Assembly (NCBI GenBank): GCA_016720465.1
Contig: JADKKO010000004.1
Span: forward strand, 1,569,394 to 1,633,393
Length of the DNA: 64,000 nucleotides
Origin: Holophagaceae bacterium
Lineage (GTDB): Bacteria; Acidobacteriota; Holophagae; Holophagales; Holophagaceae
Reading direction: 5' to 3'
Shown here: positions 1-64,000 of the stretch, piece by piece
Position numbering within the stretch: the first letter of the stretch is position 1
How the letters are laid out: each line of letters starts with the position of its first letter
Program-made: the position numbers and the translations under genes
Notes under the pieces: model-generated
What the model was told of the DNA's origin: nothing
The model's database searches: none
Seen by the model: the letters and a program-made list of their open reading frames with translations, nothing else

Positions 1-1
1 C

Positions 2-484
2 ATCCCCTTCATCATGGACATGGCGGTGCTGTCCGACCAGCCGCCGAAACCCGGCGGCCACCCGGGCACCATGGGCGAGCGCGGGCTGATCTTCATGCGG
101 ATCCTCACCCTGGGCAAGCAGAAGCAGGACGTGGAGGACTACTTCGAAGGCCGCAGCCAGGACGCCGAGCCCCTGCGCCGGAGCGGCATCCACATCGACT
201 CCTCGGAAGTGCTCAAGCGCGGGGTGCTGGAAGCCAAGGGCGCCAACCCGCGGCTGCGCTTCCTGGTGCAGCGGGGCAGCCTGAGCCAAAGCGGCAGGCG
301 CTCCCAGGGCCTCATCACGATTGTCCTGCCCGCCTGCCCATCCAAGGACAAGCAGACCATGGTCATCTGGGCCGGGCCCGATCCCAGCTCCGGGGGGGCC
401 TTGGATCCGGCCCAACTATCCGGCACCGTGGCCGACGAAGGCGCCATCGCCGAGATGATGGGCCTGTTCAAGCTCTGTGAATAG
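2..484 (+). CDS. hypothetical protein, C-terminal part (gene runs off the left window edge)
   Basis: The frame is open from base 2. The translation (GERGLIFMRILTLGKQKQDVEDYFEG...) has normal protein composition, unlike the Arg/Pro/Ser-rich antisense ORF 139-555. No family recognised. Confidence 0.45.
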   Translation: MPFIMDMAVLSDQPPKPGGHPGTMGERGLIFMRILTLGKQKQDVEDYFEGRSQDAEPLRRSGIHIDSSEVLKRGVLEAKGANPRLRFLVQRGSLSQSGRRSQGLITIVLPACPSKDKQTMVIWAGPDPSSGGALDPAQLSGTVADEGAIAEMMGLFKLCE

Positions 485-493
485 TGATGAGGA

Positions 494-961
494 TCAAGGT
501 TCCCGGATCGCAGCCCGAAGGGCCGCCTCGATCTTGCGGGAGCTGCGCAGGGCAATCTCCTCCCTGAGCCTGCCCTGCCGATCGATCACGTAGGTTCTGG
601 GAAGCTGGATGAATCCGCCCAGCGGTTCGGAAAAGGAACTCAACCGGGCGGGAAGGCTCCACCGCAGCGCCAGATCCGGATGGTCCTTCATGAAGGCGAG
701 GACATCCCGCGACCCTCCGGCATCCAAGGCCACTGCCAGAACGGTGAAGGTGGAATCCTCCCTGCGTTGAAGTCTGGCTAATTCCTCCAGCGTGCCCATG
801 CGATATCCGCGCTGGGTGTTCCAGGCGTGGAGCAGCACGATCTTCCCCTTCGATTTAAACACCCCCACGAGGCGCGCGGTGCCGGCGAGACTGGGCCTGG
901 GAGCGGTGTTTCGGTTCCTCAAGGGCGGCTTCTGGCCGTTGGGATTCCGGTAGCCGCCCAC
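494..961 (-). CDS. TlpA/ResA-like thioredoxin-fold protein lacking the CxxC active site
   Basis: KGKIVLLHAW...FTVLAVALD...LPRTYVIDRQGRL follows the TlpA/redoxin layout. The position of WCxxC reads WNTQRGY and there are no Cys residues. It lies 7 nt downstream of the ParA-like gene. Confidence 0.6.
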   Translation of the reverse strand: MGGYRNPNGQKPPLRNRNTAPRPSLAGTARLVGVFKSKGKIVLLHAWNTQRGYRMGTLEELARLQRREDSTFTVLAVALDAGGSRDVLAFMKDHPDLALRWSLPARLSSFSEPLGGFIQLPRTYVIDRQGRLREEIALRSSRKIEAALRAAIREP

Positions 962-968
962 CCCCGGC

Positions 969-1769
969 TCATACCCCCACCCGCTCCGCCAGGCTCTCCG
1001 CCATGTGGCGGAGCGCGGTGCCGGCGGGGCTGCTGGGATAGAGGTCCACGACGCTGCGCTGCTCGCGGACGGCCTGGAGCAGGTGGCGGTCCGAGGGAAC
1101 GAGGCCCAGGATTTCCAGGTCCTTCCCGAGGAAATGCTGCGCGGCGGCCCGGAGCTGGTCCGCGGCCTCGGTGGCCTCCTCCAGGCTCTGGGCGTTGTTG
1201 ATCACCATGTGGACGGCCTTGCCGGGTTCGCGGAGGTGGAGCACCTTCAGCATCGCGTAGGCATCGAGCAGGCTGGTGGGTTCCGGCGTGGAGACGATGA
1301 CGACTTCCTGGGCCGCGGCCAGCATCTTCAGCACGGCATCATGGATGCCCGCGGCGGTGTCGATGAACAGCCAGTCGGCATCCTCGCAAACCCGTTGCAG
1401 GCTTTGCGTGAGCCTCAGCTCCGAGGCCGGGTCCAGGTGGGACAGCTCGTGGATGCCGCTGCTGGTGGGGATGACGCGGATGCTTTCGCCACCGGCCACC
1501 GGTGAATCCAGCATCACCTCTTCCATCATTTTTTCGCCCTTCAGCACATGCTCCAGGGTGTGTTTGGGCGTGAGCCCCAACAGCACATCCAGGTTGGCCA
1601 GTCCGAAATTGGCATCCAGCACGACGACTTTTTGGCCGGCCTTCGCGAAGGCCGTCGCCAGGCCTGCCACGACATTGGTCTTGCCCACGCCGCCCTTGCC
1701 GCTGGTCACCGCGACCACCCGGGCGCGAAATGGAGAAAACGTCACGGTCATATCAAGGCCGGCAGCCAA
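969..1769 (-). CDS. MinD/ParA/FlhG-family P-loop ATPase
   Basis: Deviant Walker A VTSGKGGVGKTN, then VVVLDANFGLANLD and WLFIDTAAG motifs; 266 aa. No min or flagellar genes are nearby, so the subfamily is left open. Confidence 0.85.
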   Translation of the reverse strand: MAAGLDMTVTFSPFRARVVAVTSGKGGVGKTNVVAGLATAFAKAGQKVVVLDANFGLANLDVLLGLTPKHTLEHVLKGEKMMEEVMLDSPVAGGESIRVIPTSSGIHELSHLDPASELRLTQSLQRVCEDADWLFIDTAAGIHDAVLKMLAAAQEVVIVSTPEPTSLLDAYAMLKVLHLREPGKAVHMVINNAQSLEEATEAADQLRAAAQHFLGKDLEILGLVPSDRHLLQAVREQRSVVDLYPSSPAGTALRHMAESLAERVGV

Positions 1770-1939
1770 GCGCGCCCGGAGCCGCCGCCCAGCTACCCCG
1801 TGCGGGATCCATCGTCAGGTTCGGAAAGGCCAAGGTCGGCATGTTGACACCAAGCCCGTGGTAGGGCGAGGAGGATGCCAAATGGGTGATGGGTTGTGGG
1901 CGGTGGGTCGGGGTCGGAAAAGCGAGGCCCAATCACCAC

Positions 1940-2005
1940 GTCGAAGGTCGAGAGTCGGGGGTCGAGAGTCGAGAGTCGAGAGTCGAGAGTCGAGGGTCGA
2001 GAGTC
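1940..2005. repeat. heptanucleotide tandem repeat, 9 copies of GTCGAGA (variants GTCGAAG, GTCGGGG, GTCGAGG)
   Basis: Read directly in the 270-bp spacer between the yraN stop (2040) and the ParA-like start (1769). It causes the artefactual ESRVESRESRVES peptides in two + strand ORFs. Confidence 0.95.
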
Positions 2006-2039
2006 AACCGTGGAATAATGGCCACGCTCGGCTCACCGC

Positions 2040-2420
2040 TTACCGCCTCCCGAGTGCTTCCCACCGCTCGGGCGGGTGGAAACGGCAGCGCCATCCGGCC
2101 CAACTGACCCGTTGGAAGGAAATGGCTCCGGGCCAGGGCACCCGGTCGAGGAAGCGGCTCAGCGCCATTTGCAGGCGCAGGCGCTGTTCATGGGTCAAGG
2201 CCATGTCACCACCCACCCAGGCGCCGGGTTTCCGGGCTTTCACCTCCAGCAGCCGGAGCTCATCCCCCCGGCCCACGAGCAGATCCAGTTCGAAACGCCC
2301 GGATTTCAGCTCCCAGGCCACCAGATCCCATCCGCGCAGCCAGAGCAGCCAGAGCGTCAGCCGCTCGCAACGGCGCCCCCAAGTGCGGGCGGTCCTGCCT
2401 TTTTCGGTCACTGAACCCAT
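2040..2420 (-). CDS. yraN: YraN-family (UPF0102) endonuclease-like protein
   Basis: The internal Met is residue 115 of ORF 2040-2762. WGRRCERLTLWLLWLRGWDLVAWELKSGRFELDLLVGRGDELRLLEVKARK matches the YraN core (E-x-D-hhh ... hhh-E-V-K-x-R). The upstream part of the ORF looks non-coding. Confidence 0.8.
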   Translation of the reverse strand: MGSVTEKGRTARTWGRRCERLTLWLLWLRGWDLVAWELKSGRFELDLLVGRGDELRLLEVKARKPGAWVGGDMALTHEQRLRLQMALSRFLDRVPWPGAISFQRVSWAGWRCRFHPPERWEALGRR

Positions 2421-2670
2421 GGCTCGCCTTGAAGGATGTGGGGATTGGATGAGCCAACCATAGCGCACTTCAGGGCCGGTTTTTTGGTGCCGTTCGCCTG
2501 GATCCACAAGGAAATCGCGGGCTGTGATGCATGGCACAAGAATCCGCCGATTCGACGCGGACCGCCCATTCCAACTATCCTTCGAAGAGCGGTTATAGCC
2601 ATTTTGAAGTCCGTTCACTACCCTGGATGGAAAATCGACGACAACAATCCAGAAACTTCTAGGTGAAAAG

Positions 2671-3915
2671 ATGGACCCACTGCCCTTGGTCGCCTGCGAT
2701 ATTCCGGTTCCCGCCAAGAGCGGGCGGCAGGCGAACCTGTTCGACAAGTGCCTGCAATTCACCCGCGCCGACGAATTGAAGGCCCTGGGCAGCTATCCCT
2801 ACCACCGGGTCATCGAGAACGGGCAGAACACCGAAGTCCAGGTCAACGGCCGGAAAATGTTGATGCTCGGCTCCAATTCCTACCTGGAGCTGACCACCCA
2901 CCCGCGGATCAAGGCCAGATCGATGGAGGCCATCCAGCAGTACGGCAGCGGCTGCGCGGGGTCGCGCTTCCTGAACGGCACCCTGCCCATCCACCTGGAA
3001 CTGGAACGGCGGCTCGCGGATCTCGTGGGCAAGGAAGCCGCATTGGTCTACCCGACGGGCTTCCAGACCAACACGGGGGTCATCTCCACCCTGGTCCAGA
3101 GCGGCGAATACATCATCTCCGACAAGCTCAACCATGCCTGCATCGTGGATGGCTGCGTGCTTTCCCCCGGAAAGATGGTCAGGTACAGCCACAACGATAT
3201 GGTGGACTTGGAAGACAAGCTCTCCAAGCTTCCGAGGGATGCCGGAAAGCTCATCGTCACGGACGGCGTCTTCTCTATGGAGGGGGACATCTGCAACCTG
3301 CCGGAAATCGTGCGGTTGGCGAAGAAATACGGGGCCCAGGTGATGGTGGATGACGCCCATGGCCTGGGCGTCCTGGGACCGGGCGGGGCAGGCACGGCGG
3401 CCCATTTCGAGCTCACGGACGGAGTGGACCTGATCATGGGGACCTTTTCCAAGTCCCTCGCGGCCATCGGAGGCTTCATCGCCAGCAGCGAGCGGGTCAT
3501 CAACTACCTGATGCACACCTCCCGCCCCTTCATTTTTTCGGCTTCGGCGGCTCCCGCCAGCGTCGCGGCGGTGCTCGCGGCCCTGGATGTCATGCAGGAA
3601 GAACCCGACCGGTTGGAACGGCTGTGGCGGAACACGGCCTTCATGAAACAGGGACTGGACGACCTCGGTTTCGACACCGGCGATTCCGCAACGCCGATCA
3701 TTCCCGTTCTCATGGGCGACTTCGACCGCTGCTTCCAGGTCTGGCAGTTCATGCAGGCAGAGGGAATCTTCGTCAACCCCATCGTCCCTCCCGGGGTTCC
3801 GCCCAACCGCTGCATGATCCGGGTCTCGGTCACGGCCGGCCACTCCCTGGAACAATTGACCTGGGCGCTGGAGAAGTTCTCGGAAGCGGGCCGCCGCTTT
3901 GGCCTGACCCAGTAG
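2671..3915 (+). CDS. alpha-oxoamine synthase family PLP enzyme, serine palmitoyltransferase-like
   Basis: 414 aa. Contains GSNSYLEL, SDKLNHACIVDG, MVDDAHGLGVLG and the PLP-lysine motif GTFSKSLAAIGG. The N-terminal extension and operon context (acyltransferase, SDR, PAP2) favour Spt over BioF/Kbl. Confidence 0.8.
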   Translation: MDPLPLVACDIPVPAKSGRQANLFDKCLQFTRADELKALGSYPYHRVIENGQNTEVQVNGRKMLMLGSNSYLELTTHPRIKARSMEAIQQYGSGCAGSRFLNGTLPIHLELERRLADLVGKEAALVYPTGFQTNTGVISTLVQSGEYIISDKLNHACIVDGCVLSPGKMVRYSHNDMVDLEDKLSKLPRDAGKLIVTDGVFSMEGDICNLPEIVRLAKKYGAQVMVDDAHGLGVLGPGGAGTAAHFELTDGVDLIMGTFSKSLAAIGGFIASSERVINYLMHTSRPFIFSASAAPASVAAVLAALDVMQEEPDRLERLWRNTAFMKQGLDDLGFDTGDSATPIIPVLMGDFDRCFQVWQFMQAEGIFVNPIVPPGVPPNRCMIRVSVTAGHSLEQLTWALEKFSEAGRRFGLTQ

Positions 3916-3921
3916 CCGGGC

Positions 3922-5052
3922 ATGGAAAATAGTCTGAGCATCCATCCGGTCACCGGGGCTTCGGATGTGGAAGCATTTATCCGTTTTCCCTTCGGTCTAT
4001 ACCGAGACTACCCGCACTGGGTTCCGCCACTGCTCCTGGAGCGGCGCGAATTCCTGGACCCGGCCAAGAATCCGGTGTTCGAGTATGCCAAGATCCAGCT
4101 TTTCATGGCTTTCCGTGGATCCGAGGTGGCGGGGACCATCGCCGCGATCTGCAACAACCGCTACGGCGAATTCCATCCAGAGGACCGGAATGTCGGATTT
4201 TTCGGTCTTTTTGAATCCATCCAGGACCAGGAAGTCGCCCAGGCGCTGCTCCAGGCCGCGGCGGATTGGCTCCGGAAGGAAGGGAAGACGGTCCTGAGGG
4301 GGCCCGTGAATTTCACGACCAATGACATCGTGGGCCTCCTGGTGGATGGCTTCGAGGACGACCCGGCGATCCTCATGCCTTACAACCCTGCCTATTACGG
4401 CAGCCTCATGGAAGGCGCGGGATTAACCAAGGTCAAAGACCTGTTTGCCTTCACCCTGGCGGAGCGGGACTACAAAGGCCAGCTGGACGGAGTGGCCGCC
4501 AGGCTGGAGAAACGCGGGCATGTGAAGATCCGCCCCGTGGAGCTGGGGCGCTGGACCGAGGAACTGGAATTCGTCCGCAGCTGCTACAACGTGGCCTGGG
4601 CGAAGAACTGGGGTTTCGTTCCGTGGACCGACCGGGAATTGGCTTTCATCGCCAAGGAATTGAAACCCCTCATCGATCCGCGCCTCGCCTTCGTCGCCGA
4701 GGTGGATGGAAAGTCCGCCGGATTCTGCATTTCCGTCCCGGACGCCAACCAGGCCATCAAACTGGCTCGGGGCCGCCTGCTGCCCTTCGGGCTCCTCAAG
4801 CTCCTCTGGAAGCTGAAAGTGAGCAAATGCACTCGGCTGCGCACCATCGCCATGGGCGTGCTGCCGGAGCATCGGAGGCGGGGCATCGATGCGATCCTGG
4901 TGCACCACCTCGTCCGCCAATCCGTGGCCTACGGCTGCCCCGTGTCGGAGATGGGCTGGATCCTGGAGGACAATGAGCCGATGCTCAGCGCCCTGCGCCA
5001 GATCGGCGCGCAGAAAACGAAGACCTACCGCGTCTACGATCGCGCACTATAA
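3922..5052 (+). CDS. GNAT-superfamily N-acyltransferase-like protein (candidate bacterial ceramide synthase)
   Basis: 376 aa, starting 6 nt after the AOS stop. The C-terminal lobe has a GNAT-like acyl-CoA segment (IAMGVLPEHRRRGIDAILVHHLV). The subfamily call is an inference from context. Confidence 0.65.
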   Translation: MENSLSIHPVTGASDVEAFIRFPFGLYRDYPHWVPPLLLERREFLDPAKNPVFEYAKIQLFMAFRGSEVAGTIAAICNNRYGEFHPEDRNVGFFGLFESIQDQEVAQALLQAAADWLRKEGKTVLRGPVNFTTNDIVGLLVDGFEDDPAILMPYNPAYYGSLMEGAGLTKVKDLFAFTLAERDYKGQLDGVAARLEKRGHVKIRPVELGRWTEELEFVRSCYNVAWAKNWGFVPWTDRELAFIAKELKPLIDPRLAFVAEVDGKSAGFCISVPDANQAIKLARGRLLPFGLLKLLWKLKVSKCTRLRTIAMGVLPEHRRRGIDAILVHHLVRQSVAYGCPVSEMGWILEDNEPMLSALRQIGAQKTKTYRVYDRAL

Positions 5053-5055
5053 CCC

Positions 5056-6033
5056 ATGCTCGCGCTCGTCACCGGAGGCCAGGGATTCATCGGATCGCAC
5101 CTCTGCGAGAGGCTGGTCCAGGCAGGCCACCGGGTCCGCGTGCTCGCCCGCCCATCCAGCGATCTCACCCACCTGCAAGGGCTTCCGGTGGAGGTGGTCC
5201 GTGGCGATCTGGCCGGTGAAGAGCCCCTCGCCCCGGCCGTCGAGGGCGTGGACTGGGTCTTCCATCTCGCCGGCGCGCTCAAGGGATTCCGCCAGGAGGA
5301 TCTGCTCCGAGTGAACCGGGGCGGGACGGAGCGTCTACTCGATGCCTGCCAGCTCCATGCGCCCGGCCTCTCCCGCTTTGTCCTGGTGTCCAGCCTGGCG
5401 GCCGCAGGGCCTAGCCCGGGAGGATTGGCCGCTGCGGCCGAGGAGGCCAGTCCCCGGCCTTTGACCTGGTACGGCCAAAGCAAGCTGGAGGCGGAAACGG
5501 TGGTCCAAACTTCCGGCCTTCCCTTCACCATCCTCCGGCCCCCGATCGTCTTCGGGCCCCGGGACCGGGATGTCCTCAGCTATTTCCAGATCGCCCAGAG
5601 GGGTCTGCTCCCGGTGCCGGGCCGCCGGGACCGGTACTATTCCCTGGTGTTCGCGCCGGACCTGGCTGGAGGGATTCTGCGCGCTGCCGAATCACCAGCG
5701 GCCGCCTCGGAGATCTTCAACCTCACGGGCGCCGAAGTGGTGGCCTGGTCGGAGCTTGGCCATAGGATTTCCACCGCGCTCGGTGTCCGGGGCCGGGTCC
5801 TCCGCCTTCCGGAATTCGCCATCCAAGCTTCCGGGAGGATGGCGGATCTCGCGGCGCGCCTGCGGGGGGCTCCCCAGATCTTCAGCTCCCAGAAGGTGAT
5901 CGAGATGCTCGCCCCGGCCTGGGTCGCGGATCCCGGGAAGGCGCAGCGGATGCTCGGATGGAGCGCGCCGACCCCGCTCGACGAAGGCCTGGCCCTGACC
6001 GTGCGTTGGTACCGCTCCCATGGCTGGCTCTGA
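5056..6033 (+). CDS. extended SDR, NAD-dependent epimerase/dehydratase family (candidate ceramide/3-keto reductase)
   Basis: N-terminal Rossmann motif VTGGQGFIGSHL and catalytic YGQSK. 325 aa, starting 3 nt after the upstream stop. Confidence 0.85.
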   Translation: MLALVTGGQGFIGSHLCERLVQAGHRVRVLARPSSDLTHLQGLPVEVVRGDLAGEEPLAPAVEGVDWVFHLAGALKGFRQEDLLRVNRGGTERLLDACQLHAPGLSRFVLVSSLAAAGPSPGGLAAAAEEASPRPLTWYGQSKLEAETVVQTSGLPFTILRPPIVFGPRDRDVLSYFQIAQRGLLPVPGRRDRYYSLVFAPDLAGGILRAAESPAAASEIFNLTGAEVVAWSELGHRISTALGVRGRVLRLPEFAIQASGRMADLAARLRGAPQIFSSQKVIEMLAPAWVADPGKAQRMLGWSAPTPLDEGLALTVRWYRSHGWL

Positions 6034-6931
6034 CATGCGGCCACGGCCATTTGGGCTGTCCGGTCCGCTGGGCTCCTGGCGTCCCCTCGACCTGGCGCTG
6101 GCCGCCTACCTGGTTCCCGCATCCCTGGTCCTGCTCGCGGGACTTGCCCGGGGAGTTCCTGGCTGTGGGAAACAACTCATCGCCAATGCCGCGGTGGCGC
6201 TGGTTGCATGGGTGGCCGTTCGCTGGAGCCGGGACACCAGGGCCGTGCTCCCGACCCTGCTCCGTTTCTGCTACGTGCCGCTCCTGTACCTGGTCTTCTA
6301 CCGGCAGATCGAAATCATCTGGCCGGTGCTCCGGGCGGCCCCGATGGACGCTGGACTGGCGCGCCTGGAAGGGGCGCTGTTCAACGCCCAGCCTTCGCTC
6401 GCCTTCCGGGCCGCCCTCCCTTCCAGGTGGCTTTCGGAGCTCTTCTGCTTCGCCTACTTCGCCTACTACTTTTTCACGCCGGTGGTATTCCTCTCCGTCT
6501 TGTTCCGGCGGGGCTACCTTGCGGCTGAACGCATCGCGCTGGCTGCTTCCGCATGCTTCTTCACCTGCTATGCGATCTTCTGGCTCTTTCCGACCGTCGG
6601 GCCCCATTTCTGGTTTCCGCCTCACCAGGGGCCGCAGCTCTACGATGGCTACGTCTTCAACCATCTGTTGTTCTATCTGACCTCCAACGGTGAAATCCGG
6701 GCCGGCGCCTTTCCTTCTTCGCACATCGCCGTGGCCCTGCTCCTGACCCTATCCGTCCGGCGGGAGCTGCCGGGGCTCTTCGTGCCTCTCGCCGCCGTTA
6801 CCGCGCTGATGCTTCCGGCCGTAGTCTACCTGCGGGCCCACTACCTGGTGGACGTCCCCGCGGGCATCCTGATGGGACTCCTCGCCTTCGCTATTTCCAA
6901 CCGGTTTATTCGTCCTGCCGCGGCGCAATGA
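6020..6931 (+). CDS. PAP2-superfamily membrane protein, Aur1/Ipt1/SMS-like
   Basis: Polytopic membrane protein. The C-terminal motifs FPSSHIA and RAHYLVDVPAG correspond to the LPT C2 (S-x-H) and C3 (H-Y-x-x-D-V) motifs. Overlaps the SDR gene by 14 nt; an alternative Met lies at 6035. Confidence 0.75.
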   Translation: MAGSDMRPRPFGLSGPLGSWRPLDLALAAYLVPASLVLLAGLARGVPGCGKQLIANAAVALVAWVAVRWSRDTRAVLPTLLRFCYVPLLYLVFYRQIEIIWPVLRAAPMDAGLARLEGALFNAQPSLAFRAALPSRWLSELFCFAYFAYYFFTPVVFLSVLFRRGYLAAERIALAASACFFTCYAIFWLFPTVGPHFWFPPHQGPQLYDGYVFNHLLFYLTSNGEIRAGAFPSSHIAVALLLTLSVRRELPGLFVPLAAVTALMLPAVVYLRAHYLVDVPAGILMGLLAFAISNRFIRPAAAQ

Positions 6932-7475
6932 GGCTTCGCTGCACGCGCTCAAGATTGCCCTGCAACTGCACGAGATTCCAGGCGATCCACATGGCGTAGC
7001 CGAGCCATACCCACAGCAGGCGTGGATCGCAGGGCGTGCGCTTGAGCACTTCCGTGCCGATGTCGAGCCTCAACCCTTGAAGGAACCAGACCACGCCGCC
7101 GAACACGATAAGCAGGTGGCCCCAGCGGACCCAATAGGGGCGCAGGCCTTCCTTGGCCTTCCAGCGCAGCAGCAGCCAGCGCAGGAAGAGTTCCGATTTG
7201 GCCTCGGCGAAATGGAGGGCGATGAGCTGGTCCACCAGGGGCGCGTAGCGATGGACCTTCAGTTCGGCGATCTCGTCCTCGCCGTTCAATTTACGGAGAA
7301 AGGCCGAGCGGATCTTGCCCACGCATTCCTCCCATGGGGCCTCTTCGCGGCGCACCGCCAAGTGCAGCCGCACCAGCCCGACCCACAGCAGGGCCTGGGC
7401 CAGCAGCACCCCCCAAAGCGCCATGCCCTGCCAGCCGCTGTTCCGCACCACATCCAAGAAACGCGAGAGATCCAT
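6906..7475 (-). CDS. hypothetical membrane protein
   Basis: Several hydrophobic helices (GMALWGVLLAQALLWVGLV, LLIVFGGVVWFLQGL, LLWVWLGYAMWIAWNLV). The start is placed at Met18 of ORF 6906-7526 to leave a divergent promoter gap; 7526 is also possible. Confidence 0.5.
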   Translation of the reverse strand: MDLSRFLDVVRNSGWQGMALWGVLLAQALLWVGLVRLHLAVRREEAPWEECVGKIRSAFLRKLNGEDEIAELKVHRYAPLVDQLIALHFAEAKSELFLRWLLLRWKAKEGLRPYWVRWGHLLIVFGGVVWFLQGLRLDIGTEVLKRTPCDPRLLWVWLGYAMWIAWNLVQLQGNLERVQRSLIAPRQDE

Positions 7476-7579
7476 GGGAAGAGTCTGACCGGAATCAACG
7501 CTAAATACTGCCCGCGAATGGGTCATTTTGAAGGTTCGAGGCGGTGCTGTTCCTCTCCTTCCGGCATCATGGAATCACC

Positions 7580-9838
7580 ATGGCCTACCGTCGCGCTTCG
7601 ATCCTGGTTCTCGTTTCTTCGGGCTTGCTGTCCCAGGCTCCGGATGCCTGGGAAGCGCTGCTTTCGCGCCAGCGGGTCCGGCCGGACCGCCAGGGGGCCT
7701 ACCAGTTCATTTCCCGCGGCCAGGAATTTGAAGGGCCCTGGGCCAATGAACTGCCAGTGGCCAGGCTGAGGGCTTCGGGCGAGCTCAGTTTCCTCCAATT
7801 GGACGAAGGCCAATCCAAGGGGCTGTGGTTGCGGCAGCGCTGGCCGGCTGGGGAAAGCCACTGGGCGGTCCTGGGTCCCGCCTTTGAGATCGTGGCCTCG
7901 GGGACCTCGCAGCCCACGGCCGAATCCCTGCTCCAGGTCCTGCGGGACTCAGGCTGGAAACCCCAGTCGGAGCGGCGGGAGGCTTTCCTTCGGGAACATC
8001 CCGACAACGGGGACGCGTGGCAGGATCTGTTCACGGAAGCCCTGCACGTGGCCGCGGGTCCCGGGGATCAGGAACCCGAGCCTGCCGATAAGGAAGCGGA
8101 GCCCAAGGCTCCGGATGCCGACCAGGACCAGGCCCGGTTTGGCGAGGTGGACCGGGCCCTCCGGGGCCTGCTGGAAGTCGATGGCTGGGAGGAGAATTTC
8201 GAGTTCCGGGTGGGTCTGGATGAAGAAGCCAAGGGCTTTCCCCAGTCCTCCCTGCTGCAGCCGATCCTCACCCGGCTGCGCCGCGGAGTGGAAGATGCCC
8301 TGAAAGCCCGGCCCGGCGATGGGCGGCTCTGGAGCGCCTGGGCCGAGTTGGCGGGCTCCGGCGATTCACCGGAAGCCCTGTTGGCCTCGCTGGAACCCGC
8401 CCCCCGCCAGCCCTGGCCCCCGCTTGTGGCCGCGGAACCGTTGGCGCTGGCCCACCGGCGCAGCAAGGATTGGGTGGGGCTGGCCCGCCTGGCGGAAGCC
8501 GCCATGGCCCAGGCGCTGCAGCCTTCCGTGGTCCAGGCCAGCGGTGGCGGTTCCGGCGCATCCCACAGCGTGCACCGGGCCGCGGCGGCCGGAGCCTGGG
8601 GCCCGCATCGCATAGAAGCGCTGCTCCACCTTGGCCGCCGTCAGGATGCCCTGGCCGTGCTGGAGGAAAGCCGCGCCCTGAGCGGCCGGATGTGGCGCTG
8701 GGCGCAACTGCCTTTCAGCAAGATCAACCTGCTTGGGGGCGACCTGGCGAAGCTTTACCAGGAAAGCGATCAGCGGGCCTTCATGGATGTGATCAAGCAA
8801 CCGCCTCTGAAGGAGCTGCCGATCCCCGCGGCGCCGCCGCCCTTGCGATTGGCCACCCAAGGCAAACCGGAATGGAAAGAGGAGTTCAAAGCCCTCCAGG
8901 GGAATCCCGCCTTCGATGCCTGGAAACCCGGCCGCGATCTCGTGTGGGATCAGTTGAATGAAACCGAAGCCAGGCTGTTCAACGACCGGGGGGAAGGGGG
9001 CGCGGCCAGGTGGGTGCTGCTGCGGGGCCAGGAGCTGCTCTCCAGCGGCGGTGGACTGCCCACGCCTGAAGCCCTGTCCGACTTGTTGCGCGCCCAGGGC
9101 GGATTGCCTTATCTGGCGGAACTGGATGCCTTCATCAAGGCGCATCCCTACCACGCGGAGGCCCGAGAGCTGCGCATTGCCGAGGTGACCGCCCGGCCCC
9201 AGACCCCGGGCCTGGAGAAGCGGTTGTTGGCGGACCTCGCCCGGACCAAGGGACCCGCGCTCCTTCCCAAGGATTGGAAGCTTGACGCGGAACGCTGGGC
9301 CGAAGCCGCGGGGAAATTGCTCCCGCAGCTTGAAGCCGATACCCGGCGATGGCCCGCCACGAGAGGCCCGCTCCATGCCTGGGTCACGTGGGCCGCCCTA
9401 TCGCCCTCCCGTCCGAAACCGGGTTCGTTTTTGCGGACCCTGTCCATCTGGAAAAACAACGTGGAGGAACGGGATCCGTTCCGCACGGGGCCGGTGGATG
9501 TGGACACGACCAGCCTGGTTTCTGAATTCCTGTCCTCGCGCAAGGACTGGGAGGGCCTTGCGGATTGGTGCCAGGCTTTGTGGGACCTGGGGTGGCGCGA
9601 GGCGCTTCCGCGCCATTTGAAACCTCCGCCAGGCATGAAGGAAACCTCGCAGCGGATGATGCGCTGGTTCATGGACGCGCCGTTCCGCCGCATTCTCCAG
9701 CCCTGGGCCGCCGCTCTGCGCAACCTGGGCCGCACAGAAGAATTGCGGCAGCTCGGGCTGGAACTTGATCTGCTTCAGCCGGGCCTGGCCAAGCGGTTGG
9801 AGCAGCCGGCCCAGGAGGCGCGGCCAGGCCGGCGCTAG
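7580..9838 (+). CDS. large secreted hypothetical protein with internal two-fold duplication
   Basis: Met13 of the ORF gives a signal peptide (MAYRRASILVLVSSGLLSQA). Both halves contain W-x-V-L...SG...PT-x-E-x-L...L-R...G and S-[RS]-KDW-x-GLA segments. No family recognised. Confidence 0.7.
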   Translation: MAYRRASILVLVSSGLLSQAPDAWEALLSRQRVRPDRQGAYQFISRGQEFEGPWANELPVARLRASGELSFLQLDEGQSKGLWLRQRWPAGESHWAVLGPAFEIVASGTSQPTAESLLQVLRDSGWKPQSERREAFLREHPDNGDAWQDLFTEALHVAAGPGDQEPEPADKEAEPKAPDADQDQARFGEVDRALRGLLEVDGWEENFEFRVGLDEEAKGFPQSSLLQPILTRLRRGVEDALKARPGDGRLWSAWAELAGSGDSPEALLASLEPAPRQPWPPLVAAEPLALAHRRSKDWVGLARLAEAAMAQALQPSVVQASGGGSGASHSVHRAAAAGAWGPHRIEALLHLGRRQDALAVLEESRALSGRMWRWAQLPFSKINLLGGDLAKLYQESDQRAFMDVIKQPPLKELPIPAAPPPLRLATQGKPEWKEEFKALQGNPAFDAWKPGRDLVWDQLNETEARLFNDRGEGGAARWVLLRGQELLSSGGGLPTPEALSDLLRAQGGLPYLAELDAFIKAHPYHAEARELRIAEVTARPQTPGLEKRLLADLARTKGPALLPKDWKLDAERWAEAAGKLLPQLEADTRRWPATRGPLHAWVTWAALSPSRPKPGSFLRTLSIWKNNVEERDPFRTGPVDVDTTSLVSEFLSSRKDWEGLADWCQALWDLGWREALPRHLKPPPGMKETSQRMMRWFMDAPFRRILQPWAAALRNLGRTEELRQLGLELDLLQPGLAKRLEQPAQEARPGRR

Positions 9839-10410
9839 GTCTGGCCTGCGGCCGACATAGGCTCCGGCTCTGCAAGCGTAGCGAGCAGGGAGGCTCCGCG
9901 TCCAAGAGCACAGCGAGTGGGAGCACGCACTGCGTGCGATACGGGGAGCGGGCACTGCGCGCGATAGCCGGAGGCGCCGTAACGCACCTTCGATTTAGTG
10001 TGGAGCATCATCCATCGCGTCGGCCTGCGGCCGACATAAGGCTCCGGCTCTGCAAGCGTAGCGAGCAGGGAGGCCCGCGCCACGATAGCGAGTGGGAGCA
10101 CCATGCGCCACGGGGAGCGGGCACTGCGCGCGATAGCCGGAGGCGCCGTAACGCACCTTCGATTTAATGTGGAGCATCATCCATCGCGTCGGCCTGGGGC
10201 CGACATAAGGCGCCGGCTCTGCAAGCGTAACGGCAGGAGCCTTCCAAGAGCACAGCTAGTGGAGCACGCATGGTCCATCGCGTCGGCCTGCCGGAGGCCG
10301 TAACGCACCTTCGATTTAGTGTGGAGCATCATCCACCGCGTCGGCCTGCGGCCGACATAAGGCGCCGTAACGCACTGGCCAGAAAAGCGCTGGCCAGTGT
10401 GTAACGGCGC
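9839..10410. repeat. intergenic mosaic tandem repeat array with REP-like palindromes
   Basis: Two near-full units are offset by 169 bp (9934 vs 10103), followed by truncated units. Five copies of GTCGGCC-TG[CG]-GGCCGAC or close variants occur (about 9839, 10019-10035, 10188-10204, about 10283, 10340-10356). The array ends in the hairpin ACTGGCCAG-aaaagcg-CTGGCCAGT (10374-10398). Confidence 0.9.
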
Positions 10411-11058
10411 CTAAACCTTCCCCCAGGGCACTTCGGCTAGGGCGAGGAAGGCGTTGGCGTCGAGGTCGCGATCCTCGGCCCTGGCGAGCAGGTGCTGCAT
10501 CAATTCTGCGGTGGCCTCGGCGTCGGGCAGGGCGCGGTGGGCGCGGCGGTTGTGGATGTTCAACAGGAGGCAGAGCTGGTGCAGCGCCCGGCTTTTGGCC
10601 TCTGGAACGAGCGCCTTGGCCAGCATCCGGGTGCAGACGAGCCGGTGGCGATGCCAAAGCCCCTGAGGCAGCCAGGCTTTCAGGAAGGAACCATCGAAAG
10701 GAGCGTGGTGGGCCACCCAGACACGGCCTTCCAGTTCACTGGCAAGGCGAAGCGCCACCTGTTCCCAAGGCTTGGCTTCGGCGAGCATCGCCGGCGTGAT
10801 GCCCGTGAGCCGCTGGATGAGCGGAGGGTAGTCGCCTTCGATGGCCGAAAGCATTTCGAAACCGCCTTCGATGACGGGCCCGCACATTTTCACGACACCC
10901 ACATCCGTGATTTCCGAGGCCGGATGGAATCGTTCCTTCTTGTCCCAGAAAGCCTTGGGGCTGCCGCCGGTGGTTTCCAGATCGATGATGGCGAAGCGCA
11001 GCGTCCTCAGGGGCTGGGCCTCTTCGGCGAGCAGCGGAATTCCTTCGGATGCGGACAT
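10411..11058 (-). CDS. DEDDh 3'-5' exonuclease (DnaQ/PolIII epsilon-like)
   Basis: Exo I FAIIDLETTG, Exo II VAHHAPFDGSFL, Exo III HRALPDAEATAEL. Confidence 0.85.
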   Translation of the reverse strand: MSASEGIPLLAEEAQPLRTLRFAIIDLETTGGSPKAFWDKKERFHPASEITDVGVVKMCGPVIEGGFEMLSAIEGDYPPLIQRLTGITPAMLAEAKPWEQVALRLASELEGRVWVAHHAPFDGSFLKAWLPQGLWHRHRLVCTRMLAKALVPEAKSRALHQLCLLLNIHNRRAHRALPDAEATAELMQHLLARAEDRDLDANAFLALAEVPWGKV

Positions 11059-11066
11059 AGACGGAG

Positions 11067-11486
11067 TCAGGCGCTGATGAGCGTCTTCAATCCATCCCGG
11101 AAGAGCACATCCACTTTCTTGGCCAGGCGCTTCTGGACCTTCCCCAGCCCGAAACTCGGATGGTCCATCCAGTCGCCCTCATCCCAGCGGGACTGGATGC
11201 TGTAGGGCTTCGCGATGCTGCCCGCCTGTTCCTGGGTCATGAGCTCCTGGAAACGGGAAGGCGAGGCGGAAGGCCTGGGCTTCAGGCTGGTGCCGCCTCG
11301 CGCAATTCGGGGGGCCGCCTCGGCTTTGGTCCGGTCCGGCCTGAATTTATGCACCGATTTGCAATTGGCGCAGATGAGGTTGTCGGGCACACCATTGGTG
11401 AGCGTCAGCACCCGGTGCCGCGTCTCGCCCTTGCAGCGTCCGCAAGGGGCGTCGATGTCCATGCCTGCATAGTAGGTTTTCGTCAT
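11067..11486 (-). CDS. zinc-ribbon protein with C-terminal DUF3553/Tudor-like domain
   Basis: CGRC...CANC four-Cys ribbon at the N-terminus. The C-terminus HPSFGLGKVQKRLAKKVDVLFRDGLKTL resembles the UvrD/PcrA-tail-like DUF3553 motif. It sits 8 nt upstream of the exonuclease gene on the same strand. Confidence 0.65.
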   Translation of the reverse strand: MTKTYYAGMDIDAPCGRCKGETRHRVLTLTNGVPDNLICANCKSVHKFRPDRTKAEAAPRIARGGTSLKPRPSASPSRFQELMTQEQAGSIAKPYSIQSRWDEGDWMDHPSFGLGKVQKRLAKKVDVLFRDGLKTLISA

Positions 11487-11616
11487 GGCTCAAGGGTAAC
11501 GTGGGCGGGCGTCATCCGGGGCCGGAGAGAAAACACGCGCGGAGGGGCGGAGATTCTCAGGGGAAGTCCCCTGCGGACCTTCGATTTTTCAACGCTCCCT
11601 TCGAGCGTATTTCTTC

Positions 11617-12657
11617 CTACCCTAGCAACGAGACGACCTGCTTCAGCCGGGCTTCTTTTTCTTCGGCCTGGCCGCGCAACTTGGCTACGGCCGCCTCGGG
11701 AGCCTTGGTGACGAAGCTTTCATCGGCCAGGCGGGACCGCAGGGGCTCCAGTTCTTTCAAGAGCTTGGCGCGCTCGGTTTCAAGCTTCGTCTTTTCCGCC
11801 ACGGGATCCTTGAGGCCTGCGAGTTCAAGGGCGATGGTGCCTCCGCTCACCACGCCGACGGCGCGGGTCGTGGAGGCCAGATCGCCGCTCATAAATTCGA
11901 TGCTTTCCAATCTGGCGATGGTTTTGAGCGCCTCGCTGAAGGGCCGCAATTCCATGATCGTGCAGGCCGCCGCCACGCGCTTGGCCGGATCCACGCCGTT
12001 CTCCGCCTTCAGGCGCAGGAACGCGCTCAGGATGTCCTGGAAACGCGGTATCAAGGCTGCGTTTCCACCTTGCCTGGAAAGCAGGGGATGATCCTTGGGC
12101 CACGACCGCTCTGCCAGCAGTCTGGATTCGCCGGGAAGCAAGCGATCCGCCAGGACGGCCTCATGGATTTCCTCCGTGACGAAGGGCACCATGGGGTGCA
12201 GCGCCCGGAGCAGGATGTCGAGGAAGTGCAGGATGGCGGCCTTCTGGCCGGCCGTGCCGTTCATCAGATTGACCTTGGCCAGCTCGATGTAGGTGGCGCA
12301 GAAATCATCCCAGACCAGGTGGTAGAGAAGGTCCGCGGCTTCGTGGAAACGGAATTCCTCCAGGGCCGCCGTGACTTTGTGCAGATCCTCGCGCAGGCGT
12401 CCGATCATCCAATATTCTGCCTCGCCCAGCTCCGGTTCCACTTCAAGCGTCACATCATCCGTCAGGTTGATCTGCACGAAGCGGGCGGCGTTCCAGAGCT
12501 TGTTGCAGAAATTGCGGCTCGACTCCAGGCGGTTGCGGGATAGGGCGATGTCCGTGCCCGGCGCCGACATCGAGATGAGCGTGAACCGCAGCGCGTCTGT
12601 GCCGAACTCGTCCATGACCTCGAGCGGATCGATCACATTGCCCTTGGACTTCGACAT
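11617..12657 (-). CDS. valS: valine--tRNA ligase, C-terminal fragment of a frameshifted gene
   Basis: Begins at the KMSKS loop (MSKSKGNVIDP) and ends in the coiled-coil tail. The frame stays open upstream through KVYFNSLVRDASGAK. Confidence 0.9.
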   Translation of the reverse strand: MSKSKGNVIDPLEVMDEFGTDALRFTLISMSAPGTDIALSRNRLESSRNFCNKLWNAARFVQINLTDDVTLEVEPELGEAEYWMIGRLREDLHKVTAALEEFRFHEAADLLYHLVWDDFCATYIELAKVNLMNGTAGQKAAILHFLDILLRALHPMVPFVTEEIHEAVLADRLLPGESRLLAERSWPKDHPLLSRQGGNAALIPRFQDILSAFLRLKAENGVDPAKRVAAACTIMELRPFSEALKTIARLESIEFMSGDLASTTRAVGVVSGGTIALELAGLKDPVAEKTKLETERAKLLKELEPLRSRLADESFVTKAPEAAVAKLRGQAEEKEARLKQVVSLLG

Positions 12658-12685
12658 CTTCGCGCCGGACGCATCGCGAACCAGG

Positions 12686-14233
12686 CTATTGAAGTAGACC
12701 TTTCTTGAAAGGGACTTGGTCAGTCCAAGTGAGGCCGCTCATCACCATGCGCGCCACCCAGAAGAAGATGATGTCGTAGCTGGTGCACATTAGGTCGTTG
12801 GGATAGTAACGCTTGAGATCTTCGGTCTCGTCGGGCCAGCCCAGGATGCTGAAGGGCCAGAGCGCCGAGGAAAACCAGGTGTCCAGCGTGTCGGGATCCT
12901 GCTCCAGGTTCGTGGAACCGCAGTTGGAGCATGAAGCGGGCGCTTCCAGTTCCACGTGCAGATGGCCGCAGGCCGCGCAGGTCCACGCGGGAATTCGATG
13001 CCCCCACACGAGCTGGCGCGAAATGCACCAGTCCGTGATATTGCTGAGCCAGTGTTCCCAGACCGCCACGTGATGTTCGGGCGTGAAGGTGATCTTGCCC
13101 TCGCGGACCACCTGCAGCGCCTGCTGCGCGGCCTCCTTCACGTCCATGAACCACTGTTCGGATACGAGGGGCTCGAGCACGGCGCCGGTGCGGTCGGACA
13201 CCGCCACTTGCGAAATGTGGGTCTGGATTTTGGCCAGGAGGCCCTGGGCCTCCAGTTCCGCCACCACTTTCTTGCGGCACTCAAAACGGTCCAGGCCCGC
13301 GTAGGCGGCGCCTGCGGCCGGGGTCATCTTGGCGTCGAAGCCGATGACTGCGATGGAAGGCAGTTGCAGCCGTAGTCCCGCTGCATGGTCGTTGGGGTCG
13401 TGGGCCGGTGTCAGTTTCACGCACCCGGTGCCGAAATCACGTTCCACGAAGGCGTCGGCGACCACCGGAATCTCTCGGGTAGTGAGGGGCAGTCGCACCA
13501 TCTTTCCGACGATGTGCGTGTACCGCTCGTCATCGGGATGCACCGCCACGGCGGTGTCGCCGAGCATGGTTTCGGGCCGGGTCGTGGCGACGGTCAGGTG
13601 GCCGCTGCCGTCGGCGAAAGGGTAGTTGATGTGCCAGAGATGTCCGTTGCGTTCGACATGCTTCACTTCGAGATCGCTGAGGGCCGTCTGCGAAACCGGA
13701 TCCCACTGGATCATGCGCGGGCCGCGGTAGATGCGGCCCTGGCGGAAGGCTTCCACGAACACCTTGCGCACGGCGCGGTTCAGGTCCGGGTCCATGGTGA
13801 AGCGCTTGCGGGTCCAGTCCAGACTGGCGCCAAGGCGCCGCAGCTGGTTCTCGATATCGGCCTGGTTCTGTTCCTTCCAGGACCAGATGCGCTCCAGGAA
13901 CTTTTCGCGGCCCAGGGCGTGGCGGTCGGTGCCCTCGGCCTTCAATTGGCGTTCCACGATGATCTGCGTGGCGATGCCCGCGTGGTCCACGCCGGGAATC
14001 CAGGCCACATCGAAGCCTTGGGCCCGCTTGAGGCGCGCCATGACGTCCGGCAGCGAGTAGGCCAGCGCGTGGCCCATGTGCAGGTTGCCGGTGATGTTGG
14101 GCGGCGGCAGGGACATGGAGAAGGGCGTCCTGCCGCTGGCGGGCTTGGCCTCGAAGGTCCTCGCGGCCTCCCAGGTCGCGTACCAGCGCTCCTGCGCTGT
14201 CTTGAAATCGAAGGCCTTGTCCATTTCACGCAT
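12686..14233 (-). CDS. valS: valine--tRNA ligase, N-terminal fragment of a frameshifted gene
   Basis: Class I HIGH motif (PPPNITGNLHMGHAL) and the ValRS editing/CP1 region. Ends ...DQVPFKKGLLQ*, whereas the other frame continues KVYFNSLVRD...KMSKS. Confidence 0.9.
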   Translation of the reverse strand: MREMDKAFDFKTAQERWYATWEAARTFEAKPASGRTPFSMSLPPPNITGNLHMGHALAYSLPDVMARLKRAQGFDVAWIPGVDHAGIATQIIVERQLKAEGTDRHALGREKFLERIWSWKEQNQADIENQLRRLGASLDWTRKRFTMDPDLNRAVRKVFVEAFRQGRIYRGPRMIQWDPVSQTALSDLEVKHVERNGHLWHINYPFADGSGHLTVATTRPETMLGDTAVAVHPDDERYTHIVGKMVRLPLTTREIPVVADAFVERDFGTGCVKLTPAHDPNDHAAGLRLQLPSIAVIGFDAKMTPAAGAAYAGLDRFECRKKVVAELEAQGLLAKIQTHISQVAVSDRTGAVLEPLVSEQWFMDVKEAAQQALQVVREGKITFTPEHHVAVWEHWLSNITDWCISRQLVWGHRIPAWTCAACGHLHVELEAPASCSNCGSTNLEQDPDTLDTWFSSALWPFSILGWPDETEDLKRYYPNDLMCTSYDIIFFWVARMVMSGLTWTDQVPFKKGLLQ

Positions 14234-14266
14234 CGAGTGTTCCTAACAATAAAAAAATGCGACTAC

Positions 14267-14332
14267 GCGGAGGGAAGCGGAGGAGGGGAGGGCAGCGGAG
14301 GAACAAAAGTGTTTTTCTCAGCTTCCCTCCGC
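14267..14332 (-). terminator. possible bioB terminator / structured G-rich spacer
   Basis: Perfect 12-bp inverted repeat GCGGAGGGAAGC (14267-14278) / GCTTCCCTCCGC (14321-14332), 30 nt downstream of the bioB stop. On the minus strand a T7 run (14251-14257) follows 9 nt after the stem. The loop is long (42 nt) with extra GCGGAGG copies. Confidence 0.35.
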
Positions 14333-14361
14333 TGCTCAGCTACCCTCCGTGTGGTGTTTTT

Positions 14362-15303
14362 TCAAACCGCCGCGCCTTCGATCCGCATACCAAGAGCTTC
14401 CAGCAGACGGTGGTCGTGGGATTCGCCGGGATTGGGCGTGGTGAGCAGCTTGTCGCCGGTGAAAAGGCTGTTGGCGCCCGCGAAAAACGCCAGGGCCTGC
14501 ATCTCGTCGCTCATGGCCGTGCGCCCGGCGCTGAGGCGGATGCGGCTCTTGGGAAACAGGATCCGCGCTGTGGCGATCATGCGGATGAATTCCAGGGGCG
14601 GCACCGGCGGGAGATCCGCCAGGGGCGTGCCTGCCACGGGCACGAGATGGTTGATGGGGATGCTCTCTGGGACGGGATCCATCTCGGTGAGCTCGTGCAG
14701 GAAATGAATGCGATGGTCCACGGTCTCGCCCATGCCGACAATGCCACCGCAGCAGACTTCAAGTCCGGCTTCGCGCACAGCGGCGATGGTCGCCAGCCGC
14801 TCATCGAACTTCCGAGTCGAGATGATGGTTTCGTAGAAATCCTTGGAACTGTCGATGTTGTGGTTGTAGACCTTGCAGCCGGCCTCTTTGAGCCGCTTGG
14901 CCTGGGGCGCGTTGAGCATGCCGAGGGTCACGCAGACTTCCATGCCCATGCCGGATACCCCGCGGACCATCTCCAGCACAGCGTCGAAATTGCGGTCGTC
15001 CTTCACTTCGCGCCAGGCCGCGCCCATGCAGTAGCGGGTGGAGCCATTGGCCTTGGCCAACGCAGCTCCATCCAAAACTGACTTCACATCCTTCAGGGGT
15101 TCGACCTTCAGGCCTGTGTTGTACCGGGCGCTCTGGGGGCAGTAGGCGCAATCTTCAGGACATGCCCCGGTCTTGATGGAGTCCAAGGTGCAGAACTGGA
15201 TGTCATTGGGATCCCAATTCTGGCGGTGCGCCGTCGCTGCCCGGTACAGGAGCTCGGGGAAGGGCAGATCGTGGATGGCTCGGATCTCTTGGATGGTTTT
15301 CAT
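14362..15303 (-). CDS. bioB: biotin synthase
   Basis: Radical-SAM CPEDCAYC motif with typical BioB flanks (FCTLDSIKTGACPEDCAYCPQS, YCMGAAWR, YNHNIDS). Confidence 0.95.
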   Translation of the reverse strand: MKTIQEIRAIHDLPFPELLYRAATAHRQNWDPNDIQFCTLDSIKTGACPEDCAYCPQSARYNTGLKVEPLKDVKSVLDGAALAKANGSTRYCMGAAWREVKDDRNFDAVLEMVRGVSGMGMEVCVTLGMLNAPQAKRLKEAGCKVYNHNIDSSKDFYETIISTRKFDERLATIAAVREAGLEVCCGGIVGMGETVDHRIHFLHELTEMDPVPESIPINHLVPVAGTPLADLPPVPPLEFIRMIATARILFPKSRIRLSAGRTAMSDEMQALAFFAGANSLFTGDKLLTTPNPGESHDHRLLEALGMRIEGAAV

Positions 15304-15425
15304 CGGGCACCAGGCGAATCCATAAACTTACCATGTCAGGCGGGGTTTTCTGCCTCGGAAAACCGCGCCATACATGATAGTTTGGGGATTCTCCATATCC
15401 TGCTGACGCCCCAATCGGAGGTCCC

Positions 15426-17585
15426 TTGACCCGACCTGCCAGCCCCATCAGCACCCAGCCGGCCATGGCTGGCAAACCTGTCGGCCAGCCTTCGGACGCC
15501 CTCACCCGGGAGCAGCGCATCGCGCTCTTCCGCACGATCTACGCAGCCCGCCGCATCGACGACAAGGAGATCATCGGCAAGCGGCAGAACAAGGTCTTCT
15601 TCCAGATCAACGGCGTGGGCCACGAGGCGGTCCAGGCCGCGGCGGCCATGCTGATGAGGCCTGGCTACGACTGGTTCTTCTTCTACTATCGGGACCGCGC
15701 GCTGAGCTATGGCCTGGGCTACACGGCAGAACAGATGTTCCTGGGCAGCGTGGGCAGCGCCGATGATCCCTCCAGCGGCGGCAGGCAGATGCCCAGCCAT
15801 TGGGGCGAGAAAAACCTCAACATCTTCACCACATCGAGCCCCACTGGATCCCAGTTCCTGCAGGCCGTGGGCGCCGCCGAGGCCATCATCCGGGCCGAGG
15901 CCTGCAACCTGCTGCAGGAAATGGGCATCCACTCGGATGAAGTGGTGCTCACCACCACCGGGGATGGAACTTGTTCCCAGGGTGAATTCTGGGAAGCCAT
16001 CAGCAATGCAGTGAACCTGAAATTGCCGGTGGTTTTCCTGGTGGAAGACAACGGCTACGCCATTTCGGTTCCCAGCGAAGTCCAGTATCCCGGCGGCAAT
16101 GTCGCGGCCCTGCTCAAGGGCTATGAGCCGCACGGCCTGCTCATCGTGGATGATGTGGATGGCTGCGATCCGCTGGCAAGCTACGATGCGATGAAGCGGG
16201 CCATCGACCATGCCCGGGCGCGCAAAGGCCCGGCGCTGGTGCGCGCCCAGGTGATCCGCCCCTACAGCCACTCGCTGTCCGATGACGAAGGTCTCTACAA
16301 GTCCTCCAGCCAGCGCCACGAGGAAGCCCTGCGCGACCCTGTGCTCACCTATGCGAACAAGCTCGTGGAATCAGGCGATGTCAGCGAAGCGGATCTGGAG
16401 CAGATCAAGGCCGAAATCCAGATGGAAGTCGACCTTGCCTGGGAGGCCGCCGAGAAGGCTCCAGTGCCTGCCAGCGGAAGCTATCTCCAGCACCTTTACA
16501 GCGAGGATGTGGACCCGTGTTCAGCGGCTTTCGATACCGAAGCCAGCATCGAGGAGAAGAGCGGACCCAAGACGCTCATTGATTCCGTGAACCATGTGAT
16601 GAAGCAGGAGATGGCCCGGAACGGGCGCATCCTGGTGTTCGGCGAGGACGTGGCCGATGCCACCCGCGCTGAGGTTCTCGAAGAAGTGAAAGGGAAGGGC
16701 GGCGTGTTCAAGGCCACCCACGGATTGCAGAAGGCCTTCGGCGCCAATCGTGTCTACAACTCGCCCCTGGCCGAAGCCACCATCGTGGGCCGCGCCATCG
16801 GATTGGCGGCGCGAGGTTTCAAACCCGTGGTGGAGATCCAGTTCTTCGACTACATCTGGCCCGCCATGCAGCAGCTCCGCGATGAGCTGCCCAACATCCG
16901 CTGGCGGAGCAACGGCGCCTTCAAATGCCCCATGGTCATCCGTGTCCCCATCGCGGGCTACCTGATGGGTGGCGCCACCTACCATTCCCAGTGCGGCGAA
17001 AGCACCTTCACCCACATCCCGGGCCTGCGCGTCATCTACCCCAGCACGGCGCTGGACGCCGCGGGCCTGCTGCGCACCGCCATCCGCTGCGATGATCCCG
17101 TGCTCTTCCTGGAACCCAAACACCTCTACCGCCAGACCCACAACAAGGGGCCCGAGGCCCACGGGGACTTCATGATCCCTTTCGGCAAAGCCCGCACCGT
17201 GCGCGAGGGAAAAGATCTATCCGTGATCACCTATGGCTGCACCGTGTACCGCGCTGTCCAGGCCGCCCGCGAAGCCGAGAAAGAAGGCCTCCACGTCGAG
17301 ATCATCGACCTGCGGTCACTGAATCCCTACGACTGGAATGCCATCGTGGAGACCGTGAAGAAAACCCACCGCGTCATCGTCGCCCACGAAGATACGCTCT
17401 CTTGGGGCTACGGCGCCGAGATCGCCGCGCGCATCGCTGACGAACTGTTCTTCGATCTCGATGCGCCTGTGCGCAGATTGGGCGCGAAGGATACCTGGGT
17501 CCCGTACAATCCACACCTCGAAGATGAAGTGCTGCCCCAGGCCAGCGATTTCCTGGAGGCATTCCAGGCCTTGGCAAGGGTTTAG
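15426..17585 (+). CDS. fused alpha/beta E1 component of a 2-oxoacid dehydrogenase (TPP-dependent)
   Basis: The N-terminal half has the TPP motif [36 protein letters not shown]. The C-terminal half has the E1-beta/transketolase-like motif [31 protein letters not shown]. Confidence 0.9.
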
Positions 17586-17650
17586 GCCGGGCGTGGCTTC
17601 ATAGCTGCAAAAGGACGGTATCGAGGTTGGACAGGCACCGCTGTTCGTTC

Positions 17651-18777
<1,127 letters not shown>

Positions 18778-18784
<7 letters not shown>

Positions 18785-20877
18785 GGGCGCTCCTGGGACA
18801 GCAGATCCTTCAAGGATTCGAACCGGTACTTTTTCGCCAGATCCCGGAGCGGCCTGGCGGCGTCCTGGTCCTCGACCGCATCCAGGATCCTCAAGGCCTC
18901 ATCCAAATCTCCGATCTCGATGGCGGCCAGCAGGTCTTTCCGGGTGGACTCTGACAGGGACCGCGCAGGAAGGGCGGACTCGATGGAGGGCTGCTCCGCC
19001 GCGCGAGGGATGAAGCGGAGGCCCAGGAATTGGCTGATGCAGTCCGTGATTTCCCACACCTGGAATGGTTTCCGGATGTATTCATCGAAGCCCCTGGCCA
19101 TGACCGCATCCCGTTCGTGGTCGAGGACGCTGGCCGTCAGAGCCACCACGGGAAGCCGCTGCGGCGGCTCTCCGGAGGGTCCGGATTCCTGCTTCCGGAT
19201 CCGCTGGAGGACCTCGAAACCATCCATCCCCGGCATCCGGATATCGAGGAAGACCAGGTCCGGGCGGAATTCCTGGATGGCGTCGAGGGCCGAAGATCCG
19301 TCCGCCGCGAGGATCGGAACCGCCCCGGCTTCTTCAAGGATCCGCCTCAGCAAGTCACGGTTCTCTTCTCGGTCATCCACCACCAGAATGCGCGGAGGTT
19401 CCTGCCCGGGCGCAAGGACGCCCGCCACCTTGGCGGTCGATGGTTTAGGATCGGTTGCGGGAAGGCTTTCTGGAGGCAGGGGAATCTCGAATCCGAAGCG
19501 CGTGCCTTGGCCCACTTCGCTTTCAACCTGGATCTCCCCGCCCAGCGCCCGGGCGATGGCCTGGCTGATATTCAGGCCCAATCCTGTGCCTTCGCTGGCC
19601 TTCCGTCCGGCATCGGTCTGGGAGAAACGATGGAAGAGCATGGCTTCGATTTCCTCGCTGGATAGGCCAGGGCCCGTGTCCTCCACCAGGAAATGCGCCC
19701 GGCCGTCCGCGTAGGTGGCCGCCAGGCGCACATGGCCCTGCTTCGTGAATTTGACCGCATTGCCGAGCAGGTTGATCAGCACCTGGCGGAGCTTGTTCTC
19801 GTCGCCGAGCACCCATTCCGGGAATGCCGTCCGCAGCTCCATCAAGAAGGCGATCCCCTTGTCCTGGGCCCGGATGCGGATCATGTCCTCCAGGCTGCGG
19901 AACAGGTCCGCCGGGCTGAAGGGCGCGGGCGTGGCCGTGATCCCGACGGCCTCGATCTTGGAGATGGTCAGCACGTCGTTGATGAGGCCGAGGAGGTGCT
20001 CTCCGGAACGCTGGATCCGGCCGAGCTGTTCCTCCATGTCCGGTTCCAGGTTGCGCCGCCTCAAAAGCTGGGAGTAGCCGAGGATCGCGTTCAGCGGAGT
20101 CCGCAGTTCATGGCTCATGTTGGAGAGGAATACGCTTTTCGACAGGGAGGCCTGTTCGGCCTTGACCTTGGACTCGGCCAACTCGGCGCCCCGGTCCTCG
20201 AGCTGCTGGATGAGGTCCCTGGAGATGTCGAGGGCTTCGTTGAGCCTGGCCCGCCAGCTGTGGACCACCAGCGACGTGAGGGTGAGGAAGATATCGGAAA
20301 ACAGCAGGATGAAAGCCTTCGTGATCTCGGCCCCCCAGGTGTAGGAGTGGCCGAAAAGCCCCATGTAGGCCAAGTACAGGATGGGAAGGACCACCGAGGC
20401 GATGAGGGCGATCCGGAAGGAGGTCAGGGCGAGGAAGGAGATGGGGATCAGCATCACCGGCAGCAGCAGGCTCTTGCCGCTGCCGGTCACATGGATGGCG
20501 AGCAGCACCGCCAGGACATCCAGGCCGGCCACGACCCTTCCCAGATCCAGGAAGCCGACCCTCCGGTAGAACTTGCGGACCAGGGCGAAACTGAGGGCCC
20601 AGTAGGTGAAGGCTGGAAGAAAAAAACGGAGCCCCCGATGCAGACCCGATCCTCCGCCTGTGTCGGTATGCAGGATCACCATCAGCGTCAGGAACACGAG
20701 GGCCAGGGCCCGGAGGATCGGCACCTGGAACCCGTGGTACTGGAATCGCCGCTCCACGGCCTGGGCATTCCGTTCTTCCTCGGTCCGGGCCAGGGTGAGG
20801 CCTTGGGGCGTCAACCAGCTCGGCCAGAAATTCATCAGGCGCAGGATGGCTCGGTCAGAGTGCGGTTTGGAACCCAT
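18778..20877 (-). CDS. membrane-bound hybrid sensor histidine kinase with C-terminal receiver
   Basis: Multi-TM N-terminus, H-box SHELRTPLNAILGY, HATPase (LLGNAVKFT, DTGPGLS, GTGLGLNIS) and REC (ILVVDDREENR...VFLDIRMPGMDG). Overlaps the downstream kinase gene by 7 nt. Confidence 0.9.
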
Positions 20878-21087
20878 TGGAGGCCTTCGGGTGGGGAATG
20901 ATCCACATCATAGGCTCAAGGGCCTTCGAACTCCCATGTCCGCTGGCGACGGGGATGCCGGTCAATCCAGCAGGCGGTTCGATCCAGAAAAAAGAGAGCG
21001 GGGAAGCATCGTTTCTTCGGCGGGGGCCGGCGCGAGGTCCAGACTTGTTGACTCTAATCCGTTGTTCGCACGCCCCGTAGGCCATCC

Positions 21088-21996
21088 ATGCGCCTGGCCC
21101 TCCGGTTTTTTCTATCGCTCCTTCTACTCTGGGCGGGGCTCACGGTGGGCGCGGGATTCGCGCTGCCGGACCACCTGCTCAAGGGTCCCATGCCGCAACG
21201 CGCCGATGCCGAGCGGGAGCGCATCCGCGGAACGATCGCCGAGGACGGGAGCCGCTGGTCGAGGCATGAAATCCCTGGTGGCGAAGCGGCGCCATTGGAA
21301 GTCTGGTGGCTGCACCGCCTCCACTCCAAGGGCGTCGCCATCATCCTGCACGGCTTCGGGGATGACGCCTGGGGAAGCGCTTCGCGGGCGAGGGATCTGC
21401 CGGACTGGGATGCGGTGGTGTTCACCTTCCGCGGCCGGGACCGGCATCCCGAAATCCCTTCAACCCTCGGCGCCTGGGAACGGCAGGACGTGGTTCGCGT
21501 CGAGGGATTCCTGGAAAGCCAGGGCATCCCCCGCCGCCGGATCCTGATCGTGGGAACCAGCATGGGCGCAGGGGTCGGCCTGCTTGCCTTGGCGGACCTC
21601 GAAAAGTCAGGCGGACCGCTTGCCGGGGCCTTGCTGGAGTCTCCCTACAAGGATCTGAGGGATTCCGCGAGCAATCACCTGAAAGGCACACTTGGTTGGA
21701 TTGAATCGTTGGCGAAGCCGGCGGAAGCAATTGCGATATTCCGCGCAGCCCGCACCGCGCGATTCGACCCTGATCGCGTGTCCCCCCTGATTGCCAGCGC
21801 CGGTCTGCGCACGCCCATCGCGCTGCTCGCGGGGGACACCGACCACATCACGCCGCTCGATGGCGTGCAAATGATCGCGCGCCATCATCCGGATCTAACG
21901 GTGGTGCGCGGTGCCGGGCATTGCGAAGCCGGGGGGCGGGTCCAGGGCGGCTGGAAAGCCTGGGCGGATGCGCGGTTATCGAGGTGGGGGCTTTAA
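21088..21996 (+). CDS. secreted alpha/beta-hydrolase
   Basis: Signal peptide, HGFGDD oxyanion region, nucleophile elbow GTSMGAG, C-terminal GAGHCE. Confidence 0.8.
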   Translation: MRLALRFFLSLLLLWAGLTVGAGFALPDHLLKGPMPQRADAERERIRGTIAEDGSRWSRHEIPGGEAAPLEVWWLHRLHSKGVAIILHGFGDDAWGSASRARDLPDWDAVVFTFRGRDRHPEIPSTLGAWERQDVVRVEGFLESQGIPRRRILIVGTSMGAGVGLLALADLEKSGGPLAGALLESPYKDLRDSASNHLKGTLGWIESLAKPAEAIAIFRAARTARFDPDRVSPLIASAGLRTPIALLAGDTDHITPLDGVQMIARHHPDLTVVRGAGHCEAGGRVQGGWKAWADARLSRWGL

Positions 21997-22314
21997 ATCG
22001 GTCCCAAGTCCCGAAGAAGCTCGCGCCATCCGATCGGCGATGAACCAGGACAAGGAAAATCAATAGGGATGCAGGCGATAAGAACCAAGCCCCTGCCTGC
22101 TTTCATCCCCTTCATCGCTGTTGACTCATTTTTATTTCCGATCCGACTGATCTTTGGCGATTGCATTCATGTCGAGTCCCGTGCTTCAGGAAGGCCCGCC
22201 TTTTCCTTGACGGGAGCAGATAGAGGGCGTATCAGGAACCAAGAATCCACCCATGCGAACCATCCGGAAGCCCAAGAATCAATTCCACACGGATGTTGAG
22301 AAAAGGAGAACCGC

Positions 22315-23586
22315 ATGAATTTCTGGAAATTGGCGATATTTTCGGCCCTGGTTTCCACCTGCGGCCTTTTTTCCCATGCATCCGAATCCATCGTCGGCAC
22401 GTGGACCTACCGCCAGGGGTCCTTCACCGACGTCCACGTCTACCATGCGAATGGCACAGTCACGGCGCCGAGTTCCGCTGCGGCACATGCCAAGTGGTGG
22501 ATCGAAGGCGATGAGATCGTCTCCTTCTGGCACAACAAGTGGTACAACAGGCTCAAGCTCCCCATCGCCAACTCCGCCATCTCCGGCGTGAGCATTAGCC
22601 CGACCGGCGTGCGTGCGGCCGTCACGCTGACGCGCATCGGCAGCGAACCGAAGACGGCGCCACCGGCCGCCGAATCCATCGTCGGCACGTGGACCTACCG
22701 CCAGGGGTCCTTCACCGACGTCCACGTCTACCATGCGGATGGCACGGTCACGGCGCCGAGTTCCGCTGCGGCACATGCCAAGTGGTGGATCGAAGGCAAT
22801 GAGATCGTCTCCTTCTGGCACAACAAGTGGTACAACCGGCTCAAACTCCCGATCGTCAACTCCGCCATCTCTGGAGTGAGCATCAGCCCCACCGGTGCGC
22901 GCGCCGCCGTCACGCTGACACGCGTGGGCGGCGTGCCGACGAAGGGACCGACGGATGCCTCGCCGACTGCCGGATCCATAGTCGGCACCTGGACCTATCA
23001 CCACACGTCGGGGATGTTCACGGACATCCATGTGTACCACGGGGATGGCACGGTCACTGCGCCGAATAACGCTGAGGCCCATGCCACGTGGCGGGTCGAA
23101 GGCAATGAGATCGTCTCCTTCTGGCACAACAAGTGGTACAACCGGCTCAAACTCCCGATCACCGGCTCCACCATCTACGGCGTGAGCATCAGTCCGAACG
23201 GAGGGAGCGCGGAAATCACGCTGACGCGCGTGGGCACAGATGGGGGAAAGGATGTCCAGAATCCAGATGGGCCTTTCTCGAATCCGATCAACATCTCCGG
23301 GAAATGGAACGCGTCCTTCATCAACAGGCGCCTGAACTTCCGCCAGAGCGGCAGCCACGTGACAGCGGAATACGGCATCCAGGGCGATTTCACGGCCCCC
23401 AACGTGCTCACCGGAACCTGGCGGGATGCCGCTTCCGGCATCGTCAACAAGTTCCAGTTCGTTTTTTCGAAGGATGCGAACTACATCACTGGCGGATTCT
23501 GGGACCGCAACACCGGCAACTTCGCCTATTCGCGCAGCAACATCATCAATGGAGCGCATCGAGACGGAGTGACCCCGCCCCGCTGA
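22315..23586 (+). CDS. secreted protein with three tandem lipocalin-like repeats plus a related C-terminal domain
   Basis: An AAAAGGAGAA RBS-like element lies just upstream, followed by a signal peptide. There are three repeats of 96-100 aa, each starting SIVGTWTY and containing NEIVSFWHNKWYNRLKLPI. The C-terminal domain has GKW/GTW motifs. Confidence 0.8.
   Translation: MNFWKLAIFSALVSTCGLFSHASESIVGTWTYRQGSFTDVHVYHANGTVTAPSSAAAHAKWWIEGDEIVSFWHNKWYNRLKLPIANSAISGVSISPTGVRAAVTLTRIGSEPKTAPPAAESIVGTWTYRQGSFTDVHVYHADGTVTAPSSAAAHAKWWIEGNEIVSFWHNKWYNRLKLPIVNSAISGVSISPTGARAAVTLTRVGGVPTKGPTDASPTAGSIVGTWTYHHTSGMFTDIHVYHGDGTVTAPNNAEAHATWRVEGNEIVSFWHNKWYNRLKLPITGSTIYGVSISPNGGSAEITLTRVGTDGGKDVQNPDGPFSNPINISGKWNASFINRRLNFRQSGSHVTAEYGIQGDFTAPNVLTGTWRDAASGIVNKFQFVFSKDANYITGGFWDRNTGNFAYSRSNIINGAHRDGVTPPR
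22384..23235 (+). repeat. intragenic tandem repeat, 3 units (starts 22384, 22672, 22972; periods 288 and 300 bp)
   Basis: Units 1 and 2 differ at 5 of 86 aligned residues by eye. Unit 3 is more diverged but keeps a long identical DNA stretch around GAGATCGTCTCCTTCTGGCACAACAAGTGGTACAAC. Confidence 0.9.
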
Positions 23587-23653
23587 CCGAAGCACTCGGG
23601 GCGCAATGCGAACAAAATGCCGCAGGGTTCAAGACACGCAACCCCAAACCTGC

Positions 23654-24460
23654 CTACCGTTCCAGCTTGGGATGCCGAGCGGCCACGTCGTCCGGCGCAT
23701 TGGGCTTGAGGCGCCGGGGATGGGCGGGCAGGCCGATGGCCACGTTGTAGTCGGGGACATCCTTGGTGGCGAGGCCGAAAGCGCCCACCATGGCCCAATC
23801 GCCGACCTGCGTTCCGCTCAGCACCGTGGCGTGGTAGGCCACCCGCGCGCCCACGCCGATCACCGTGTCGCCCAGGTTCACGATCTTCGGTTCCACCAGG
23901 TCATGCCAGTGGCTGTAGATGTTGGCATAGTCGCTGATGCTGGCCCCATCCTTGATCGTGATGGTGCCGCGGTCATCCAGGAGCACGAAACGGTGGATGA
24001 ACACCCCGTCGCCGATGCTGATGTTGTATCCGAAACTCCACTCGACGCCTGTGAAGAACTTCACGCCTTGGCCACAGCTCTTGAAGATGTGCTGCGCGAG
24101 CATGGACCGGAATTTCAGGCCGAGCCAGACGTTCGCGTTGAGGGGCGAATTGTCGAACATCTGCCAAAGCCAGATCAGCGGCTTGATCGGATCCCATTTC
24201 GCCAGCACCAGCTCGCTGTAGTACTCCGCTTCCAAGGTGGCGTTCCGCGGATCGAAATTGAGCAGCATGATTTCTTCGGTGATGTTGCGCGGCGCGCCGG
24301 GCATGCCGTAGAACCCCCTGCATAGCTCGATGCAAAGCTCGTTGCGGTCGGTCCTGGGATCGCGGATGCGGGCGTCGATGTCCGCCACCCAGGTGTCGAA
24401 CCGGGCCGAGGCGGCATCGTTGGGTAGTACGACGAGGCGATTGACCAAGGGGGTCTCCAA
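23654..24460 (-). CDS. hexapeptide-repeat (left-handed beta-helix) acyltransferase
   Basis: The C-terminal half shows LbH repeats (ISIGDGVFI, TIKDGASI, NLGDTVIGVGARVAYHATVLSGTQVGDWAMVGA). It lies next to the GDP-fucose genes. Confidence 0.8.
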   Translation of the reverse strand: METPLVNRLVVLPNDAASARFDTWVADIDARIRDPRTDRNELCIELCRGFYGMPGAPRNITEEIMLLNFDPRNATLEAEYYSELVLAKWDPIKPLIWLWQMFDNSPLNANVWLGLKFRSMLAQHIFKSCGQGVKFFTGVEWSFGYNISIGDGVFIHRFVLLDDRGTITIKDGASISDYANIYSHWHDLVEPKIVNLGDTVIGVGARVAYHATVLSGTQVGDWAMVGAFGLATKDVPDYNVAIGLPAHPRRLKPNAPDDVAARHPKLER

Positions 24461-24611
24461 ATCTGACTTAAACAGTCAACATTACCGTAAAAAGATAAGA
24501 ATTGCAGTCCAGCATTTGTTGGATTTCCTTGGAAATTTGGATGCAGCTCCAGGCCCGGCCCGGGCTTGGCTGGAATCAGATAGCATCGCTTATCGGAGCG
24601 AGGGGAATTGC

Positions 24612-25559
24612 ATGGATGCTCAATCTCGGATCTTCATCGCCGGAGCCGGCGGTCTGGTCGGTTCAGCGGTGGTCAACCGGCTGCGGACGGATGGATTCGC
24701 GAACCTGCTGACGCCCGGGCGGGCCGAGCTCGATCTGACCGACCAGGCGGCACTCAATGCTTTTTTCGAGCGGGAGCGGCCGGAATACGTGTTCCTGGTG
24801 GCGGGCAAGGTCGGCGGGATCCACGCCAATGGCACCTATCCTGCGGACTTCATACGCGACAACATCCTGATCCAGGCGCTGGTGATCGACGCGGCCCACC
24901 GGTTCGGCGCGCGCAAACTCCTCGATCTCGGCTCATCCTGCATCTACCCGAAACTCGCGCCGCAGCCCATGACCGAGGACTGCCTGCTGACCAGCGCGCT
25001 GGAACCCACGAACGAATGGTACGCGGTGGCTAAAATAACCGGCCTGAAGATGTGCCAGGCCTTCCACAGGCAGTACGGATTCAACGCCATCAGCCTGATG
25101 CCCACCAATCTCTATGGGCCCGGGGACAACTTCGATCTTGAGAATTCCCATGTGCTGCCGGCCATGCTGCGGAAATTCCACGATGCCAAGGAAACGGGCG
25201 CTCCCGAAGTGATGCTTTGGGGCACAGGCTCGCCGAGGCGGGAATTCCTGTTCGTGGATGACCTGGCGGATGCCTGCCTTTTCGTGATGCGCCACTACGA
25301 CGGCGAACAGTTCCTGAATGTCGGCACGGGCGAGGATCTGAGCATCCGTGAGCTGGCGGAGCTGGTGGCGCAGGTGACGGGCTTCACCGGCCGCATCGCC
25401 TGGGATTCGAGCATGCCGGATGGCACGCCCCGGAAACTGCTGGATGTCTCCCGCCTGAACGCCCTCGGGTGGAAAGCCAGGACCACCCTTTCCGATGGAA
25501 TCCGACTTTCCTACGACTGGTTCCTGAAGAACCGGGCCCTGGTCCGCGGCGGCGCTTGA
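24612..25559 (+). CDS. fcl: GDP-L-fucose synthase (GDP-4-keto-6-deoxymannose 3,5-epimerase/4-reductase)
   Basis: The start is Met95 of ORF 24330-25559. RIFIAGAGGLVGSA, GSSCIYPK, YAVAKI and PTNLYGPGDNF are classic Fcl/WcaG motifs. Confidence 0.9.
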   Translation: MDAQSRIFIAGAGGLVGSAVVNRLRTDGFANLLTPGRAELDLTDQAALNAFFERERPEYVFLVAGKVGGIHANGTYPADFIRDNILIQALVIDAAHRFGARKLLDLGSSCIYPKLAPQPMTEDCLLTSALEPTNEWYAVAKITGLKMCQAFHRQYGFNAISLMPTNLYGPGDNFDLENSHVLPAMLRKFHDAKETGAPEVMLWGTGSPRREFLFVDDLADACLFVMRHYDGEQFLNVGTGEDLSIRELAELVAQVTGFTGRIAWDSSMPDGTPRKLLDVSRLNALGWKARTTLSDGIRLSYDWFLKNRALVRGGA

Positions 25560-26600
25560 TCAGCGGTAGCCGCCACGGCCGGTTCCGCCATGCCCGGCGT
25601 TCTTCAGCAGGAGTTCCTTCTCCGCGATGCGCAGATCGGAATCCACCATCATACCGGCCAGCATCTTGACATCGGTCTTGGGTTCCCAGCCTAGGATCCG
25701 CCGGGCTTTCGAGGGGTCGCCCTCGAGATGGTCCACCTCCGCAGGACGGAAATAGCGCGGGTCCACTTCCACGTATTTCTGCCAGTCCAGATCCAGTTTT
25801 TCGAAGACGAGGTCCAGGAAGGCCCGGATGGAAATAGATGAGCCCGTGGCCACCGCGTAGTCATCGGCCTGGTCCTGCTGCAGCATGCGCCACATGGCCT
25901 CCACGTAGTCCCCGGCGAAGCCCCAGTCGCGCTTCGCGTCGAGGTTTCCGAGGAAGAGTTTTTCCTGCAATCCAAGCTTGATGCGCGTGGCGGCGCGGGT
26001 GATTTTTCGGGTGACGAAAGTCTCGCCGCGGCGCGGGCTTTCGTGGTTGAACAAGATGCCGTTGCACGCGAACAGCCCATAGCTCTCGCGGTGGTTGATG
26101 ACCTGGTAGTGGGCGTAGACCTTGGCGCAGGCGTAGGGGCTGCGCGGTTCGAACCGAGTGCCCTCGTGCTGGCGCGGCTTGGCGGAGCCGAACATCTCGG
26201 AGCTGCTGGCCTGGTAGAAGCGGATCTGCTTCTGGTTGTGCTTCTGGTAGTTGCGGATGGATTCCAGCAGCCGGACCACGCCAACGGCCACCACATCGAC
26301 GGTGTATTCGGGCTGGTCGAAGCTCACACGCACGTGGCTCTGGGCGCCCAGGTTGTAGATCTCGTCCGGCTGGACCTCGTCCAGCACATTGCGCAGCGCC
26401 CCGGCGTCCGAAAGGTCCCCGTAGTGGAGATGGAACTGCGACTGCTGGTGGGGATCCACATACAGATGGTCGATGCGGTCGGTGTTGATCGACGAGGCCC
26501 GCCGGACGATGCCATGCACCTGGTAGCCCTTTGATAGCAGCAGTTCTGCTAGGTAACTCCCATCTTGACCCGTGATCCCAGTGATGAGGGCGACCGGCAT
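25560..26600 (-). CDS. gmd: GDP-mannose 4,6-dehydratase
   Basis: [51 protein letters not shown] lies 7 nt upstream of the Met chosen (residue 7 of the ORF, whose first codon is TTG). Confidence 0.95.
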
Positions 26601-26833
26601 GGACATGCTCCTTTTCAATGAAAATGACTCTTGATGAGAATACGCGGCTCCGAGCCTGGGTGGGGCCTTCTCGATCCGCCGAAGGCCGTTTCAAAATAAC
26701 CTTTTCCTTCCTGGATGTTCCATAACAGCGACTTTTGTTGATCTGGCGCTGCGGCTGAAAAGTTATTTTGGAACGACCATTCAAGATCCCGCCGGCTTGT
26801 GTGTATCATGATTGCAGATGCAGTGGTGAAGCG

Positions 26834-26909
26834 GGTCCCGTAGCTCAGTGGATAGAGCAATCGCCTCCTAAGCGATAGGTCGTGCGTTCAAGTCGCGCCG
26901 GGACCACCA
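26834..26909 (+). tRNA. tRNA-Arg (anticodon CCT)
   Basis: Hand-folded cloverleaf. Acceptor GGTCCCG/CGGGACC, D-arm GCTC-AGTGGATA-GAGC, anticodon stem ATCGC/GCGAT with loop CT-CCT-AA, T-arm GTGCG-TTCAAGT-CGCGC, discriminator A and encoded CCA. Confidence 0.9.
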
Positions 26910-27217
26910 TTCATTGCGATCGTATTTTTCAGACCGGATATTTAGATGAAAGAGCCGGGATCGTCCGGCGGATTCCGCGATTTTTTCGTTTTCACCCTTT
27001 TTGGACGTCGAGAAATTCCTAGGGGGGCAGGTCGTGCTAAAGCGCAAGGTTTCCCCGGTGTCCATGGCAGCGAGAGGGTTTACAACAGGGCTATCGAGAT
27101 GAAATGGTTGAACTTCGATCCCATCTTCAGGAATAAAGTTTTTTTCTGAAACTCTTGTTCCTATCCCAGCACGAGGCTATGCTCATGGGCACGAAGTCTA
27201 ATTTATGGAGGATTGAT

Positions 27218-28591
27218 ATGGCATCACTCACGCGTTGGATTCTTCCCCTCGGTGCCTCGGTCGGGCTGTTTGCGGCCGGAGGCGATACCGGCACCCAGAC
27301 TCCGTCTAAGGGTTGGCCCTGGGAAGTTCAGCTTCAGCTCGATCAAATGAGCTATGGCAGCGCCGATGTGAAAGGCCCCCTTGGCGGCTTCAAGGCCGGC
27401 GCTGATCCCAGCACGGGCTTCGGCATCCGCTTCGCGATCGATCCCATCTGCACATCCTGGGGTTCGGTGCTTTTTTCGGCCGGTTATCGCGCTTCTAGCG
27501 ATGTAACCATCAAATACGGGCAGAAAGCGCCTTTCGACCTCAAGCACCGCTCCCAGGCGGAAATCGGCGTGATGGCCCGCTTCGGCAGCAACGAACCCCG
27601 CCGCCGCTGGGAGTGGGGTGTCGGCGTCGATGAGCGCTTCGATTCCATGCGCGCCACCGGCGATTGGGGCACTCCGACCGAAGACAAGGCCTGGCGCCCC
27701 TGGGTGCGCGGCATGGTCCGCTACGTCTGGGACGACGGCAAGAAAACCCAGCCCTTCCTGGGCCTGGAAGTCGCCGGCGCCCTGGGCAAGATCGAAGTCA
27801 ACGACCAGAACTACTACCAGGATCTCGTCGTCCTGACCAACACCTTCCCGGCGGGACACCGCTCCCGCGTGCAGGGCCCCGAAAGCCTGACCCGCGGCCA
27901 TTTCCCGACCTTCCAGGTGGCCCTGGTCGGCGGCATCCGTTTCGGCCGCGCCAATTGCGCCAAGCCTGCTGCCATGGCTCCGGTCCCGCCCAAGGAAGAA
28001 GCCGCCCCGGCTCCGGTGGCCGCGCCCGCGCCGACCCCGGCCGAAGCCGCGCCGGCTCCTGTCACCGAGACCACCCAGGCCAAGCCTGTTGAGCCGCCGC
28101 CAGCCCCCAAGGTCGACGTGCAGAGCCTGACAGTGCATTTCGGCACCAACAAGTTCGTGGCGAACAAGGCCGCCGTGGAAGCGGTCAAGGGCTGGGCCGA
28201 GAAATACAAGAGCGTCGTCGATCCCAGCGTCACCTCCGTCATCGGACACACCGACAGCCGCGGTTCCCGCAAGTGGAATGAAACGCTTTCCGTGAAGCGC
28301 GCCCAGAACGTCGCCCACATGCTCAAAGGAAACGGCCTGAACCTGGATGGCGCGAAGATCGAAGGCCGTGCCTTCGACGAGCCCATCGGCGACAACAACA
28401 CCAAGGAAGGCCGCGCCTTGAACCGCCGCACCGACGTGACTTTCAAGGACGGTTCGAAGTTCCGCGTCACGGGCAAGACCGAGACCGCGCCTGACTACAC
28501 CCGCACGGGCGGTCCGCGCCGCAAGAAGGCTGCTGCTGATGCCGCCGCTCCGGCCGCCGCAACCACGGCCGCCCCCAAGGCGAACAAATAA
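27218..28591 (+). CDS. OmpA-family outer-membrane protein (beta-barrel, Pro/Ala linker, OmpA_C domain)
   Basis: GGAGGA RBS before Met22 of the ORF, then a signal peptide. The C-terminal peptidoglycan-binding domain reads GHTDSRGSRKWNETLSVKRAQNV...NRRTDV. Confidence 0.85.
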   Translation: MASLTRWILPLGASVGLFAAGGDTGTQTPSKGWPWEVQLQLDQMSYGSADVKGPLGGFKAGADPSTGFGIRFAIDPICTSWGSVLFSAGYRASSDVTIKYGQKAPFDLKHRSQAEIGVMARFGSNEPRRRWEWGVGVDERFDSMRATGDWGTPTEDKAWRPWVRGMVRYVWDDGKKTQPFLGLEVAGALGKIEVNDQNYYQDLVVLTNTFPAGHRSRVQGPESLTRGHFPTFQVALVGGIRFGRANCAKPAAMAPVPPKEEAAPAPVAAPAPTPAEAAPAPVTETTQAKPVEPPPAPKVDVQSLTVHFGTNKFVANKAAVEAVKGWAEKYKSVVDPSVTSVIGHTDSRGSRKWNETLSVKRAQNVAHMLKGNGLNLDGAKIEGRAFDEPIGDNNTKEGRALNRRTDVTFKDGSKFRVTGKTETAPDYTRTGGPRRKKAAADAAAPAAATTAAPKANK

Positions 28592-28610
28592 TAAAACCAT
28601 CGCCATCAAT

Positions 28611-28638
28611 GAAAAGGGCCTCTCGCGAGGCCCTTTTC
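28611..28638. terminator. bidirectional intrinsic terminator
   Basis: Perfect 12-bp stem GAAAAGGGCCTC-tcgc-GAGGCCCTTTTC between the convergent ompA-like and ABC-F genes. U-rich on both strands. Confidence 0.75.
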
Positions 28639-28676
28639 ATTGCATTGAATAGTGGAAACCGAGGGAATCCTTGAGC

Positions 28677-30272
28677 TCATGCCTTCGTCAGGAATTCCTC
28701 GTAGGCGCCGTGGAAATCCGTGATCTTGTGTCCATCGAAGTGCCAGATCCGGGTGGCGACCTCGTCGATGAGATCTTCGTCGTGGGTCACCAACAGCAAG
28801 GTGCCTTCGTATTTCTGGAGGGCCATGTTGAGGGCCACCACGGCCTCCAGATCCAGGTGGTTGGTGGGCTCGTCCAGCACCAGCACGTTGGGTTTCTGGA
28901 GCATGAGCTTGCAGAACATCAACCGGCAGGCTTCGCCGCCTGAAAGCACTTCGGTTTTCTTGGTGCCTTCCTCGCCGCGGAAGAGCATCTGGCCCAGCAC
29001 GCCGCGGATCTGCTCGATGGTGGCGTCCGGATCGAACTGCCGCAGCCAGTCCACCATGGTCCAGCCGGAGGGAATGCTTTCCCGGAAGTCCTGGGCGAAG
29101 TAGCCCACCTGCGCCTCATGCCCCCATCGCACCGTGCCGGCGTCCAGCTTCAGGTTGGGCTCCGTCACGCCCGTGGCCCCAGCCAGCAGGGCATTCAGCA
29201 GCGATGACTTGCCCACGCCGTTGCGGCCCATGATGGCGACTTTTTCGCCGCGCATGATGGTGCCTGAGAAGCCCGTGATGACCTCCAGGCCGTCATAGCC
29301 CTTCTTCACCTTCTCGAATTCAAGCAGGTGCTTCCCGCTGGGGCGCTTCTGCTCGAATTTGATGAAGGGCCGCTGGATGTTCGAACGCGACAGCTCGCTG
29401 GGCGCCAGGCGCTCCACTTCTTTGCGCCGGCTGTTCACCTGGGAGGAGCGCGTTCCGGCGGCGAACCGCGCGATGAATTCGTTCAGCTGCGCGATCTTCT
29501 TCTCCCGCTGCTCGTTGTCGGCCTCGATGCGGGAGCGCGTCTGGGTCTTGGCCATCACCATGTCGTCGTAGCCGCCGGTGTACTGGATGATGGTCTGGAA
29601 ATCGATGTCTGCGATGTGGGTGCAGACCGCGTTCAGGAAATGCCGGTCGTGGGAGATGACGATGACGGTTCCGTCGTAGTGGCAGAGGAATTCCTTGAGC
29701 CAGTGGATGGATTCCAGGTCCAGGTGGTTGGTGGGCTCGTCCAGCAGCAGGGCCTGGGGATGGCCGAAGAGCGCCTGGGCCAGCAGCACGCGGACCTTCT
29801 GGCCGCCTTGCAGCTCGCTCATCTTGCGTTCGTGCATGGCCTCGGGGATGTCCAGCCCGTCCAGCAGGATCGCCGCGTCGGCTTCGGCGGTGTAGCCGTC
29901 CTCATCGCCCACGATGCCCTCCAGCTCGCCGAGGAGCATCCCGTCCTCATCGGTCATCTCTTCCTTGGCATAGATCGCGTCCCGCTCCTCCAGGGCCTTC
30001 CAGAGCGCCTTGTTGCCCATGATCACGGTGTCGATGACCCTGAACTGGTCGAAGGCGAACTGGTCCTGGCGGAGAATGCCCAGCTTGCGCGGCCGCTGCA
30101 CGATGCCCGTCTGCTGCTCCAGTTCCCCGGCGAGGATCTTCATGAAGGTGGACTTGCCCGACCCGTTGGGGCCGGTGAGGCCGTAGCGGTTGCCGGGATT
30201 GAAGGTGGTGTTCACATTTTCGAACAGGATCTTCGCGCCATAGCGCATGGTGACATTTTGAACCGCAAGCAT
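28677..30272 (-). CDS. ABC-F family ATPase (YbiT-like, two NBDs, no TMD)
   Basis: Two Walker A motifs (GPNGSGKST, GRNGVGKSS), two signatures (LQGGQK, LSGGEA) and an inter-domain linker. The N-terminus closely resembles YbiT. Confidence 0.9.
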   Translation of the reverse strand: MLAVQNVTMRYGAKILFENVNTTFNPGNRYGLTGPNGSGKSTFMKILAGELEQQTGIVQRPRKLGILRQDQFAFDQFRVIDTVIMGNKALWKALEERDAIYAKEEMTDEDGMLLGELEGIVGDEDGYTAEADAAILLDGLDIPEAMHERKMSELQGGQKVRVLLAQALFGHPQALLLDEPTNHLDLESIHWLKEFLCHYDGTVIVISHDRHFLNAVCTHIADIDFQTIIQYTGGYDDMVMAKTQTRSRIEADNEQREKKIAQLNEFIARFAAGTRSSQVNSRRKEVERLAPSELSRSNIQRPFIKFEQKRPSGKHLLEFEKVKKGYDGLEVITGFSGTIMRGEKVAIMGRNGVGKSSLLNALLAGATGVTEPNLKLDAGTVRWGHEAQVGYFAQDFRESIPSGWTMVDWLRQFDPDATIEQIRGVLGQMLFRGEEGTKKTEVLSGGEACRLMFCKLMLQKPNVLVLDEPTNHLDLEAVVALNMALQKYEGTLLLVTHDEDLIDEVATRIWHFDGHKITDFHGAYEEFLTKA

Positions 30273-30444
30273 GGATACCCCAGAAACCGGCCGGCTATTT
30301 CGGCCCCAACCCTCAAGATTAACGTGAGCGGCGGCCTTTCCGGACCCTTTTTATCAGCGGTTCTCCAATGGTCCTGGATTTTTGCAATACTGGTGTACGG
30401 TCACCCGAATCCCACCGACGCAGCCCTTGAGGAATTTCCATCCC

Positions 30445-32202
30445 ATGCCCCTGGACCCCGAAAAAATTGGCCGCTACGAGGTCCAATGCGTGTTGGGACG
30501 CGGAGCCATGGGCGTCGTGTACCTGGCTTTGGATCCGCTGCTGAAACGGTCCGTGGCGATCAAGACCATGCGGGACAACGGCGAGGATGTCTCGAACACC
30601 ATGGAGCGGTTCAAGCGGGAAGCGGAGATCAGCGCGAAGCTGAACCATCCGAACATCATCACCGTCTATGACGTGGGCGTGGACAAGGAGATGGGGCCTT
30701 TCCTGGCCATGGAATACATCCAGGGCGCGAGCCTGGCCCACCTGATCAAGGAAAACCTGCCCATGGACGTGGGGCTGCGGCTACTGCTGCAGGGCATGGC
30801 GGCCCTGCAGGCGGCGGAGCAGGGCGGCATCATCCACAGGGACATCAAGCCCGAGAACATGCTGGTGAGCCTGGAAGGCCGGTTCAAGCTGATGGATTTC
30901 GGCATCGCCCGGGGCGACCAGTCGAGGCTGACGGCGGCCGGGATGGTCTTCGGAACACCGTCCTATACAGCTCCAGAACTGCTCGTGGGCGGCGATCCAT
31001 CCCCTGCCACGGACCGCTACGCTTTCGCGGTGACCGCCTTCGAGGTCTTCACGGGGGCCTTGCCCTACCAGGGCACCAGCGTGGGCACAACGCTCTATCG
31101 GATCGTCCACGAAGCCCCGAAAATGCCCGCGACGCTGCATCCGAAACTGCAGGAGGTCTTCCTCCGGGCGCTGGCCAAGGATCCGAACCAGCGCTACCGC
31201 GATCTGGCCAGCTTCATGTGGGCCCTGATCAGCGCGGCGCCCATCGCCAGCGACCAGAAAGCAAAACTGCTGGACAACATTGAAAGCAACCGGCCGAACA
31301 GCGGCACCTTCGATTTTTCAGTGAACACCCAAGGAGGCCCGCCCTCCTCGCCTGGCCTCAGGGCGGCCCCCCCCTCGAAATCCCAGGAGCTCATTTCCAC
31401 CAAGCTGACGGAATCCGGCCCGGTTGAATCCTTCAAGTACGAGCCCCTCCCTGAGTCCGGGGTGCAGTCCTCGGGGGACTTCGCCGACCAGGTGGAAGAC
31501 CAGGAGGGCCCGGAAGACCTTGGGGAGCCGCTGCCGGAACCCGAGATTCCCACCGCGGCGGAAATCCTCGCCCAGATGGGCGGCCCGCCCCCGGCCCCCG
31601 GCAGCGAGAGCCCCACGATGCCCGCGGTGGACGCCCTGGCCGCAGGGCCGGTCCAGAAGCCCGCAGCCGCGGCGCCGCGGAAAGGCGGAAAAGGGCTGCT
31701 GGTGGCCTTTCTCGCGATCCTGGTGCTGGGTGGAATCGGCGTCGGCGGCTACTTCCTGAAGACTGCCAAGAAGCCGGCCCGGAGGGTGGACATCCTCAGC
31801 GAACCGCCGGGCGCCACGGTCTACTCGGAAGGGAAAAGCCTCGGTGAAACGCCCCTCAGCCAAGTGGAGCTGAAGGAAGGCGCTTCAGAATTGAAGCTGG
31901 AACTGGCCGGGTTCGAGCCCACAACCTATCGGATCAAAGCAGGCGAGGCTGCGGTAACGATCAAGCTGGAACTGCCGCCCTACACTGTTTCCGTCGTGAC
32001 GGATCCCGAGGGTGCCGAGGTGTTTCTCAACGGAAAATCCATGGGGAAGACCCCCATCCAGAGTCTCGGCATCCCATCCGAGGGCGCGCGGAAAATCCGC
32101 ATCACCCACGATGGCTGCGTGCCGTCGGAATTCGAAGTGGATCCAACCTTCCCCTTCCCGGAAACCATCCGGCTCACGCCGCTTCCCAAGAACCGCCGCT
32201 GA
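30445..32202 (+). CDS. Ser/Thr protein kinase with TM segment and two C-terminal PEGA domains
   Basis: GRGAMGVVY, AIK, HRDIKPEN, DFGIA and GTPSYTAPE kinase motifs. Then a TM helix (LLVAFLAILVLGGIGVGGYF) and the PEGA motifs SEPPGATVY and TDPEGAEVF. Confidence 0.9.
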   Translation: MPLDPEKIGRYEVQCVLGRGAMGVVYLALDPLLKRSVAIKTMRDNGEDVSNTMERFKREAEISAKLNHPNIITVYDVGVDKEMGPFLAMEYIQGASLAHLIKENLPMDVGLRLLLQGMAALQAAEQGGIIHRDIKPENMLVSLEGRFKLMDFGIARGDQSRLTAAGMVFGTPSYTAPELLVGGDPSPATDRYAFAVTAFEVFTGALPYQGTSVGTTLYRIVHEAPKMPATLHPKLQEVFLRALAKDPNQRYRDLASFMWALISAAPIASDQKAKLLDNIESNRPNSGTFDFSVNTQGGPPSSPGLRAAPPSKSQELISTKLTESGPVESFKYEPLPESGVQSSGDFADQVEDQEGPEDLGEPLPEPEIPTAAEILAQMGGPPPAPGSESPTMPAVDALAAGPVQKPAAAAPRKGGKGLLVAFLAILVLGGIGVGGYFLKTAKKPARRVDILSEPPGATVYSEGKSLGETPLSQVELKEGASELKLELAGFEPTTYRIKAGEAAVTIKLELPPYTVSVVTDPEGAEVFLNGKSMGKTPIQSLGIPSEGARKIRITHDGCVPSEFEVDPTFPFPETIRLTPLPKNRR

Positions 32203-32246
32203 GCCATCTTCCGGGATTGGCTGCAATGCTTCGGAACCGGCTGGAT

Positions 32247-33248
32247 TCACGTTCCGAGCACGACCTTTTTCCTTGAGCCCAAGGGTGCGCGCTCCATTCC
32301 CCGCAAAGCTTTCTGCCAGGCATTCGCATCCAGCCCGATGCCGATGACCACGGCCAGCCTCGCCGCGGGAGCGCCTGTGGATGGCTGGGGCAGCGGGGCC
32401 ACCTCCAGCCGTCCATCGGCCATCTGGAAGGTCCAGAGATCGCTGCCATCGTTCCGGGCCGGCCAGCCGTCGAAGGCGCAGATGCCCTTGGCGCGCAGCA
32501 GTTCACCCCCGCGGGGCGGGCCTTGAAACAGCGCTTCCAGAGCCGCGGGATCGATGGGGTGGTCCCACAGGATGGAGAGCGAGCGGGCTTCTGCGAAGCT
32601 CGGACCTTCAGGCTTGAGCCAACCTTCAGGCAACGGCCGGACATCCCCGAGCCAGGGGTCCGGGGCGCCGGGTGGCGTCTCGCCCTGCCGGGATGGCGCC
32701 AGCTCGAGGTGGGGAAAAGCCTGCCGGATCTCGCTCTCCCAAGCCAGGGCCAAGGAAGGGTCCAGATCCGCTTTGCTGATGTGCACCAGGCTGGCGAGGG
32801 CGATCTGCCGGCGCAGCAGATCCCGATTCCGCAAGTGGTCCAAAGGGCCGAGGCAGGACACGATGGTGAGGCAGCCCGCCAACCGCAGCCGGCCCTGGAG
32901 CCCAGGCTCGTGTTCCAAATCCAGCAGCTCCGTGGGATCCGCCAGTCCCGTGGTTTCCATCACCACGCGCTCCGGCCTAGGCCCGGTCGGCCGGTCGCAC
33001 CATGCGGCCAGGGCCGCCACCACGTCGGATCTGAGGCTGCAGCAGACGCAGCCATTGACGAGGTTGGCGATGTCCGCCAACTCCGGGCGCTCGGCGTCCA
33101 CCAGGGCGCCATCCACGCCCACGGATCCGAACTCATTGATGAGCACCGCCACGCGGCGTCCCTGCGCGAGTTCGCGTTTGAGCAGCCGATTCACCGCTGT
33201 GGTCTTGCCAGAGCCCAAGGGACCCGTGACGATGAGAACTTCGATCAT
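32247..33248 (-). CDS. COG0523/CobW-family G3E GTPase (putative metallochaperone)
   Basis: P-loop GPLGSGKTT, metal-binding GCVCCS motif, C-terminal CobW_C-like domain. Confidence 0.85.
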   Translation of the reverse strand: MIEVLIVTGPLGSGKTTAVNRLLKRELAQGRRVAVLINEFGSVGVDGALVDAERPELADIANLVNGCVCCSLRSDVVAALAAWCDRPTGPRPERVVMETTGLADPTELLDLEHEPGLQGRLRLAGCLTIVSCLGPLDHLRNRDLLRRQIALASLVHISKADLDPSLALAWESEIRQAFPHLELAPSRQGETPPGAPDPWLGDVRPLPEGWLKPEGPSFAEARSLSILWDHPIDPAALEALFQGPPRGGELLRAKGICAFDGWPARNDGSDLWTFQMADGRLEVAPLPQPSTGAPAARLAVVIGIGLDANAWQKALRGMERAPLGSRKKVVLGT

Positions 33249-33265
33249 TCATCCACCCTGCCTCC

Positions 33266-34570
33266 ATGATGCCTTCAACCGACGCCGCCTACATTGCACT
33301 CGTGAGCCTGGCCGCCGCGGGGGCGAGGGCTTTGCGGCGCGGACTGCCCCTGGGCTGGCGGTTGCGGCTGGAAGCCTCGCCCCCCGAAAACCTCCAGCCG
33401 GGGTGGGTCTGGCTCCACGCGGTGAGCGTGGGCGAATTGATCCTTGCGAAAGGCCTTGCGGAGAAATTGCTGGAGGCCCGGCACCGGGTCCACCTCACCA
33501 CGGGGACCGCGGCCGGCCTGGCCCTGCTGGGCGAGCGCATCCCGGCCTGGGACCAGGGCAGGGGCTTGCTGAGCGGCGGCGCCTTTCCAGTGGACGATCC
33601 GGAGGGTTTGCGGCCTTTCCTGCGAACTCCGCCCGGCGCGTTCATCGCGCTGGAAACGGAACTCTGGCCGAATTTGCTGCGCCAACTGGAGGGTCTTGGA
33701 GTCCCCCGGATCATCGTGAATGGGCGGCTGACGGCACGCAGCAGCGGTCAAAGCGGCTTGGGCGGACTGGGAAGGCCCTGGCTCAAGAGGGCCGCGGAAA
33801 GGCTCAGCCTGGTGGCGGCCAGGGATGCCGAATCTGCGGACGCCTTCCGTTCCCTGGGCGCCCCCAAGGTCGCCCTCGGCGGCAACCTGAAAGCCGATCT
33901 GCCTTCACCGGCGCCCCTGGCAGCCCGTTGGGAGGGCCTTCGGAGCGCCTGGCAGGAAAGTCCGGTCCTCGTCGCCGGAAGCACTTTGGAGGGCGAAGAA
34001 GCCCTGGTGCTGGAAGCGTGGATGCGCTTGCGTTCAGATCACCCTTCCTTGCGCCTGATCCTCGCGCCGCGCCAACCCAAACGCTTTCAGCCGGTCGCTG
34101 AGTTGTTGAGGGAGCAGGGCCATGGCTTCCTCCGTGCCTCAGGGACCTGGCCCGAGGGCGTGGACCCGTGGCGATCGGTGGGAATTCTCTTGTTGGACAC
34201 CCTCGGGGAGTTGCCGGCCGTTTATGGGGAGGGCACGGTCGCCCTGGTGGGGGGCGGCTGGCGGGGGAAGGGGGGGCACAACCCCCTTGAGCCGGTCCGA
34301 TGGGGAATCCCCACTCTGATCGGTCCGGGGTTCCACAATTTCGAGGATTTGGTCGGACCCCTCCGGGCCGCTCACCGGCTGAATGTGGTCGAGGAACCGG
34401 GCTTGGAAGCCGCCATCCAGTCCGCCCTCGAAACAGCGCCTCTGAGGGGACCCGGCTGGGGTGGGACGGCCGACCTTCCGGAGGGCCTTGCGGGCGCTCT
34501 GGAGACTGTGTGGAATCTGCTGCGGCCCTATCTGCCCGCAGCGATGGGGCCAGGCATCCTTGAAAAATAA
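33266..34570 (+). CDS. waaA: 3-deoxy-D-manno-octulosonic acid (Kdo) transferase
   Basis: WLHAVSVGE motif and a C-terminal GT-B glycosyltransferase region (GGSL-like GGGWRGKGGHNPLEP). Confidence 0.85.
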   Translation: MMPSTDAAYIALVSLAAAGARALRRGLPLGWRLRLEASPPENLQPGWVWLHAVSVGELILAKGLAEKLLEARHRVHLTTGTAAGLALLGERIPAWDQGRGLLSGGAFPVDDPEGLRPFLRTPPGAFIALETELWPNLLRQLEGLGVPRIIVNGRLTARSSGQSGLGGLGRPWLKRAAERLSLVAARDAESADAFRSLGAPKVALGGNLKADLPSPAPLAARWEGLRSAWQESPVLVAGSTLEGEEALVLEAWMRLRSDHPSLRLILAPRQPKRFQPVAELLREQGHGFLRASGTWPEGVDPWRSVGILLLDTLGELPAVYGEGTVALVGGGWRGKGGHNPLEPVRWGIPTLIGPGFHNFEDLVGPLRAAHRLNVVEEPGLEAAIQSALETAPLRGPGWGGTADLPEGLAGALETVWNLLRPYLPAAMGPGILEK

Positions 34571-34636
34571 CCCGTGATTTCCGGTTATTTTGTTACGGCC
34601 TAATAGCTGGTCCGCTATCGTAGGGACCAAGTTATT

Positions 34637-35596
34637 TTGTCGCAGCGGCTTAGTCGATTTGAACACGTGCGGAGATCCGGTCCGATGCAAGAACAACCCC
34701 CCCATGTTCTGCTCGTTGACGACGATCCAGCCGTGCTGGGGATGGTCTCGGACGCCCTGAGCCATTTCGGAATCAATGTCCATGCCTTTTCCGAGGGGGG
34801 GCCGGCCTTGGCCCTGCTGGAGGATCCGGACTCGCCGCCCATCGACATGGTCATCTCGGACATCAACATGGATGGCATGGATGGCTTCGATGTGATCCTC
34901 CGGGTGAAGGACATCCAGTCCAATATGCCCGTGGTGCTCATGACCGGGCAGGCCTCCCTGGAGTACGCCGTGCGGGCCATGCGCATGGGCGCGGCGAACC
35001 TGTTCCAGAAGCCGCTGGCCTTGAAGGAGCTGGTGAAGAACGTATTCCACCTGGTGGAGATGCACCGCGAATTCCGCTTGGCCCAGGATGGGCTGAAGGG
35101 CCTGCTCAAGGAAACGCGCCATTTTTCCTTCCGATGCGACGAACTCGACATCGGCAGCATCGTCCGCCATCTGACGGACCGGCTGGTGCCCATGGGATTT
35201 GCGTCGCCATCAAATGTGGACGTCATTTCCATGGCCTTCCACGAGGCCCTGGTGAACGCATTGGAGCACGGCAACCTGGAGCTGGATTCGGCCATGAAGA
35301 GCGATGTTTTCAGCGAGACGGATCCCTACACGGCCCTGCGGCTGGAGCGGCTTTCGGATGAGCATTTCGCGTCCCGGACGGTGGACGTGTTCATGGAATC
35401 CACGCCCGACCGTTTCGTCGTCACCATCAGCGACCAGGGCCCCGGATTCGACACCTCGCAGGTGGAATACGCGGCGGAGGATTCCCTCCACAAGCAGACG
35501 GGGCGGGGACTTGCCATGATCCAGATGGTCATGGATGAAGTCGGCTTCAACGAGAAGGGCAATCAGATCCAGCTGGTGCTCAAGAAGAAGCCCTGA
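34637..35596 (+). CDS. response regulator receiver fused to an RsbW/SpoIIAB-like HATPase domain
   Basis: REC (VLLVDDDPAVL...MVISDINMDGMDG...KP) followed by HEALVNALEHGN and DQGPGF...GRGLAMI, typical of anti-sigma-type serine kinases. An alternative start at 34685 is possible. Confidence 0.8.
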   Translation: MSQRLSRFEHVRRSGPMQEQPPHVLLVDDDPAVLGMVSDALSHFGINVHAFSEGGPALALLEDPDSPPIDMVISDINMDGMDGFDVILRVKDIQSNMPVVLMTGQASLEYAVRAMRMGAANLFQKPLALKELVKNVFHLVEMHREFRLAQDGLKGLLKETRHFSFRCDELDIGSIVRHLTDRLVPMGFASPSNVDVISMAFHEALVNALEHGNLELDSAMKSDVFSETDPYTALRLERLSDEHFASRTVDVFMESTPDRFVVTISDQGPGFDTSQVEYAAEDSLHKQTGRGLAMIQMVMDEVGFNEKGNQIQLVLKKKP

Positions 35597-35607
35597 CAAA
35601 CGAACGA

Positions 35608-35628
35608 AGGCCCCGCTGCGCGGGGCCT
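35608..35628. terminator. hairpin between convergent genes (weak terminator)
   Basis: GGCCCCG-ctgcg-CGGGGCC stem-loop between the response-regulator stop (35596) and the trxA stop (35654). There is no clean U-tract. Confidence 0.4.
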
Positions 35629-35653
35629 CTTCGCCTGATCCATGCACCGATTC

Positions 35654-35974
35654 CTAGAGCGCGCCTTCGATGAAGGCCTTGATCTGAGGTTTCGGCTGGC
35701 CGCCGACGATTTTGCCCTCGGGCTTGCCGTTCTTGAACAAAATCAGGGTGGGGATGGACATGATGCCGTACTGGCCGGCCACTTCAGGATTCTCATCCAC
35801 GTTCATCTTGACGAATTTGGCCTTGCCGCTCATCTCTCCCGCCAACTCATCCAGGATGGGGGCGATCATCTTGCAGGGACCGCACCAGGGAGCCCAGAAA
35901 TCCACGAGGGTGACACCATCCTTCACCGTTTCTGAGAATTGGGCGTCGGTGATGTGGGCGACGAGGTCTGACAT
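35654..35974 (-). CDS. trxA: thioredoxin
   Basis: Met16 of the ORF gives a 106-aa protein with DFWAPWCGPCKMIAP and PTLILFKNG. Confidence 0.95.
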   Translation of the reverse strand: MSDLVAHITDAQFSETVKDGVTLVDFWAPWCGPCKMIAPILDELAGEMSGKAKFVKMNVDENPEVAGQYGIMSIPTLILFKNGKPEGKIVGGQPKPQIKAFIEGAL

Positions 35975-36122
35975 GGGACTCCTTCTGGTGTTGGGTGTTG
36001 GGTCGAGCGGATCGCACAAGGGGACTCTTCGATCCAGGGCACGGGCCCCAGGATACCAAGGCTTTGGCGGGCGGGGGCAGGGAGGCGGCAGGAGGCATCC
36101 TGCCGCGTTCGGATTTTGTGAC

Positions 36123-36629
36123 TCAGGGCACCGGGATCAATCCGTCGGGCGGATGGGAATTTCCCCACTGGGCAATAGTGAAAATGCTCATGTAGCGTTC
36201 ATTGGTTTCCCGCAGACGCTGCGCCAGCACCTCGCAGAGGGCATAGAGCACTTTGAGGGCGAGGTGGTGGTGGGATTCGATGAGATTCCGCAGATCCTTG
36301 AGCGGAATGAAGAACAATTCGGTGCCTTCGTGGGCGATGGCATCCGCCGCCCGGGCGGAAAAATCGATCAAGGCCATTTCGCCGAAAAAGGCATGGGGCT
36401 CCAGGACCGTCAAAGCTTCTTCCCCTGTGGGGCTGCTTTTGGAAATGCGCACGGAGCCCTTCACGACGATGTAGAGGCCGTCACCGGGATCCCCTTCCCG
36501 GAATATGTAATCGTTGCCTTTGTATGATTTGACCTGGCCGATGATGAGAATCTGGGCGCGCTCGGTCTCATCCAAGTTTCGGAACAGGGGCGATTGGGTC
36601 AAAAAGGCGGTGTTGATCACGTCGATCAC
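36123..36629 (-). CDS. stand-alone cyclic-nucleotide-binding (CAP_ED) domain protein
   Basis: SPLFRNLDE..., IFREGDPGDGLYIVVKGSVRI and FFGEMALID motifs. There is no HTH or other output domain. Confidence 0.8.
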   Translation of the reverse strand: MIDVINTAFLTQSPLFRNLDETERAQILIIGQVKSYKGNDYIFREGDPGDGLYIVVKGSVRISKSSPTGEEALTVLEPHAFFGEMALIDFSARAADAIAHEGTELFFIPLKDLRNLIESHHHLALKVLYALCEVLAQRLRETNERYMSIFTIAQWGNSHPPDGLIPVP

Positions 36630-36660
36630 CGGGGCGCCGGGGCGCTGACGAGTGCCGGAT

Positions 36661-37746
36661 TCAGGGGAAAAATGGCACGGTAGAGGCTACGTCGAGGCCG
36701 AAGCCTCGGAGCCCAATGTACTTGGTTTCGTGCCGGCTGAGGAGCCGCATTTCACGGATGCCCAACTGGCGCAGAATTTGGGCCCCCACTCCCACATCGC
36801 GATCGCTCGGTCCCACGGTCGCCTTGGCCGGCGATTCGCCCTGGACTCCCTGGGTCGATGCGTGGCGCCGGAGGTAGACGAGGACCCCGCGGCCCTCGGC
36901 CTGGATGGCCTTCATGGCGGCCTGGAAGGCGCAGGAGCCTTCCGCGGCGAATCCATGGAGGTCCTCCGGCAGCGATTCAAGGTGGACCCGCACCAGGGGT
37001 GGCGGGCCGGACAGGTCCCCCATGGAGAAAGCCAGGTGGCTGCCGCCGTCCAGAAGGCTGGCGAACTTGTGGATCCGCAAGGGGCCCCAGGCGGTGGTGG
37101 ATTCACGGACTTCCAGCTCCTTGACGATCGGATCGATGCGCAGCCGGTAGGCCACCAGGTCTGCGACGGTCACCATGAGCAGGCCGTGCTTCCCGCAAAA
37201 GGGGATGAGATCCGGCACCCGGGCCATGGTGCCGTCGTCCTTCATGATTTCGCAGATGACGCCGCTCGGGTGGAGGCCCGCCATCCGCGCCAAATCCACA
37301 GAAGCCTCGGTCTGGCCTGTCCGGGTGAGCACGCCGCCAGGCCGCGCCCGGAGCGGAAACACATGGCCGGGTTTCACGAAATCCGAAGCCTTGGCTTCTG
37401 GCGCGATGAGCGCCTGGATGGTGAGGGCACGGTCCTGGGCGCTGATCCCGGTGCTGGTGCCGAGGCGGGCTTCGACCGAGACGCAGAAGGCCGTTTCGAA
37501 AGGGCTCGTGTTGTCCCGCACCATCAGCGGGATGTGCAGGCGGTCCAGGGTTTCGCCTTCGAGGGCCGCGCAGATCAGCCCCCGGCCGTGGGTGGCCATG
37601 AAGGCGATGGCTTCCGGGCTCACATGCTCCGCGGCGAGGGTCAGGTCGCCCTCGTTCTCCCGGTCCTCGTCATCCACGACGACCACCATCCGGCCCTGGC
37701 GGATTTCAGCGATGGCCTCCTCGATCGGGGCGAATGGACCGTTCAT
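36661..37746 (-). CDS. ribB: 3,4-dihydroxy-2-butanone-4-phosphate synthase fused to a degenerate GTP cyclohydrolase II-like domain (RibBX-type)
   Basis: The RibB motifs are intact (VVVVDDEDRENEGDL, HGRGLIC). In the C-terminal domain RVHLESLPED and GSCAFQ replace RVHSECLTGD and CDCG, so the zinc cysteines are missing and the segment is shortened. Confidence 0.85.
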   Translation of the reverse strand: MNGPFAPIEEAIAEIRQGRMVVVVDDEDRENEGDLTLAAEHVSPEAIAFMATHGRGLICAALEGETLDRLHIPLMVRDNTSPFETAFCVSVEARLGTSTGISAQDRALTIQALIAPEAKASDFVKPGHVFPLRARPGGVLTRTGQTEASVDLARMAGLHPSGVICEIMKDDGTMARVPDLIPFCGKHGLLMVTVADLVAYRLRIDPIVKELEVRESTTAWGPLRIHKFASLLDGGSHLAFSMGDLSGPPPLVRVHLESLPEDLHGFAAEGSCAFQAAMKAIQAEGRGVLVYLRRHASTQGVQGESPAKATVGPSDRDVGVGAQILRQLGIREMRLLSRHETKYIGLRGFGLDVASTVPFFP

Positions 37747-37861
37747 GGGTGCCTCGGTTCTGAAAGAATTTCGACGGTTGGGAGAGGTTGGGCTTGCTGT
37801 CAGGGCTCATGTTAGGATTCTAGGACACAGCGATCATCTGAATCTTGAGAGGAATACTCTA

Positions 37862-38902
37862 ATGTCCCAGGGTCTCATCCAAGGGTCCATGCGCGAAGCA
37901 CCATTGCCTGACATCATCCAGTTGGTGAGTCAGGGTTCGAAGACTGGTTGTTTCAACGTGGTGGACGATTCGCGCCGCGCCAAGATCTACCTCAAGGACG
38001 GCCGCATCATCCATGCGGTGAGCAGCACGACCGAAGGGCTCGACGCCTTCTACGAAGTGGCGCTCTGGTTGGATGGCAGCTACACCTTCGAAGAAGGCGA
38101 CCAGAACATTTCGCCCACCATCACCAAGCCCAACGCATCGATCCTGATGGAAATGGGCCGCCGCATGGACGAATGGCGGGTCATCAGCCAGAAGATCACA
38201 TCCCTGGATCTCTATCCCATCTCGATGCTCCTTCCGGGGGAGACGCCGACGGGCGTGAATCCTAGGGAAGCCAAGCTCCTGGGCATCGTCACGGGCTGGT
38301 ATTCCGTGGCGGAGCTGGCCGAGGTGACCCAGAAACCCGTCCTCACCGTGGCCAAGGATCTCTACGGCCTGGCCATGGCAGGGCACATCACGCTGAAGGG
38401 CGTCCGGTCCGGTAAACGGCCCGTCATCGATGTGCCCAATGCCCCTGCCGCTCAACCGGAGCCCGCGGCCGAACCGGTCCAAGCTTCAAGCGAACCCCCG
38501 AAACAAGAAGCGCCCCAAGGTTTCCCGCTCGCCGAGGATTCAGGCGCTTTCCCAAGCGCCATCGCGTCGGGCCCGATTTCCACGCCCCCCCCCGTTTCCG
38601 CTGCTCCTACCCATCACATCACCGTGCCGGCTCCCCCCATGGACCCGGTCCGGATGGCCAAATACACGGCCTTCACGCAGCGCATATCGGTCACCGCCAA
38701 ACAGGTATTGCCGGTAGAACACCATGAGATGGTGAACCGCCTCCAAGCCAAGGCCACCCAGTCCCTTCTCAGCGGCGGCGGCCCCGATGCCGTCAAGGAG
38801 ATGGCCCTCGGCGTTTCACGCTCCGCGGTGGATGCTGGAGCGGACGCGGAACTTGTGAAGTCCTTGAATGCACAATTGAAGGCGCTCTTCTCGAGCAAAT
38901 AA
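37862..38902 (+). CDS. DUF4388 (PatA-N-like) domain protein with Pro-rich linker
   Basis: Met230 of ORF 37175-38902. IQGSMREAPLPDIIQLVSQGSKTGCFNV...IYLKDGRIIHA...GLDAFYEVALWLDGSYTFEEG matches the DUF4388 signature. Confidence 0.8.
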   Translation: MSQGLIQGSMREAPLPDIIQLVSQGSKTGCFNVVDDSRRAKIYLKDGRIIHAVSSTTEGLDAFYEVALWLDGSYTFEEGDQNISPTITKPNASILMEMGRRMDEWRVISQKITSLDLYPISMLLPGETPTGVNPREAKLLGIVTGWYSVAELAEVTQKPVLTVAKDLYGLAMAGHITLKGVRSGKRPVIDVPNAPAAQPEPAAEPVQASSEPPKQEAPQGFPLAEDSGAFPSAIASGPISTPPPVSAAPTHHITVPAPPMDPVRMAKYTAFTQRISVTAKQVLPVEHHEMVNRLQAKATQSLLSGGGPDAVKEMALGVSRSAVDAGADAELVKSLNAQLKALFSSK

Positions 38903-38913
38903 AAGGAACCCTT

Positions 38914-40014
38914 ATGCGCCACCGTGGATTATTGGGCCTCGCCGGGGCTCTGCTGGCTATTGTATTCCTGGGACTGGCCTGCGTGGACGTGCCCGGCGGC
39001 GGAACCACCGGCGGTACGGTGCTCTACGCCTACGACAACAATGCGCACCAGCTCATCGCATGGGACGCCAGCGCTTTCTACGAGAGCGACAGTCCCACCA
39101 CGCTGAAGGTCGTGGGCAGCAGCGTCTTCGAGAACAAGATCGGAAATCTGTCCTGGGGCGGCCTCTGCATCGATTCCAGCAAGAACCAGCTCTACCTCGT
39201 GAACGAGGCCACCGGAGATGTGGTGCGGGTGAGCAATATCCGCAACCTGAGCGGCACGATCTCTTCCTCCAACACCCAATACGTCGCCAGCTTCGCCCTG
39301 GGGTCCAGCAGCGACCGGCTGCCCTCGGGGAAATTCGGCCAGACGGCCGTGGACTCGGCCACGGGGACCTTATACGTCACAGAGAAGAACGAAAGCGACA
39401 CGCGCATCTGGGTGGTGTCCGGCGCCGGCACAATCCCGGAAGGGGCCACGGTGCAGCCGAGCTCCATCGTGGTTTCCGGCGATCGTGAGTGCACGGGCAT
39501 CGCCGCCGGAGGCGGCGGCCAGGTCTTCGCCTACTTCAATTCCGGCAACGCCATCGGCATCGTCGACCAGATCAATGGCCCGAGGCTGAGGAAAGGCACT
39601 GCCGGCGGGTTCACGAAGGACACTTCGGTGCTCGTGGGCACGAACACCACGCTGGGGAAATACGGAGCCCTGGCTCTGGACACAGGAAACAACCTGCTCT
39701 TCGTGGCCCGGCACAATGTGGATTCCGCGGCGAGCGGAATTCCGGTCCTGGCCTTCTCCATCGGCAAGTTCAATGGCGGCGGATACAACCAGGGGCCGGA
39801 TTTCTCCCTGGGGACCGCCGCGGACCAGGGCAGCATCAGGGTTCTGGCGCACCCAGGCAACAAGGAATGGCTGGCCGCCCTGAATGCCACCGGCGAGGCG
39901 CCCGCCAACGTGATCCACATCTGGAAGCTTCCGCGCGATAGCGCCTCGACCGTGAAGATCAAGAACATCACCTCGGCGCTCTTCAAGGGCATCGCGTTCG
40001 ACGGAAACAATTGA
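38914..40014 (+). CDS. probable lipoprotein, beta-propeller-like
   Basis: Signal peptide ending FLGLAC (PROSITE-type lipobox). Repeated strand motifs (LYLVNEATGDVVRV, LYVTEKNESDTRIWVV, LLFVARHN) suggest a propeller. Starts 12 nt after the DUF4388 stop. Confidence 0.7.
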   Translation: MRHRGLLGLAGALLAIVFLGLACVDVPGGGTTGGTVLYAYDNNAHQLIAWDASAFYESDSPTTLKVVGSSVFENKIGNLSWGGLCIDSSKNQLYLVNEATGDVVRVSNIRNLSGTISSSNTQYVASFALGSSSDRLPSGKFGQTAVDSATGTLYVTEKNESDTRIWVVSGAGTIPEGATVQPSSIVVSGDRECTGIAAGGGGQVFAYFNSGNAIGIVDQINGPRLRKGTAGGFTKDTSVLVGTNTTLGKYGALALDTGNNLLFVARHNVDSAASGIPVLAFSIGKFNGGGYNQGPDFSLGTAADQGSIRVLAHPGNKEWLAALNATGEAPANVIHIWKLPRDSASTVKIKNITSALFKGIAFDGNN

Positions 40015-40943
40015 TGCTGCAATTGCGGCTGCTGGCCCTGCTGTTCCGGGATGTGCTTCGCGACATCCTGCGGCACCGGGGACAGCACGCGCTGGCCGTG
40101 ATCACACTGGCCTCGGGGTTGCTGCTGGCCGGCGGCGGATTGCTGCTGGTGGAGGGGCTGGATCGTTGGGTGGACCGCCTGGAATCCATGGCCAAGATCA
40201 CCATGTACGCCGCTGAAGGCACGCATCTCGACGAAGCGGAAGCGCGCCTCAAACGCGACCCCAGGTTCGTCTCGGTCCGCAGGGTCTCCTCGGCCGAAAA
40301 CACCCGGAGTTTCCTTGCCACCACCCGCGAAGCGGGGCTCATGCTCCAGAGCCTCGGACAGGAGGCGCTGCCCGAAAGCCTCGAATTGACCCTCCGTCCG
40401 GAGCTGCTGCCCGCGAAAAAAGCGATGGCCGTGGGTGAAAGCCTGAAGGAAGTCCCTGGCGCCGGGGATGTCGTGGTGGACCAGGAGCGGCTGGAAGCCA
40501 TGCAGCGCAACGGCCGCGTGCTGCGGAACGCCCTTTCGAGCCTGGGCCTTCTGCTGCTGCTGGCGGCGGGATTCGCCACGGGAAATGTGATCCAGATGAC
40601 AGTCCAAGCGCGCAATGATGAGATTTCCATCATGCGGCTGGTGGGTGCAACCGAAGCATTCATCCGCCGTCCCCTCATCCTCGAAGGAGCGGTGCTTGGC
40701 CTTGCAGGCAGTGGTCTCGCCCTCACGGGGCTCTTCGCGGCCTGGCTTCCTGTTTCCAGGGGCTGGGGCGGCATCTCCCCGTTTCTAGTGAATCTCGCCC
40801 GGGAAGGATTTTTTTCATGGCGCAGCATCCTGGTATTGACCGTCGTGGGGGCCGCCACTGGCGCGGCCGGCGCGGCCTGGGCCTTCCGTGCCACCCAGAA
40901 GGAAGAGCGCCAGATGCAAATCGCCATGGAGCGAACCAGCTAA
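40011..40943 (+). CDS. ftsX: cell-division-type ABC permease FtsX
   Basis: N-terminal TM, FtsX extracytoplasmic domain (ITMYAAEG...VSVRRVSSAE...ALPESLELTL), then three C-terminal TM helices. 4-nt ATGA overlap with the lipoprotein gene. No ftsE is adjacent. Confidence 0.8.
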   Translation: MMLQLRLLALLFRDVLRDILRHRGQHALAVITLASGLLLAGGGLLLVEGLDRWVDRLESMAKITMYAAEGTHLDEAEARLKRDPRFVSVRRVSSAENTRSFLATTREAGLMLQSLGQEALPESLELTLRPELLPAKKAMAVGESLKEVPGAGDVVVDQERLEAMQRNGRVLRNALSSLGLLLLLAAGFATGNVIQMTVQARNDEISIMRLVGATEAFIRRPLILEGAVLGLAGSGLALTGLFAAWLPVSRGWGGISPFLVNLAREGFFSWRSILVLTVVGAATGAAGAAWAFRATQKEERQMQIAMERTS

Positions 40944-40988
40944 GCAGCGCCCACAAGGCCGCCTGCTTTTTCTAAAGAGGGAGCACAC

Positions 40989-43244
40989 ATGATGCGCAAG
41001 CAGGAAGCCCTTGACTACCATTCCCAGGGCCGCCGAGGAAAGATCGAGGTGGTCCCTACCAAACCCACCAGCACCGCGCGGGACCTGGGGCTGGCCTACA
41101 CGCCCGGCGTAGCCGAACCCTGCCTGGAGATCGAGAAGAATCCCGAGGACGCCTACAAGTACACGGCCAAGGGGAACCTGGTGGCGGTCATCTCCAACGG
41201 CACCGCGGTGCTGGGGCTGGGACACATCGGCGCGCTGGCCGGCAAGCCGGTCATGGAGGGGAAAGGCGTCCTGTTCAAGCGTTTCGCGGACATCGACGTG
41301 TTCGATATCGAAGTCAATGAACTGGACACCGAGAAGTTCATCCAGATCGTCAAGGCCCTGGAACCCACCTTCGGGGGCATCAACCTGGAGGACATCAAGG
41401 CGCCGGAGTGCTTTGAAATCGAGAAGCGGCTCAAGGCGGAGATGAACATCCCGGTCTTCCACGACGACCAGCACGGCACCGCGATCATCTGCACCGCGGC
41501 GCTGTTCAATGCCTGCGAGCTGGTGGGGAAGAACCTCGGCGAGCTGAAGGTCGTGTTCAGCGGGGCGGGAGCGGCGGCCATCGCGTGCGCCAACATGATG
41601 ATCGCGGCCGGCGTGAAGCTGGAAAACCTCTGGCTCTGCGACACCAAAGGCCTCGTGTATGAAGGCCGGACGGAAGGGATGAACAAGTACAAGGAGAAGT
41701 TCAAGAAACCCACGGCCGCGCGCAGCCTCGGGGACATCATCCCGGGCGCCGATGTATTCGTGGGCTGCTCCGCCAAAGGCGTGCTGACGCCGGAAATGGT
41801 GCTTTCCATGGCGCCGAACCCCATCGTCTTCGCCATGGCCAACCCGGATCCGGAAATCGACTATCCGACCGCCAAGGCCGTCCGCAGCGACATCATCATG
41901 GCCACCGGCCGCAGCGACTACCCCAATCAGGTGAACAACGTCCTGGGCTTCCCGTTCATCTTCCGGGGCGCCCTGGATTGCCGGGCCACGGAAATTAACG
42001 AGGCCATGAAGCTGGCCGCTGCGAAAGCGCTGGCGGCCCTCGCGAAGGCGGACGTTCCTGAAAGCGTGTCGAAGGCTTACGCCGGGCAGAAGTTCACCTT
42101 CGGCCGCGAATACATCATTCCCAAGCCATTCGATCCCCGCGTGCTGCTCTGGGTCGCCCCGGCCGTGGCCAAGGCCGCCATGGACACCGGTGTGGCCAAG
42201 GCGCCCATTGCCGATTTCACCAAGTACGTCGAACACCTGGAGGGGCTGCAGGGCCGCAGCAAGGACGTGATCCGCACGGTGCTGCACCGCGCCAAGGAAG
42301 ACCCCAAGCGCATCGTCTTCCCCGAAGGCGACCACCCGCAGATCCTGAAGGCCTGCCAGACCATGGTGGATGAAGGCATCTGCATTCCGATCCTGCTCGG
42401 CCACGTGGATAAGATCCGCAGCCTCATCGCGGAGCTGCATCTCGATCTTCGGGATGTGGAAATCCTGGATCCGGAATTGGTGGAGTGGCGGCCGGCCGCC
42501 GTCGAGCTCTATTACGAGCTGCGAAAGCGCAAGGGCGTCACGCGCTTCGAGGCGGACCGGCAGACCATGCGCCGCATCGTCTTCGGCGCCCTGATGTGCC
42601 GCATGGGCCGGGCGGACGGCCTGGTGTCGGGCCTGACCCAGCACTATCCCGAGACCATCCGACCCTGCCTTGAAATCATCGGTCCGAAAGAGGGTGTGCG
42701 GAAAGTCTGCGGTGTCTACACCCTGGTGCTCAAGAACCGCGTGGTCTTCTTCGCGGACACCACCATGAATGTCGAACCCACGGCCGAGGAACTGGCGGAG
42801 ATCGCGATCCTCACCGCGGATCTGGCGCAGAACCGGTTCGGCATCGAACCGCGGGTCGCCATGCTCTCCTACAGCAATTTCGGCAGCGTCACCCATCCCA
42901 TCGCCAAGAAGATGCAGGAGGCCGCCCACCTCGTGCAGATGCAGCGCCCGGACCTCCATTGCGATGGTGAAATGCAGGCCGACACGGCCCTCAGCGCTGA
43001 CATCCTGGCGGAGAACTATCCCTGGGCCGATGTCCAGGGCGGCGCCAACGTGCTCATCTTCCCCGGCCTTTCGAGCGGGAACATCGCCTACAAGCTCATC
43101 CAGCGCCTTGCCGGGGCCGAAGTCATCGGCCCCATCACCTGCGGCATGAAACAGCCGACGAACATCCTGCAGCTGCACAGCGACTTGAATGACATCCTGC
43201 ACCTGACCGCGTTGACCGTGGTGGAGGCGCAGCAGAAGGCTTGA
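40989..43244 (+). CDS. maeB: NADP-dependent malic enzyme with C-terminal phosphotransacetylase-like domain
   Basis: [38 protein letters not shown] and FHDDQHGTA motifs, plus a PTA-like C-terminal half. 751 aa. Confidence 0.95.
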
Positions 43245-43283
43245 TCGATCGGGGGCGGTGGGGCGCGAGGGCGCTTCACCGCC

Positions 43284-44078
43284 TCATCCGCGTTCCAGCT
43301 TCTCCATCCATTTCACGAGCTCTGGATCGCTCCCATCGCTGCGGTCCATGGCCGCGCGGAAATCATCCAGGGCCTTCACCGCTTCGCCGCGCCTGAGGTG
43401 GACCAGGCCGCGTTCCTTGTAGGGCAGGCTATCGTCCGGGTCGAGGAGCTGGAGATGGGTGGAAGTCCACAGGGCTTCCTCCCAGGCTCCGGATTTCATG
43501 AAACGCAGATGCAGGTTGCGGACCAGGCGCGTGATGATGGCGCGGTGGGGCGTGGGTTTCAGCATGTCGGGTTTGAAGCTGACCCGGTTCGAAGTCGCCC
43601 GGGCGACCAGGTCCGCGGCCTCCTCTTCGCCGACGGCGCGGCCGCCGTGGAAAGGATCAATGCAGAGCAGTCCTCCGGTTGACCGCAGCCCCGCGAGAAA
43701 ATGGCCAGGCAGCCCGATGCCGACGGCATCCAGGCCCAGGCGCCTGGCCACGTCGATCCAGACGATTGAAAGGGAAATCGGCAGGCCGCGCCGACGCGAG
43801 ATCACCAGGGGCAGCACCGCGTTGCGGGGATCCTCATAGGACTCCCGGTCGCCACGGAGGCCCACGTGGCGGAAGAGATAGTCATTCACCGCGTCCAGGG
43901 CCTCCATCGTGTCCCAGGGCAGGGGCATGCGCCCCGCCAGCCGATCGGCCCAGTGTTCGAGCAGGCCCAGGCACGGGCTCGGATCGGGATCCTCCAGCAG
44001 CGGTGCGACGGCGTGCATGGCTCCTTCCGCCAGCTGTCCGCAGCCTGGATCGCGCAGCAGGAACTCATGGAGAGACAT
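43284..44078 (-). CDS. SirB1/YchA-like transglutaminase-fold plus TPR protein
   Basis: RRRGLPISLSIVWIDVARRLGL...GLPGHFL core, followed by a TPR-like tail. Confidence 0.7.
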   Translation of the reverse strand: MSLHEFLLRDPGCGQLAEGAMHAVAPLLEDPDPSPCLGLLEHWADRLAGRMPLPWDTMEALDAVNDYLFRHVGLRGDRESYEDPRNAVLPLVISRRRGLPISLSIVWIDVARRLGLDAVGIGLPGHFLAGLRSTGGLLCIDPFHGGRAVGEEEAADLVARATSNRVSFKPDMLKPTPHRAIITRLVRNLHLRFMKSGAWEEALWTSTHLQLLDPDDSLPYKERGLVHLRRGEAVKALDDFRAAMDRSDGSDPELVKWMEKLERG

Positions 44079-44084
44079 CCGGAA

Positions 44085-44657
44085 CTACCTGCCGCCGGCG
44101 CGGGCGCGCCAGACCCGGCCCACGATGAAGGCGAGCAGCCCGATGCCCATGGCCCAATACACCAGGGGGGTGAAGCTGCTGGTGGCGGCTTCCACTTTTT
44201 TCTTTTCCTCGGCCTTACGGATGTTCTCTTCGATGGAGAGCTTCTGCCGGATGTCGCGGGCATCCGCGACAGCTTTCTTCTGGGACTCCCGCGTCTTCTC
44301 AAGGTCCTTCACCGTGGGGTCCTGGCCTTCGGGCGCGTTGTCCTGGGTGTCCTGCAGGATGAAAGCCGAGTGGTTCACGGCCTGGAGGCGCGGGCGCCGA
44401 TGGCGGTTGCGGGAGGGTCGACCGGAAGAGGCCGGTTGGAAGCTGCCCTCTTCGGGGACCTGCTCGTGATCGCCGGCGCTGTAGTCCAAGGATTCAGCAA
44501 GATCCTGGATATCCTGGCGCATGCCTTGCATTTCGCGGTGTTGCCGGTTGAGCAGCCCGCCATGGAGCCACAGCAGGCCCACCTGCGCGGCGAGCACCGC
44601 CACCAGGGCCGATTGAATCCAGACAGGCTGCCGGGGGTGTGGCGACTCGTTCATCAT
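44085..44657 (-). CDS. hypothetical bitopic membrane protein with charged coiled-coil region
   Basis: TM helices at both ends (WIQSALVAVLAAQVGLLWL; LVYWAMGIGLLAFIVG) flank a K/E-rich middle region. 4-nt overlap with the upstream phosphatase gene. Confidence 0.55.
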   Translation of the reverse strand: MMNESPHPRQPVWIQSALVAVLAAQVGLLWLHGGLLNRQHREMQGMRQDIQDLAESLDYSAGDHEQVPEEGSFQPASSGRPSRNRHRRPRLQAVNHSAFILQDTQDNAPEGQDPTVKDLEKTRESQKKAVADARDIRQKLSIEENIRKAEEKKKVEAATSSFTPLVYWAMGIGLLAFIVGRVWRARAGGR

Positions 44658-47311
44658 GCATCCCTTCCCAGAATCAATAGGGTACGGTCATCCCGGTTCT
44701 GAGTCTCGAATTTCGCGACGTCCTGGAACACCGCTTCGCAGGCGGCCCTGAGGCTTCCGACCCCCCAGAGCCGCTGCAGTTGCATGCGGAACCGGTCCAG
44801 CCCGTATTGCTCGCCCTTGTGGTCCATGGCTTCCGTCAAACCGTCGCTGTAGAGCACCAGCCACTCCTTGGGCTGCAGCAGGCCTTCCTGGATCTGCCAG
44901 TCGCCTGGACCTGCGGGGCGGAGGCCCAGGCCCCGGCCGTGGGGATTCAATTCCGTGGTTTCGTGCGGCTGGGTCCCCTGGACGAGCAACGCCGGAGGAT
45001 GGCCGGCCCGGGCGAGCCGGTAGTGCCCATCCTCGTCCCACTCCAACAAGCAGAGGGTCAGGAAATCGCGCTGGCTCATCAAAGTGCGCAAGGTGTGGTC
45101 GAGGGAGGGCAGGATCTCCTCGAGGCTTTGGTCTTCCCGTTCCGTGGCGAACTCCAGAAGCGCGATGGACTGGCTCATGTACAGCGCACCAGCAAGTCCC
45201 TTGCCGCTCACATCGCCGACGGCCGCGAGCCAGGAGCCTTTTCCATCGGCGGAACGCCGGTGTTTCACCCAGAGCAGGTCGCCTCCGGTTTCCAGGGCGG
45301 GGTCCAGGCGGAGGGCCAGATGGAAGCCCGGGGTTTCCGGCGGTGTGGTGGTGATCATGCCTTTCTGGATGTGACGGGCCGAAGCCAGTTCCTGCTCCAT
45401 GCGGCCCTGGTCCAGCAGCCTCTGGTGCAGCACCGCCGTATCGAGCACGATGCCGGCCTGGATGGCCACTTCGCGCAGGAGTTCCCGGTCCTCGCGACCG
45501 TAATTCAGTTCGGAATATTTGCCTCCCAGCAGCAGAGCCGTGTGGGGCTTCTCGCCCACCAGGATCAGCACCAGCACCTGGGCTTCCAGGGCATCGATGT
45601 GGGCGCGGAGGGAAGGATCCTGCTCCCGGATCCAATCGGCCTCGTCGCTGCCCAGGCCCAACACCAGCTCCCGGTTTTCCACTGCGTGCCGGACCAGGGA
45701 AGCCGGGATTTCGAAGGTCCTCGCGGGGTAGGAGGCACCGTCTTTTTCAGCGGCTGGAAGCTGGAGGGAGCGGCTGCCGAAAGGCAGCATCAGCATGGTC
45801 TGGGGACGGAAGGCATCCCTCAGGGTGGCCTGCAACCCCGCCAGCAGCGCCTCCTCGGAAAAGCGTTTCTTGGTTTCGCGAAGCTGGCCCAGGATGATTT
45901 CCCGGGTGGTGGAGAGGTCCCTGCGGAAACCTTTCCGCACGGCCTTCAACATGCGCCGCAGGAGCCACCCGACGGGCAGGGCCGAGAGTCCGAGCAAGGC
46001 GCCGATCCAGGCGGGCGGAACGGCCGTCATGCCCTGTGCGAAAAGCCAGGCCAGGCCGCCCAGATAGCACAACAGGACCGTGCCGAGCACCAGGAAATAG
46101 GAAAGCCAGCGCAGGATCGCGCGCCGCACATCCAAAAAGCCATGCCGCACGATGGCGTAGGCGAAGGCCAGGGGCAGCAGGGGCAGGGGCGTGAAGAAGA
46201 CCCAGGCTTCGCGGCGGAAGAGCAGGCTGTTCTTGAAGACGAAACCCAGCACCACCAGCGCCACGAAATCCAGCATCACCGCAGAAGTGAGGATGAGGGC
46301 CGGCAGCAAGGCGCGGCGCCGCGAGGCCGGAAGATGCCAGGCCCCGCGCCAAAAGCAGATCGCGCCGGCGATCGCCGCGGCGAAGATCAGGCTCGTCACC
46401 AGCAGCTGGAACTTGGGGCCGAACAGGGCGGTGATGAACCCTCCCACCGCCTCGAATTGCCGGGGATCCACATGGGTTTTGAAATATTCCCTGAAGGCCT
46501 GCAGCAGGCCGAGCAGGAGGTTGAAAAACCCCACTAGGCCGAAGACCAGGTAGAGCCCCTGGAGGAACCGCCGGTTCTTCCGCAGCGGGAAGGGGTGCGG
46601 GAACCGCAGGAAGAAATGGAACCACATGGGAGGCAGCAGCCCCACGGCGAGGCTTCCGAACAGCACCCTCACCCCGTTGAGCCAGGGCGGAAGCGTGCCC
46701 AGGAATGGCCGCACCACCAGGGGGACCAGCAGGGCCAGGACGCCCATGTAGAAGAAATGGCGGGCGACTTTGCGCTGGGCCGAGGACACCACCACCAGCA
46801 GGCCCAAGCCCCAGGCCACCAGGGCCGACACCACCACGAGCAGGCCGGCGATGCTGAACGGCTTCACCAGCCGGACCGGCTGCTGCAGGGTGCGGCCTTC
46901 GCGCTCCAGGGTGTAGACCAGGATGCGGCCCTCGCCTTCCTCGTTGATCCGGTTCTGGGCGTCGTTCAGGGTCTGGGGCGTCACCTTGCGGCCGCTGATG
47001 GCCTTGAGCACATCGCCTTCCAGCATGCCTGCTTCCTCGGCCACGCCATTGGGCAGGATCTCCCGGATGACCACCCTGTTCCCCTCCACCACCCAGGAGC
47101 ACTGGTCATCGGAATAGGAGTAGACCCATTGGAACAGGGCGAAGGATCCCAGGCAGAGCAGCAGGCCCAGTAGACTGGTGAAGATCAGCCGGAACTTGAT
47201 GCGCTGCAGGGAAGGGGACACTGGATGCCTGAGGAAAAGCCCTGGTGGATTCTGGTGGGTGGGATGCGGAGGCTGGGAGGGGCCCTTGCCGAAGAGCTTG
47301 CCCAGGATCAT
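44654..47311 (-). CDS. polytopic membrane PDZ-domain SpoIIE/PP2C-family serine phosphatase
   Basis: PDZ (VVIREILPNGVAEEAGMLEGDVLKAISG), about 10 TM helices, then a PP2C/SpoIIE core (GGDLLWV...AVGDVSGKGLAGALYMS...LYSDGLTE). The start is uncertain (47335, 47311 or a GTG at 47221). Confidence 0.85.
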   Translation of the reverse strand: MILGKLFGKGPSQPPHPTHQNPPGLFLRHPVSPSLQRIKFRLIFTSLLGLLLCLGSFALFQWVYSYSDDQCSWVVEGNRVVIREILPNGVAEEAGMLEGDVLKAISGRKVTPQTLNDAQNRINEEGEGRILVYTLEREGRTLQQPVRLVKPFSIAGLLVVVSALVAWGLGLLVVVSSAQRKVARHFFYMGVLALLVPLVVRPFLGTLPPWLNGVRVLFGSLAVGLLPPMWFHFFLRFPHPFPLRKNRRFLQGLYLVFGLVGFFNLLLGLLQAFREYFKTHVDPRQFEAVGGFITALFGPKFQLLVTSLIFAAAIAGAICFWRGAWHLPASRRRALLPALILTSAVMLDFVALVVLGFVFKNSLLFRREAWVFFTPLPLLPLAFAYAIVRHGFLDVRRAILRWLSYFLVLGTVLLCYLGGLAWLFAQGMTAVPPAWIGALLGLSALPVGWLLRRMLKAVRKGFRRDLSTTREIILGQLRETKKRFSEEALLAGLQATLRDAFRPQTMLMLPFGSRSLQLPAAEKDGASYPARTFEIPASLVRHAVENRELVLGLGSDEADWIREQDPSLRAHIDALEAQVLVLILVGEKPHTALLLGGKYSELNYGREDRELLREVAIQAGIVLDTAVLHQRLLDQGRMEQELASARHIQKGMITTTPPETPGFHLALRLDPALETGGDLLWVKHRRSADGKGSWLAAVGDVSGKGLAGALYMSQSIALLEFATEREDQSLEEILPSLDHTLRTLMSQRDFLTLCLLEWDEDGHYRLARAGHPPALLVQGTQPHETTELNPHGRGLGLRPAGPGDWQIQEGLLQPKEWLVLYSDGLTEAMDHKGEQYGLDRFRMQLQRLWGVGSLRAACEAVFQDVAKFETQNRDDRTLLILGRDA

Positions 47312-47938
47312 GCGCTGGTGTTGACCGGTTCTCAAGACGCTGATGGGGAATGGTCAACGGAGCTTGCCCGCCGCACTCAGGTCCGGACCTTCCGGTGGAA
47401 TGCCATGGATCCGGAGCTTGGCCCCCTGATGATGGCAGACCTGGATGGACTTGAAAGCGCCGGAGTCCGGTTGGCCGGGGCGGTGATCGCGGCTGGGACG
47501 TTCCCTGAACAACCATTCGGGGCGTGGACCGCGGAGGAACTGGAAATTATCTGGCGCGTGAATTTGAGCTTTCCCATGATGTGCGCCCAGGCGCTTGCGC
47601 CAAGGCTCGCCGACCGGAGCTGCATCCAATTCCTGGTGGATACCTGCATCCACCGTCCTTTCCTGAAAAGGCTGCCCTACAGCGCCTCGAAGTCCGGCCT
47701 CGCTTCACTGGTGCCTGGCCTGGCGCAGGTGCTCGCCCCCCGCCTCCGGGTGGTCGGCCACGCCATCGGAACGGTGCTTCCCGACCCTTCCATCGACCCC
47801 GCCTGGCTGGCCTCCCAAAGCCTGCTCGGGCGCAACGGGGGCCCGGCGGATGTGGCCCGCAGCCTGAGGTTCGCAGCAGCAAGCCCCTACCTGACCGGGG
47901 AGATCCTCACGCTCGATGGCGGGCGACGCTGGCGTTGA
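47225..47938 (+). CDS. short-chain dehydrogenase/reductase (FolM/pteridine-reductase-like)
   Basis: ILVGGMRRLGGALA glycine-rich motif, catalytic YSASKSG, C-terminal ITGEILTLDGG. Confidence 0.75.
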   Translation: MPEEKPWWILVGGMRRLGGALAEELAQDHALVLTGSQDADGEWSTELARRTQVRTFRWNAMDPELGPLMMADLDGLESAGVRLAGAVIAAGTFPEQPFGAWTAEELEIIWRVNLSFPMMCAQALAPRLADRSCIQFLVDTCIHRPFLKRLPYSASKSGLASLVPGLAQVLAPRLRVVGHAIGTVLPDPSIDPAWLASQSLLGRNGGPADVARSLRFAAASPYLTGEILTLDGGRRWR

Positions 47939-48072
47939 TCCGGGCCATGGCAAAACGGCCCGCGCTGCCCAGCGATCACCACCCTGGGCATCAAGGCCGG
48001 TCCGCCATTGGAAACACCTGTTTTTAAGCAGCGGCCTAGGGATATTCCGGAACGGGTCCTAGACTTGAAGGT

Positions 48073-48756
48073 TTGGACAAGGTCCACGTGCGATTCAAGG
48101 TCAACGAGATCTTCCACAGCATCCAGGGCGAGGGCACCCGCGCCGGGCGGACCTGCGTCTTCGTGCGGCTCACGGGATGCCCGTTGCGCTGCGTCTACTG
48201 CGACACGGCGTACGCCTTCCATGAAGGCGCTTTCATGGGGCTGGAAGAAATCGTCGCTGAGGTTAAGCGGCGATTGGGACCGCCCCGGAAGGGGCCGGAT
48301 GCGCCCTTCGTGGAACTCACGGGCGGTGAACCGCTAGCCATTCCAGGTGCGCCGGAATTGTTGAAGTCCTTCCTGGCCCTGGGCTGCGAGGTGGCCGTGG
48401 AGACAGCCGGAAGCCACGACATCGCCCCGGTGCCGCGCGAGGTCATCAAGATCATGGACCGCAAGACTCCGGCCAGCGGCGAAGGCCATCGCTGGCTGGA
48501 ATCGAACCTGGACCACCTGGTCCCCGGGCAGGATGAATTGAAATTCGTGATCATGGACCAGGCGGACTACGAATGGTCGAAAGCCTGGTGCTCGGAACGG
48601 GATGTGTGGGACCGCTTCACCGTGCTGTTCAGTCCCGTGCACGGCGATCTTGATCCGGTCTGGCTGGCCGAAGCCATCCTCAAAGATGCGCTGCCGGTGC
48701 GGTTCCAGATCCAGCTCCACAAGCTGATCTGGGGGCCCGACCGCAACGGCGTCTAG
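48073..48756 (+). CDS. queE: 7-carboxy-7-deazaguanine synthase (radical SAM)
   Basis: NEIFHSIQGEG and FVRLTGCPLRCVYCDT motifs. Confidence 0.85.
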   Translation: MDKVHVRFKVNEIFHSIQGEGTRAGRTCVFVRLTGCPLRCVYCDTAYAFHEGAFMGLEEIVAEVKRRLGPPRKGPDAPFVELTGGEPLAIPGAPELLKSFLALGCEVAVETAGSHDIAPVPREVIKIMDRKTPASGEGHRWLESNLDHLVPGQDELKFVIMDQADYEWSKAWCSERDVWDRFTVLFSPVHGDLDPVWLAEAILKDALPVRFQIQLHKLIWGPDRNGV

Positions 48757-48785
48757 GCGCCCTCGCGGGGTCCCGGGGCGGCTTC

Positions 48786-49634
48786 CTATTGCTTCCACTG
48801 CTGGAGCTGCTGCTCCAGCGGGCCGGTCACTGCGGCGCCCTGCTTTCTGGATCTGGCCATGGCCAGGGCTTTTTCCGTGAGTTTCACGGCCTGGGCCTTG
48901 TCGCCATGGAGATGGAGCAGGCGCGCCTTCACCGCCAGGTTGGCGGGCTGCTCGTTCAGCTTGATGGAGCGTTCGATCCAGCCCAGCGCCTCGCCCATGT
49001 GGATCTCCTGGTCGACGCAGTACAGCGCCGCATCGCTCATGAGCTTCCAATCATTGGGCCGTTCCCGCATGGCCTTGCGCATCTTCGCGGTGACGATCTC
49101 ATCCACATCCACCTCGACGATCAGGCTCACGCGGAGCTTTTCCCAGTAGAGATCCACGTACGCCGTGGCGCTGCTGGCGGGGTAGATCTCGTAGGTCAGC
49201 CACTCCGTGTGGGGCACCGCTTTGGGTTTCACGTCCAGGCGCAGCACATCCTCGCGGGGGTCGTATTCCCAGGCTCCCTGCTGGCGGGCGCGTTTGTTCA
49301 GGATCACCGTCCAGCGGTCCTGATAGGGGATGGAGAAAAGCGCGTAGGTGCCGGCCGCCACCTTCTGCCCGTTGACCTGCACCGGGTCGCCGAAGCGGAT
49401 GGTGGTGGCTGCATTGGCGCCGGTGCGCCAGACCTGCCCGTAGGGCACGAGGCTGCCGAAAATCTGCCGCCCCCTCACCGCGGGCCGGTGGTATTGGACT
49501 TCCACCGTGGTGGTGCCGATGGTCTGTGAGACGCTGGCTGAAGGGCTCAGCTGGGGGAAGATCGGAGGCGCCTGGGCCGGGAGCGGCCATGCGCAAGCAA
49601 CCGCCAGGGAATAATATGCAGCTTTATGCATCAT
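48786..49634 (-). CDS. DUF2911 domain protein with TPR-like C-terminus (paralog 1)
   Basis: Met51 of the ORF gives a signal peptide. YHRPAVRGRQIFGSLVPYGQVWRTGANAATTIRF...GTYALFSIP is the DUF2911 signature. Confidence 0.8.
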   Translation of the reverse strand: MMHKAAYYSLAVACAWPLPAQAPPIFPQLSPSASVSQTIGTTTVEVQYHRPAVRGRQIFGSLVPYGQVWRTGANAATTIRFGDPVQVNGQKVAAGTYALFSIPYQDRWTVILNKRARQQGAWEYDPREDVLRLDVKPKAVPHTEWLTYEIYPASSATAYVDLYWEKLRVSLIVEVDVDEIVTAKMRKAMRERPNDWKLMSDAALYCVDQEIHMGEALGWIERSIKLNEQPANLAVKARLLHLHGDKAQAVKLTEKALAMARSRKQGAAVTGPLEQQLQQWKQ

Positions 49635-50542
49635 GCGCCTTTGACTCCGGATTTCCATTCGGCGAGTTCCCGCTCTTTGTCCGCGAACCATTCCTTGGGT
49701 GGCTGCTTGCCGGGGGGCAGCGCCCGGGCGGTCTGGATGGCCTTCTCCAGCCACGCGGCCGCCTCGGGGAGCTGGCCCTGCCACCGCAGGATCCGGGCCT
49801 TGGTCTCCTGGTTCCAGAAACTCGTTCCGGCCTTGAGGCTCTTGTCGATCCAGGCGCTGGCGAGGTCGGCCCGGATCTCATGCCTCTGGCAATAGTCCGC
49901 CGCCTGGTGCCAGGGCACCCAGTCGGTGTCCGGCGCGGCGGCCAGCTTGGATTCCAGGTGCTTCCAGTAGATCGCCCTGGTGTCGAAGGCCACCGGGAAG
50001 CCCACCCTCACCGCTTCCCAGGACAGCTCGATCCGGGCGCTGGATTCCCCGGTGAGCCGGATCCGGAAGTCCAGCCATTCTTCATAGGGAACGCTCTCCA
50101 CGCCCACCTCGAACCGCAGGAGGTCATCCTTCGCGTCGTAGGAATAGGAGCCCCACTGCTGGGCCTTGCGGCTCAGGACCAGAGTCCAGCGGCCAGGTCC
50201 GGGGATGGCGAACAAGGCGTAGGTGCCTGCCGGGACCTCCTTGCCGGCCACCTTGCAGGGGTCGCTGAAGGTGATGGTCGTCGCCGCGTTGGCGCCAGCC
50301 CGCCAGACCTGGCCGAAGGGCACCAGGCCGCCCCAGATGACCCGGCCCTTCACCGCGGGCCGGTTGAAGGTCAGCTTCACGGAACTGATGCCGATGTCCT
50401 GCGACAGGGTGGTTGCGGGGCTGGTTCGGAGGGGCGTGAGGCGCACCGGTTCGGCGGGCTTCGCCGCGGGTTGGGCGGCTGGGGCCGGGGCCTGGGCCGA
50501 GAGCATGGCCGGGGCAAGGAGGAGGGAGATGGGAAGGCGCAT
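49631..50542 (-). CDS. DUF2911 domain protein with TPR-like C-terminus (paralog 2)
   Basis: Met223 of ORF 49631-51208 gives a signal peptide. FNRPAVKGRVIWGGLVPFGQVWRAGANAATTITF...GTYALFAIP. The stop overlaps the paralog-1 start by 4 nt. Confidence 0.8.
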   Translation of the reverse strand: MRLPISLLLAPAMLSAQAPAPAAQPAAKPAEPVRLTPLRTSPATTLSQDIGISSVKLTFNRPAVKGRVIWGGLVPFGQVWRAGANAATTITFSDPCKVAGKEVPAGTYALFAIPGPGRWTLVLSRKAQQWGSYSYDAKDDLLRFEVGVESVPYEEWLDFRIRLTGESSARIELSWEAVRVGFPVAFDTRAIYWKHLESKLAAAPDTDWVPWHQAADYCQRHEIRADLASAWIDKSLKAGTSFWNQETKARILRWQGQLPEAAAWLEKAIQTARALPPGKQPPKEWFADKERELAEWKSGVKGA

Positions 50543-50616
50543 GGAAGCTCCAGGCTTTGTTTGGAGTTTAGGGCGTGTTTCAACTCGAGGCGCGGCCGCT
50601 TTCAGAATCCATTGGC

Positions 50617-51573
50617 TCAGTACCCCCGCCCGCGGTCCACCACGTTCAGGACGGGCCGGCCCTCGGCGAAGCGGTGCAGGCTGTCGAGAATGTCCGGGAT
50701 CAGATCCTTCGGCGTGGAGGGACCGCTGTGGTGGGGGGTGACGGTGACCTTCGGGTGGCGCCACAAGGGAGAGCTGGAGGGCAGGGGTTCTTCCAGGAAC
50801 ACATCCAACACCGCCCGGCCCAGGTTGCCTGAATCGAGGGCTGCGAGCAGGTCTTCCTCCCTCACCAGATCGCCGCGGCCGACGTTGATGAGGGTCAGGT
50901 TGGAATTCCCGTGGCTCAGGAAGCGCGCATCCACCAGGCCGCGGGTCTCGGGGGTGGAAGGGGCCGCGAGCACCAGGCAGCGGGCCGCGGGCAGCAGTTC
51001 CGGCAATCCATCCGGGGTCCGCAACGGGAATTCGCCATCCTCCCGGGCGTTCCGCACCAGGCCGGTGACATCCATTCCCAGCTCTCGCAGGGCCCGGCCG
51101 ATCTGTCTCCCGATGCGGCCGAAACCCAGCACCAGCGCGCTCTTGCCGCCGAGGTCCTCGGGGATGAGCTTGGGATTCCAGTGGACCTCCGCCTGCGCGC
51201 GGGCGCATCCCTCCAGCCGCTGCGCCTCGCTGAGCAGGTGCCCGCAGACGTAGCGCGCCATCCAGAACCCGAAGTGGCCGTCAGCCCGGGAGATGGGAAT
51301 CTGAACGGGCAGTTCGGGGTGGGCTACCAGGTGGTCCATCCCCGCGCCGCTGTTCTGCACCCAGGCGAGCCTGGGCATCCCGGCGGCCAGGCCGGCCGGA
51401 AGCTGCCAGCAAAAAAGCGCTTCGGCTTCCGCCAGCCAGGCCGGGTCGATGGAGGCCCAGTCCCGTGGATGGGCGCCCCGGATGTCGAGGCGGGGCTCGG
51501 CCTCCTTCAATGTCGGAACCCATTCCGCAAAACGATGGTGGATGACTGCGAGCTTGCGCCCAGGATTGCCCAT
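50617..51573 (-). CDS. D-isomer-specific 2-hydroxyacid dehydrogenase (GhrA-like)
   Basis: NAD-binding LVLGFGRIGRQIGRAL, then LINVGRGDLV and TPHHSG catalytic-region motifs. Confidence 0.85.
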   Translation of the reverse strand: MGNPGRKLAVIHHRFAEWVPTLKEAEPRLDIRGAHPRDWASIDPAWLAEAEALFCWQLPAGLAAGMPRLAWVQNSGAGMDHLVAHPELPVQIPISRADGHFGFWMARYVCGHLLSEAQRLEGCARAQAEVHWNPKLIPEDLGGKSALVLGFGRIGRQIGRALRELGMDVTGLVRNAREDGEFPLRTPDGLPELLPAARCLVLAAPSTPETRGLVDARFLSHGNSNLTLINVGRGDLVREEDLLAALDSGNLGRAVLDVFLEEPLPSSSPLWRHPKVTVTPHHSGPSTPKDLIPDILDSLHRFAEGRPVLNVVDRGRGY

Positions 51574-51685
51574 GGATCCAAGATTCCCGAATTAGCGGCT
51601 GGGGGGAAGATTCGATTTTTTGTTACAGATCACATCGGATTCCTGGAATGCTATTTAACGATGGGCCGATGCCCAAGGAGGATTC

Positions 51686-51898
51686 ATGAAGAAGCTCGTA
51701 CTCACCGCCCTGGTCGCTGCCTTCGCCGTGTCTGGTTTCGCCGGTGACACCAAGAAGTGCGATCCCGCGAATTGCAAAGACAAGGCCTGCACCGAGAAGG
51801 CTGACAAGAAGGCCTGCAAGGAAGCTTGCAAGGATGCCTGCAAGGACAAGAAAGCCTGCGAAAAGAAGCCCGAAGCCGCCAAGGCTCCGAAGGCCTGA
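51686..51898 (+). CDS. small secreted Cys/Lys-rich protein
   Basis: AAGGAGG lies 4-5 nt upstream, followed by a Sec signal peptide (MKKLVLTALVAAFAVSGFA). The mature 50 aa carry 7 Cys in reiterated K-x-A-C units, and a strong terminator follows immediately. Confidence 0.7.
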   Translation: MKKLVLTALVAAFAVSGFAGDTKKCDPANCKDKACTEKADKKACKEACKDACKDKKACEKKPEAAKAPKA

Positions 51899-51918
51899 TT
51901 TCCGACAACAGGTCCAAC

Positions 51919-51955
51919 CCGCATGGCTGAATCCTCGGCCATGCGGTTTTTTTTT
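51919..51955 (+). terminator. rho-independent terminator
   Basis: CCGCATGGC-(10 nt)-GCCATGCGG followed by a T9 run. The T-run overlaps the lipA stop codon on the opposite strand. Confidence 0.8.
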
Positions 51956-52847
51956 AGGCCGAGGCAGGCTCTAGGCTTTCCCTCGCGTGGTAGCTGCTCC
52001 GCACCAGCGGGCCGCTTTCCACACGCTGGAAGCCCATTTCCAGGCCCTTCCGGCGGTACATGTCGAATTCCTCAGGGTCCACATAGCGGTGGAGCGGCAG
52101 GTGCGACCGGGTCGGCGGCAAATACTGGCCCAGGGTGGCGATGTCCACGCTGGCGGCGCGCCAATCCTTCATCAGCTCCAGCACCTGTCCGGGGGTCTCG
52201 CCAAGGCCCACCATGATGCCGCTCTTGGTGCGCAGGCCGGGATGCGATGAGTCCCGGCGCGAAGCCGCCCGGCGCAGGACCGTCATGGATTGCTCGTAGT
52301 CCGCGTCTGGACGCACGCGTTTGTAGAGATGAGGCACCGTTTCCACGTTGTGGTTGAGCACTTCAGGGCGGGCCGCCAACACGGCATCCAGCGCCTGGCC
52401 GTCGCCGCGGAAATCGGGGATCAGGACTTCCACGCCGCAACCCTTGTTCAAAGAATGAATCCAGCGAATGGTATCCGCGATGTGCGCTGCGCCCCCATCC
52501 GGCAGATCATCGCGGTTCACCGATGTCACCACCGCGAACACAAGGTTGAGCGAGGCCACGGCTTCGGCCACCCGCTGGGGTTCCTCGGGGTCCAGACCAC
52601 CGGGCTTGCCTTTGCCCACGCTGCAAAATCCGCAATGCCGCGTGCAGATGTCTCCCATCAGCATGAAGGTGGCCGTGCGATGCACCCCCCAGCATTCGTG
52701 CAGATTGGGGCACCGGGCCTCCTCGCAGACGGTGACAAGCTGCTTTCCGCGCATCAGGGCGGCGACCTCGTCCACGACTTCGGGGGCCGGGATGCGGATC
52801 TTCAACCAATCGGGGCGCTTGCCGGGGAGGACAGGGGGGCGGGCCAT
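51954..52847 (-). CDS. lipA: lipoyl synthase
   Basis: CEEARCPNLHEC auxiliary cluster motif and the radical-SAM motif CTRHCGFC. Confidence 0.95.
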   Translation of the reverse strand: MARPPVLPGKRPDWLKIRIPAPEVVDEVAALMRGKQLVTVCEEARCPNLHECWGVHRTATFMLMGDICTRHCGFCSVGKGKPGGLDPEEPQRVAEAVASLNLVFAVVTSVNRDDLPDGGAAHIADTIRWIHSLNKGCGVEVLIPDFRGDGQALDAVLAARPEVLNHNVETVPHLYKRVRPDADYEQSMTVLRRAASRRDSSHPGLRTKSGIMVGLGETPGQVLELMKDWRAASVDIATLGQYLPPTRSHLPLHRYVDPEEFDMYRRKGLEMGFQRVESGPLVRSSYHARESLEPASA

Positions 52848-53106
52848 TCAATGATTCTCCAGGGAGTTGTTGCAATACGCAACGAGGTGGGGTCCGCGAA
52901 GGAGGCATCCCGAGGCCAGGCGCTTGGCCGAATCCGAATCCATGCCGCCAGATATCATGGGAATGAATGGTTTTGTGAACTGTGACGAAATACCGGCTGC
53001 TTGGCCCTTCTCTTGCCACTTCCCAGGGTGTAGAAATTTAGAAGGCCACAAGCTCAACCGGCAACCACCCCCTTGCCTATTCAGGCAGGCTTTTCTAGAG
53101 GTACTC

Positions 53107-53379
53107 ATGCGCCGCACTCAACTCGCCCTTCTCGCCGCCGCCGCGATTCTCGCCGTGGCCGGCCCCGCCGATGCCAAGCTTCCCTATGTGAAGAAGGCCA
53201 AGGATCTCGGCTTCACCTACATCCAGAACTGCGCGTCCTGCCACGTCGACAAGATGCCGAAGAAGGAAGCGAAGGGCGAACCCTTCGGCGAAGTCGGCAA
53301 ATGGCTGATGGCCCAGAAGGCCAAGAACAAGGCCGCCGAAGTGGATGTGGCTTGGCTGAAGGACTACAAAGCCAAGTGA
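53107..53379 (+). CDS. small periplasmic monoheme c-type cytochrome
   Basis: Met81 of ORF 52867-53379 gives a signal peptide (MRRTQLALLAAAAILAVAGPADA). There is a single CASCH haem-binding motif with downstream Met candidates. The mature protein is about 67 aa and Lys-rich. Confidence 0.7.
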   Translation: MRRTQLALLAAAAILAVAGPADAKLPYVKKAKDLGFTYIQNCASCHVDKMPKKEAKGEPFGEVGKWLMAQKAKNKAAEVDVAWLKDYKAK

Positions 53380-53431
53380 CCGTCCGCTTCCGTCATGAAG
53401 CACTGATGGCTTGAATGGCGGATTGAAAGAC

Positions 53432-53478
53432 CGGACCCGGCAGATTCCGATGAAGGAATCCGCCGGGTCCGCTTTTTT
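53432..53478 (+). terminator. rho-independent terminator
   Basis: Extended hairpin CGGACCCGGC-A-GATTCC-gatgaa-GGAATC-C-GCCGGGTCCG followed by CTTTTTTG. Confidence 0.8.
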
Positions 53479-53503
53479 GTTCCCAGGCTGCCGGTTGGGG
53501 GCC

Positions 53504-54247
53504 CTAGTTGCTGAGCTTGGCGTCCTCGACGATCACGGCGTAGGTGTATCCCGATCCGAAATCCTTGTTGACCCTCACGATGCCCTTCACCAGGACCACA
53601 TCGCCGACTTTGGCCGTGCCCTGGGTGGTGATGGTGAGGTCATTGTCGCCTTTGCCGGCATTGCCGCTTCCATCGCGGAGATGGATCCAGTTCTTGCTCA
53701 TGACCTGGGAGGTGAACTTCACGACCTTGCCGCGGACGGACACCGGCTTTTCCTTCAACTCCGTTTTTTGAGCATGGATCTCGGCGACGGTCCGCGCATC
53801 CGGGCCCGTTGCCTTGTCCACCTTCACATCCGGAACGCCGTCGGGCCCCTTGGCCGCCGCAGCGTGCTGCATGGCTGGATTGGCAGAGGCCGCAGGAGCC
53901 TCCAGGGTGCCGAAGAACACCACATCGAATTTCCGCTTCAGCGTCTTCGATTCGAAGTTGTCCATCTGCATGGGATTGAAGACGGTGACCTCAGCGCCCT
54001 TCGCGAGCTTGGTCTCCGGCACCGCCGCCCAGACTTCACCTTTGGCGCTCTGGATTTTGAGGTAGCTGTAAGGCGAAGCATCGATCCGTTCGAGGAGCTT
54101 GCCCGTCAGGTTGTTGGCCGGGGCCGGGGCCATGGCCGGGGCGGCGGCAGCTTTGGCTGCCTCAGCCTGGGCCGCGGTCGGCGGATTGTTTCTTTGGCAT
54201 CCCGCTAGCGCCGCAAGGGCGAGGAGAAGAGCTGGAAATGGGCGCAT
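53504..54247 (-). CDS. lipoprotein with two OB-fold-like repeats
   Basis: Met23 of the ORF gives a canonical lipobox (LAALAGC). Two similar segments end in beta-rich K-G-x-V-x-V motifs. No confident family assignment. Confidence 0.65.
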   Translation of the reverse strand: MRPFPALLLALAALAGCQRNNPPTAAQAEAAKAAAAPAMAPAPANNLTGKLLERIDASPYSYLKIQSAKGEVWAAVPETKLAKGAEVTVFNPMQMDNFESKTLKRKFDVVFFGTLEAPAASANPAMQHAAAAKGPDGVPDVKVDKATGPDARTVAEIHAQKTELKEKPVSVRGKVVKFTSQVMSKNWIHLRDGSGNAGKGDNDLTITTQGTAKVGDVVLVKGIVRVNKDFGSGYTYAVIVEDAKLSN

Positions 54248-54399
54248 CGGCGAAACTCCATGAGAAATGGATTGTTGCGGGCTGGACTCCCCGCTCTTCC
54301 CAGAATAAACCATTCCGGCCCCCGGACTCCTGAGATGGGCATCACATGCCTTTTTGTTCCCGTCCCGGGGATTGGATGCCGCTGCGCTACAATCGTCCC

Positions 54400-55203
54400 A
54401 TGCCTGAACTGCCTGCCCCTGAGCCCCTGCTTGAGCCCCTGCAAGCCCCGGCTGCCCCCTCGCGGATCTTTGAACCCCCGAAAGGTTTCGAGACCAAATT
54501 CAGGGATCTGCCCCTGCACTTGTCGGCCTTCGAGGGCCCCCTGGACCTGCTGCTGCACCTGATCCGGGAGCAGAAGCTGGACATCGTGAATCTACCCATG
54601 GCGGACGTCACGCGGCAATACATGGACTACCTCCTGCTCATGGAGGAATTGAACATCGAGATCGCTTCGGAATTTGTGGCCATGGCGGCCCAGTTGCTCC
54701 AGATCAAGTCGAGGCTGATGCTGCCCCGCGCTCCCCAGGGATTGGGGGAACCGGATCCCCGCGAGGACCTCATCCAAAGGCTGCTGGATTATCAACAGGT
54801 CAAGGAAGCCGCAAGGGAACTCTCCGCCCGGGAATCCGCCTGGCAGTCCGTGGTCTACACCAAAGGGCTGGATATCCAGGAGCATGCCCGCACCGAGGAG
54901 GAGCCGATCCGCGCGACGCTGTTCGACCTCCTTTCCGCCTATCGGGATGCTCTGAAACGCCTGCTGCCGCCGCCTCCGGTGGAATTCCGCACACCGCCCA
55001 AGAGCATCGAACAGCGCATCCAGGAAGTCCTCGCGCAGCTTGCGGACCACGGCTGGAAGCCTTTCGCAGGCCTGCTGGCCGACGCGCTGACCCGCGAAGA
55101 ACTGGTGCTGACCTTCCTGGCCCTGCTGGAATTGGTGCGCACGGGGCGGATCAACCTGGTCCAGGTCGAGGCCTTCGGCGAGATCCGCGTGCAAGCGGCC
55201 TAG
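54400..55203 (+). CDS. scpA: segregation and condensation protein A (kleisin)
   Basis: FEGPLDLLLHLIREQKLDIVNLPMADVTRQY...EFVAMAAQLLQIKSRLMLP is the ScpA signature. The start is Met19 of the ORF. Confidence 0.85.
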   Translation: MPELPAPEPLLEPLQAPAAPSRIFEPPKGFETKFRDLPLHLSAFEGPLDLLLHLIREQKLDIVNLPMADVTRQYMDYLLLMEELNIEIASEFVAMAAQLLQIKSRLMLPRAPQGLGEPDPREDLIQRLLDYQQVKEAARELSARESAWQSVVYTKGLDIQEHARTEEEPIRATLFDLLSAYRDALKRLLPPPPVEFRTPPKSIEQRIQEVLAQLADHGWKPFAGLLADALTREELVLTFLALLELVRTGRINLVQVEAFGEIRVQAA

Positions 55204-55212
55204 AGGAGCGGT

Positions 55213-55776
55213 ATGGAACCCATGGATCCCGGTCTCGTGGAGGAATTGCGCAAGCATGTGGCCATGGCCCGTGTGATCGGCTTCTCCCTCTGCTTCCTGG
55301 CGCCGGCCATCTACCTGCTGCTGCTGGTCCAAATGGCGTTCCATGGGAATCCCCGGCCGCTGGTGGCCGGGTTCCATTCGGTGCCCTGGGGCGATCTTCG
55401 GATCATCGTCCTGTCCATGGCCGGCCTGGCCCTCCTGGCTGCGGGCCCCTACCTGGTCCATCGGTTCTGGGCCCGGGCGAACGCGGCTGAGACAGCTGAA
55501 GGAGTCTTCGCGAATCTCCGCGCCGGCCATATCCTCCATTGCGCAATGCTCGAATCGGTCGCGATTTTCGGCCTGGTATTGGGCTTCACGGTGGGCACCG
55601 GGGCGGGTCCCGTCTGCCTGGTCATGTCGCTGGTTCCGCCGGTGGGCTACCTGTTGTTCGTGCCGGGGGCGCGGCCGCGGCTGCGCCTGCTCTCGCTCCG
55701 GGCCGCGGGGCTTCCCGGAGGGCGCCTCGCTGGCCCGACGGACCTCCATCAGGGAGATGGCCGTGGCGCGCCTTGA
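55213..55776 (+). CDS. hypothetical 4-TM membrane protein (paralog A)
   Basis: Four hydrophobic helices. The segment ILHCAMLESVAIFGLVLGF resembles ILLYSALFEVSCFFGLAYWA in the next gene. Confidence 0.55.
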   Translation: MEPMDPGLVEELRKHVAMARVIGFSLCFLAPAIYLLLLVQMAFHGNPRPLVAGFHSVPWGDLRIIVLSMAGLALLAAGPYLVHRFWARANAAETAEGVFANLRAGHILHCAMLESVAIFGLVLGFTVGTGAGPVCLVMSLVPPVGYLLFVPGARPRLRLLSLRAAGLPGGRLAGPTDLHQGDGRGAP

Positions 55777-56233
55777 AGATGCGGACCTAGACGCCCTGCA
55801 TCGCGCTTATCGCTGGGCCTACCTGGCCGGATTGACGCTTTGTGTTTTCTGGCCCTTGATGCTGCAACTGGCGTTCACCGAATTCATCGCGCCAGGGCAG
55901 AACCCGCCTGATGGAGTCGTCAAGCAATTGGGCTACACCTTCACCGGCCTGGTGCTGCTCTGCGCGGCCTTCGTGACCTGGCGGTCAGGCAAGGTCCGGG
56001 CTGGCTTCTGCGCCTTAGCCGCCGCAGCCAGGCCCAGGGCGATGGCCCGGGAAATCCTGCTCTATTCGGCGCTCTTCGAGGTGAGCTGCTTTTTCGGTTT
56101 GGCCTATTGGGCCCTGGCGGGGCATGAAGGCGTGCGCTTCGCCCGCAGCTTCATCGTGCTCACCAGCATCATGTTCTTCTGCTTCGTGCCGCGTTTCGAC
56201 GCATGGCGCCGCGCCGCCGAAGGCGAGGCCTGA
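55757..56233 (+). CDS. hypothetical 4-TM membrane protein (paralog B)
   Basis: The start is Met139 of ORF 55343-56233, overlapping paralog A by 20 nt. It has the same predicted topology. Confidence 0.55.
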   Translation: MAVARLEDADLDALHRAYRWAYLAGLTLCVFWPLMLQLAFTEFIAPGQNPPDGVVKQLGYTFTGLVLLCAAFVTWRSGKVRAGFCALAAAARPRAMAREILLYSALFEVSCFFGLAYWALAGHEGVRFARSFIVLTSIMFFCFVPRFDAWRRAAEGEA

Positions 56234-56319
56234 ACGATCCGCTTATTCGGGCGGCATGGCCAAGTTGTTTTGTCGCGTGGGCCGACTCAAGGTTATGCTT
56301 GGTGACTCTTACTGCTCCC

Positions 56320-58812
56320 ATGGCCCAAAAACCCCCAAAAGACCAACGCGCCAAGCCCGTCGAGGCTGACCGCACTGTGCGCCTGCCCCGGAAAGGCCTG
56401 GGACTCGAGAAGGATGAACCCACCCAGGCGCTTCAAATGGGCGCGCCCGCGGCCGATTCCACGCTGCGGTTGAAGCGGGACGAGATGTCGTTGGAAGAGC
56501 CCACTGTGGCGCTGAAGGCCGGTGTGCCCGCCGCCGACTCGACCCTGCGGTTGAAGCGGGATGAGATGTCGCTGGAAGAGCCCACCGTGGCGCTGAAGGC
56601 CGGTGCGCCCGCCGCGGACTCGACCCTGCGGTTGAAACGGGATGAGATGTCGCTGGAAGAGCCCACCGTGGCGCTGAAGGCCGGCGTGCCCGCCGCGGAC
56701 TCGACCCTGCGGCTGAACCGGGACGAGATGTCCCTGGAAGAGCCCACCCAGGCGCTGGAGCGGCCTGCGCTGCGGACCGCGATGGAAGTGATCGACGAGG
56801 CGACCAAGGTCGAAACGCGCCAGGCGAAGCCTTCGGTGATGCTGCCGGATGCCACGGATATCCCGTCCTGGGAAGAATCCACCCAGTTCTTCACGCCACC
56901 TGCCGGTGGCCACGCGGACTCGACGCTCCACCTGCCTCGTCCGCTGGAGCCCCCCCCGGCCGCGGTGGATCCCAGCGATTCCATGGATGAGACCTTCCCG
57001 AACGCTCCCGCGGCGCCCAAGGGCCAATCATCGCCACCCGCGCCCATGGAAGCGGCCAACCTGATGCAGGTAGTGGAAGGCCCGGACCTGGAAGAAGACA
57101 CCCTGGTCCTGCCCGACCTGCACGAGCTGGATGAACTCCAGAACGCCATGAAATCCACCACGATGATGCCCGTGATGGAAGCGCCCGCGGCTCCGGAACC
57201 GCCCGAGCCCATGGAAGCCACCACCATCCTGCATGTGGAGCCAGCCGCCGAACCCGCGCCAATGGCGAAGACCATGGTGATGCCCGTGATGGAAGCGCCC
57301 CCAGCGCCGGAGCAACCCGAGCCCATGGAAGCCACCACCATCCTGCATGTGGAGCCAGCCGCCGAACCCGCGCCAATGGCGAAGACCATGGTGATGCCCG
57401 TGATGGAAGCGCCCTCGGCGCCGGAACAACCCGAGCCCATGGAAGCCACCACCATCCTGCATGTGGAGCCAGCCGCCGAACCCGCGCCCGCGCCCATGGC
57501 GAAGACCATGGTGATGCCCGTGATGGAAGTGCCGCCAGCGCCGGAACCGCCCGAGCCCATGGAAGCCACCACCATCCTGCACGCGGAGCCAGCCGCCGAA
57601 CCCGCGCCCGCGCCCATGGCGAAGACCATGGTGATGCCCGTGATGGAAGCGCCCCCGGCGCCGGAACAACCCGAGCCCATGGAAGCCACCACCATCCTGC
57701 ACGCGGAGCCTGCCGCTGAACCCGCGCCTGCGCCCAGGGCGAAGACCATGGTGATGCCGATGGTAGAACCGCCATCGGCTCAAGAAAAACCCGGGCCCAT
57801 GGAAGCAACGACCATCATGCCCGTTTCCGCCGAGGATCCATCGGCCTACCTGACCCGTCAGGGCCAGTCCCCTTGGCCCCCATCTTCCAAACCGGTGGAG
57901 CAATCCCCGGCTTCCACCCAATTGATGTCCGAGTCTCTGCTTTCCATGGCCAAGGAGGCCACCAGCCGCGACCTTGATTCGGCCCTGGCCCCGGTGCCCC
58001 CGGAGGTCACGGCGATGGAAGATGATTCGCCGCTGGCCAGAGCCTCGGAACCGCCCGCTGCGCACCCCCCGGCGCGCCCCTTCGGCCACGCGCAGGACCG
58101 GACCGTTGACACCTCCTCGGGCATGGCGATGACCCCCTCCACGGTGCTCATGCCCGTTCAGCCCCCGCTGGAGCCCACGGCGCCCATCCAGCGCCCGGCA
58201 CCCGCGCCCACGCCCATGCCATCAATAGCAGCCGAAAAGCCAAGGCCGCAGGCATCGCAGCCGATGCCATCCGGGCCCGCGAAACCCAGGCCTGGCGAAC
58301 CTGTGGCGGCCGTCGTTCCGCCGTCGGTTCCGGGCTATCCCGACCGCCATGTGCCGGCCCCGCCCCCTCCCCCCAGGCCTCAGCCCAAACCCGCGGCCAG
58401 TCCTGTCAAGGCGCTCAGCCCGGCTCCCCTTCCGATGGCGGCGCAGGCCAAGGCCGCCGGAAGCTCCTCCAAGCTCTGGATTCCGATCGCCATGGGTTTT
58501 TTACTTTTGGTCATCGGCGGAATCTATTTCGCTTTTTTCAGGACTTCCCTGAAAACAAACCTGCCGCTGGTGGCCTTGCCCAACCAGGGCAGCGAACCCA
58601 GCCTGCCGGTCCCGGCGGATATGCAAGGCACCCTCGCCCAGGCCAAAGGCGGCGACAGCAAGGCCATGCACATGCTCGGGGTGAGCTTCTACTACGGCCT
58701 CAACGTGCCCCAGAACAAGGCCGAGGGCCTGCGTTGGATGCGCAAATCCGCCGAGGCGGGCAATGAAAAGGCCAAGAGCGATCTCCGCCAGATGGAGTCC
58801 GAGGGCCGCTGA
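56320..58812 (+). CDS. 830-aa repeat-rich, Pro/Met-rich, single-TM protein with C-terminal Sel1-like repeat
   Basis: The start is Met40 of ORF 56203-58812. The + frame has GC-rich third codon positions. A TM helix (LWIPIAMGFLLLVIGGIYFAFF) and a recognisable SLR motif (AMHMLGVSFYYGLNVPQNKAEGLRWMRKSAEAGNEKA) identify the coding frame among several long overlapping ORFs. Confidence 0.8.
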   Translation: MAQKPPKDQRAKPVEADRTVRLPRKGLGLEKDEPTQALQMGAPAADSTLRLKRDEMSLEEPTVALKAGVPAADSTLRLKRDEMSLEEPTVALKAGAPAADSTLRLKRDEMSLEEPTVALKAGVPAADSTLRLNRDEMSLEEPTQALERPALRTAMEVIDEATKVETRQAKPSVMLPDATDIPSWEESTQFFTPPAGGHADSTLHLPRPLEPPPAAVDPSDSMDETFPNAPAAPKGQSSPPAPMEAANLMQVVEGPDLEEDTLVLPDLHELDELQNAMKSTTMMPVMEAPAAPEPPEPMEATTILHVEPAAEPAPMAKTMVMPVMEAPPAPEQPEPMEATTILHVEPAAEPAPMAKTMVMPVMEAPSAPEQPEPMEATTILHVEPAAEPAPAPMAKTMVMPVMEVPPAPEPPEPMEATTILHAEPAAEPAPAPMAKTMVMPVMEAPPAPEQPEPMEATTILHAEPAAEPAPAPRAKTMVMPMVEPPSAQEKPGPMEATTIMPVSAEDPSAYLTRQGQSPWPPSSKPVEQSPASTQLMSESLLSMAKEATSRDLDSALAPVPPEVTAMEDDSPLARASEPPAAHPPARPFGHAQDRTVDTSSGMAMTPSTVLMPVQPPLEPTAPIQRPAPAPTPMPSIAAEKPRPQASQPMPSGPAKPRPGEPVAAVVPPSVPGYPDRHVPAPPPPPRPQPKPAASPVKALSPAPLPMAAQAKAAGSSSKLWIPIAMGFLLLVIGGIYFAFFRTSLKTNLPLVALPNQGSEPSLPVPADMQGTLAQAKGGDSKAMHMLGVSFYYGLNVPQNKAEGLRWMRKSAEAGNEKAKSDLRQMESEGR
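56416..56760 (+). repeat. 81-bp (27-aa) tandem repeat, about 4.25 copies
   Basis: Unit EEPTVALKAGVPAADSTLRLKRDEMSL, with unit starts at 56416, 56497, 56578, 56659 and a partial unit at 56740. Confidence 0.9.
57175..57825 (+). repeat. 114/120-bp (38/40-aa) tandem repeat, about 5.5 copies
   Basis: Unit MEAPPAPEQPEPMEATTILHVEPAAEPAP(AP)MAKTMVMPV, with unit starts at 57175, 57289, 57403, 57523, 57643 and a degenerate unit at 57763. Confidence 0.9.
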
Positions 58813-58821
58813 TCAGGTCGG

Positions 58822-60636
58822 CTAGGCCTCGGGCGCGGAGTCGCGCCAGGCCAGCACCTTCGCCACCGCCGCAGGGCCGATGGCCGCGCGGAGATCAGCC
58901 TCCGGGACGGTTCGCACAGCCCCAACGCTTCCGAAGGATTGAAGCAGTTTTTTGGCTGTTGCGGGGCCGATCCCCGGGATTTGCGTGAGCTCTGTCTGGA
59001 GGGTGCGCTTGGCCCTGAGATTCCGGTGATAGGTGACTGCGAAACGATGGGCCTCATCCCGGATGCGTTGCAGCAGTTGTAGCACCGGGGAGGATTTCGG
59101 GATGCGGAAGGGTTCGCTCCGGCCCGGACGGAAGACCAGTTCCTCCTTCTTCGCGAGGCTGGCCAGTTCGAGATGGTCGAGCCCGAGATCCTTCAACGCT
59201 GCTTCGGCCGCATGCAACTGGCCCAGGCCGCCGTCGATGAGCACGAGGTTCGGGAATTCCTGGCCCTCTTCCTTCAAGCGCTTGTAGCGGCGGGTGACCG
59301 CCTCGTGCATGTTGGCGAAATCATCGTTCTGCTCGTTGCTCATCTTGAAGCGCCGGTAGCGCGCCTTGTCCGGGACACCGTCGCTGAAGACCACGCAGGA
59401 GGCCACCACTTCGCGGCCCTGGCCATGGCTGATGTCGAAGCACTCCATGCGGCGCGGGACGTGGGAGATGCCAAGGAAGGCCTGCAAGCCTTCTAGCACG
59501 GCTTCGTTCAGCCGGGCCGGTTCGAACTTCCGTTCCAGGGCCATTCGCGCGTTTTCCTGGGCCATGGACAATAAATCGACTTTTTCACCCTTTCTCGGGA
59601 TATGGATGGCGGGTTTCGTCCCCCTCAGGGTGCCCAGCCAGTCCCGCAGGAGGTCCGCATGTTCGGGCTCCACTTCCACCAGGATCCGGGCCGGGACGGG
59701 TTCCACGGCATAGACCCGTTGCAGCACTTCAGCCAGCACCGCGCCGTCGAAGGTCTCGATGTCGTCCAGGATGTATTCATGGCGGTCCACCATGCGCCCT
59801 TCGCGCATGACCAGCCGATGCACGCAGGCCCGGCCATCCAGCACCGCGGATCCGTACAGGTCCGTATCCTCCTGGTCGGAGCTGGCGGCCTTCTGCCGCG
59901 TGAACCAGGCGTCCAGCTGCTGCAGCGCGTCGCGGTGGTGGGCCGCCAACTCGAAGGCGGATACCTCCGCGGCCTTCCACATGGCCGCTTCCAGGCGGGA
60001 CTTCAGCTCATCCCGCTTGCCTTCCAGGAAGAGTTTCGCTTCCTTCGCCTGCTCCGCATAGGCTTCCTGCGACACTGCGGCGATGCACGGGGCTGTGCAG
60101 CGGTGCAGCTGGTACTTCAGGCAGGCGCGCCCGCGCTTGCCGTCGATGTCGATGTCGCAGTCGCGGATCTGGAAGAACCGGTAGACCAGTTCCGCTGTCC
60201 GGTAGGCGGTGCTCGCCGGGAAGAAAGGCCCGAAATAATAGGCCTTGTCCTTGAGGACCTTCCGGGTCACATAGACCTTGGGGAAGGCCTCCCGGGTGAG
60301 CTTCACGTAGGGATAGCTCTTGTCGTCGCGGAGCAGGATGTTGAAGGGCGGCCGGTGCTCCTTGATCAGGTTGTTCTCCAGGACCAGGGCTTCCAACTCT
60401 GTTTCGCAGACGATGAATTCCAGGTCCCAGATGCGCGCCACCAGCCGACGGGTCTTGGCGTCCTTTGGGGAGGCGGTGAAATAGGACTTCACGCGGTTCC
60501 GGAGCACCTTGGCCTTGCCGATGTAGAGCAGGTTTCCTTCCGCATCGCGATACAGGTAGCAGCCGGGCTGCGTCGGCAAGTCCGGCAGTTTCCGTTGTAG
60601 GAAAGGGCTTTTGTCGAGGTTCGTTCGGGGCGCCAC
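58822..60636 (-). CDS. uvrC: excinuclease ABC subunit C
   Basis: GIY-YIG N-terminus (GCYLYRDAEGNLLYIGKAKVLRNRV), UVR domain, and the endonuclease V/HhH2 C-terminus (IPGIGPATAKKLL). Confidence 0.95.
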   Translation of the reverse strand: MAPRTNLDKSPFLQRKLPDLPTQPGCYLYRDAEGNLLYIGKAKVLRNRVKSYFTASPKDAKTRRLVARIWDLEFIVCETELEALVLENNLIKEHRPPFNILLRDDKSYPYVKLTREAFPKVYVTRKVLKDKAYYFGPFFPASTAYRTAELVYRFFQIRDCDIDIDGKRGRACLKYQLHRCTAPCIAAVSQEAYAEQAKEAKLFLEGKRDELKSRLEAAMWKAAEVSAFELAAHHRDALQQLDAWFTRQKAASSDQEDTDLYGSAVLDGRACVHRLVMREGRMVDRHEYILDDIETFDGAVLAEVLQRVYAVEPVPARILVEVEPEHADLLRDWLGTLRGTKPAIHIPRKGEKVDLLSMAQENARMALERKFEPARLNEAVLEGLQAFLGISHVPRRMECFDISHGQGREVVASCVVFSDGVPDKARYRRFKMSNEQNDDFANMHEAVTRRYKRLKEEGQEFPNLVLIDGGLGQLHAAEAALKDLGLDHLELASLAKKEELVFRPGRSEPFRIPKSSPVLQLLQRIRDEAHRFAVTYHRNLRAKRTLQTELTQIPGIGPATAKKLLQSFGSVGAVRTVPEADLRAAIGPAAVAKVLAWRDSAPEA

Positions 60637-60650
60637 TCATCGAGTCTATC

Positions 60651-60845
60651 TCAGCGCTTGAAGGACCGCCGGATCATGATCAGCAGGAAGAGCGCGAAGC
60701 CGCCCATCACGATGATCCCCCAGTTTTCGTTGGAGAAATCGCCCATGTGCGATCGGTAGTTTGTCGTCTTCTGGGCGGGGTCGCCGCTGGAATCGCTGGG
60801 GGTTTCCTGCAGCACGGAGAGCAGGGGGAGGCCGGGGCGTGGCAT
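60651..60845 (-). CDS. possible small membrane protein
   Basis: The ORF ends in one clear TM helix (WGIIVMGGFALFLLIMIRR). There is no RBS and it may be only 31 aa from the internal Met. Weak support. Confidence 0.3.
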   Translation of the reverse strand: MPRPGLPLLSVLQETPSDSSGDPAQKTTNYRSHMGDFSNENWGIIVMGGFALFLLIMIRRSFKR

Positions 60846-60923
60846 GGAGGAGTTCCGAGAATGGGTGGTGACGATTCTAGCGCGCCGCGCGCCAAGCGGA
60901 TCAATGCGGAATATTCTGGATCC

Positions 60924-61550
60924 ATGCTGAAGCTCGAATCCTTCCCCGTCGGCCCCCTAGGCTGCAACTGCAGCCTGCTCTGGAACCCGGACACGGGAGC
61001 CGGCCTTGTGGTGGACCCGGGCGGAGATGGCGCGAAGATCCGCGCGCGGGTCGCGCAGGCGGGATTCCGGGTGGAGGCTCTGCTGCACACCCACGCCCAC
61101 TTCGACCACGTCGGCGCCACCAGGGAACTGCAGGACCTATGGCAATGTCCCGCCTACCTGCATCGCGGCGACGGCTTCCTCATCGAGAACCTGGACATGC
61201 AGACCGGAGGGTTCGGGTTTAGCGCAATCCCGAAGCCCGACATGCAGGATCTCAACCCTGGGGACATCTTCGCGGGACTGGCCACGCTCCACACGCCCGG
61301 GCACACACCGGGCTCCTGCTGCTTCCATGGGGACTTCGAGAAGGGGAAGCTGGTGCTCGCCGGCGACACGCTGTTCTGCGGCGGCATCGGCCGCACGGAT
61401 CTCTGGGGCGGCGATTTCGGCCAGTTGGAACAGAGCATCCAATCCCAACTCTATGAGCTGGATGCGGGAGCGCTGGTGATTCCCGGCCACGGGCCGGCCA
61501 CCACCATCGGCGAGGAGGCCGAGAACAACCCTTTCGTCAGAAGGAGCTGA
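60924..61550 (+). CDS. MBL-fold metallo-hydrolase (glyoxalase II-like)
   Basis: HTHAHFDH zinc motif, TPGHTPGS, GDTLF...GRTD. The start is Met60 of the ORF; an alternative Met39 (60861) has a GGAGG 10 nt upstream. Confidence 0.85.
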   Translation: MLKLESFPVGPLGCNCSLLWNPDTGAGLVVDPGGDGAKIRARVAQAGFRVEALLHTHAHFDHVGATRELQDLWQCPAYLHRGDGFLIENLDMQTGGFGFSAIPKPDMQDLNPGDIFAGLATLHTPGHTPGSCCFHGDFEKGKLVLAGDTLFCGGIGRTDLWGGDFGQLEQSIQSQLYELDAGALVIPGHGPATTIGEEAENNPFVRRS

Positions 61551-61554
61551 CCTT

Positions 61555-62475
61555 TCAGGTCTTCGCGGGCGCTGGTTTGGGGGGCTTGGGATCCGGCGCG
61601 GCGGCCAGCAGGTTCGTGAGCAACGATTGCCCGGCCGGAATGAGCGTGATGGTCGCGCCGCCGTCCAGAATGCGCTGGGTTTCCATGACGGTGAACATGG
61701 CTTCGGAGACAGCGGGATCGCGGGAGATCTCATCCAGAGCAGCGCCGACGATCTGGGGGCGGATGGCGCCGGCTTTCGCGAACTCCACGGCCGCCTGGCG
61801 CTCGGCGGTGCTGCTGATGATGTTCACCTGATTGGTGCCGTCCTGCTTGATGGACGAGGTCACCTGGCGCAGCCGGTTGACGACCTTGCTCTCGATCTGG
61901 CGGATCATGTCGTGGTCCCGGAAGTGCACCTTGCGGATGTAGATGGATCCCAGCCGGTAGCCCCAGTCGTGGGATTGCGGCGAGACCTCATCCCGCACGG
62001 TCTGGCTCATGGTGTGGCGGTTGGCCATCATGTCGCTCAAGGGCATGTTGCTGAGGCACCGGACGGTGGAATTGCTCACGTTGGCGCCCAGCGAACCGCG
62101 GGGGTCCGTGTTCTTGAACAGGTAGGCCACGGGGTCGCTGATGAACATCTCGTACCAGATGCCGATGCCCATGGGCGCGCCTTCTTCGGAGTTCACGGGC
62201 TGGCTGCGCAGGTATTCCTGGTCCAGCCGCAGATCGATGTCGTAGCACTTGCCGACCCAATTGATGAAGAGCGCCCGCCAGCCGAGCTTGAACCACAGGA
62301 TGTGGAGACCGGGCTCGTCCAGCACCGCGATGACTTTTCCGAAGAGCACGTAGACCTTGCAGCGGCGCTCCTGGACGATGGCGTAGAAGCCGAACATCCG
62401 CGAGAGGGCGAACAGGATGGGCACGCCGATGAGAGCGGCGAAAAAAGCGGCGAAAGCGGCGATGAGGGTCAACAT
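61555..62475 (-). CDS. SPFH/band-7 domain membrane protein (HflC-like partner)
   Basis: Met120 of ORF 61555-62832. N-terminal TM, then an SPFH core (IVQERRCKVYVLFGKV...EPGLHILW). The start shares one nt with the upstream stop (TGATG). Confidence 0.8.
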   Translation of the reverse strand: MLTLIAAFAAFFAALIGVPILFALSRMFGFYAIVQERRCKVYVLFGKVIAVLDEPGLHILWFKLGWRALFINWVGKCYDIDLRLDQEYLRSQPVNSEEGAPMGIGIWYEMFISDPVAYLFKNTDPRGSLGANVSNSTVRCLSNMPLSDMMANRHTMSQTVRDEVSPQSHDWGYRLGSIYIRKVHFRDHDMIRQIESKVVNRLRQVTSSIKQDGTNQVNIISSTAERQAAVEFAKAGAIRPQIVGAALDEISRDPAVSEAMFTVMETQRILDGGATITLIPAGQSLLTNLLAAAPDPKPPKPAPAKT

Positions 62476-63464
62476 CACTTCACCTCCTTCACCAGGCGGC
62501 CAGCCTGGGCGTAGAGGCCGAGACCCACGTTGCGCACGTAGGCACCGAGGGCAGCTTCGCCGCCATTGGCCTTGAGTTCCGCAAGCTGCGAGGCCATGAG
62601 CCGCAGGGGCTCCACCTCGGCCTGGGCCTTGAGGGTTTCGATCTCCACGGCCCGCCTGGACTGGACGATCTTCTGGTCCGCGGAGGCCTGGGCCAGGCTG
62701 ATGTCCGAGGACACCTGGTTGTGCGCGGTGTTGATGGCCGCCAGGGCCGATTCCACTTCCGGGGGCGGGTCGATGCTCGTGATGAGCGAGGCGTCCAGCT
62801 GGACCCCGTAGCGGGCGGCCGAGGAGCCGCATTCCTTGTCCATGTGCTCGTTGATGTCGCGCAGGTTCTTGCGCAGGTCATTGATTGAAATTCCCGTCTG
62901 GACGGCGGGCGTGCCGTCGGCGGCGTTGGGCGCCTCGAAGTTGGCGATGCGCTCCCGCAGCACCGACACGAAGTAGCCCATCACATGGGCGATGGGATTC
63001 TTCACGCCGAACACGTAGGCATAGAGGTTCCGCTCGCTGATCTTGAAGCGGATCTGGCCCGAGAGGCCCGTGTTGAGCTGGTCCTTGGTGACGGCCTCCA
63101 GCACGGTGCCGCTCTGGTTGGCGCTGGGCGTCATGGGATCGAAGGCCATGCTGACGGTCTCCGTAGCGATGGAGACCTTGTAGACCTGTTCCCAGGGCCA
63201 CTTGAAGTAGGGGCCGCCCGGCGGGATGACCCGGACCTGGGGATAGGTGTAGCGCAGCTTCTCGTCGGCGTTGAGGGATGCCGAGATGGGATCCTCGGCG
63301 GTGGTGGCGTCCCCCAGGCGCTGGGCCCGCCCGAAGGAAGTCTTCACGGCCCGTTCGTTCTGGTTCACGGTGAAGATCCCCGCCACCAGGTAGCGCACGA
63401 GGAACCAGGCGATGAATCCCAGCAGCAGGCCAAAGGAAATTCCGGCGGTTATTTCGGGCAGCAT
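62475..63464 (-). CDS. SPFH/band-7 domain membrane protein (HflK-like partner)
   Basis: The start is Met19 of the ORF. N-terminal TM, SPFH core (VNQNERAVKTSFGRA...PGGPYFKWPWEQV) and a coiled-coil tail. Confidence 0.8.
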   Translation of the reverse strand: MLPEITAGISFGLLLGFIAWFLVRYLVAGIFTVNQNERAVKTSFGRAQRLGDATTAEDPISASLNADEKLRYTYPQVRVIPPGGPYFKWPWEQVYKVSIATETVSMAFDPMTPSANQSGTVLEAVTKDQLNTGLSGQIRFKISERNLYAYVFGVKNPIAHVMGYFVSVLRERIANFEAPNAADGTPAVQTGISINDLRKNLRDINEHMDKECGSSAARYGVQLDASLITSIDPPPEVESALAAINTAHNQVSSDISLAQASADQKIVQSRRAVEIETLKAQAEVEPLRLMASQLAELKANGGEAALGAYVRNVGLGLYAQAGRLVKEVK

Positions 63465-63610
63465 GGCAACTCCTGGGATTTGATGCCTGAGTGTATCCAG
63501 AGCGGTGCGGATGAACATGTGCTGTCGGGCACGATCAGCCGACTCCTATTGGTAGTGAAGCAGGTAGTTACCCCTTCGTGCGAAGATAGGCCATCTTTCC
63601 GGAGGATGAT

Positions 63611-64000
63611 ATGGAAGCGATGTTCGCTGGCATGACATGCATGACGCCCATCCTCGTGTTCATCGCCATCTGGGTGCTGAGCTGCCTGCGCGTGGTCAAC
63701 GAATACGAGCGGGCGGTGATCTTCCGGCTGGGGAAGGTGCTGCCGCAACCCAAGGGTCCGGGCCTCATCGTGATCTTCCGGCCCATCGACAAGGCGGTGG
63801 TGATCTCCCTGCGGACCGTCGTGCTGGAAGTGCCGAGCCAGGATGTCATCACCCGCGACAACGTGACCCTGAAAGTCTCCGCGGTGGTCTATTCGAAGGT
63901 GGTGAATCCCCTCCAGGCCGTCGTGGGCGTGGAGAACTACCAGTGGGCCACCAGCCAGATCTCCCAGACCACGCTCCGTTCCGTGCTCGGCGAAGTGACC
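63611..64000 (+). CDS. stomatin/prohibitin-type SPFH protein, N-terminal part (runs off the right window edge)
   Basis: GGAGGA lies about 5 nt before the ATG and the frame is open to base 64000. TM helix, then [16 protein letters not shown]...[12 protein letters not shown]...[10 protein letters not shown], typical of stomatin-like proteins. Confidence 0.85.

What the first reader, a model, noticed from the sequence alone, without database searches (positions are those of the whole stretch)
2671..6931. Tight four-gene operon resembling the bacterial ceramide pathway (Spt, GNAT-type ceramide synthase, SDR reductase) plus a PAP2 enzyme
Seen in sequence: four same-strand genes separated by 6 nt, 3 nt and a 14-nt overlap. 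They encode an alpha-oxoamine synthase with the PLP-lysine motif GTFSKS, a 376-aa GNAT-like acyltransferase, an extended SDR (TGGQGFIGS, YGQSK) and a polytopic PAP2 protein. Established knowledge: in Caulobacter and other Gram-negative bacteria ceramide is made by serine palmitoyltransferase, then a GNAT-superfamily ceramide synthase (bCerS), then an NAD-dependent epimerase/dehydratase-type reductase (CerR). Inference: this operon encodes that route in an Acidobacteria-like genome, with a fourth gene that could add a polar head group. No ACP or acyl-ACP synthetase gene is present. The alternative is a different N-acyl amino-lipid or sulfonolipid, since capnine-type CapB/CapC enzymes belong to the same two families.
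Basis: partly seen in the sequence, partly recalled or inferred. Interest (0 to 1): 0.75.

Follow-up and report, generated by a model that had tools for sequence, protein, structure and literature searches.

The report
Acidobacterial ceramide operon with head-group transferase
A Holophagaceae (Acidobacteriota) genome carries a tight four-gene operon that very probably makes a ceramide and then attaches a phosphate-linked head group to it; this extends a recently discovered bacterial sphingolipid pathway to a common soil group, but nobody has measured the lipid.

Summary
Four co-directional ORFs lie at 2671-3915, 3922-5052, 5056-6033 and 6020-6931, with gaps of 6 and 3 nt and a 14-nt overlap, and all cited motifs are present. 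The contig is from a Holophagaceae MAG.

- **Gene 1** is a serine palmitoyltransferase (Spt) of the Sphingobacterium/CFB type. It is 52.6% identical to the crystallised S. multivorum Spt, keeps the catalytic residues, and is clearly nearer to Spt than to Kbl, BioF or cysteate acyltransferase.
- **Gene 2** belongs to the YghO/CC_1154 family, which is the bacterial ceramide synthase bCerS. It is 39% identical over its full length to the Sphingomonas member that sits in that genus's Spt locus.
- **Gene 3** matches the CerR orthologues of the same loci.
- **Gene 4** is the added value: a PAP2_3 protein whose closest solved relative, by sequence profile and by fold, is yeast Aur1 (inositol phosphorylceramide synthase). 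The His-His-Asp triad is conserved and the phosphatase C1 motif is absent.

Spt-GNAT-SDR recurs in many phyla. The full four-gene block recurs in Holophagae, Bryobacterales, Gemmatimonadota and Eisenbacteria.

The head group and the lipid itself are untested. I rate this a new member of a known kind, of moderate interest.

The parts
2671..3915 (+). spt: serine palmitoyltransferase of the Sphingobacterium/CFB type (alpha-oxoamine synthase). It is predicted to use acyl-CoA, because no dedicated ACP is present.
   Evidence: NCBIfam NF047600 SerpalmtaseCFB gives 562.6 bits (cut-off 640), against 395-431 bits for BioF/Kbl models. The best PDB matches are the S. multivorum Spt entries 8guh/3a2b at 450 bits, against 322 for Kbl/BioF and 240 for cysteate acyltransferase. 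H155, D227, H230, K261 and R384 align with S. paucimobilis Spt H159, D231, H234, K265 and R390. In an NJ tree it groups with S. multivorum Spt, away from Kbl and BioF.
3922..5052 (+). bcerS-like gene: a tandem-GNAT N-acyltransferase of the YghO/CC_1154 family, predicted to N-acylate the Spt product
   Evidence: Pfam GNAT hits are weak. The protein is 39% identical at E=1e-83 over its full length to the N-acetyltransferase in the Sphingomonas parapaucimobilis Spt locus. It is 35.7% identical to E. coli YghO. Orthology of yghO to CC_1154 comes from PMC9386255. The AF2 model has pLDDT 84 and a tandem-GNAT fold. Natural AOS-GNAT fusion proteins exist.
5056..6033 (+). cerR-like gene: an extended SDR (3-beta-HSD/epimerase type), predicted 3-keto reductase of the oxidised ceramide or long-chain base
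   Evidence: Pfam Epimerase and 3Beta_HSD match. It is 33% identical at E=6e-38 over its full length to the Sphingomonas CerR-position gene, and 26% identical at E=1e-27 to the E. coli one. All three show much the same ranking of NCBIfam hits, with HpnA first and OleD/SdmB among the next few. TGGQGFIG and YGQSK are present. It is the only ORF in the window hit by CerR orthologues, although two other extended SDRs lie in the window.
6020..6931 (+). Aur1-like PAP2_3 membrane protein with about 8 TM helices: predicted ceramide phospho-head-group transferase, head group unknown
   Evidence: PF14378 PAP2_3 gives 69.4 bits against a cut-off of 27. The family profile's best PDB hit is yeast Aur1 (E=3e-4), aligning H235, H274 and D278 with Aur1 H255, H294 and D298. 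That triad is essential in Aur1 (PMC13133130). The AF2 model has pLDDT 85. The top two Foldseek hits are Aur1, with TM up to 0.59. There is no KxxxxxxRP C1 motif. The start overlaps the SDR stop by 14 nt, and this overlap is conserved in relatives.
2464..2670 (+). Upstream intergenic region, the presumed promoter region of the operon
   Evidence: This is inferred from position only. No sigma-70-like promoter was found and no Rfam element. The neighbouring upstream gene, UPF0102-like, lies on the opposite strand.

Best explanation
The operon is a self-contained cassette for making a phosphosphingolipid.

1. Spt condenses L-serine with a long-chain acyl-CoA to give 3-ketodihydrosphingosine.
2. 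The tandem-GNAT bCerS-family enzyme N-acylates it.
3. The CerR-family SDR reduces the 3-keto group to give dihydroceramide. The gene order matches the bacterial reaction order proposed for Caulobacter.
4. The Aur1-like PAP2 membrane enzyme uses its His-His-Asp triad to take a phospho-alcohol head group from a glycerophospholipid (PE, PG or PI), releasing diacylglycerol. It transfers that group to the C1 hydroxyl of the ceramide, probably on the periplasmic face of the inner membrane.

What is shown: family assignments, catalytic residues, fold, and conserved gene linkage. What is inferred: substrates, order of steps, head group, topology, and that the lipid is actually made.
For: **Spt.**
- The best model and structure matches are Spt.
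- The catalytic residues are conserved.
- The tree places it with known Spt.

**bCerS.**
- It is a full-length homologue of the Sphingomonas and E. coli YghO orthologues of CC_1154.
- The Sphingomonas locus holds the crystallised Spt, at 907 bits to 2jg2.
- AOS-GNAT fusions occur in three independent assemblies.

**CerR.**

**PAP2.**
- It matches PF14378.
- Aur1 is the top hit by profile and by fold, with the triad aligned.
- The C1 motif is absent.
- The bacterial precedent is BT_1522, an AUR1 homologue that is the PI-dihydroceramide synthase of Bacteroides (PMC9246714).

**Linkage.**
- Of 86 loci, 54 have Spt beside the GNAT and 22 have all four genes. These 22 come from Holophagae, Bryobacterales, Gemmatimonadota and Eisenbacteria.
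- The absence of AcpR and AasR fits an acyl-CoA-using CFB-type Spt.
Against: - No lipid data exist for this organism, and I found no report of sphingolipids in Holophagae.
- The AOS is below NCBI's Spt equivalog cut-off, so amino-acid specificity is not proven.
- The Caulobacter bCerS and CerR sequences were not compared directly.
- Of the 86 GNAT-family loci, 28 have no Spt nearby, for example in Anaerolineae. Roseomonas plasmid records, which were not among those 86, show the GNAT beside an NTP-transferase gene instead. The family may therefore not be restricted to ceramide synthesis.
- The PAP2-Aur1 match is weak in absolute terms (23.5 bits, 18-19% identity, Foldseek E about 2e-3) and is confined by sequence to the catalytic C-terminal third.
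- A PAP2 protein could instead be a lipid phosphatase.
- No inositol-synthesis gene was seen among the ORFs scanned; about 33 of 48 were scanned.
Confidence: 0.72

Rival explanations
1. Genes 1-3 make ceramide as above, but the PAP2 protein is a lipid phosphate phosphatase. Candidate substrates are ceramide-1-phosphate, long-chain-base phosphate, phosphatidate or lipid A. On this reading it is not a head-group transferase, and the end product is free ceramide or a lipid modified by enzymes encoded elsewhere.
For: PAP2 is primarily a phosphatase superfamily. The general PAP2 model also matches weakly. B. subtilis PgpB and LpxE are the next structural and profile hits. No head-group-precursor gene lies in the operon.
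Against: Aur1 outranks every phosphatase by both profile and fold. The phosphatase C1 motif KxxxxxxRP is absent. The PAP2_C (sphingomyelin-synthase C-terminal) model gives a weak hit. No ceramide kinase that would create a phosphatase substrate is in the operon.
Confidence: 0.17
2. The operon makes a related but non-sphingolipid N-acyl amino lipid. One option is a capnine-type sulfonolipid from cysteate. Another is a 1-deoxy or glycine-derived base from a different amino acid.
For: CapB/SulA and CapC belong to the same two families as Spt and CerR. The AOS is below the Spt equivalog cut-off. 1-Deoxyceramides are reported from anaerobic bacteria (PMC11334938).
Against: The AOS scores 450 bits to Spt but only 237-240 bits to the cysteate acyltransferase structures. 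It is 52.6% identical to a biochemically proven Spt. No cysteate synthase gene is linked. An Aur1-like transferase needs the C1 hydroxyl that only serine provides.
Confidence: 0.07
3. The four genes are adjacent but functionally unrelated housekeeping genes: a BioF/Kbl-type enzyme, a generic acetyltransferase, a sugar epimerase and a PAP2 phosphatase.
For: NCBI annotates them only generically. bioB lies about 8 kb downstream of the operon.
Against: Linkage is conserved across distant phyla with different flanking genes. The gene overlaps are conserved. AOS-GNAT fusions exist. The AOS is clearly of Spt type.
Confidence: 0.02

Closest known systems
Bacterial ceramide pathway Spt / bCerS (CC_1154, CCNA_01212; E. 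coli YghO) / CerR (CC_1164, CCNA_01222) of Caulobacter crescentus and other Proteobacteria
   Same: The same three enzyme families are present. The GNAT and SDR are full-length homologues of the Sphingomonas and E. coli orthologues. The genes are clustered.
   Different: There is no dedicated ACP (AcpR), acyl-ACP synthetase (AasR) or LptF2/LptG2. The Spt is of the CFB type rather than the proteobacterial type, with a window+S. multivorum clade in 99/100 bootstraps. The three genes form one tight, colinear operon instead of being spread over about 12 genes. The head-group genes differ: Caulobacter uses other gene families for ceramide phosphoglycerate (PMC11324152).
Sphingobacterium multivorum / Bacteroidota serine palmitoyltransferase (PDB 3a2b, 8guh; NCBIfam NF047600)
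   Same: It is 52.6% identical. The catalytic residues match, including Val at the position of S. paucimobilis R378.
   Different: It scores below the equivalog cut-off, 562.6 against 640 bits. In Bacteroidota the spt, bcerS and cerR genes are reported to be dispersed (PMC11334938). Here they are contiguous.
Aur1 (fungal IPC synthase) and its Bacteroides homologue BT_1522 (PI-dihydroceramide synthase)
   Same: It shares the Pfam family PAP2_3 and the H-H-D triad in the C2/C3 motifs. Aur1 is the best structural match. The predicted chemistry is head-group transfer to ceramide C1-OH.
   Different: Sequence identity is only 18-19%, and the sequence match is limited to the catalytic region. There is no Kei1 partner. 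BT_1522 sits in an inositol-lipid cluster with MIPS and PIP synthase, whereas this gene sits with the ceramide genes and no inositol genes were seen. The donor lipid is unknown. BT_1522 itself was not compared because no sequence was available.
Sulfonolipid/capnine enzymes CapB/SulA and CapC
   Same: They belong to the same two superfamilies (AOS and SDR).
   Different: The AOS is much closer to Spt, 450 against 237-240 bits. There is no cysteate synthase.

Membership tests
Serine palmitoyltransferase (bacterial Spt, alpha-oxoamine synthase) | PLP-binding lysine and the catalytic His/Asp/His/Arg residues of Spt | tested here: met
   K261, H155, D227, H230 and R384 align with S. paucimobilis K265, H159, D231, H234 and R390. 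R378 is Val here, as in the proven S. multivorum Spt.
Serine palmitoyltransferase (bacterial Spt, alpha-oxoamine synthase) | Closer to characterised Spt than to Kbl, BioF, HemA or cysteate acyltransferase | tested here: met
   NF047600 gives 562.6 bits, against TIGR01825 431.5, Kbl 401.5, BioF 394.9 and ALAS 251. In the PDB, Spt gives 450, Kbl/BioF 322 and cysteate acyltransferase 240. In the NJ tree the Spt-like clade excludes Kbl and BioF in 92/100 bootstraps. The only outgroups were E. coli Kbl and BioF.
Serine palmitoyltransferase (bacterial Spt, alpha-oxoamine synthase) | Passes NCBI's curated equivalog cut-off for Spt | tested here: not met
   It scores 562.6 bits against a cut-off of 640 for NF047600. 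The other two Spt models are also below cut-off. It is therefore best called 'Spt-like', in the sense of clade B of PMC11334938.
Serine palmitoyltransferase (bacterial Spt, alpha-oxoamine synthase) | Condenses L-serine with long-chain acyl thioester | not testable with these tools
   This needs an enzyme assay.
Bacterial ceramide synthase bCerS (CC_1154/CCNA_01212, YghO family) | Full-length sequence homology to orthologues of CC_1154 | tested here: met
   It is 39% identical at E=1e-83 to the Sphingomonas parapaucimobilis protein and 35.7% identical at 99% coverage to E. coli YghO. phmmer gives 253 and 240 bits. Orthology of yghO and of S. paucimobilis DRN02_007910 to CC_1154 is stated in PMC9386255.
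Bacterial ceramide synthase bCerS (CC_1154/CCNA_01212, YghO family) | Direct similarity to the experimentally characterised Caulobacter protein | not tested
   The sequence could not be obtained.
Bacterial ceramide synthase bCerS (CC_1154/CCNA_01212, YghO family) | GNAT-superfamily acyltransferase fold | tested here: met
   Pfam Acetyltransf_1 and Acetyltransf_7 match. The AF2 model is a tandem GNAT, with Foldseek E down to 7e-13 against tandem-GNAT structures.
Bacterial ceramide synthase bCerS (CC_1154/CCNA_01212, YghO family) | Genomic association with spt | tested here: met
   It is adjacent here. Of 86 family loci, 54 have Spt within 6 kb. AOS-GNAT fusion proteins exist. The association is not universal: 28 loci lack a nearby Spt.
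Ceramide reductase CerR (CC_1164/CCNA_01222) | Homology to orthologues of CC_1164 over both the Rossmann and substrate domains | tested here: met
   It is 33% identical at E=6e-38 to the Sphingomonas protein (residues 1-325 against 1-298) and 26% identical at E=1e-27 to the E. coli protein. It is the only ORF in the window hit by these queries. The ranking of NCBIfam hits is much the same, with HpnA first.
Ceramide reductase CerR (CC_1164/CCNA_01222) | SDR cofactor and catalytic motifs | tested here: met
   TGGQGFIG lies at residues 6-13, YGQSK at 139-143, and SS at 112-113.
Ceramide reductase CerR (CC_1164/CCNA_01222) | Periplasmic location reported for Caulobacter CerR (PMC11087976) | tested here: inconclusive
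   The Rossmann motif starts at residue 6, which leaves no room for a signal peptide. The Sphingomonas and E. coli orthologues look the same, so the sequence does not settle location.
Aur1/Ipt1-type phosphosphingolipid synthases (Pfam PF14378 PAP2_3, LPT superfamily) | Matches PF14378 above the gathering score | tested here: met
   It scores 69.4 bits against a cut-off of 27, over residues 113-292. That PF14378 corresponds to the Aur1/Ipt1 InterPro entry is from my own knowledge.
Aur1/Ipt1-type phosphosphingolipid synthases (Pfam PF14378 PAP2_3, LPT superfamily) | His-His-Asp catalytic triad (C2 His; C3 HxxxD) | tested here: met
   H235, H274 and D278 align with Aur1 H255, H294 and D298. The two histidines are invariant and the aspartate is at least 90% conserved in 40 homologues. 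The triad is essential in Aur1 (PMC13133130).
Aur1/Ipt1-type phosphosphingolipid synthases (Pfam PF14378 PAP2_3, LPT superfamily) | Aur1-like fold | tested here: met
   The top two Foldseek PDB hits are 9vj4_A and 9ivc_A (Aur1), with TMq 0.49-0.59 over 277-300 columns. They rank ahead of PgpB, SMSr and LpxE. The E-values are modest (2e-3).
Aur1/Ipt1-type phosphosphingolipid synthases (Pfam PF14378 PAP2_3, LPT superfamily) | Transfers phosphoinositol from PI to ceramide | not testable with these tools
   The donor lipid is unknown. No inositol-phosphate synthase or PI synthase domain was found among the window ORFs scanned; about 15 ORFs were not scanned.
Capnine/sulfonolipid pathway (CapB/SulA, CapC) | AOS closest to cysteate-C-fatty acyltransferase | tested here: not met
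   It scores 240 and 237 bits to 28eh and 7u7h, against 450 bits to Spt.

The most novel reading that the evidence does not exclude
The operon-linked PAP2_3 protein may define a bacterial family of ceramide phosphotransferases that uses an ordinary membrane phospholipid (PE or PG) rather than PI as donor. That would assign a gene to ceramide-phosphoethanolamine or ceramide-phosphoglycerol synthesis in bacteria. It would also mean that abundant soil phyla (Acidobacteriota including Holophagae and Bryobacterales, Gemmatimonadota, Eisenbacteria) build phosphosphingolipids from one portable, ACP-independent four-gene cassette.
Probability: 0.35. Interest if true: 0.6.

Novelty: new member of a known kind. 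Interest (0 to 1): 0.42.

Why it matters
Bacterial sphingolipid synthesis was worked out only in 2021-2022, and mainly in Proteobacteria and Bacteroidota. Metagenomic surveys then predicted producers in dozens of phyla, with no experimental follow-up.

This locus is a clean, minimal case: four translationally coupled genes with no ACP system, in a lineage that has cultured relatives carrying the same block (Mesoterricola silvestris and M. sediminis). It is an easy test bed for three things:

- whether Acidobacteriota make sphingolipids;
- the disputed order of acylation and reduction;
- which head group a bacterial Aur1-like enzyme attaches when no inositol genes are linked.

It would also give a compact cassette for heterologous production of ceramide or phosphoceramide.

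Tried and rejected
- **Fetching the reference sequences failed.** The defining paper (Stankeviciute 2022) is not held. The link was made instead through a tblastn of the plasmid collection, which by luck contains E. coli and Sphingomonas chromosomal fragments with the sphingolipid locus.
- **No dedicated models or structures for genes 2 and 4.** NCBIfam has no model matching the GNAT or the PAP2, and none for the E. coli or Sphingomonas bCerS orthologues either. A single-sequence PDB search of the GNAT and the PAP2 gave nothing useful; only the PAP2 family profile reached Aur1.
- **No regulatory signals.** The promoter scan found none, and terminator-like sites did not exceed the shuffled expectation. 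Rfam found no riboswitch or other element near the operon.
- **Literature searches came up empty.** Searches for sphingolipids in Holophagae, Acidobacteriota or Gemmatimonadota found no report. The Black Sea paper's held supplements do not list these taxa.
- **Rejected readings.** BioF/Kbl identity is rejected. The capnine pathway is rejected. The downstream ORFs 6906-7526 and 7544-9838 are not counted as operon members, because they have no Pfam hit, one is on the other strand, and they are not conserved next to the block in relatives.

Full report
**Observation.** They are separated by 6 nt and 3 nt, and the last pair overlaps by 14 nt. The cited motifs are present: GTFSKS, TGGQGFIG, YGQSK, and PSSH/HYLVD in the PAP2 protein. 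GC3 is 0.79-0.86 in all four, as in the other genes of the window.

NCBI calls the PAP2 gene 15 nt shorter. The longer N-terminus is nevertheless conserved in 40 homologues, and the same 14-nt overlap is called in Mesoterricola silvestris and in another MAG. The contig belongs to a Holophagaceae MAG, since the GNAT is 100% identical to a protein on a 1.8-Mb contig of that MAG. The flanking genes are unrelated or on the other strand: a ParA-like gene and a UPF0102-like gene upstream, and two ORFs without Pfam hits downstream. The unit is therefore the four genes.

**Gene 1, the alpha-oxoamine synthase.**
- Its best NCBIfam match is the CFB-type serine palmitoyltransferase model NF047600 at 562.6 bits. 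BioF/Kbl-family models give 395-431 bits and ALAS gives 251 bits. The score stays below that model's equivalog cut-off of 640.
- Against the PDB, the top hits are the Sphingobacterium multivorum Spt structures at 450 bits. Kbl/BioF enzymes follow at 322, proteobacterial Spt at about 290-300, and the cysteate acyltransferases of sulfonolipid synthesis at 237-240.
- It is 52.6% identical to S. multivorum Spt.
- It keeps the PLP lysine (K261) and the residues matching S. paucimobilis H159, D231, H234 and R390. The one difference, Val in place of R378, is shared with the proven S. multivorum enzyme.
- In a neighbour-joining tree, the GNAT-linked AOS genes plus known Spts excluded E. coli Kbl and BioF in 92 of 100 bootstraps. 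The window protein grouped with S. multivorum Spt apart from proteobacterial Spt in 99 of 100. The outgroup sampling was small.

**Gene 2, the GNAT.** Pfam sees only weak GNAT signal and NCBIfam has no specific model. The family is large, with 8331 representatives at E<1e-3.

The decisive link came from a tblastn against the plasmid collection. The protein is 35.7% identical over 99% of its length to E. coli YghO. It is 38.7% identical to an 'N-acetyltransferase' of Sphingomonas parapaucimobilis. The two records carry these loci:
- E. coli: yghO, fatty-acyl-AMP ligase, epimerase-family SDR, ACP, AOS, lptG, lptF.
- Sphingomonas: NAD(P)H-binding protein, ACP, AOS, an ATP-binding protein, lptF, lptG, desaturase, N-acetyltransferase.

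The AOS of the Sphingomonas locus is essentially the crystallised S. paucimobilis Spt, at 907 bits to 2jg2. Padilla-Gomez et al. (PMC9386255) list yghO (ECD_02850) and the S. paucimobilis gene DRN02_007910 as the orthologues of Caulobacter CC_1154. They list the adjacent epimerase genes as orthologues of CC_1164. CC_1154 and CC_1164 are cerS/bCerS and cerR (PMC11324152).

Pairwise, the window GNAT aligns end to end with the Sphingomonas protein at 39% identity and E=1e-83. The AF2 model (pLDDT 84) is a tandem GNAT. Fused AOS-GNAT proteins of 780 aa occur in three independent sources, which is a Rosetta-stone argument that the two enzymes work together.

**Gene 3, the SDR.**
- It aligns over its full length with the Sphingomonas CerR-position protein (33% identity, E=6e-38) and with the E. 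coli one (26% identity, E=1e-27).
- The CerR orthologues hit no other ORF in the window, although two other extended SDRs are present.
- All three proteins show much the same ranking of NCBIfam hits: HpnA first, with the lipid 3-oxo reductases OleD and SdmB among the next few, all below cut-off.
- No signal peptide is possible, because the Rossmann motif starts at residue 6. The orthologues look the same, so this says nothing about the periplasmic location reported for Caulobacter CerR (PMC11087976).

**Gene 4, the PAP2 protein.**
- It matches PF14378 (PAP2_3) at 69.4 bits, and only weakly matches the general PAP2 and PAP2_C models.
- A profile of 40 homologues finds yeast Aur1, the catalytic subunit of inositol phosphorylceramide synthase, as its best PDB match (E=3e-4). 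The match aligns 'GAFPSSH' and 'LRAHYLVDVPAG' with Aur1 'GAFPSLH' and 'LTHHYFVDLMAG'. This places H235, H274 and D278 on Aur1 H255, H294 and D298.
- The cryo-EM study of Aur1 shows that this triad is essential. It also describes a two-step transfer through a phospho-histidine intermediate (PMC13133130).
- The AF2 model (pLDDT 85) has Aur1 structures as its top two Foldseek hits (TMq 0.49-0.59). They rank ahead of PgpB, SMSr and LpxE.
- The phosphatase C1 motif KxxxxxxRP is absent.
- A bacterial precedent exists: BT_1522, an AUR1 homologue, is the phosphoinositol-dihydroceramide synthase of Bacteroides thetaiotaomicron (PMC9246714).
- From the model's helices and the positive-inside rule, I infer an N-in, C-in topology of about eight helices with the triad facing the periplasm. 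This is inference, not a computed result.

**Conservation.**
- The same four genes, in the same order, occur in the cultured Mesoterricola silvestris, in a MAG labelled Pseudomonadota and in an Acidobacteria MAG.
- I examined 86 loci with a GNAT homologue. They comprise 80 from a truncated scan of GTDB species genomes plus six others.
- Of these, 54 have the Spt-like gene within 6 kb. Twenty-two have all four genes; they come from Holophagae, Bryobacterales and other Acidobacteriota, Gemmatimonadota and Eisenbacteria.
- Twenty-eight have the GNAT alone, some on short contigs and some, such as Anaerolineae, with full flanks.
- Archangium gephyra and a Myxococcales MAG, from a group known to make sphingolipids, have Spt-GNAT and Spt-GNAT-SDR respectively.
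- None of the non-proteobacterial loci has the AcpR/AasR pair, and the window has none either. This fits an acyl-CoA-dependent CFB-type Spt.

**Mechanism proposed.**
1. Spt condenses serine with an acyl-CoA to give 3-ketodihydrosphingosine.
2. The bCerS-family GNAT N-acylates it.
3. The CerR-family SDR reduces the 3-keto group.
4. The Aur1-like enzyme takes a phospho-alcohol from a glycerophospholipid, releasing diacylglycerol, and passes it to the ceramide C1-OH.

The gene order is colinear with the acylate-then-reduce order argued for Caulobacter (PMC11087976), which is suggestive only. Family membership, catalytic residues, fold and linkage are shown. Substrates, step order, head group and actual lipid production are inferred. 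I put about 0.85 on ceramide synthesis and about 0.6-0.65 on the PAP2 being a head-group transferase.

**Rivals.**
- *PAP2 as a lipid phosphatase (about 0.17).* Aur1 outranks all phosphatases and the C1 motif is missing, but the Aur1 match is weak in absolute terms.
- *A sulfonolipid or other amino-lipid (about 0.07).* The AOS is much nearer to Spt than to cysteate acyltransferase, and an Aur1-type enzyme needs the serine-derived hydroxyl.
- *Chance adjacency (about 0.02).* This is contradicted by the conservation across phyla and by the fusions.

**Comparison with what is known, and novelty.**
- The three-enzyme bacterial ceramide route is established.
- Homology surveys already predict it in 9 phyla, and Spt-like genes in about 40 (PMC11334938).
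- An Aur1 homologue acting on ceramide is known in Bacteroides.
- What this locus adds is a member in Holophagae, for which I found no sphingolipid report.
- It also adds a compact, ACP-free architecture in which the Aur1-like gene is translationally coupled to the ceramide genes rather than to inositol genes.
- I file it as a new member of a known kind. Interest is moderate, mainly because cultured Mesoterricola strains make it directly testable.

Noticed in passing
window 11617-14233 (- strand), break near 12657-12700: The valyl-tRNA synthetase gene is split into two ORFs in different frames. The reading frame shifts just upstream of the KMSKS motif, around 'PFKK|VYFNSLVRD'. This looks like a single-base indel. 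ValRS is essential, so an assembly or sequencing error in the MAG is more likely than a true pseudogene.
   Followed up: partly
proteins P0138 (780 aa) and P0207 (648 aa): These are natural fusions of an Spt-like AOS domain to a bCerS-family GNAT domain. The 780-aa form occurs in three independent sources, one on an 819-kb contig. P0121 (784 aa) appears to be a tandem duplication of the GNAT protein.
   Followed up: partly
L085 (NZ_MG591698.1) and L086 (NZ_CP155753.1): Both records are labelled plasmids, yet they carry core chromosomal genes. The E. coli record has glcDEFGBA, pitB and the yghO sphingolipid-type cluster. The Sphingomonas record has obgE, proB and spt. They are probably chromosome fragments mis-assigned as plasmids.
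   Followed up: no
loci L007, L009, L017, L020, L022, L025 and others; Roseomonas plasmid hits H2-H13: Many members of the YghO/bCerS GNAT family have no Spt within 6-10 kb, for example in Anaerolineae and Ignavibacteria. In Roseomonas the gene sits beside an NTP-transferase gene. Either the ceramide genes are dispersed there, as in Bacteroidota, or the family has other acyl acceptors.
   Followed up: no
window 6906-7526 (-) and 7544-9838 (+): Directly downstream of the operon lie a 206-aa predicted membrane protein and a 764-aa protein. Neither has any Pfam match, and neither is conserved next to the block in Mesoterricola or the other MAG.
   Followed up: partly
window 33266-34570 (+): A Kdo transferase (WaaA-type) gene is present. 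The organism therefore has LPS and an outer membrane, the compartment where bacterial sphingolipids usually reside.
   Followed up: no
L081 (Archangium gephyra) 4535-5485 (-): A weak PAP2 homologue (43 bits) lies about 3 kb upstream of the Spt-GNAT pair on the opposite strand. It may be a myxobacterial counterpart of the head-group gene.
   Followed up: no
L001 (Mesoterricola silvestris) 1-915 (-): A second acyltransferase gene (PF13480 Acetyltransf_6) and an MFS transporter gene lie a few kb upstream of the four-gene block in M. silvestris. They are not present upstream in the window.
   Followed up: no
window 26834-26909 (+): This tRNA-Arg(CCT) is the only RNA gene detected in the window.
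   Followed up: yes

Follow-up and report, generated by a model that had tools for sequence, protein, structure and literature searches.

The window, the whole stretch of 64,000 nucleotides of Holophagaceae DNA that was analysed, encodes an 830-aa protein whose long tail carries an array of threonine-centred short linear motifs and which may act as a multivalent docking scaffold at the membrane, possibly one read through phosphothreonine by FHA domains. The chances that this reading is correct are about even. By sequence comparison, the gene is an expanded member of a family that is found only in Holophagaceae and whose typical members are ~210 aa long. Eukaryotic signalling relies heavily on short linear motifs in disordered regions, but bacterial motifs of this kind are poorly charted. 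Here one bacterial family keeps a Thr motif in a membrane-anchored tail that is predicted to be disordered, and several lineages have multiplied the motif separately. The resulting natural series of 4 to ~38 motif copies offers an unusually clean test of motif valency in a bacterium. Acidobacteriota encode many Hanks kinases whose function is unknown, and if the motifs are read as phosphothreonine, the family would be a defined, abundant substrate and docking platform for these kinases.

Architecture of the gene and protein

The reading frame on the plus strand is open throughout from 56203 to 58812. The start at 56320 (MAQKPPKDQ...) gives 830 aa. The resulting N-terminus is conserved in the orthologues and features an invariant Thr at residue 19 that matches the short family members. 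The GC3 of this frame, 0.80, is similar to that of uvrC and scpA, and the long minus-strand ORFs over the repeats are therefore taken to be shadow ORFs. The first-pass annotation described an ORF with two repeat families, a Pro-rich region, one TM helix, and a Sel1 repeat, and this architecture was confirmed (Table 1). Its statement that there is no characterised homologue also agrees with the present analysis. Searches of the 830-aa protein against Pfam and NCBIfam found Sel1 as the sole domain, and the 717-aa tail has no relative in the PDB.

The tail of ~720 residues is acidic, rich in Pro, Ala, and Glu, and predicted to be intrinsically disordered. AF2 assigns a pLDDT below 50 to 682 of the 830 residues, and the helices that it predicts are the TM helix, those of the Sel1 module, and four short ones. 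The AF2 model of a short orthologue gives the same picture of disorder. The related flanking copies reported earlier, ADRTVRLPR (residue 16) and ADSTLHLPR (residue 199), are both present. The latter is located in the non-repeated conserved segment, which also holds the Thr motif EEDTLVLPD (residue 258) and short helices predicted by AF2 at residues 154-162, 184-189, and 267-281. The Pro-rich linker features the conserved islands PSAYLTRQGQ, STQLMSESLL, DRTVDTS..TPSTVLMP, and PSVPGYPDR. Cys is absent from the whole protein.

Table 1. Features of the 830-aa protein gene and of the genes upstream of it, with positions in the window.
Feature	Position	Strand	Basis
CDS, 830-aa protein, predicted bitopic	56320..58812 (including stop codon)	+	ORF, translation, GC3 0.80, 16 genus-level orthologues
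Putative ancestral N-terminal motif pair, ADRTVRLPRKG and DEPTQALQMG, residues 15-40	56362..56439	+	Match to short orthologues
Repeat family A, four 27-aa units	56440..56763	+	TRF, unit comparison, dN/dS
Non-repeated conserved tail segment	56764..57156	+	Invariant alignment columns, AF2 helices, motif list
Repeat family B, ~5.5 units of 38-40 aa	57157..57820	+	TRF, unit table, motif profile
Pro-rich linker, predicted cytoplasmic, residues 503-715	57826..58464	+	Composition, invariant columns, pLDDT <50
Single predicted TM helix, ~residues 719-742	58474..58545	+	Hydropathy peak, AF2 helix 720-742, charge bias in 10 genera
Sel1 (SLR) four-helix module, predicted periplasmic, residues 766-826	58615..58797	+	Pfam, PDB sequence matches, AF2
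Two upstream 4-TM membrane protein genes	55213-55776, 55757-56233	+	Taxonomic spread, synteny

Predicted membrane topology and the Sel1 module

The 830-aa protein features no signal peptide or N-terminal hydrophobic segment, and its only hydrophobic stretch is the TM helix. Over 10 genera, 23 Lys and Arg residues are found before this helix and 12 after it, and the window protein considered singly has equal charges on both flanks (2 vs 2). Because a signal peptide is absent and positive charge is in excess before the helix across the family, the N-terminal tail is predicted to be cytoplasmic. The TM helix would then act as a signal anchor that leaves the N-terminus inside.

The Pfam Sel1 family (PF08238) matches residues 780-815 with 34.6 bits at a cut-off of 30.7, and AF2 predicts the helices of the module at residues 766-776, 780-785, 800-812, and 816-826. 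Sel1 repeat proteins in the PDB are matched by sequence with E values down to 1.8e-30, a score that is summed over several target repeats. In the AF2 model of an orthologue the module has a pLDDT of 91-97 and superposes on SLR structures with an rmsd of ~1 A over 58 residues (Foldseek). The single Pfam stretch and the four helices fall short of the multi-repeat solenoid of Sel1 proteins.

Family members and gene neighbourhood

The family includes 16 orthologues at the genus level and 193 shorter homologues, of which the named ones are from Geothrix/Holophagaceae. Members of the family are united by a Thr-centred motif, [DE]-x-[ASK]-T-[VQL]-x-[LM]-[PRK], and by the part that consists of the TM helix and the Sel1 module, which profile-profile comparison aligned with a probability of 99.8%. 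The gene order across genera is scpA, the 4-TM gene(s), the 830-aa-type gene, and a convergent uvrC. Neither of the two 4-TM proteins belongs to a Pfam family. The second 4-TM gene has the same spread as the 830-aa gene (21 of 24 Holophagaceae genomes and 0 of 16 in sister families) and, in at least nine further genomes from seven genera, is located directly upstream of the match to the Sel1 protein. Judged by spread and synteny, both 4-TM genes are probable operon partners of the 830-aa gene.

The neighbouring genes encode ScpA, the two 4-TM proteins, UvrC, a metallo-beta-lactamase-fold protein, SPFH proteins, a radical SAM/LipA protein, an SDR protein, a PP2C phosphatase, and others. The genome features ~35 Hanks kinase (Pkinase) matches and 11 FHA protein matches, and no kinase, FHA, or phosphatase gene adjoins the 830-aa gene, which counts against the phosphothreonine reading. 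The nearest kinase is ~25 kb away and the PP2C-type phosphatase ~9 kb, distances that are unremarkable at one kinase per 100 kb. The Ser/Thr kinase in the window, which the first-pass annotation mentioned beside a possible FHA-binding site, is of no significance in a genome with this many Hanks kinases.

The threonine-centred motif

The N-terminal motif pair matches motif 1 (PDATvRLPaG) and motif 2 (DPxSTQxLxL) of 37 short Geothrix-type orthologues, in which T19 is invariant and T34 is kept in at least 90%; the equivalent residues of the window protein are T19 and T35. A hydrophobic residue follows at Thr+3 in 47-57% of the distinct Thr sites compared with 20% in shuffled sequences, and the observed value was equalled in 0 of 1000 shuffles. 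This excess was seen in each of the sets analysed, namely the window protein, nine other genera, and the short orthologues alone. The same shuffle test gave 16-28% for Ser+3, which is not significant, and likewise no excess for Ala, Glu, and Pro. Among 120 short homologues, a hydrophobic residue occupies the +3 position in 52% of cases for Thr and 11% for Ser. Of 58 distinct V-R-L contexts, 55 have Thr directly before V-R-L and none has Ser (0/58), and of 281 [VLQ][RK]L contexts, 251 have Thr in this place and 2 have Ser. The motif profile is additionally enriched in hydrophobics at Thr+1 and +5 as well as +3, and position +4 is Pro or basic. The functional unit of the tail is most likely a short linear motif of the form acidic-x-[A/S/K]-Thr-[V/Q/L]-x-[L/M]-[P/R/K]-hydrophobic.

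The motif is present 27 times in the 830-aa protein vs ~4 times in an ordinary family member of ~210 aa, and the A and B repeats both amplify it. The strict form occurs 13 times in the 830-aa ORF vs at most two times in any of the 7,370 other ORFs of the genome. One other lineage (G015) features a different unit of 41-44 aa that carries two Thr motifs and is present in ~8 copies. A Geothrix-type group features P-x-T-V-R-L-x-A-G in ~9-10 copies that recur every 18 aa, and there are other arrays of smaller size. Amplification of the Thr motif took place separately in several lineages.

A different account of the motif does not involve phosphorylation. Thr-hydrophobic-x-hydrophobic-Pro could form a short beta-strand element that binds its partner by strand addition, in which case Thr would be kept for structural reasons. 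The partner might be the 4-TM protein inherited with the gene, the substrate-binding groove of a chaperone, or other copies of the motif itself. The hydrophobics at +1, +3, and +5 together with a Pro or basic +4 position form the one-sided pattern of a strand, and Thr with alternating hydrophobics is also expected of a strand-forming, phosphorylation-independent motif, which counts against the phosphothreonine reading. A conserved partner gene that encodes no known domain is located directly upstream, and the locus has no linked kinase or FHA gene, which is consistent with strand addition. However, the near exclusion of Ser from the Thr position argues against it, the upstream acidic residues are more easily explained by a kinase or FHA domain, and AF2 predicts neither strand pairing nor folding back of the motifs. 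Strand addition is possible but, on this evidence, doubtful.

Repeat families A and B

TRF detects repeat family A as an 81-nt period with 3.9 copies at 56445-56757 and 92% matches, and every A unit carries two Thr motifs, ADSTLRLKR and EEPTVALKA. Repeat family B is detected as a 120-nt period with 5.6 copies at 57157-57820 and 90% matches, with sub-periods of 51-57 nt. Each B unit consists of two related half-units, PMEATTILHVEP and PMAKTMVMPVME, and therefore carries two Thr motifs. The motif core of the B units is invariant and the linkers are variable.

The units had been described as nearly identical in DNA, and this is correct for the first four B units, which are 94-97% identical; identity to the fifth B unit is 82-87% and that among the A units is 79-96%. 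The recent expansion that was concluded from near-identity is only partly right, as A units of identical protein sequence differ by 9-10 bases, almost entirely synonymous. This synonymous divergence points to selection on the peptide sequence. The A units are more alike within one genome than between genomes. The dN/dS values are 0.07-0.15 for repeat A and 0.26-0.33 for repeat B, and range by region from 0.07 to 0.37 across the gene. These values are well below 1 and therefore reveal purifying selection on the 830-aa protein, including both repeat regions.

These results bear on whether the repeats are a neutral low-complexity spacer produced by replication slippage, or a copy number created by the assembly, with the TM helix and the Sel1 module as the only parts that matter. 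Close relatives differ greatly in the number of units (1-5 for A, and 1-11 half-units for B), the B units are similar enough in DNA to be prone to slippage, and the copy number given here is as assembled. Sixteen independent assemblies of the genus contain the same arrays with varying copy numbers, and the source genome is a 4-contig assembly in which the repeat locus is located inside a 1.8-Mb contig, which argues against an artefact. A neutral spacer is difficult to reconcile with the low dN/dS of both repeat regions, the synonymous divergence of identical A units, an invariant motif core between variable linkers, and a motif that is conserved in unrepeated form across the family and was amplified separately in several lineages. 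Spacer and artefact are both improbable explanations.

Methionine content and copper binding

The first-pass annotation pointed out that the B units resemble the Met-rich Cu(I)/Ag(I)-binding motifs of CopA/PcoA/CusF/Ctr1-type proteins. In this explanation the B repeats would bind Cu(I) or Ag(I) like the Met-rich segments of CopA/PcoA/CueO, CusF, SilE, and Ctr1, and the protein would buffer or sense copper. The annotation gave six Met per B unit, and the count is five Met and one His. The MxxMxMxxM pattern that it named has no literal occurrence; the real pattern is M-x3-M-x-M-x2-M, which occurs four times and contains both MxM and MxxM. In total there are 8 MxM and 5 MxxM motifs, and MxxH, HxxM, MxH, and HxM are all absent. 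The B region contains 8.5-14.6% Met in all 17 genus-level proteins, the window protein included, and the half-unit MEKTMVMPVME keeps most of its Met residues within the genus. The docking model explains this genus-level pattern only as far as flexible hydrophobic side chains, which is a point against it. A partly disordered Met-rich domain is known to recruit Cu(I) in CueO (PMC11494321).

The Met pattern is kept within the genus but is absent from the orthologues in most other genera. The tail contains 6.9% Met in this genus vs 1.3-2.7% in 8 of 9 other genera, the exception being G021 with 6.1% and an uncertain start, and the median is 1.9% in 120 short homologues. Most other genera have ~2% Met, with Leu, Val, or Ile at the equivalent motif positions. 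Within the genus, Met is frequent at -3, +1, +3, and +6 and yet exchanges with Leu, Ile, Val, and Thr, and only 12 of 71 distinct motif copies have His at the His position. No Met pattern is present in repeat A or in the motif common to the family. Known Met-rich copper sites are periplasmic or extracellular, whereas the Met-rich repeats are N-terminal to the sole TM helix of a protein that lacks a signal peptide and are predicted to be cytoplasmic. The whole protein lacks Cys as well as HxxM or MxxH pairs, and no copper homeostasis gene is found within ~15 kb or in the conserved synteny with scpA and uvrC. With the repeats predicted to be cytoplasmic, Met confined to the genus, His unconserved, and copper genes absent nearby, copper binding is very improbable. 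Once topology and conservation in orthologues are weighed, the presence of Met-rich repeats by itself predicts copper binding only weakly.

Proposed docking model

In the docking model, the disordered tail would be held in the cytoplasm at the inner membrane by the single TM helix, with the Sel1 module in the periplasm. The motif array would concentrate one or a few partners at this membrane, and the number of motif copies would set the valency. Anchoring, localisation, or envelope input would come from the Sel1 module and from the 4-TM protein, which is co-inherited. As the leading mechanism, we infer that the Thr residues may be phosphorylated by some of the ~35 Hanks-type kinases and that the resulting phospho-Thr-x-x-Leu/Met sites may recruit FHA-domain proteins.

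The suggestion that the repeats offer pT-x-x-L sites to FHA domains, which the first-pass annotation labelled as purely speculative, fits the data better than copper binding does, as the Thr is conserved across the family, is specific, and is followed by a hydrophobic residue at +3; the nearby kinase adds nothing to it. FHA domains strictly require phosphothreonine and bind pTxx[I/L/V] (PMC8786283). The family features both Thr rather than Ser as the conserved, putative acceptor and an Ile/Leu/Val-type residue at +3. A cytoplasmic, accessible segment is predicted, and kinases and FHA proteins are encoded in the same cell, which is permissive evidence only. The reported Mycobacterium tuberculosis kinase motif consists of acidic residues followed by T-x-(x/V)-hydrophobic-(P/R)-I (Prisic 2010, cited in PMC6888350), and PknA-dependent sites are acidic from -3 to -6 and feature Pro at -1, Leu or Val at +3, and Lys or Arg at +4 (PMC7164672). 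This kinase motif is actinobacterial, which counts against the phosphothreonine fit. A later M. tuberculosis study also counts against it, as it determined only weak motifs and found hydrophobics to be disfavoured around phosphosites (bioRxiv 10.1101/2022.02.17.480717).

The fullest version of the model is an undescribed signalling device in which a membrane-tethered, disordered phosphothreonine array would gather FHA effectors at the inner membrane in proportion to Hanks-kinase activity, would be coupled through the TM helix to the Sel1 module and to a dedicated 4-TM partner, and would have had its valency tuned repeatedly by separate amplifications (from 4 sites up to 27-38, in two or more genera). 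This version is rather unlikely; if true, it would be a bacterial counterpart of the eukaryotic multi-phosphothreonine platforms.

Comparison with known systems

The B units bear at most a partial resemblance to the Met-rich Cu(I)/Ag(I) segments of CueO/PcoA/CopA, CusF, SilE/PcoE, and Ctr1, through MxM and MxxM motifs in a flexible segment. They differ in that they are predicted to be cytoplasmic, feature no His-Met pairs or Cys, contain Met that is exchangeable with aliphatics, and have no copper gene context. The similarity to SLR proteins (PF08238), such as Helicobacter HcpB/HcpC, Legionella LpnE/LceB, and the Oxalobacter Sel1 proteins, is located in the C-terminal 60 residues, which make up a genuine Sel1 repeat flanked by helices. 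The SLR proteins described so far are solenoids with between 3 and >10 repeats and are soluble, secreted or periplasmic. In contrast, the window protein has a single full repeat that is tethered through the TM helix to a predicted disordered tail of ~720 residues without a counterpart in those proteins.

PodJ of Caulobacter combines a cytoplasmic N-terminal part, which includes a disordered, charged, client-recruiting region, with a single TM helix and a TPR-type domain in the periplasm (PMC8980812). The predicted topology and disorder of the 830-aa protein match this bitopic layout, and more loosely that of HubP/FimV. Unlike PodJ, with which it shares no detectable sequence similarity, the window protein has a tail of tandem motif repeats. 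PodJ self-assembles by long coiled coils, which are absent from the window protein, where AF2 predicts only four short helices in the tail. Pfam reveals no peptidoglycan-binding or LysM domain in the window protein, which is a further difference from PodJ/HubP/FimV.

A functional parallel to the docking model would be the multi-site phosphothreonine regions of the pTxx[I/L/V] class that are read by FHA domains, such as bacterial GarA/OdhI and the Rv1747 linker as well as the eukaryotic MDC1 TQXF cluster. The window protein differs from these in that its motifs are only putative phosphosites and that no FHA or kinase gene is linked to its locus, and we know of no earlier description of 27 such sites in an array that is anchored in the membrane and joined to a Sel1 module in the periplasm. 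It is like these docking regions in the use of Thr over Ser, the hydrophobic residue at +3, the acidic residues upstream, the predicted disorder, and the presence of many copies per chain.

Gene and protein

The gene lies in an open frame on the forward strand and features two repeat arrays, repeat A (27-aa units) and repeat B (38-40-aa Met-rich units, each made of two half-units). Position 56320, downstream of the end of the preceding gene (56233), is the likely start, since the resulting N-terminus, MAQKPPKDQ, is kept in the orthologues that reach that far and the invariant Thr falls at residue 19, as in the short members of the family. The codon-position GC of the frame (GC3 of 0.80) is on par with that of uvrC and scpA, which indicates that several antisense ORFs of 244-438 aa across the arrays, repetitive and rich in Gly, Ser, Ala and Arg, are shadow ORFs of GC-rich repeats and not genes. 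The protein is acidic (pI 4.7), contains 17.5% Pro, 15% Ala, 9% Glu, 6.7% Met and no Cys, and has one hydrophobic segment (residues ~719-742). The sole Pfam domain above threshold is one Sel1 repeat (780-815), and an NCBIfam search gave just a far sub-threshold match to MerG, which is the Sel1 repeat itself. The stop codons of the gene and of the convergent uvrC are just 9 nt apart; a promoter and terminator scan found no signal above chance, and with no terminator between the stops the two transcripts probably overlap. The first-pass annotation described the gene and protein correctly except for three details: each B unit contains 5 Met and not 6, the Met spacing is M-x3-M-x-M-x2-M with the literal pattern MxxMxMxxM absent, and the protein has no His-Met pairs.

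Positions of the features discussed (window coordinates unless another sequence is named)
Feature	Position	Strand	Description
Open frame	56203-58812	+	
Gene of the repeat protein	56320-58812	+	830 aa
Repeat A	56445-56757	+	Tandem Repeats Finder: 81-nt period x 3.9 copies, 92% matches
Repeat B	57157-57820	+	Tandem Repeats Finder: 120-nt period x 5.6 copies, 90% matches, 51-57-nt sub-periods inside
Stop codon of the repeat-protein gene	58810-58812	+	
Stop codon of uvrC	58822-58824		convergent
Antisense ORFs over the arrays	56293-58089	-	
Two overlapping small 4-TM genes	55213-56233	+	no Pfam family
PDZ-PP2C protein	44657-47335	-	893 aa
Kinase gene in the window	about 30475-31197		
scpB	G000:C4:1467943-1468419		source genome of the window
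G015 orthologue (other genus)	L017 (G015:C7), about 2189-5191	+	843-1001 aa, own tandem repeat

Structure and topology

An AlphaFold2 model based on a 16-sequence alignment has a mean pLDDT of 41.6, with 682 of the 830 residues below 50 and no secondary structure in either repeat array. The only structure predicted in the model is the TM helix (720-742), the four helices of the Sel1 module (766-826) and another four short helices. A short orthologue modelled with 37 sequences shows the same pattern, and its Sel1 module (pLDDT 91-97) fits solved SLR structures to ~1 A over 58 residues; SLR proteins of known structure were matched by sequence as well. No meaningful match to the 717-aa tail came from a PDB sequence search, and an N-terminal signal sequence is absent from the protein. 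Across ten genera, the 15-residue stretch that precedes the TM helix contains 23 Lys+Arg and 8 Asp+Glu, and the stretch of equal length that follows it contains 12 of each; the flanking charges of the window protein alone are balanced. The positive-inside rule, together with the fact that a 720-residue tail is not exportable without a signal, leads to the prediction of a tail in the cytoplasm and a Sel1 module in the periplasm.

The Thr-centred motif

The standout and well-supported trait of the protein is a single Thr-centred motif that has been amplified repeatedly and separately. The 105-residue tails of 37 short orthologues are without predicted structure and contain conserved islands. The first, PDA-T-VRLPAG, has an invariant T19 and conserved R21, L22 and G25, and the second, DPxS-T-QxLxL, has T34 at least 90% conserved; further sites in these tails read T-L-K-L-P and D-Q-T-Q-K-L-x-L-P. 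The N-terminus of the window protein has a matching pair at matching positions, ADR-T19-VRLPRKG and DEP-T35-QALQMG. The repeat A unit is a tandem copy of this pair (AADS-T-LRLKR and EEP-T-VALKAG), and the repeat B unit consists of two related half-units, PMEA-T-TILHVEP and PMAK-T-MVMPVME.

The motif was tested with the repeats left out, by comparing distinct Thr-centred windows with composition-preserving shuffles. Leu, Ile, Val or Met occupies Thr+3 in 47% of the windows from nine other genera vs 20% in the shuffles, and none of the 1000 shuffles gets as high as the observed proportion. A hydrophobic residue at Thr+3 is found at 51% in the short orthologues alone, 49% in the window protein and 57% in the G015 orthologue. 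An excess at +3 was sought for Ser, Ala, Glu and Pro and none was found; in 120 short homologues the +3 position is hydrophobic for 52% of Thr vs 11% of Ser. Of the 58 distinct contexts of V-R-L, 55 have Thr as the preceding residue and none has Ser; for [VLQ][RK]L, the preceding residue is counted as Thr 251 times and as Ser twice among 281 contexts. The resulting profile has acidic residues at -2 to -5, Ala, Ser or Lys at -1, Thr, Gln, Leu or Val at +1, Leu or Met at +3, Pro (or Arg/Lys) at +4, Leu or Val at +5 and often Gly at +6. There are 27 sites in the window protein and 4 in the 212-aa orthologue, and the density of ~4 per 100 residues is similar across most sampled genera. A strict form of the motif matches 13 times in the window ORF and at most twice in any other ORF of the genome, and a genome-wide scan found no other protein with such an array. 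The few single matches elsewhere in the genome fall within folded enzymes and DnaN and appear to be chance hits. Known motifs and proteins were also considered and dropped: the TonB box has a similar acidic-Thr-hydrophobic pattern but is periplasmic, the Q-L-x-L spacing does not fit a beta-clamp-binding motif, there is no Cys for a lipobox, and TonB-, ZipA- and RodZ-like proteins differ in domain order or topology.

Distinct arrays are found in other members of the family. The G015 orthologue features ~8 copies of a 41-44-aa unit (HPDATLIVRREELE...PATTLMPLA) that differs from the units of the window protein and carries two Thr motifs, HPDA-T-LIVRREELE and PA-T-TLMPLA. A Geothrix-type group of 358-364 aa, the metagenomic homologues P0200, P0235, P0251, P0253 and P0260, has ~9-10 copies of P-(D/E)-(A/P)-T-V-R-L-x-A-G-x-P with a strict 18-residue period, and the further homologues P0232, P0256 and P0185 have other small arrays with 3-4 copies of different units. 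These distinct arrays indicate that multiplication of the motif has been favoured repeatedly, and they provide strong evidence that the motif and its number are the functional feature of the tail.

Conservation and evolution of the arrays

The protein is real and under selection, and it is neither junk nor an artefact. The locus is inside a 1.8-Mb contig of an assembly of 4 contigs, and 16 further proteins from independent assemblies match the protein over its full length at 42-65% identity. Their named sources are Holophagaceae or Acidobacteriota, and the order of the parts is identical in all of them, with copy numbers that vary (1-5 A units, 1-11 B half-units). Comparison with four genus-level orthologues gave dN/dS ratios, rough because dS is close to saturation, of 0.07-0.15 for repeat A, 0.26-0.33 for repeat B and 0.09-0.18 for the TM and Sel1 region. 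Protein-identical A units of the gene differ at 9-10 bases, almost all of them synonymous, which points to selection on the A-unit peptide. The synonymous divergence is unlike that of a very recent duplication, and the recent expansion proposed from the sequence is only partly right. The first four B units, 94-97% identical in DNA, are younger or homogenised, and the differences between them fall in the Pro-rich linkers and spare the motif cores. The nearest DNA relative of each A unit is a unit from its own genome (mean identity 0.79 within vs 0.70 between genomes), which shows that the arrays evolve in concert.

Family and gene neighbourhood

Among 40 sampled relatives, matches to the protein come from 21 of the 24 genomes that belong to its own family and from none of the 16 that belong to two sister families of the class. 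Matches in other genera are confined to the Pro-rich, TM and Sel1 end, and these counterparts are considered orthologues since the order scpA, small 4-TM gene(s), counterpart and convergent uvrC is shared in at least six other genera. The 212-aa orthologue, used as a query, gave 193 homologues, with a median of 211 aa among the 120 listed; the named ones among those listed are from Geothrix and Holophagaceae and are annotated just as Sel1/TPR repeat or hypothetical proteins. When the profiles of long and short members were compared, only the TM and Sel1 region aligned (probability 99.8%), so homology of the tails rests on motif identity and position and not on alignment score. A full-library HMMER search with the C-terminal 131 residues did not trace the family beyond Holophagaceae, as its 48,123 matches are mostly multi-repeat Sel1 proteins.

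The second of the two small 4-TM genes has a spread identical to that of the Sel1 protein (21/24 Holophagaceae, 0/16 sister-family genomes), and in at least nine other genomes from seven genera its match immediately precedes that of the Sel1 protein. The two genes probably form an operon and encode functional partners. Another genome, G008, contains two such gene pairs on contigs C4 and C54 with 4-TM proteins that are 82-84% identical, which reflects either a genuine duplication or the presence of two strains in the bin (contamination ~3%). The 4-TM genes that follow scpA are not substitutes for ScpB, since scpB is present ~157 kb from scpA.

Proposed mechanism and readers of the motif

In its predicted anatomy the protein matches a membrane-anchored multivalent docking scaffold. 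Short binding sites, all alike, would be strung along a disordered chain in the cytoplasm that a TM helix anchors, with a small module for protein interaction in the periplasm and a membrane protein inherited together with it as a partner. We give roughly even chances to a scaffold whose motif array is read mainly via phospho-Thr or by a comparable specific reader. The best-fitting known reader that we infer for the sites would be an FHA domain. FHA domains require phospho-Thr and not phospho-Ser, and select Ile, Leu or Val at +3 (PMC8786283). The Thr-centred motif is also similar to the substrate motif reported for M. tuberculosis Hanks kinases, which, as quoted from Prisic 2010 in PMC6888350, consists of acidic residues followed by T-x-(x/V)-hydrophobic-(P/R)-I. 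In PknA-dependent sites (PMC7164672), acidic residues stand at -3 to -6 and Pro at -1, with Leu/Val at +3 and Lys/Arg at +4, a pattern that EEP-T-VALK and DS-T-LRLKR fit closely. However, a later M. tuberculosis study reported weak motifs with hydrophobics disfavoured (bioRxiv 10.1101/2022.02.17.480717), M. tuberculosis is evolutionarily distant from Holophagaceae, and the locus has no linked gene for a kinase, an FHA protein or a phosphatase. The FHA-site idea, raised as speculation in the first-pass annotation, fits at the level of the sequence pattern, and the phospho-Thr/FHA version of the scaffold is itself rather unlikely.

The 3.5-Mb source genome encodes ~35 Hanks-type kinases and 11 proteins with an FHA domain. 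A gene for one of the kinases is in the window and another is ~3 kb past its end; the former had been taken to favour the Thr idea, but with this number of kinases its presence is a chance expectation. A protein with a PDZ domain near its N-terminus and a C-terminal SpoIIE/PP2C phosphatase domain is encoded ~9 kb upstream, and it could act in the same kind of signalling as a Ser/Thr phosphatase, with no synteny link.

It is also possible, though doubtful, that the sites form a strand-forming motif that is read without phosphorylation, which would look similar to the motif observed. Binding of Cu(I)/Ag(I) by the Met-rich B repeats, the main proposal of the first-pass annotation, is very unlikely: the likeness of the MxM and MxxM clusters is real and most Met residues of the MEKTMVMPVME half-unit are retained within the genus, but Met positions swap freely with Leu, Ile and Val, the His position is His in just 12 of 71 distinct copies, neither His-Met pairs nor Cys are present, and the neighbourhood and conserved synteny contain no copper gene. 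The repeats are also predicted to be cytoplasmic, whereas the other Met-rich copper sites put forward as likenesses are periplasmic or outside the cell. The Met-rich copper site of CueO likewise acts outside the cytoplasm (PMC11494321). The refuting condition set in the first-pass annotation, homologues without the Met pattern, fails within the genus; most other genera have Leu, Val or Ile at the equivalent motif positions and ~2% Met. Met is best seen as one option of a flexible hydrophobic residue at +1, +3 and +6 of the motif, and the copper proposal was not upheld by predicted location, conservation or gene context.

Comparison with known systems

The protein belongs to the Sel1-repeat superfamily through its 60-residue periplasmic module only, and the multi-repeat solenoid of that family is missing. 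It departs from Met-rich copper proteins in predicted location, conservation and context, and it has every sequence-level feature expected of FHA-type phospho-Thr sites. In Caulobacter PodJ, the region that binds clients is cytoplasmic and disordered, and there is also a TM helix and, in the periplasm, a domain of the TPR type (PMC8980812). The predicted layout of the window protein, with a disordered cytoplasmic region, a TM helix and a periplasmic repeat-type domain, is PodJ-like; unlike PodJ, the protein lacks coiled coils and a peptidoglycan-binding domain, and the two are not similar in sequence. The protein is classed as a variant of the bitopic disordered scaffold in an uncharacterised, family-restricted lineage.
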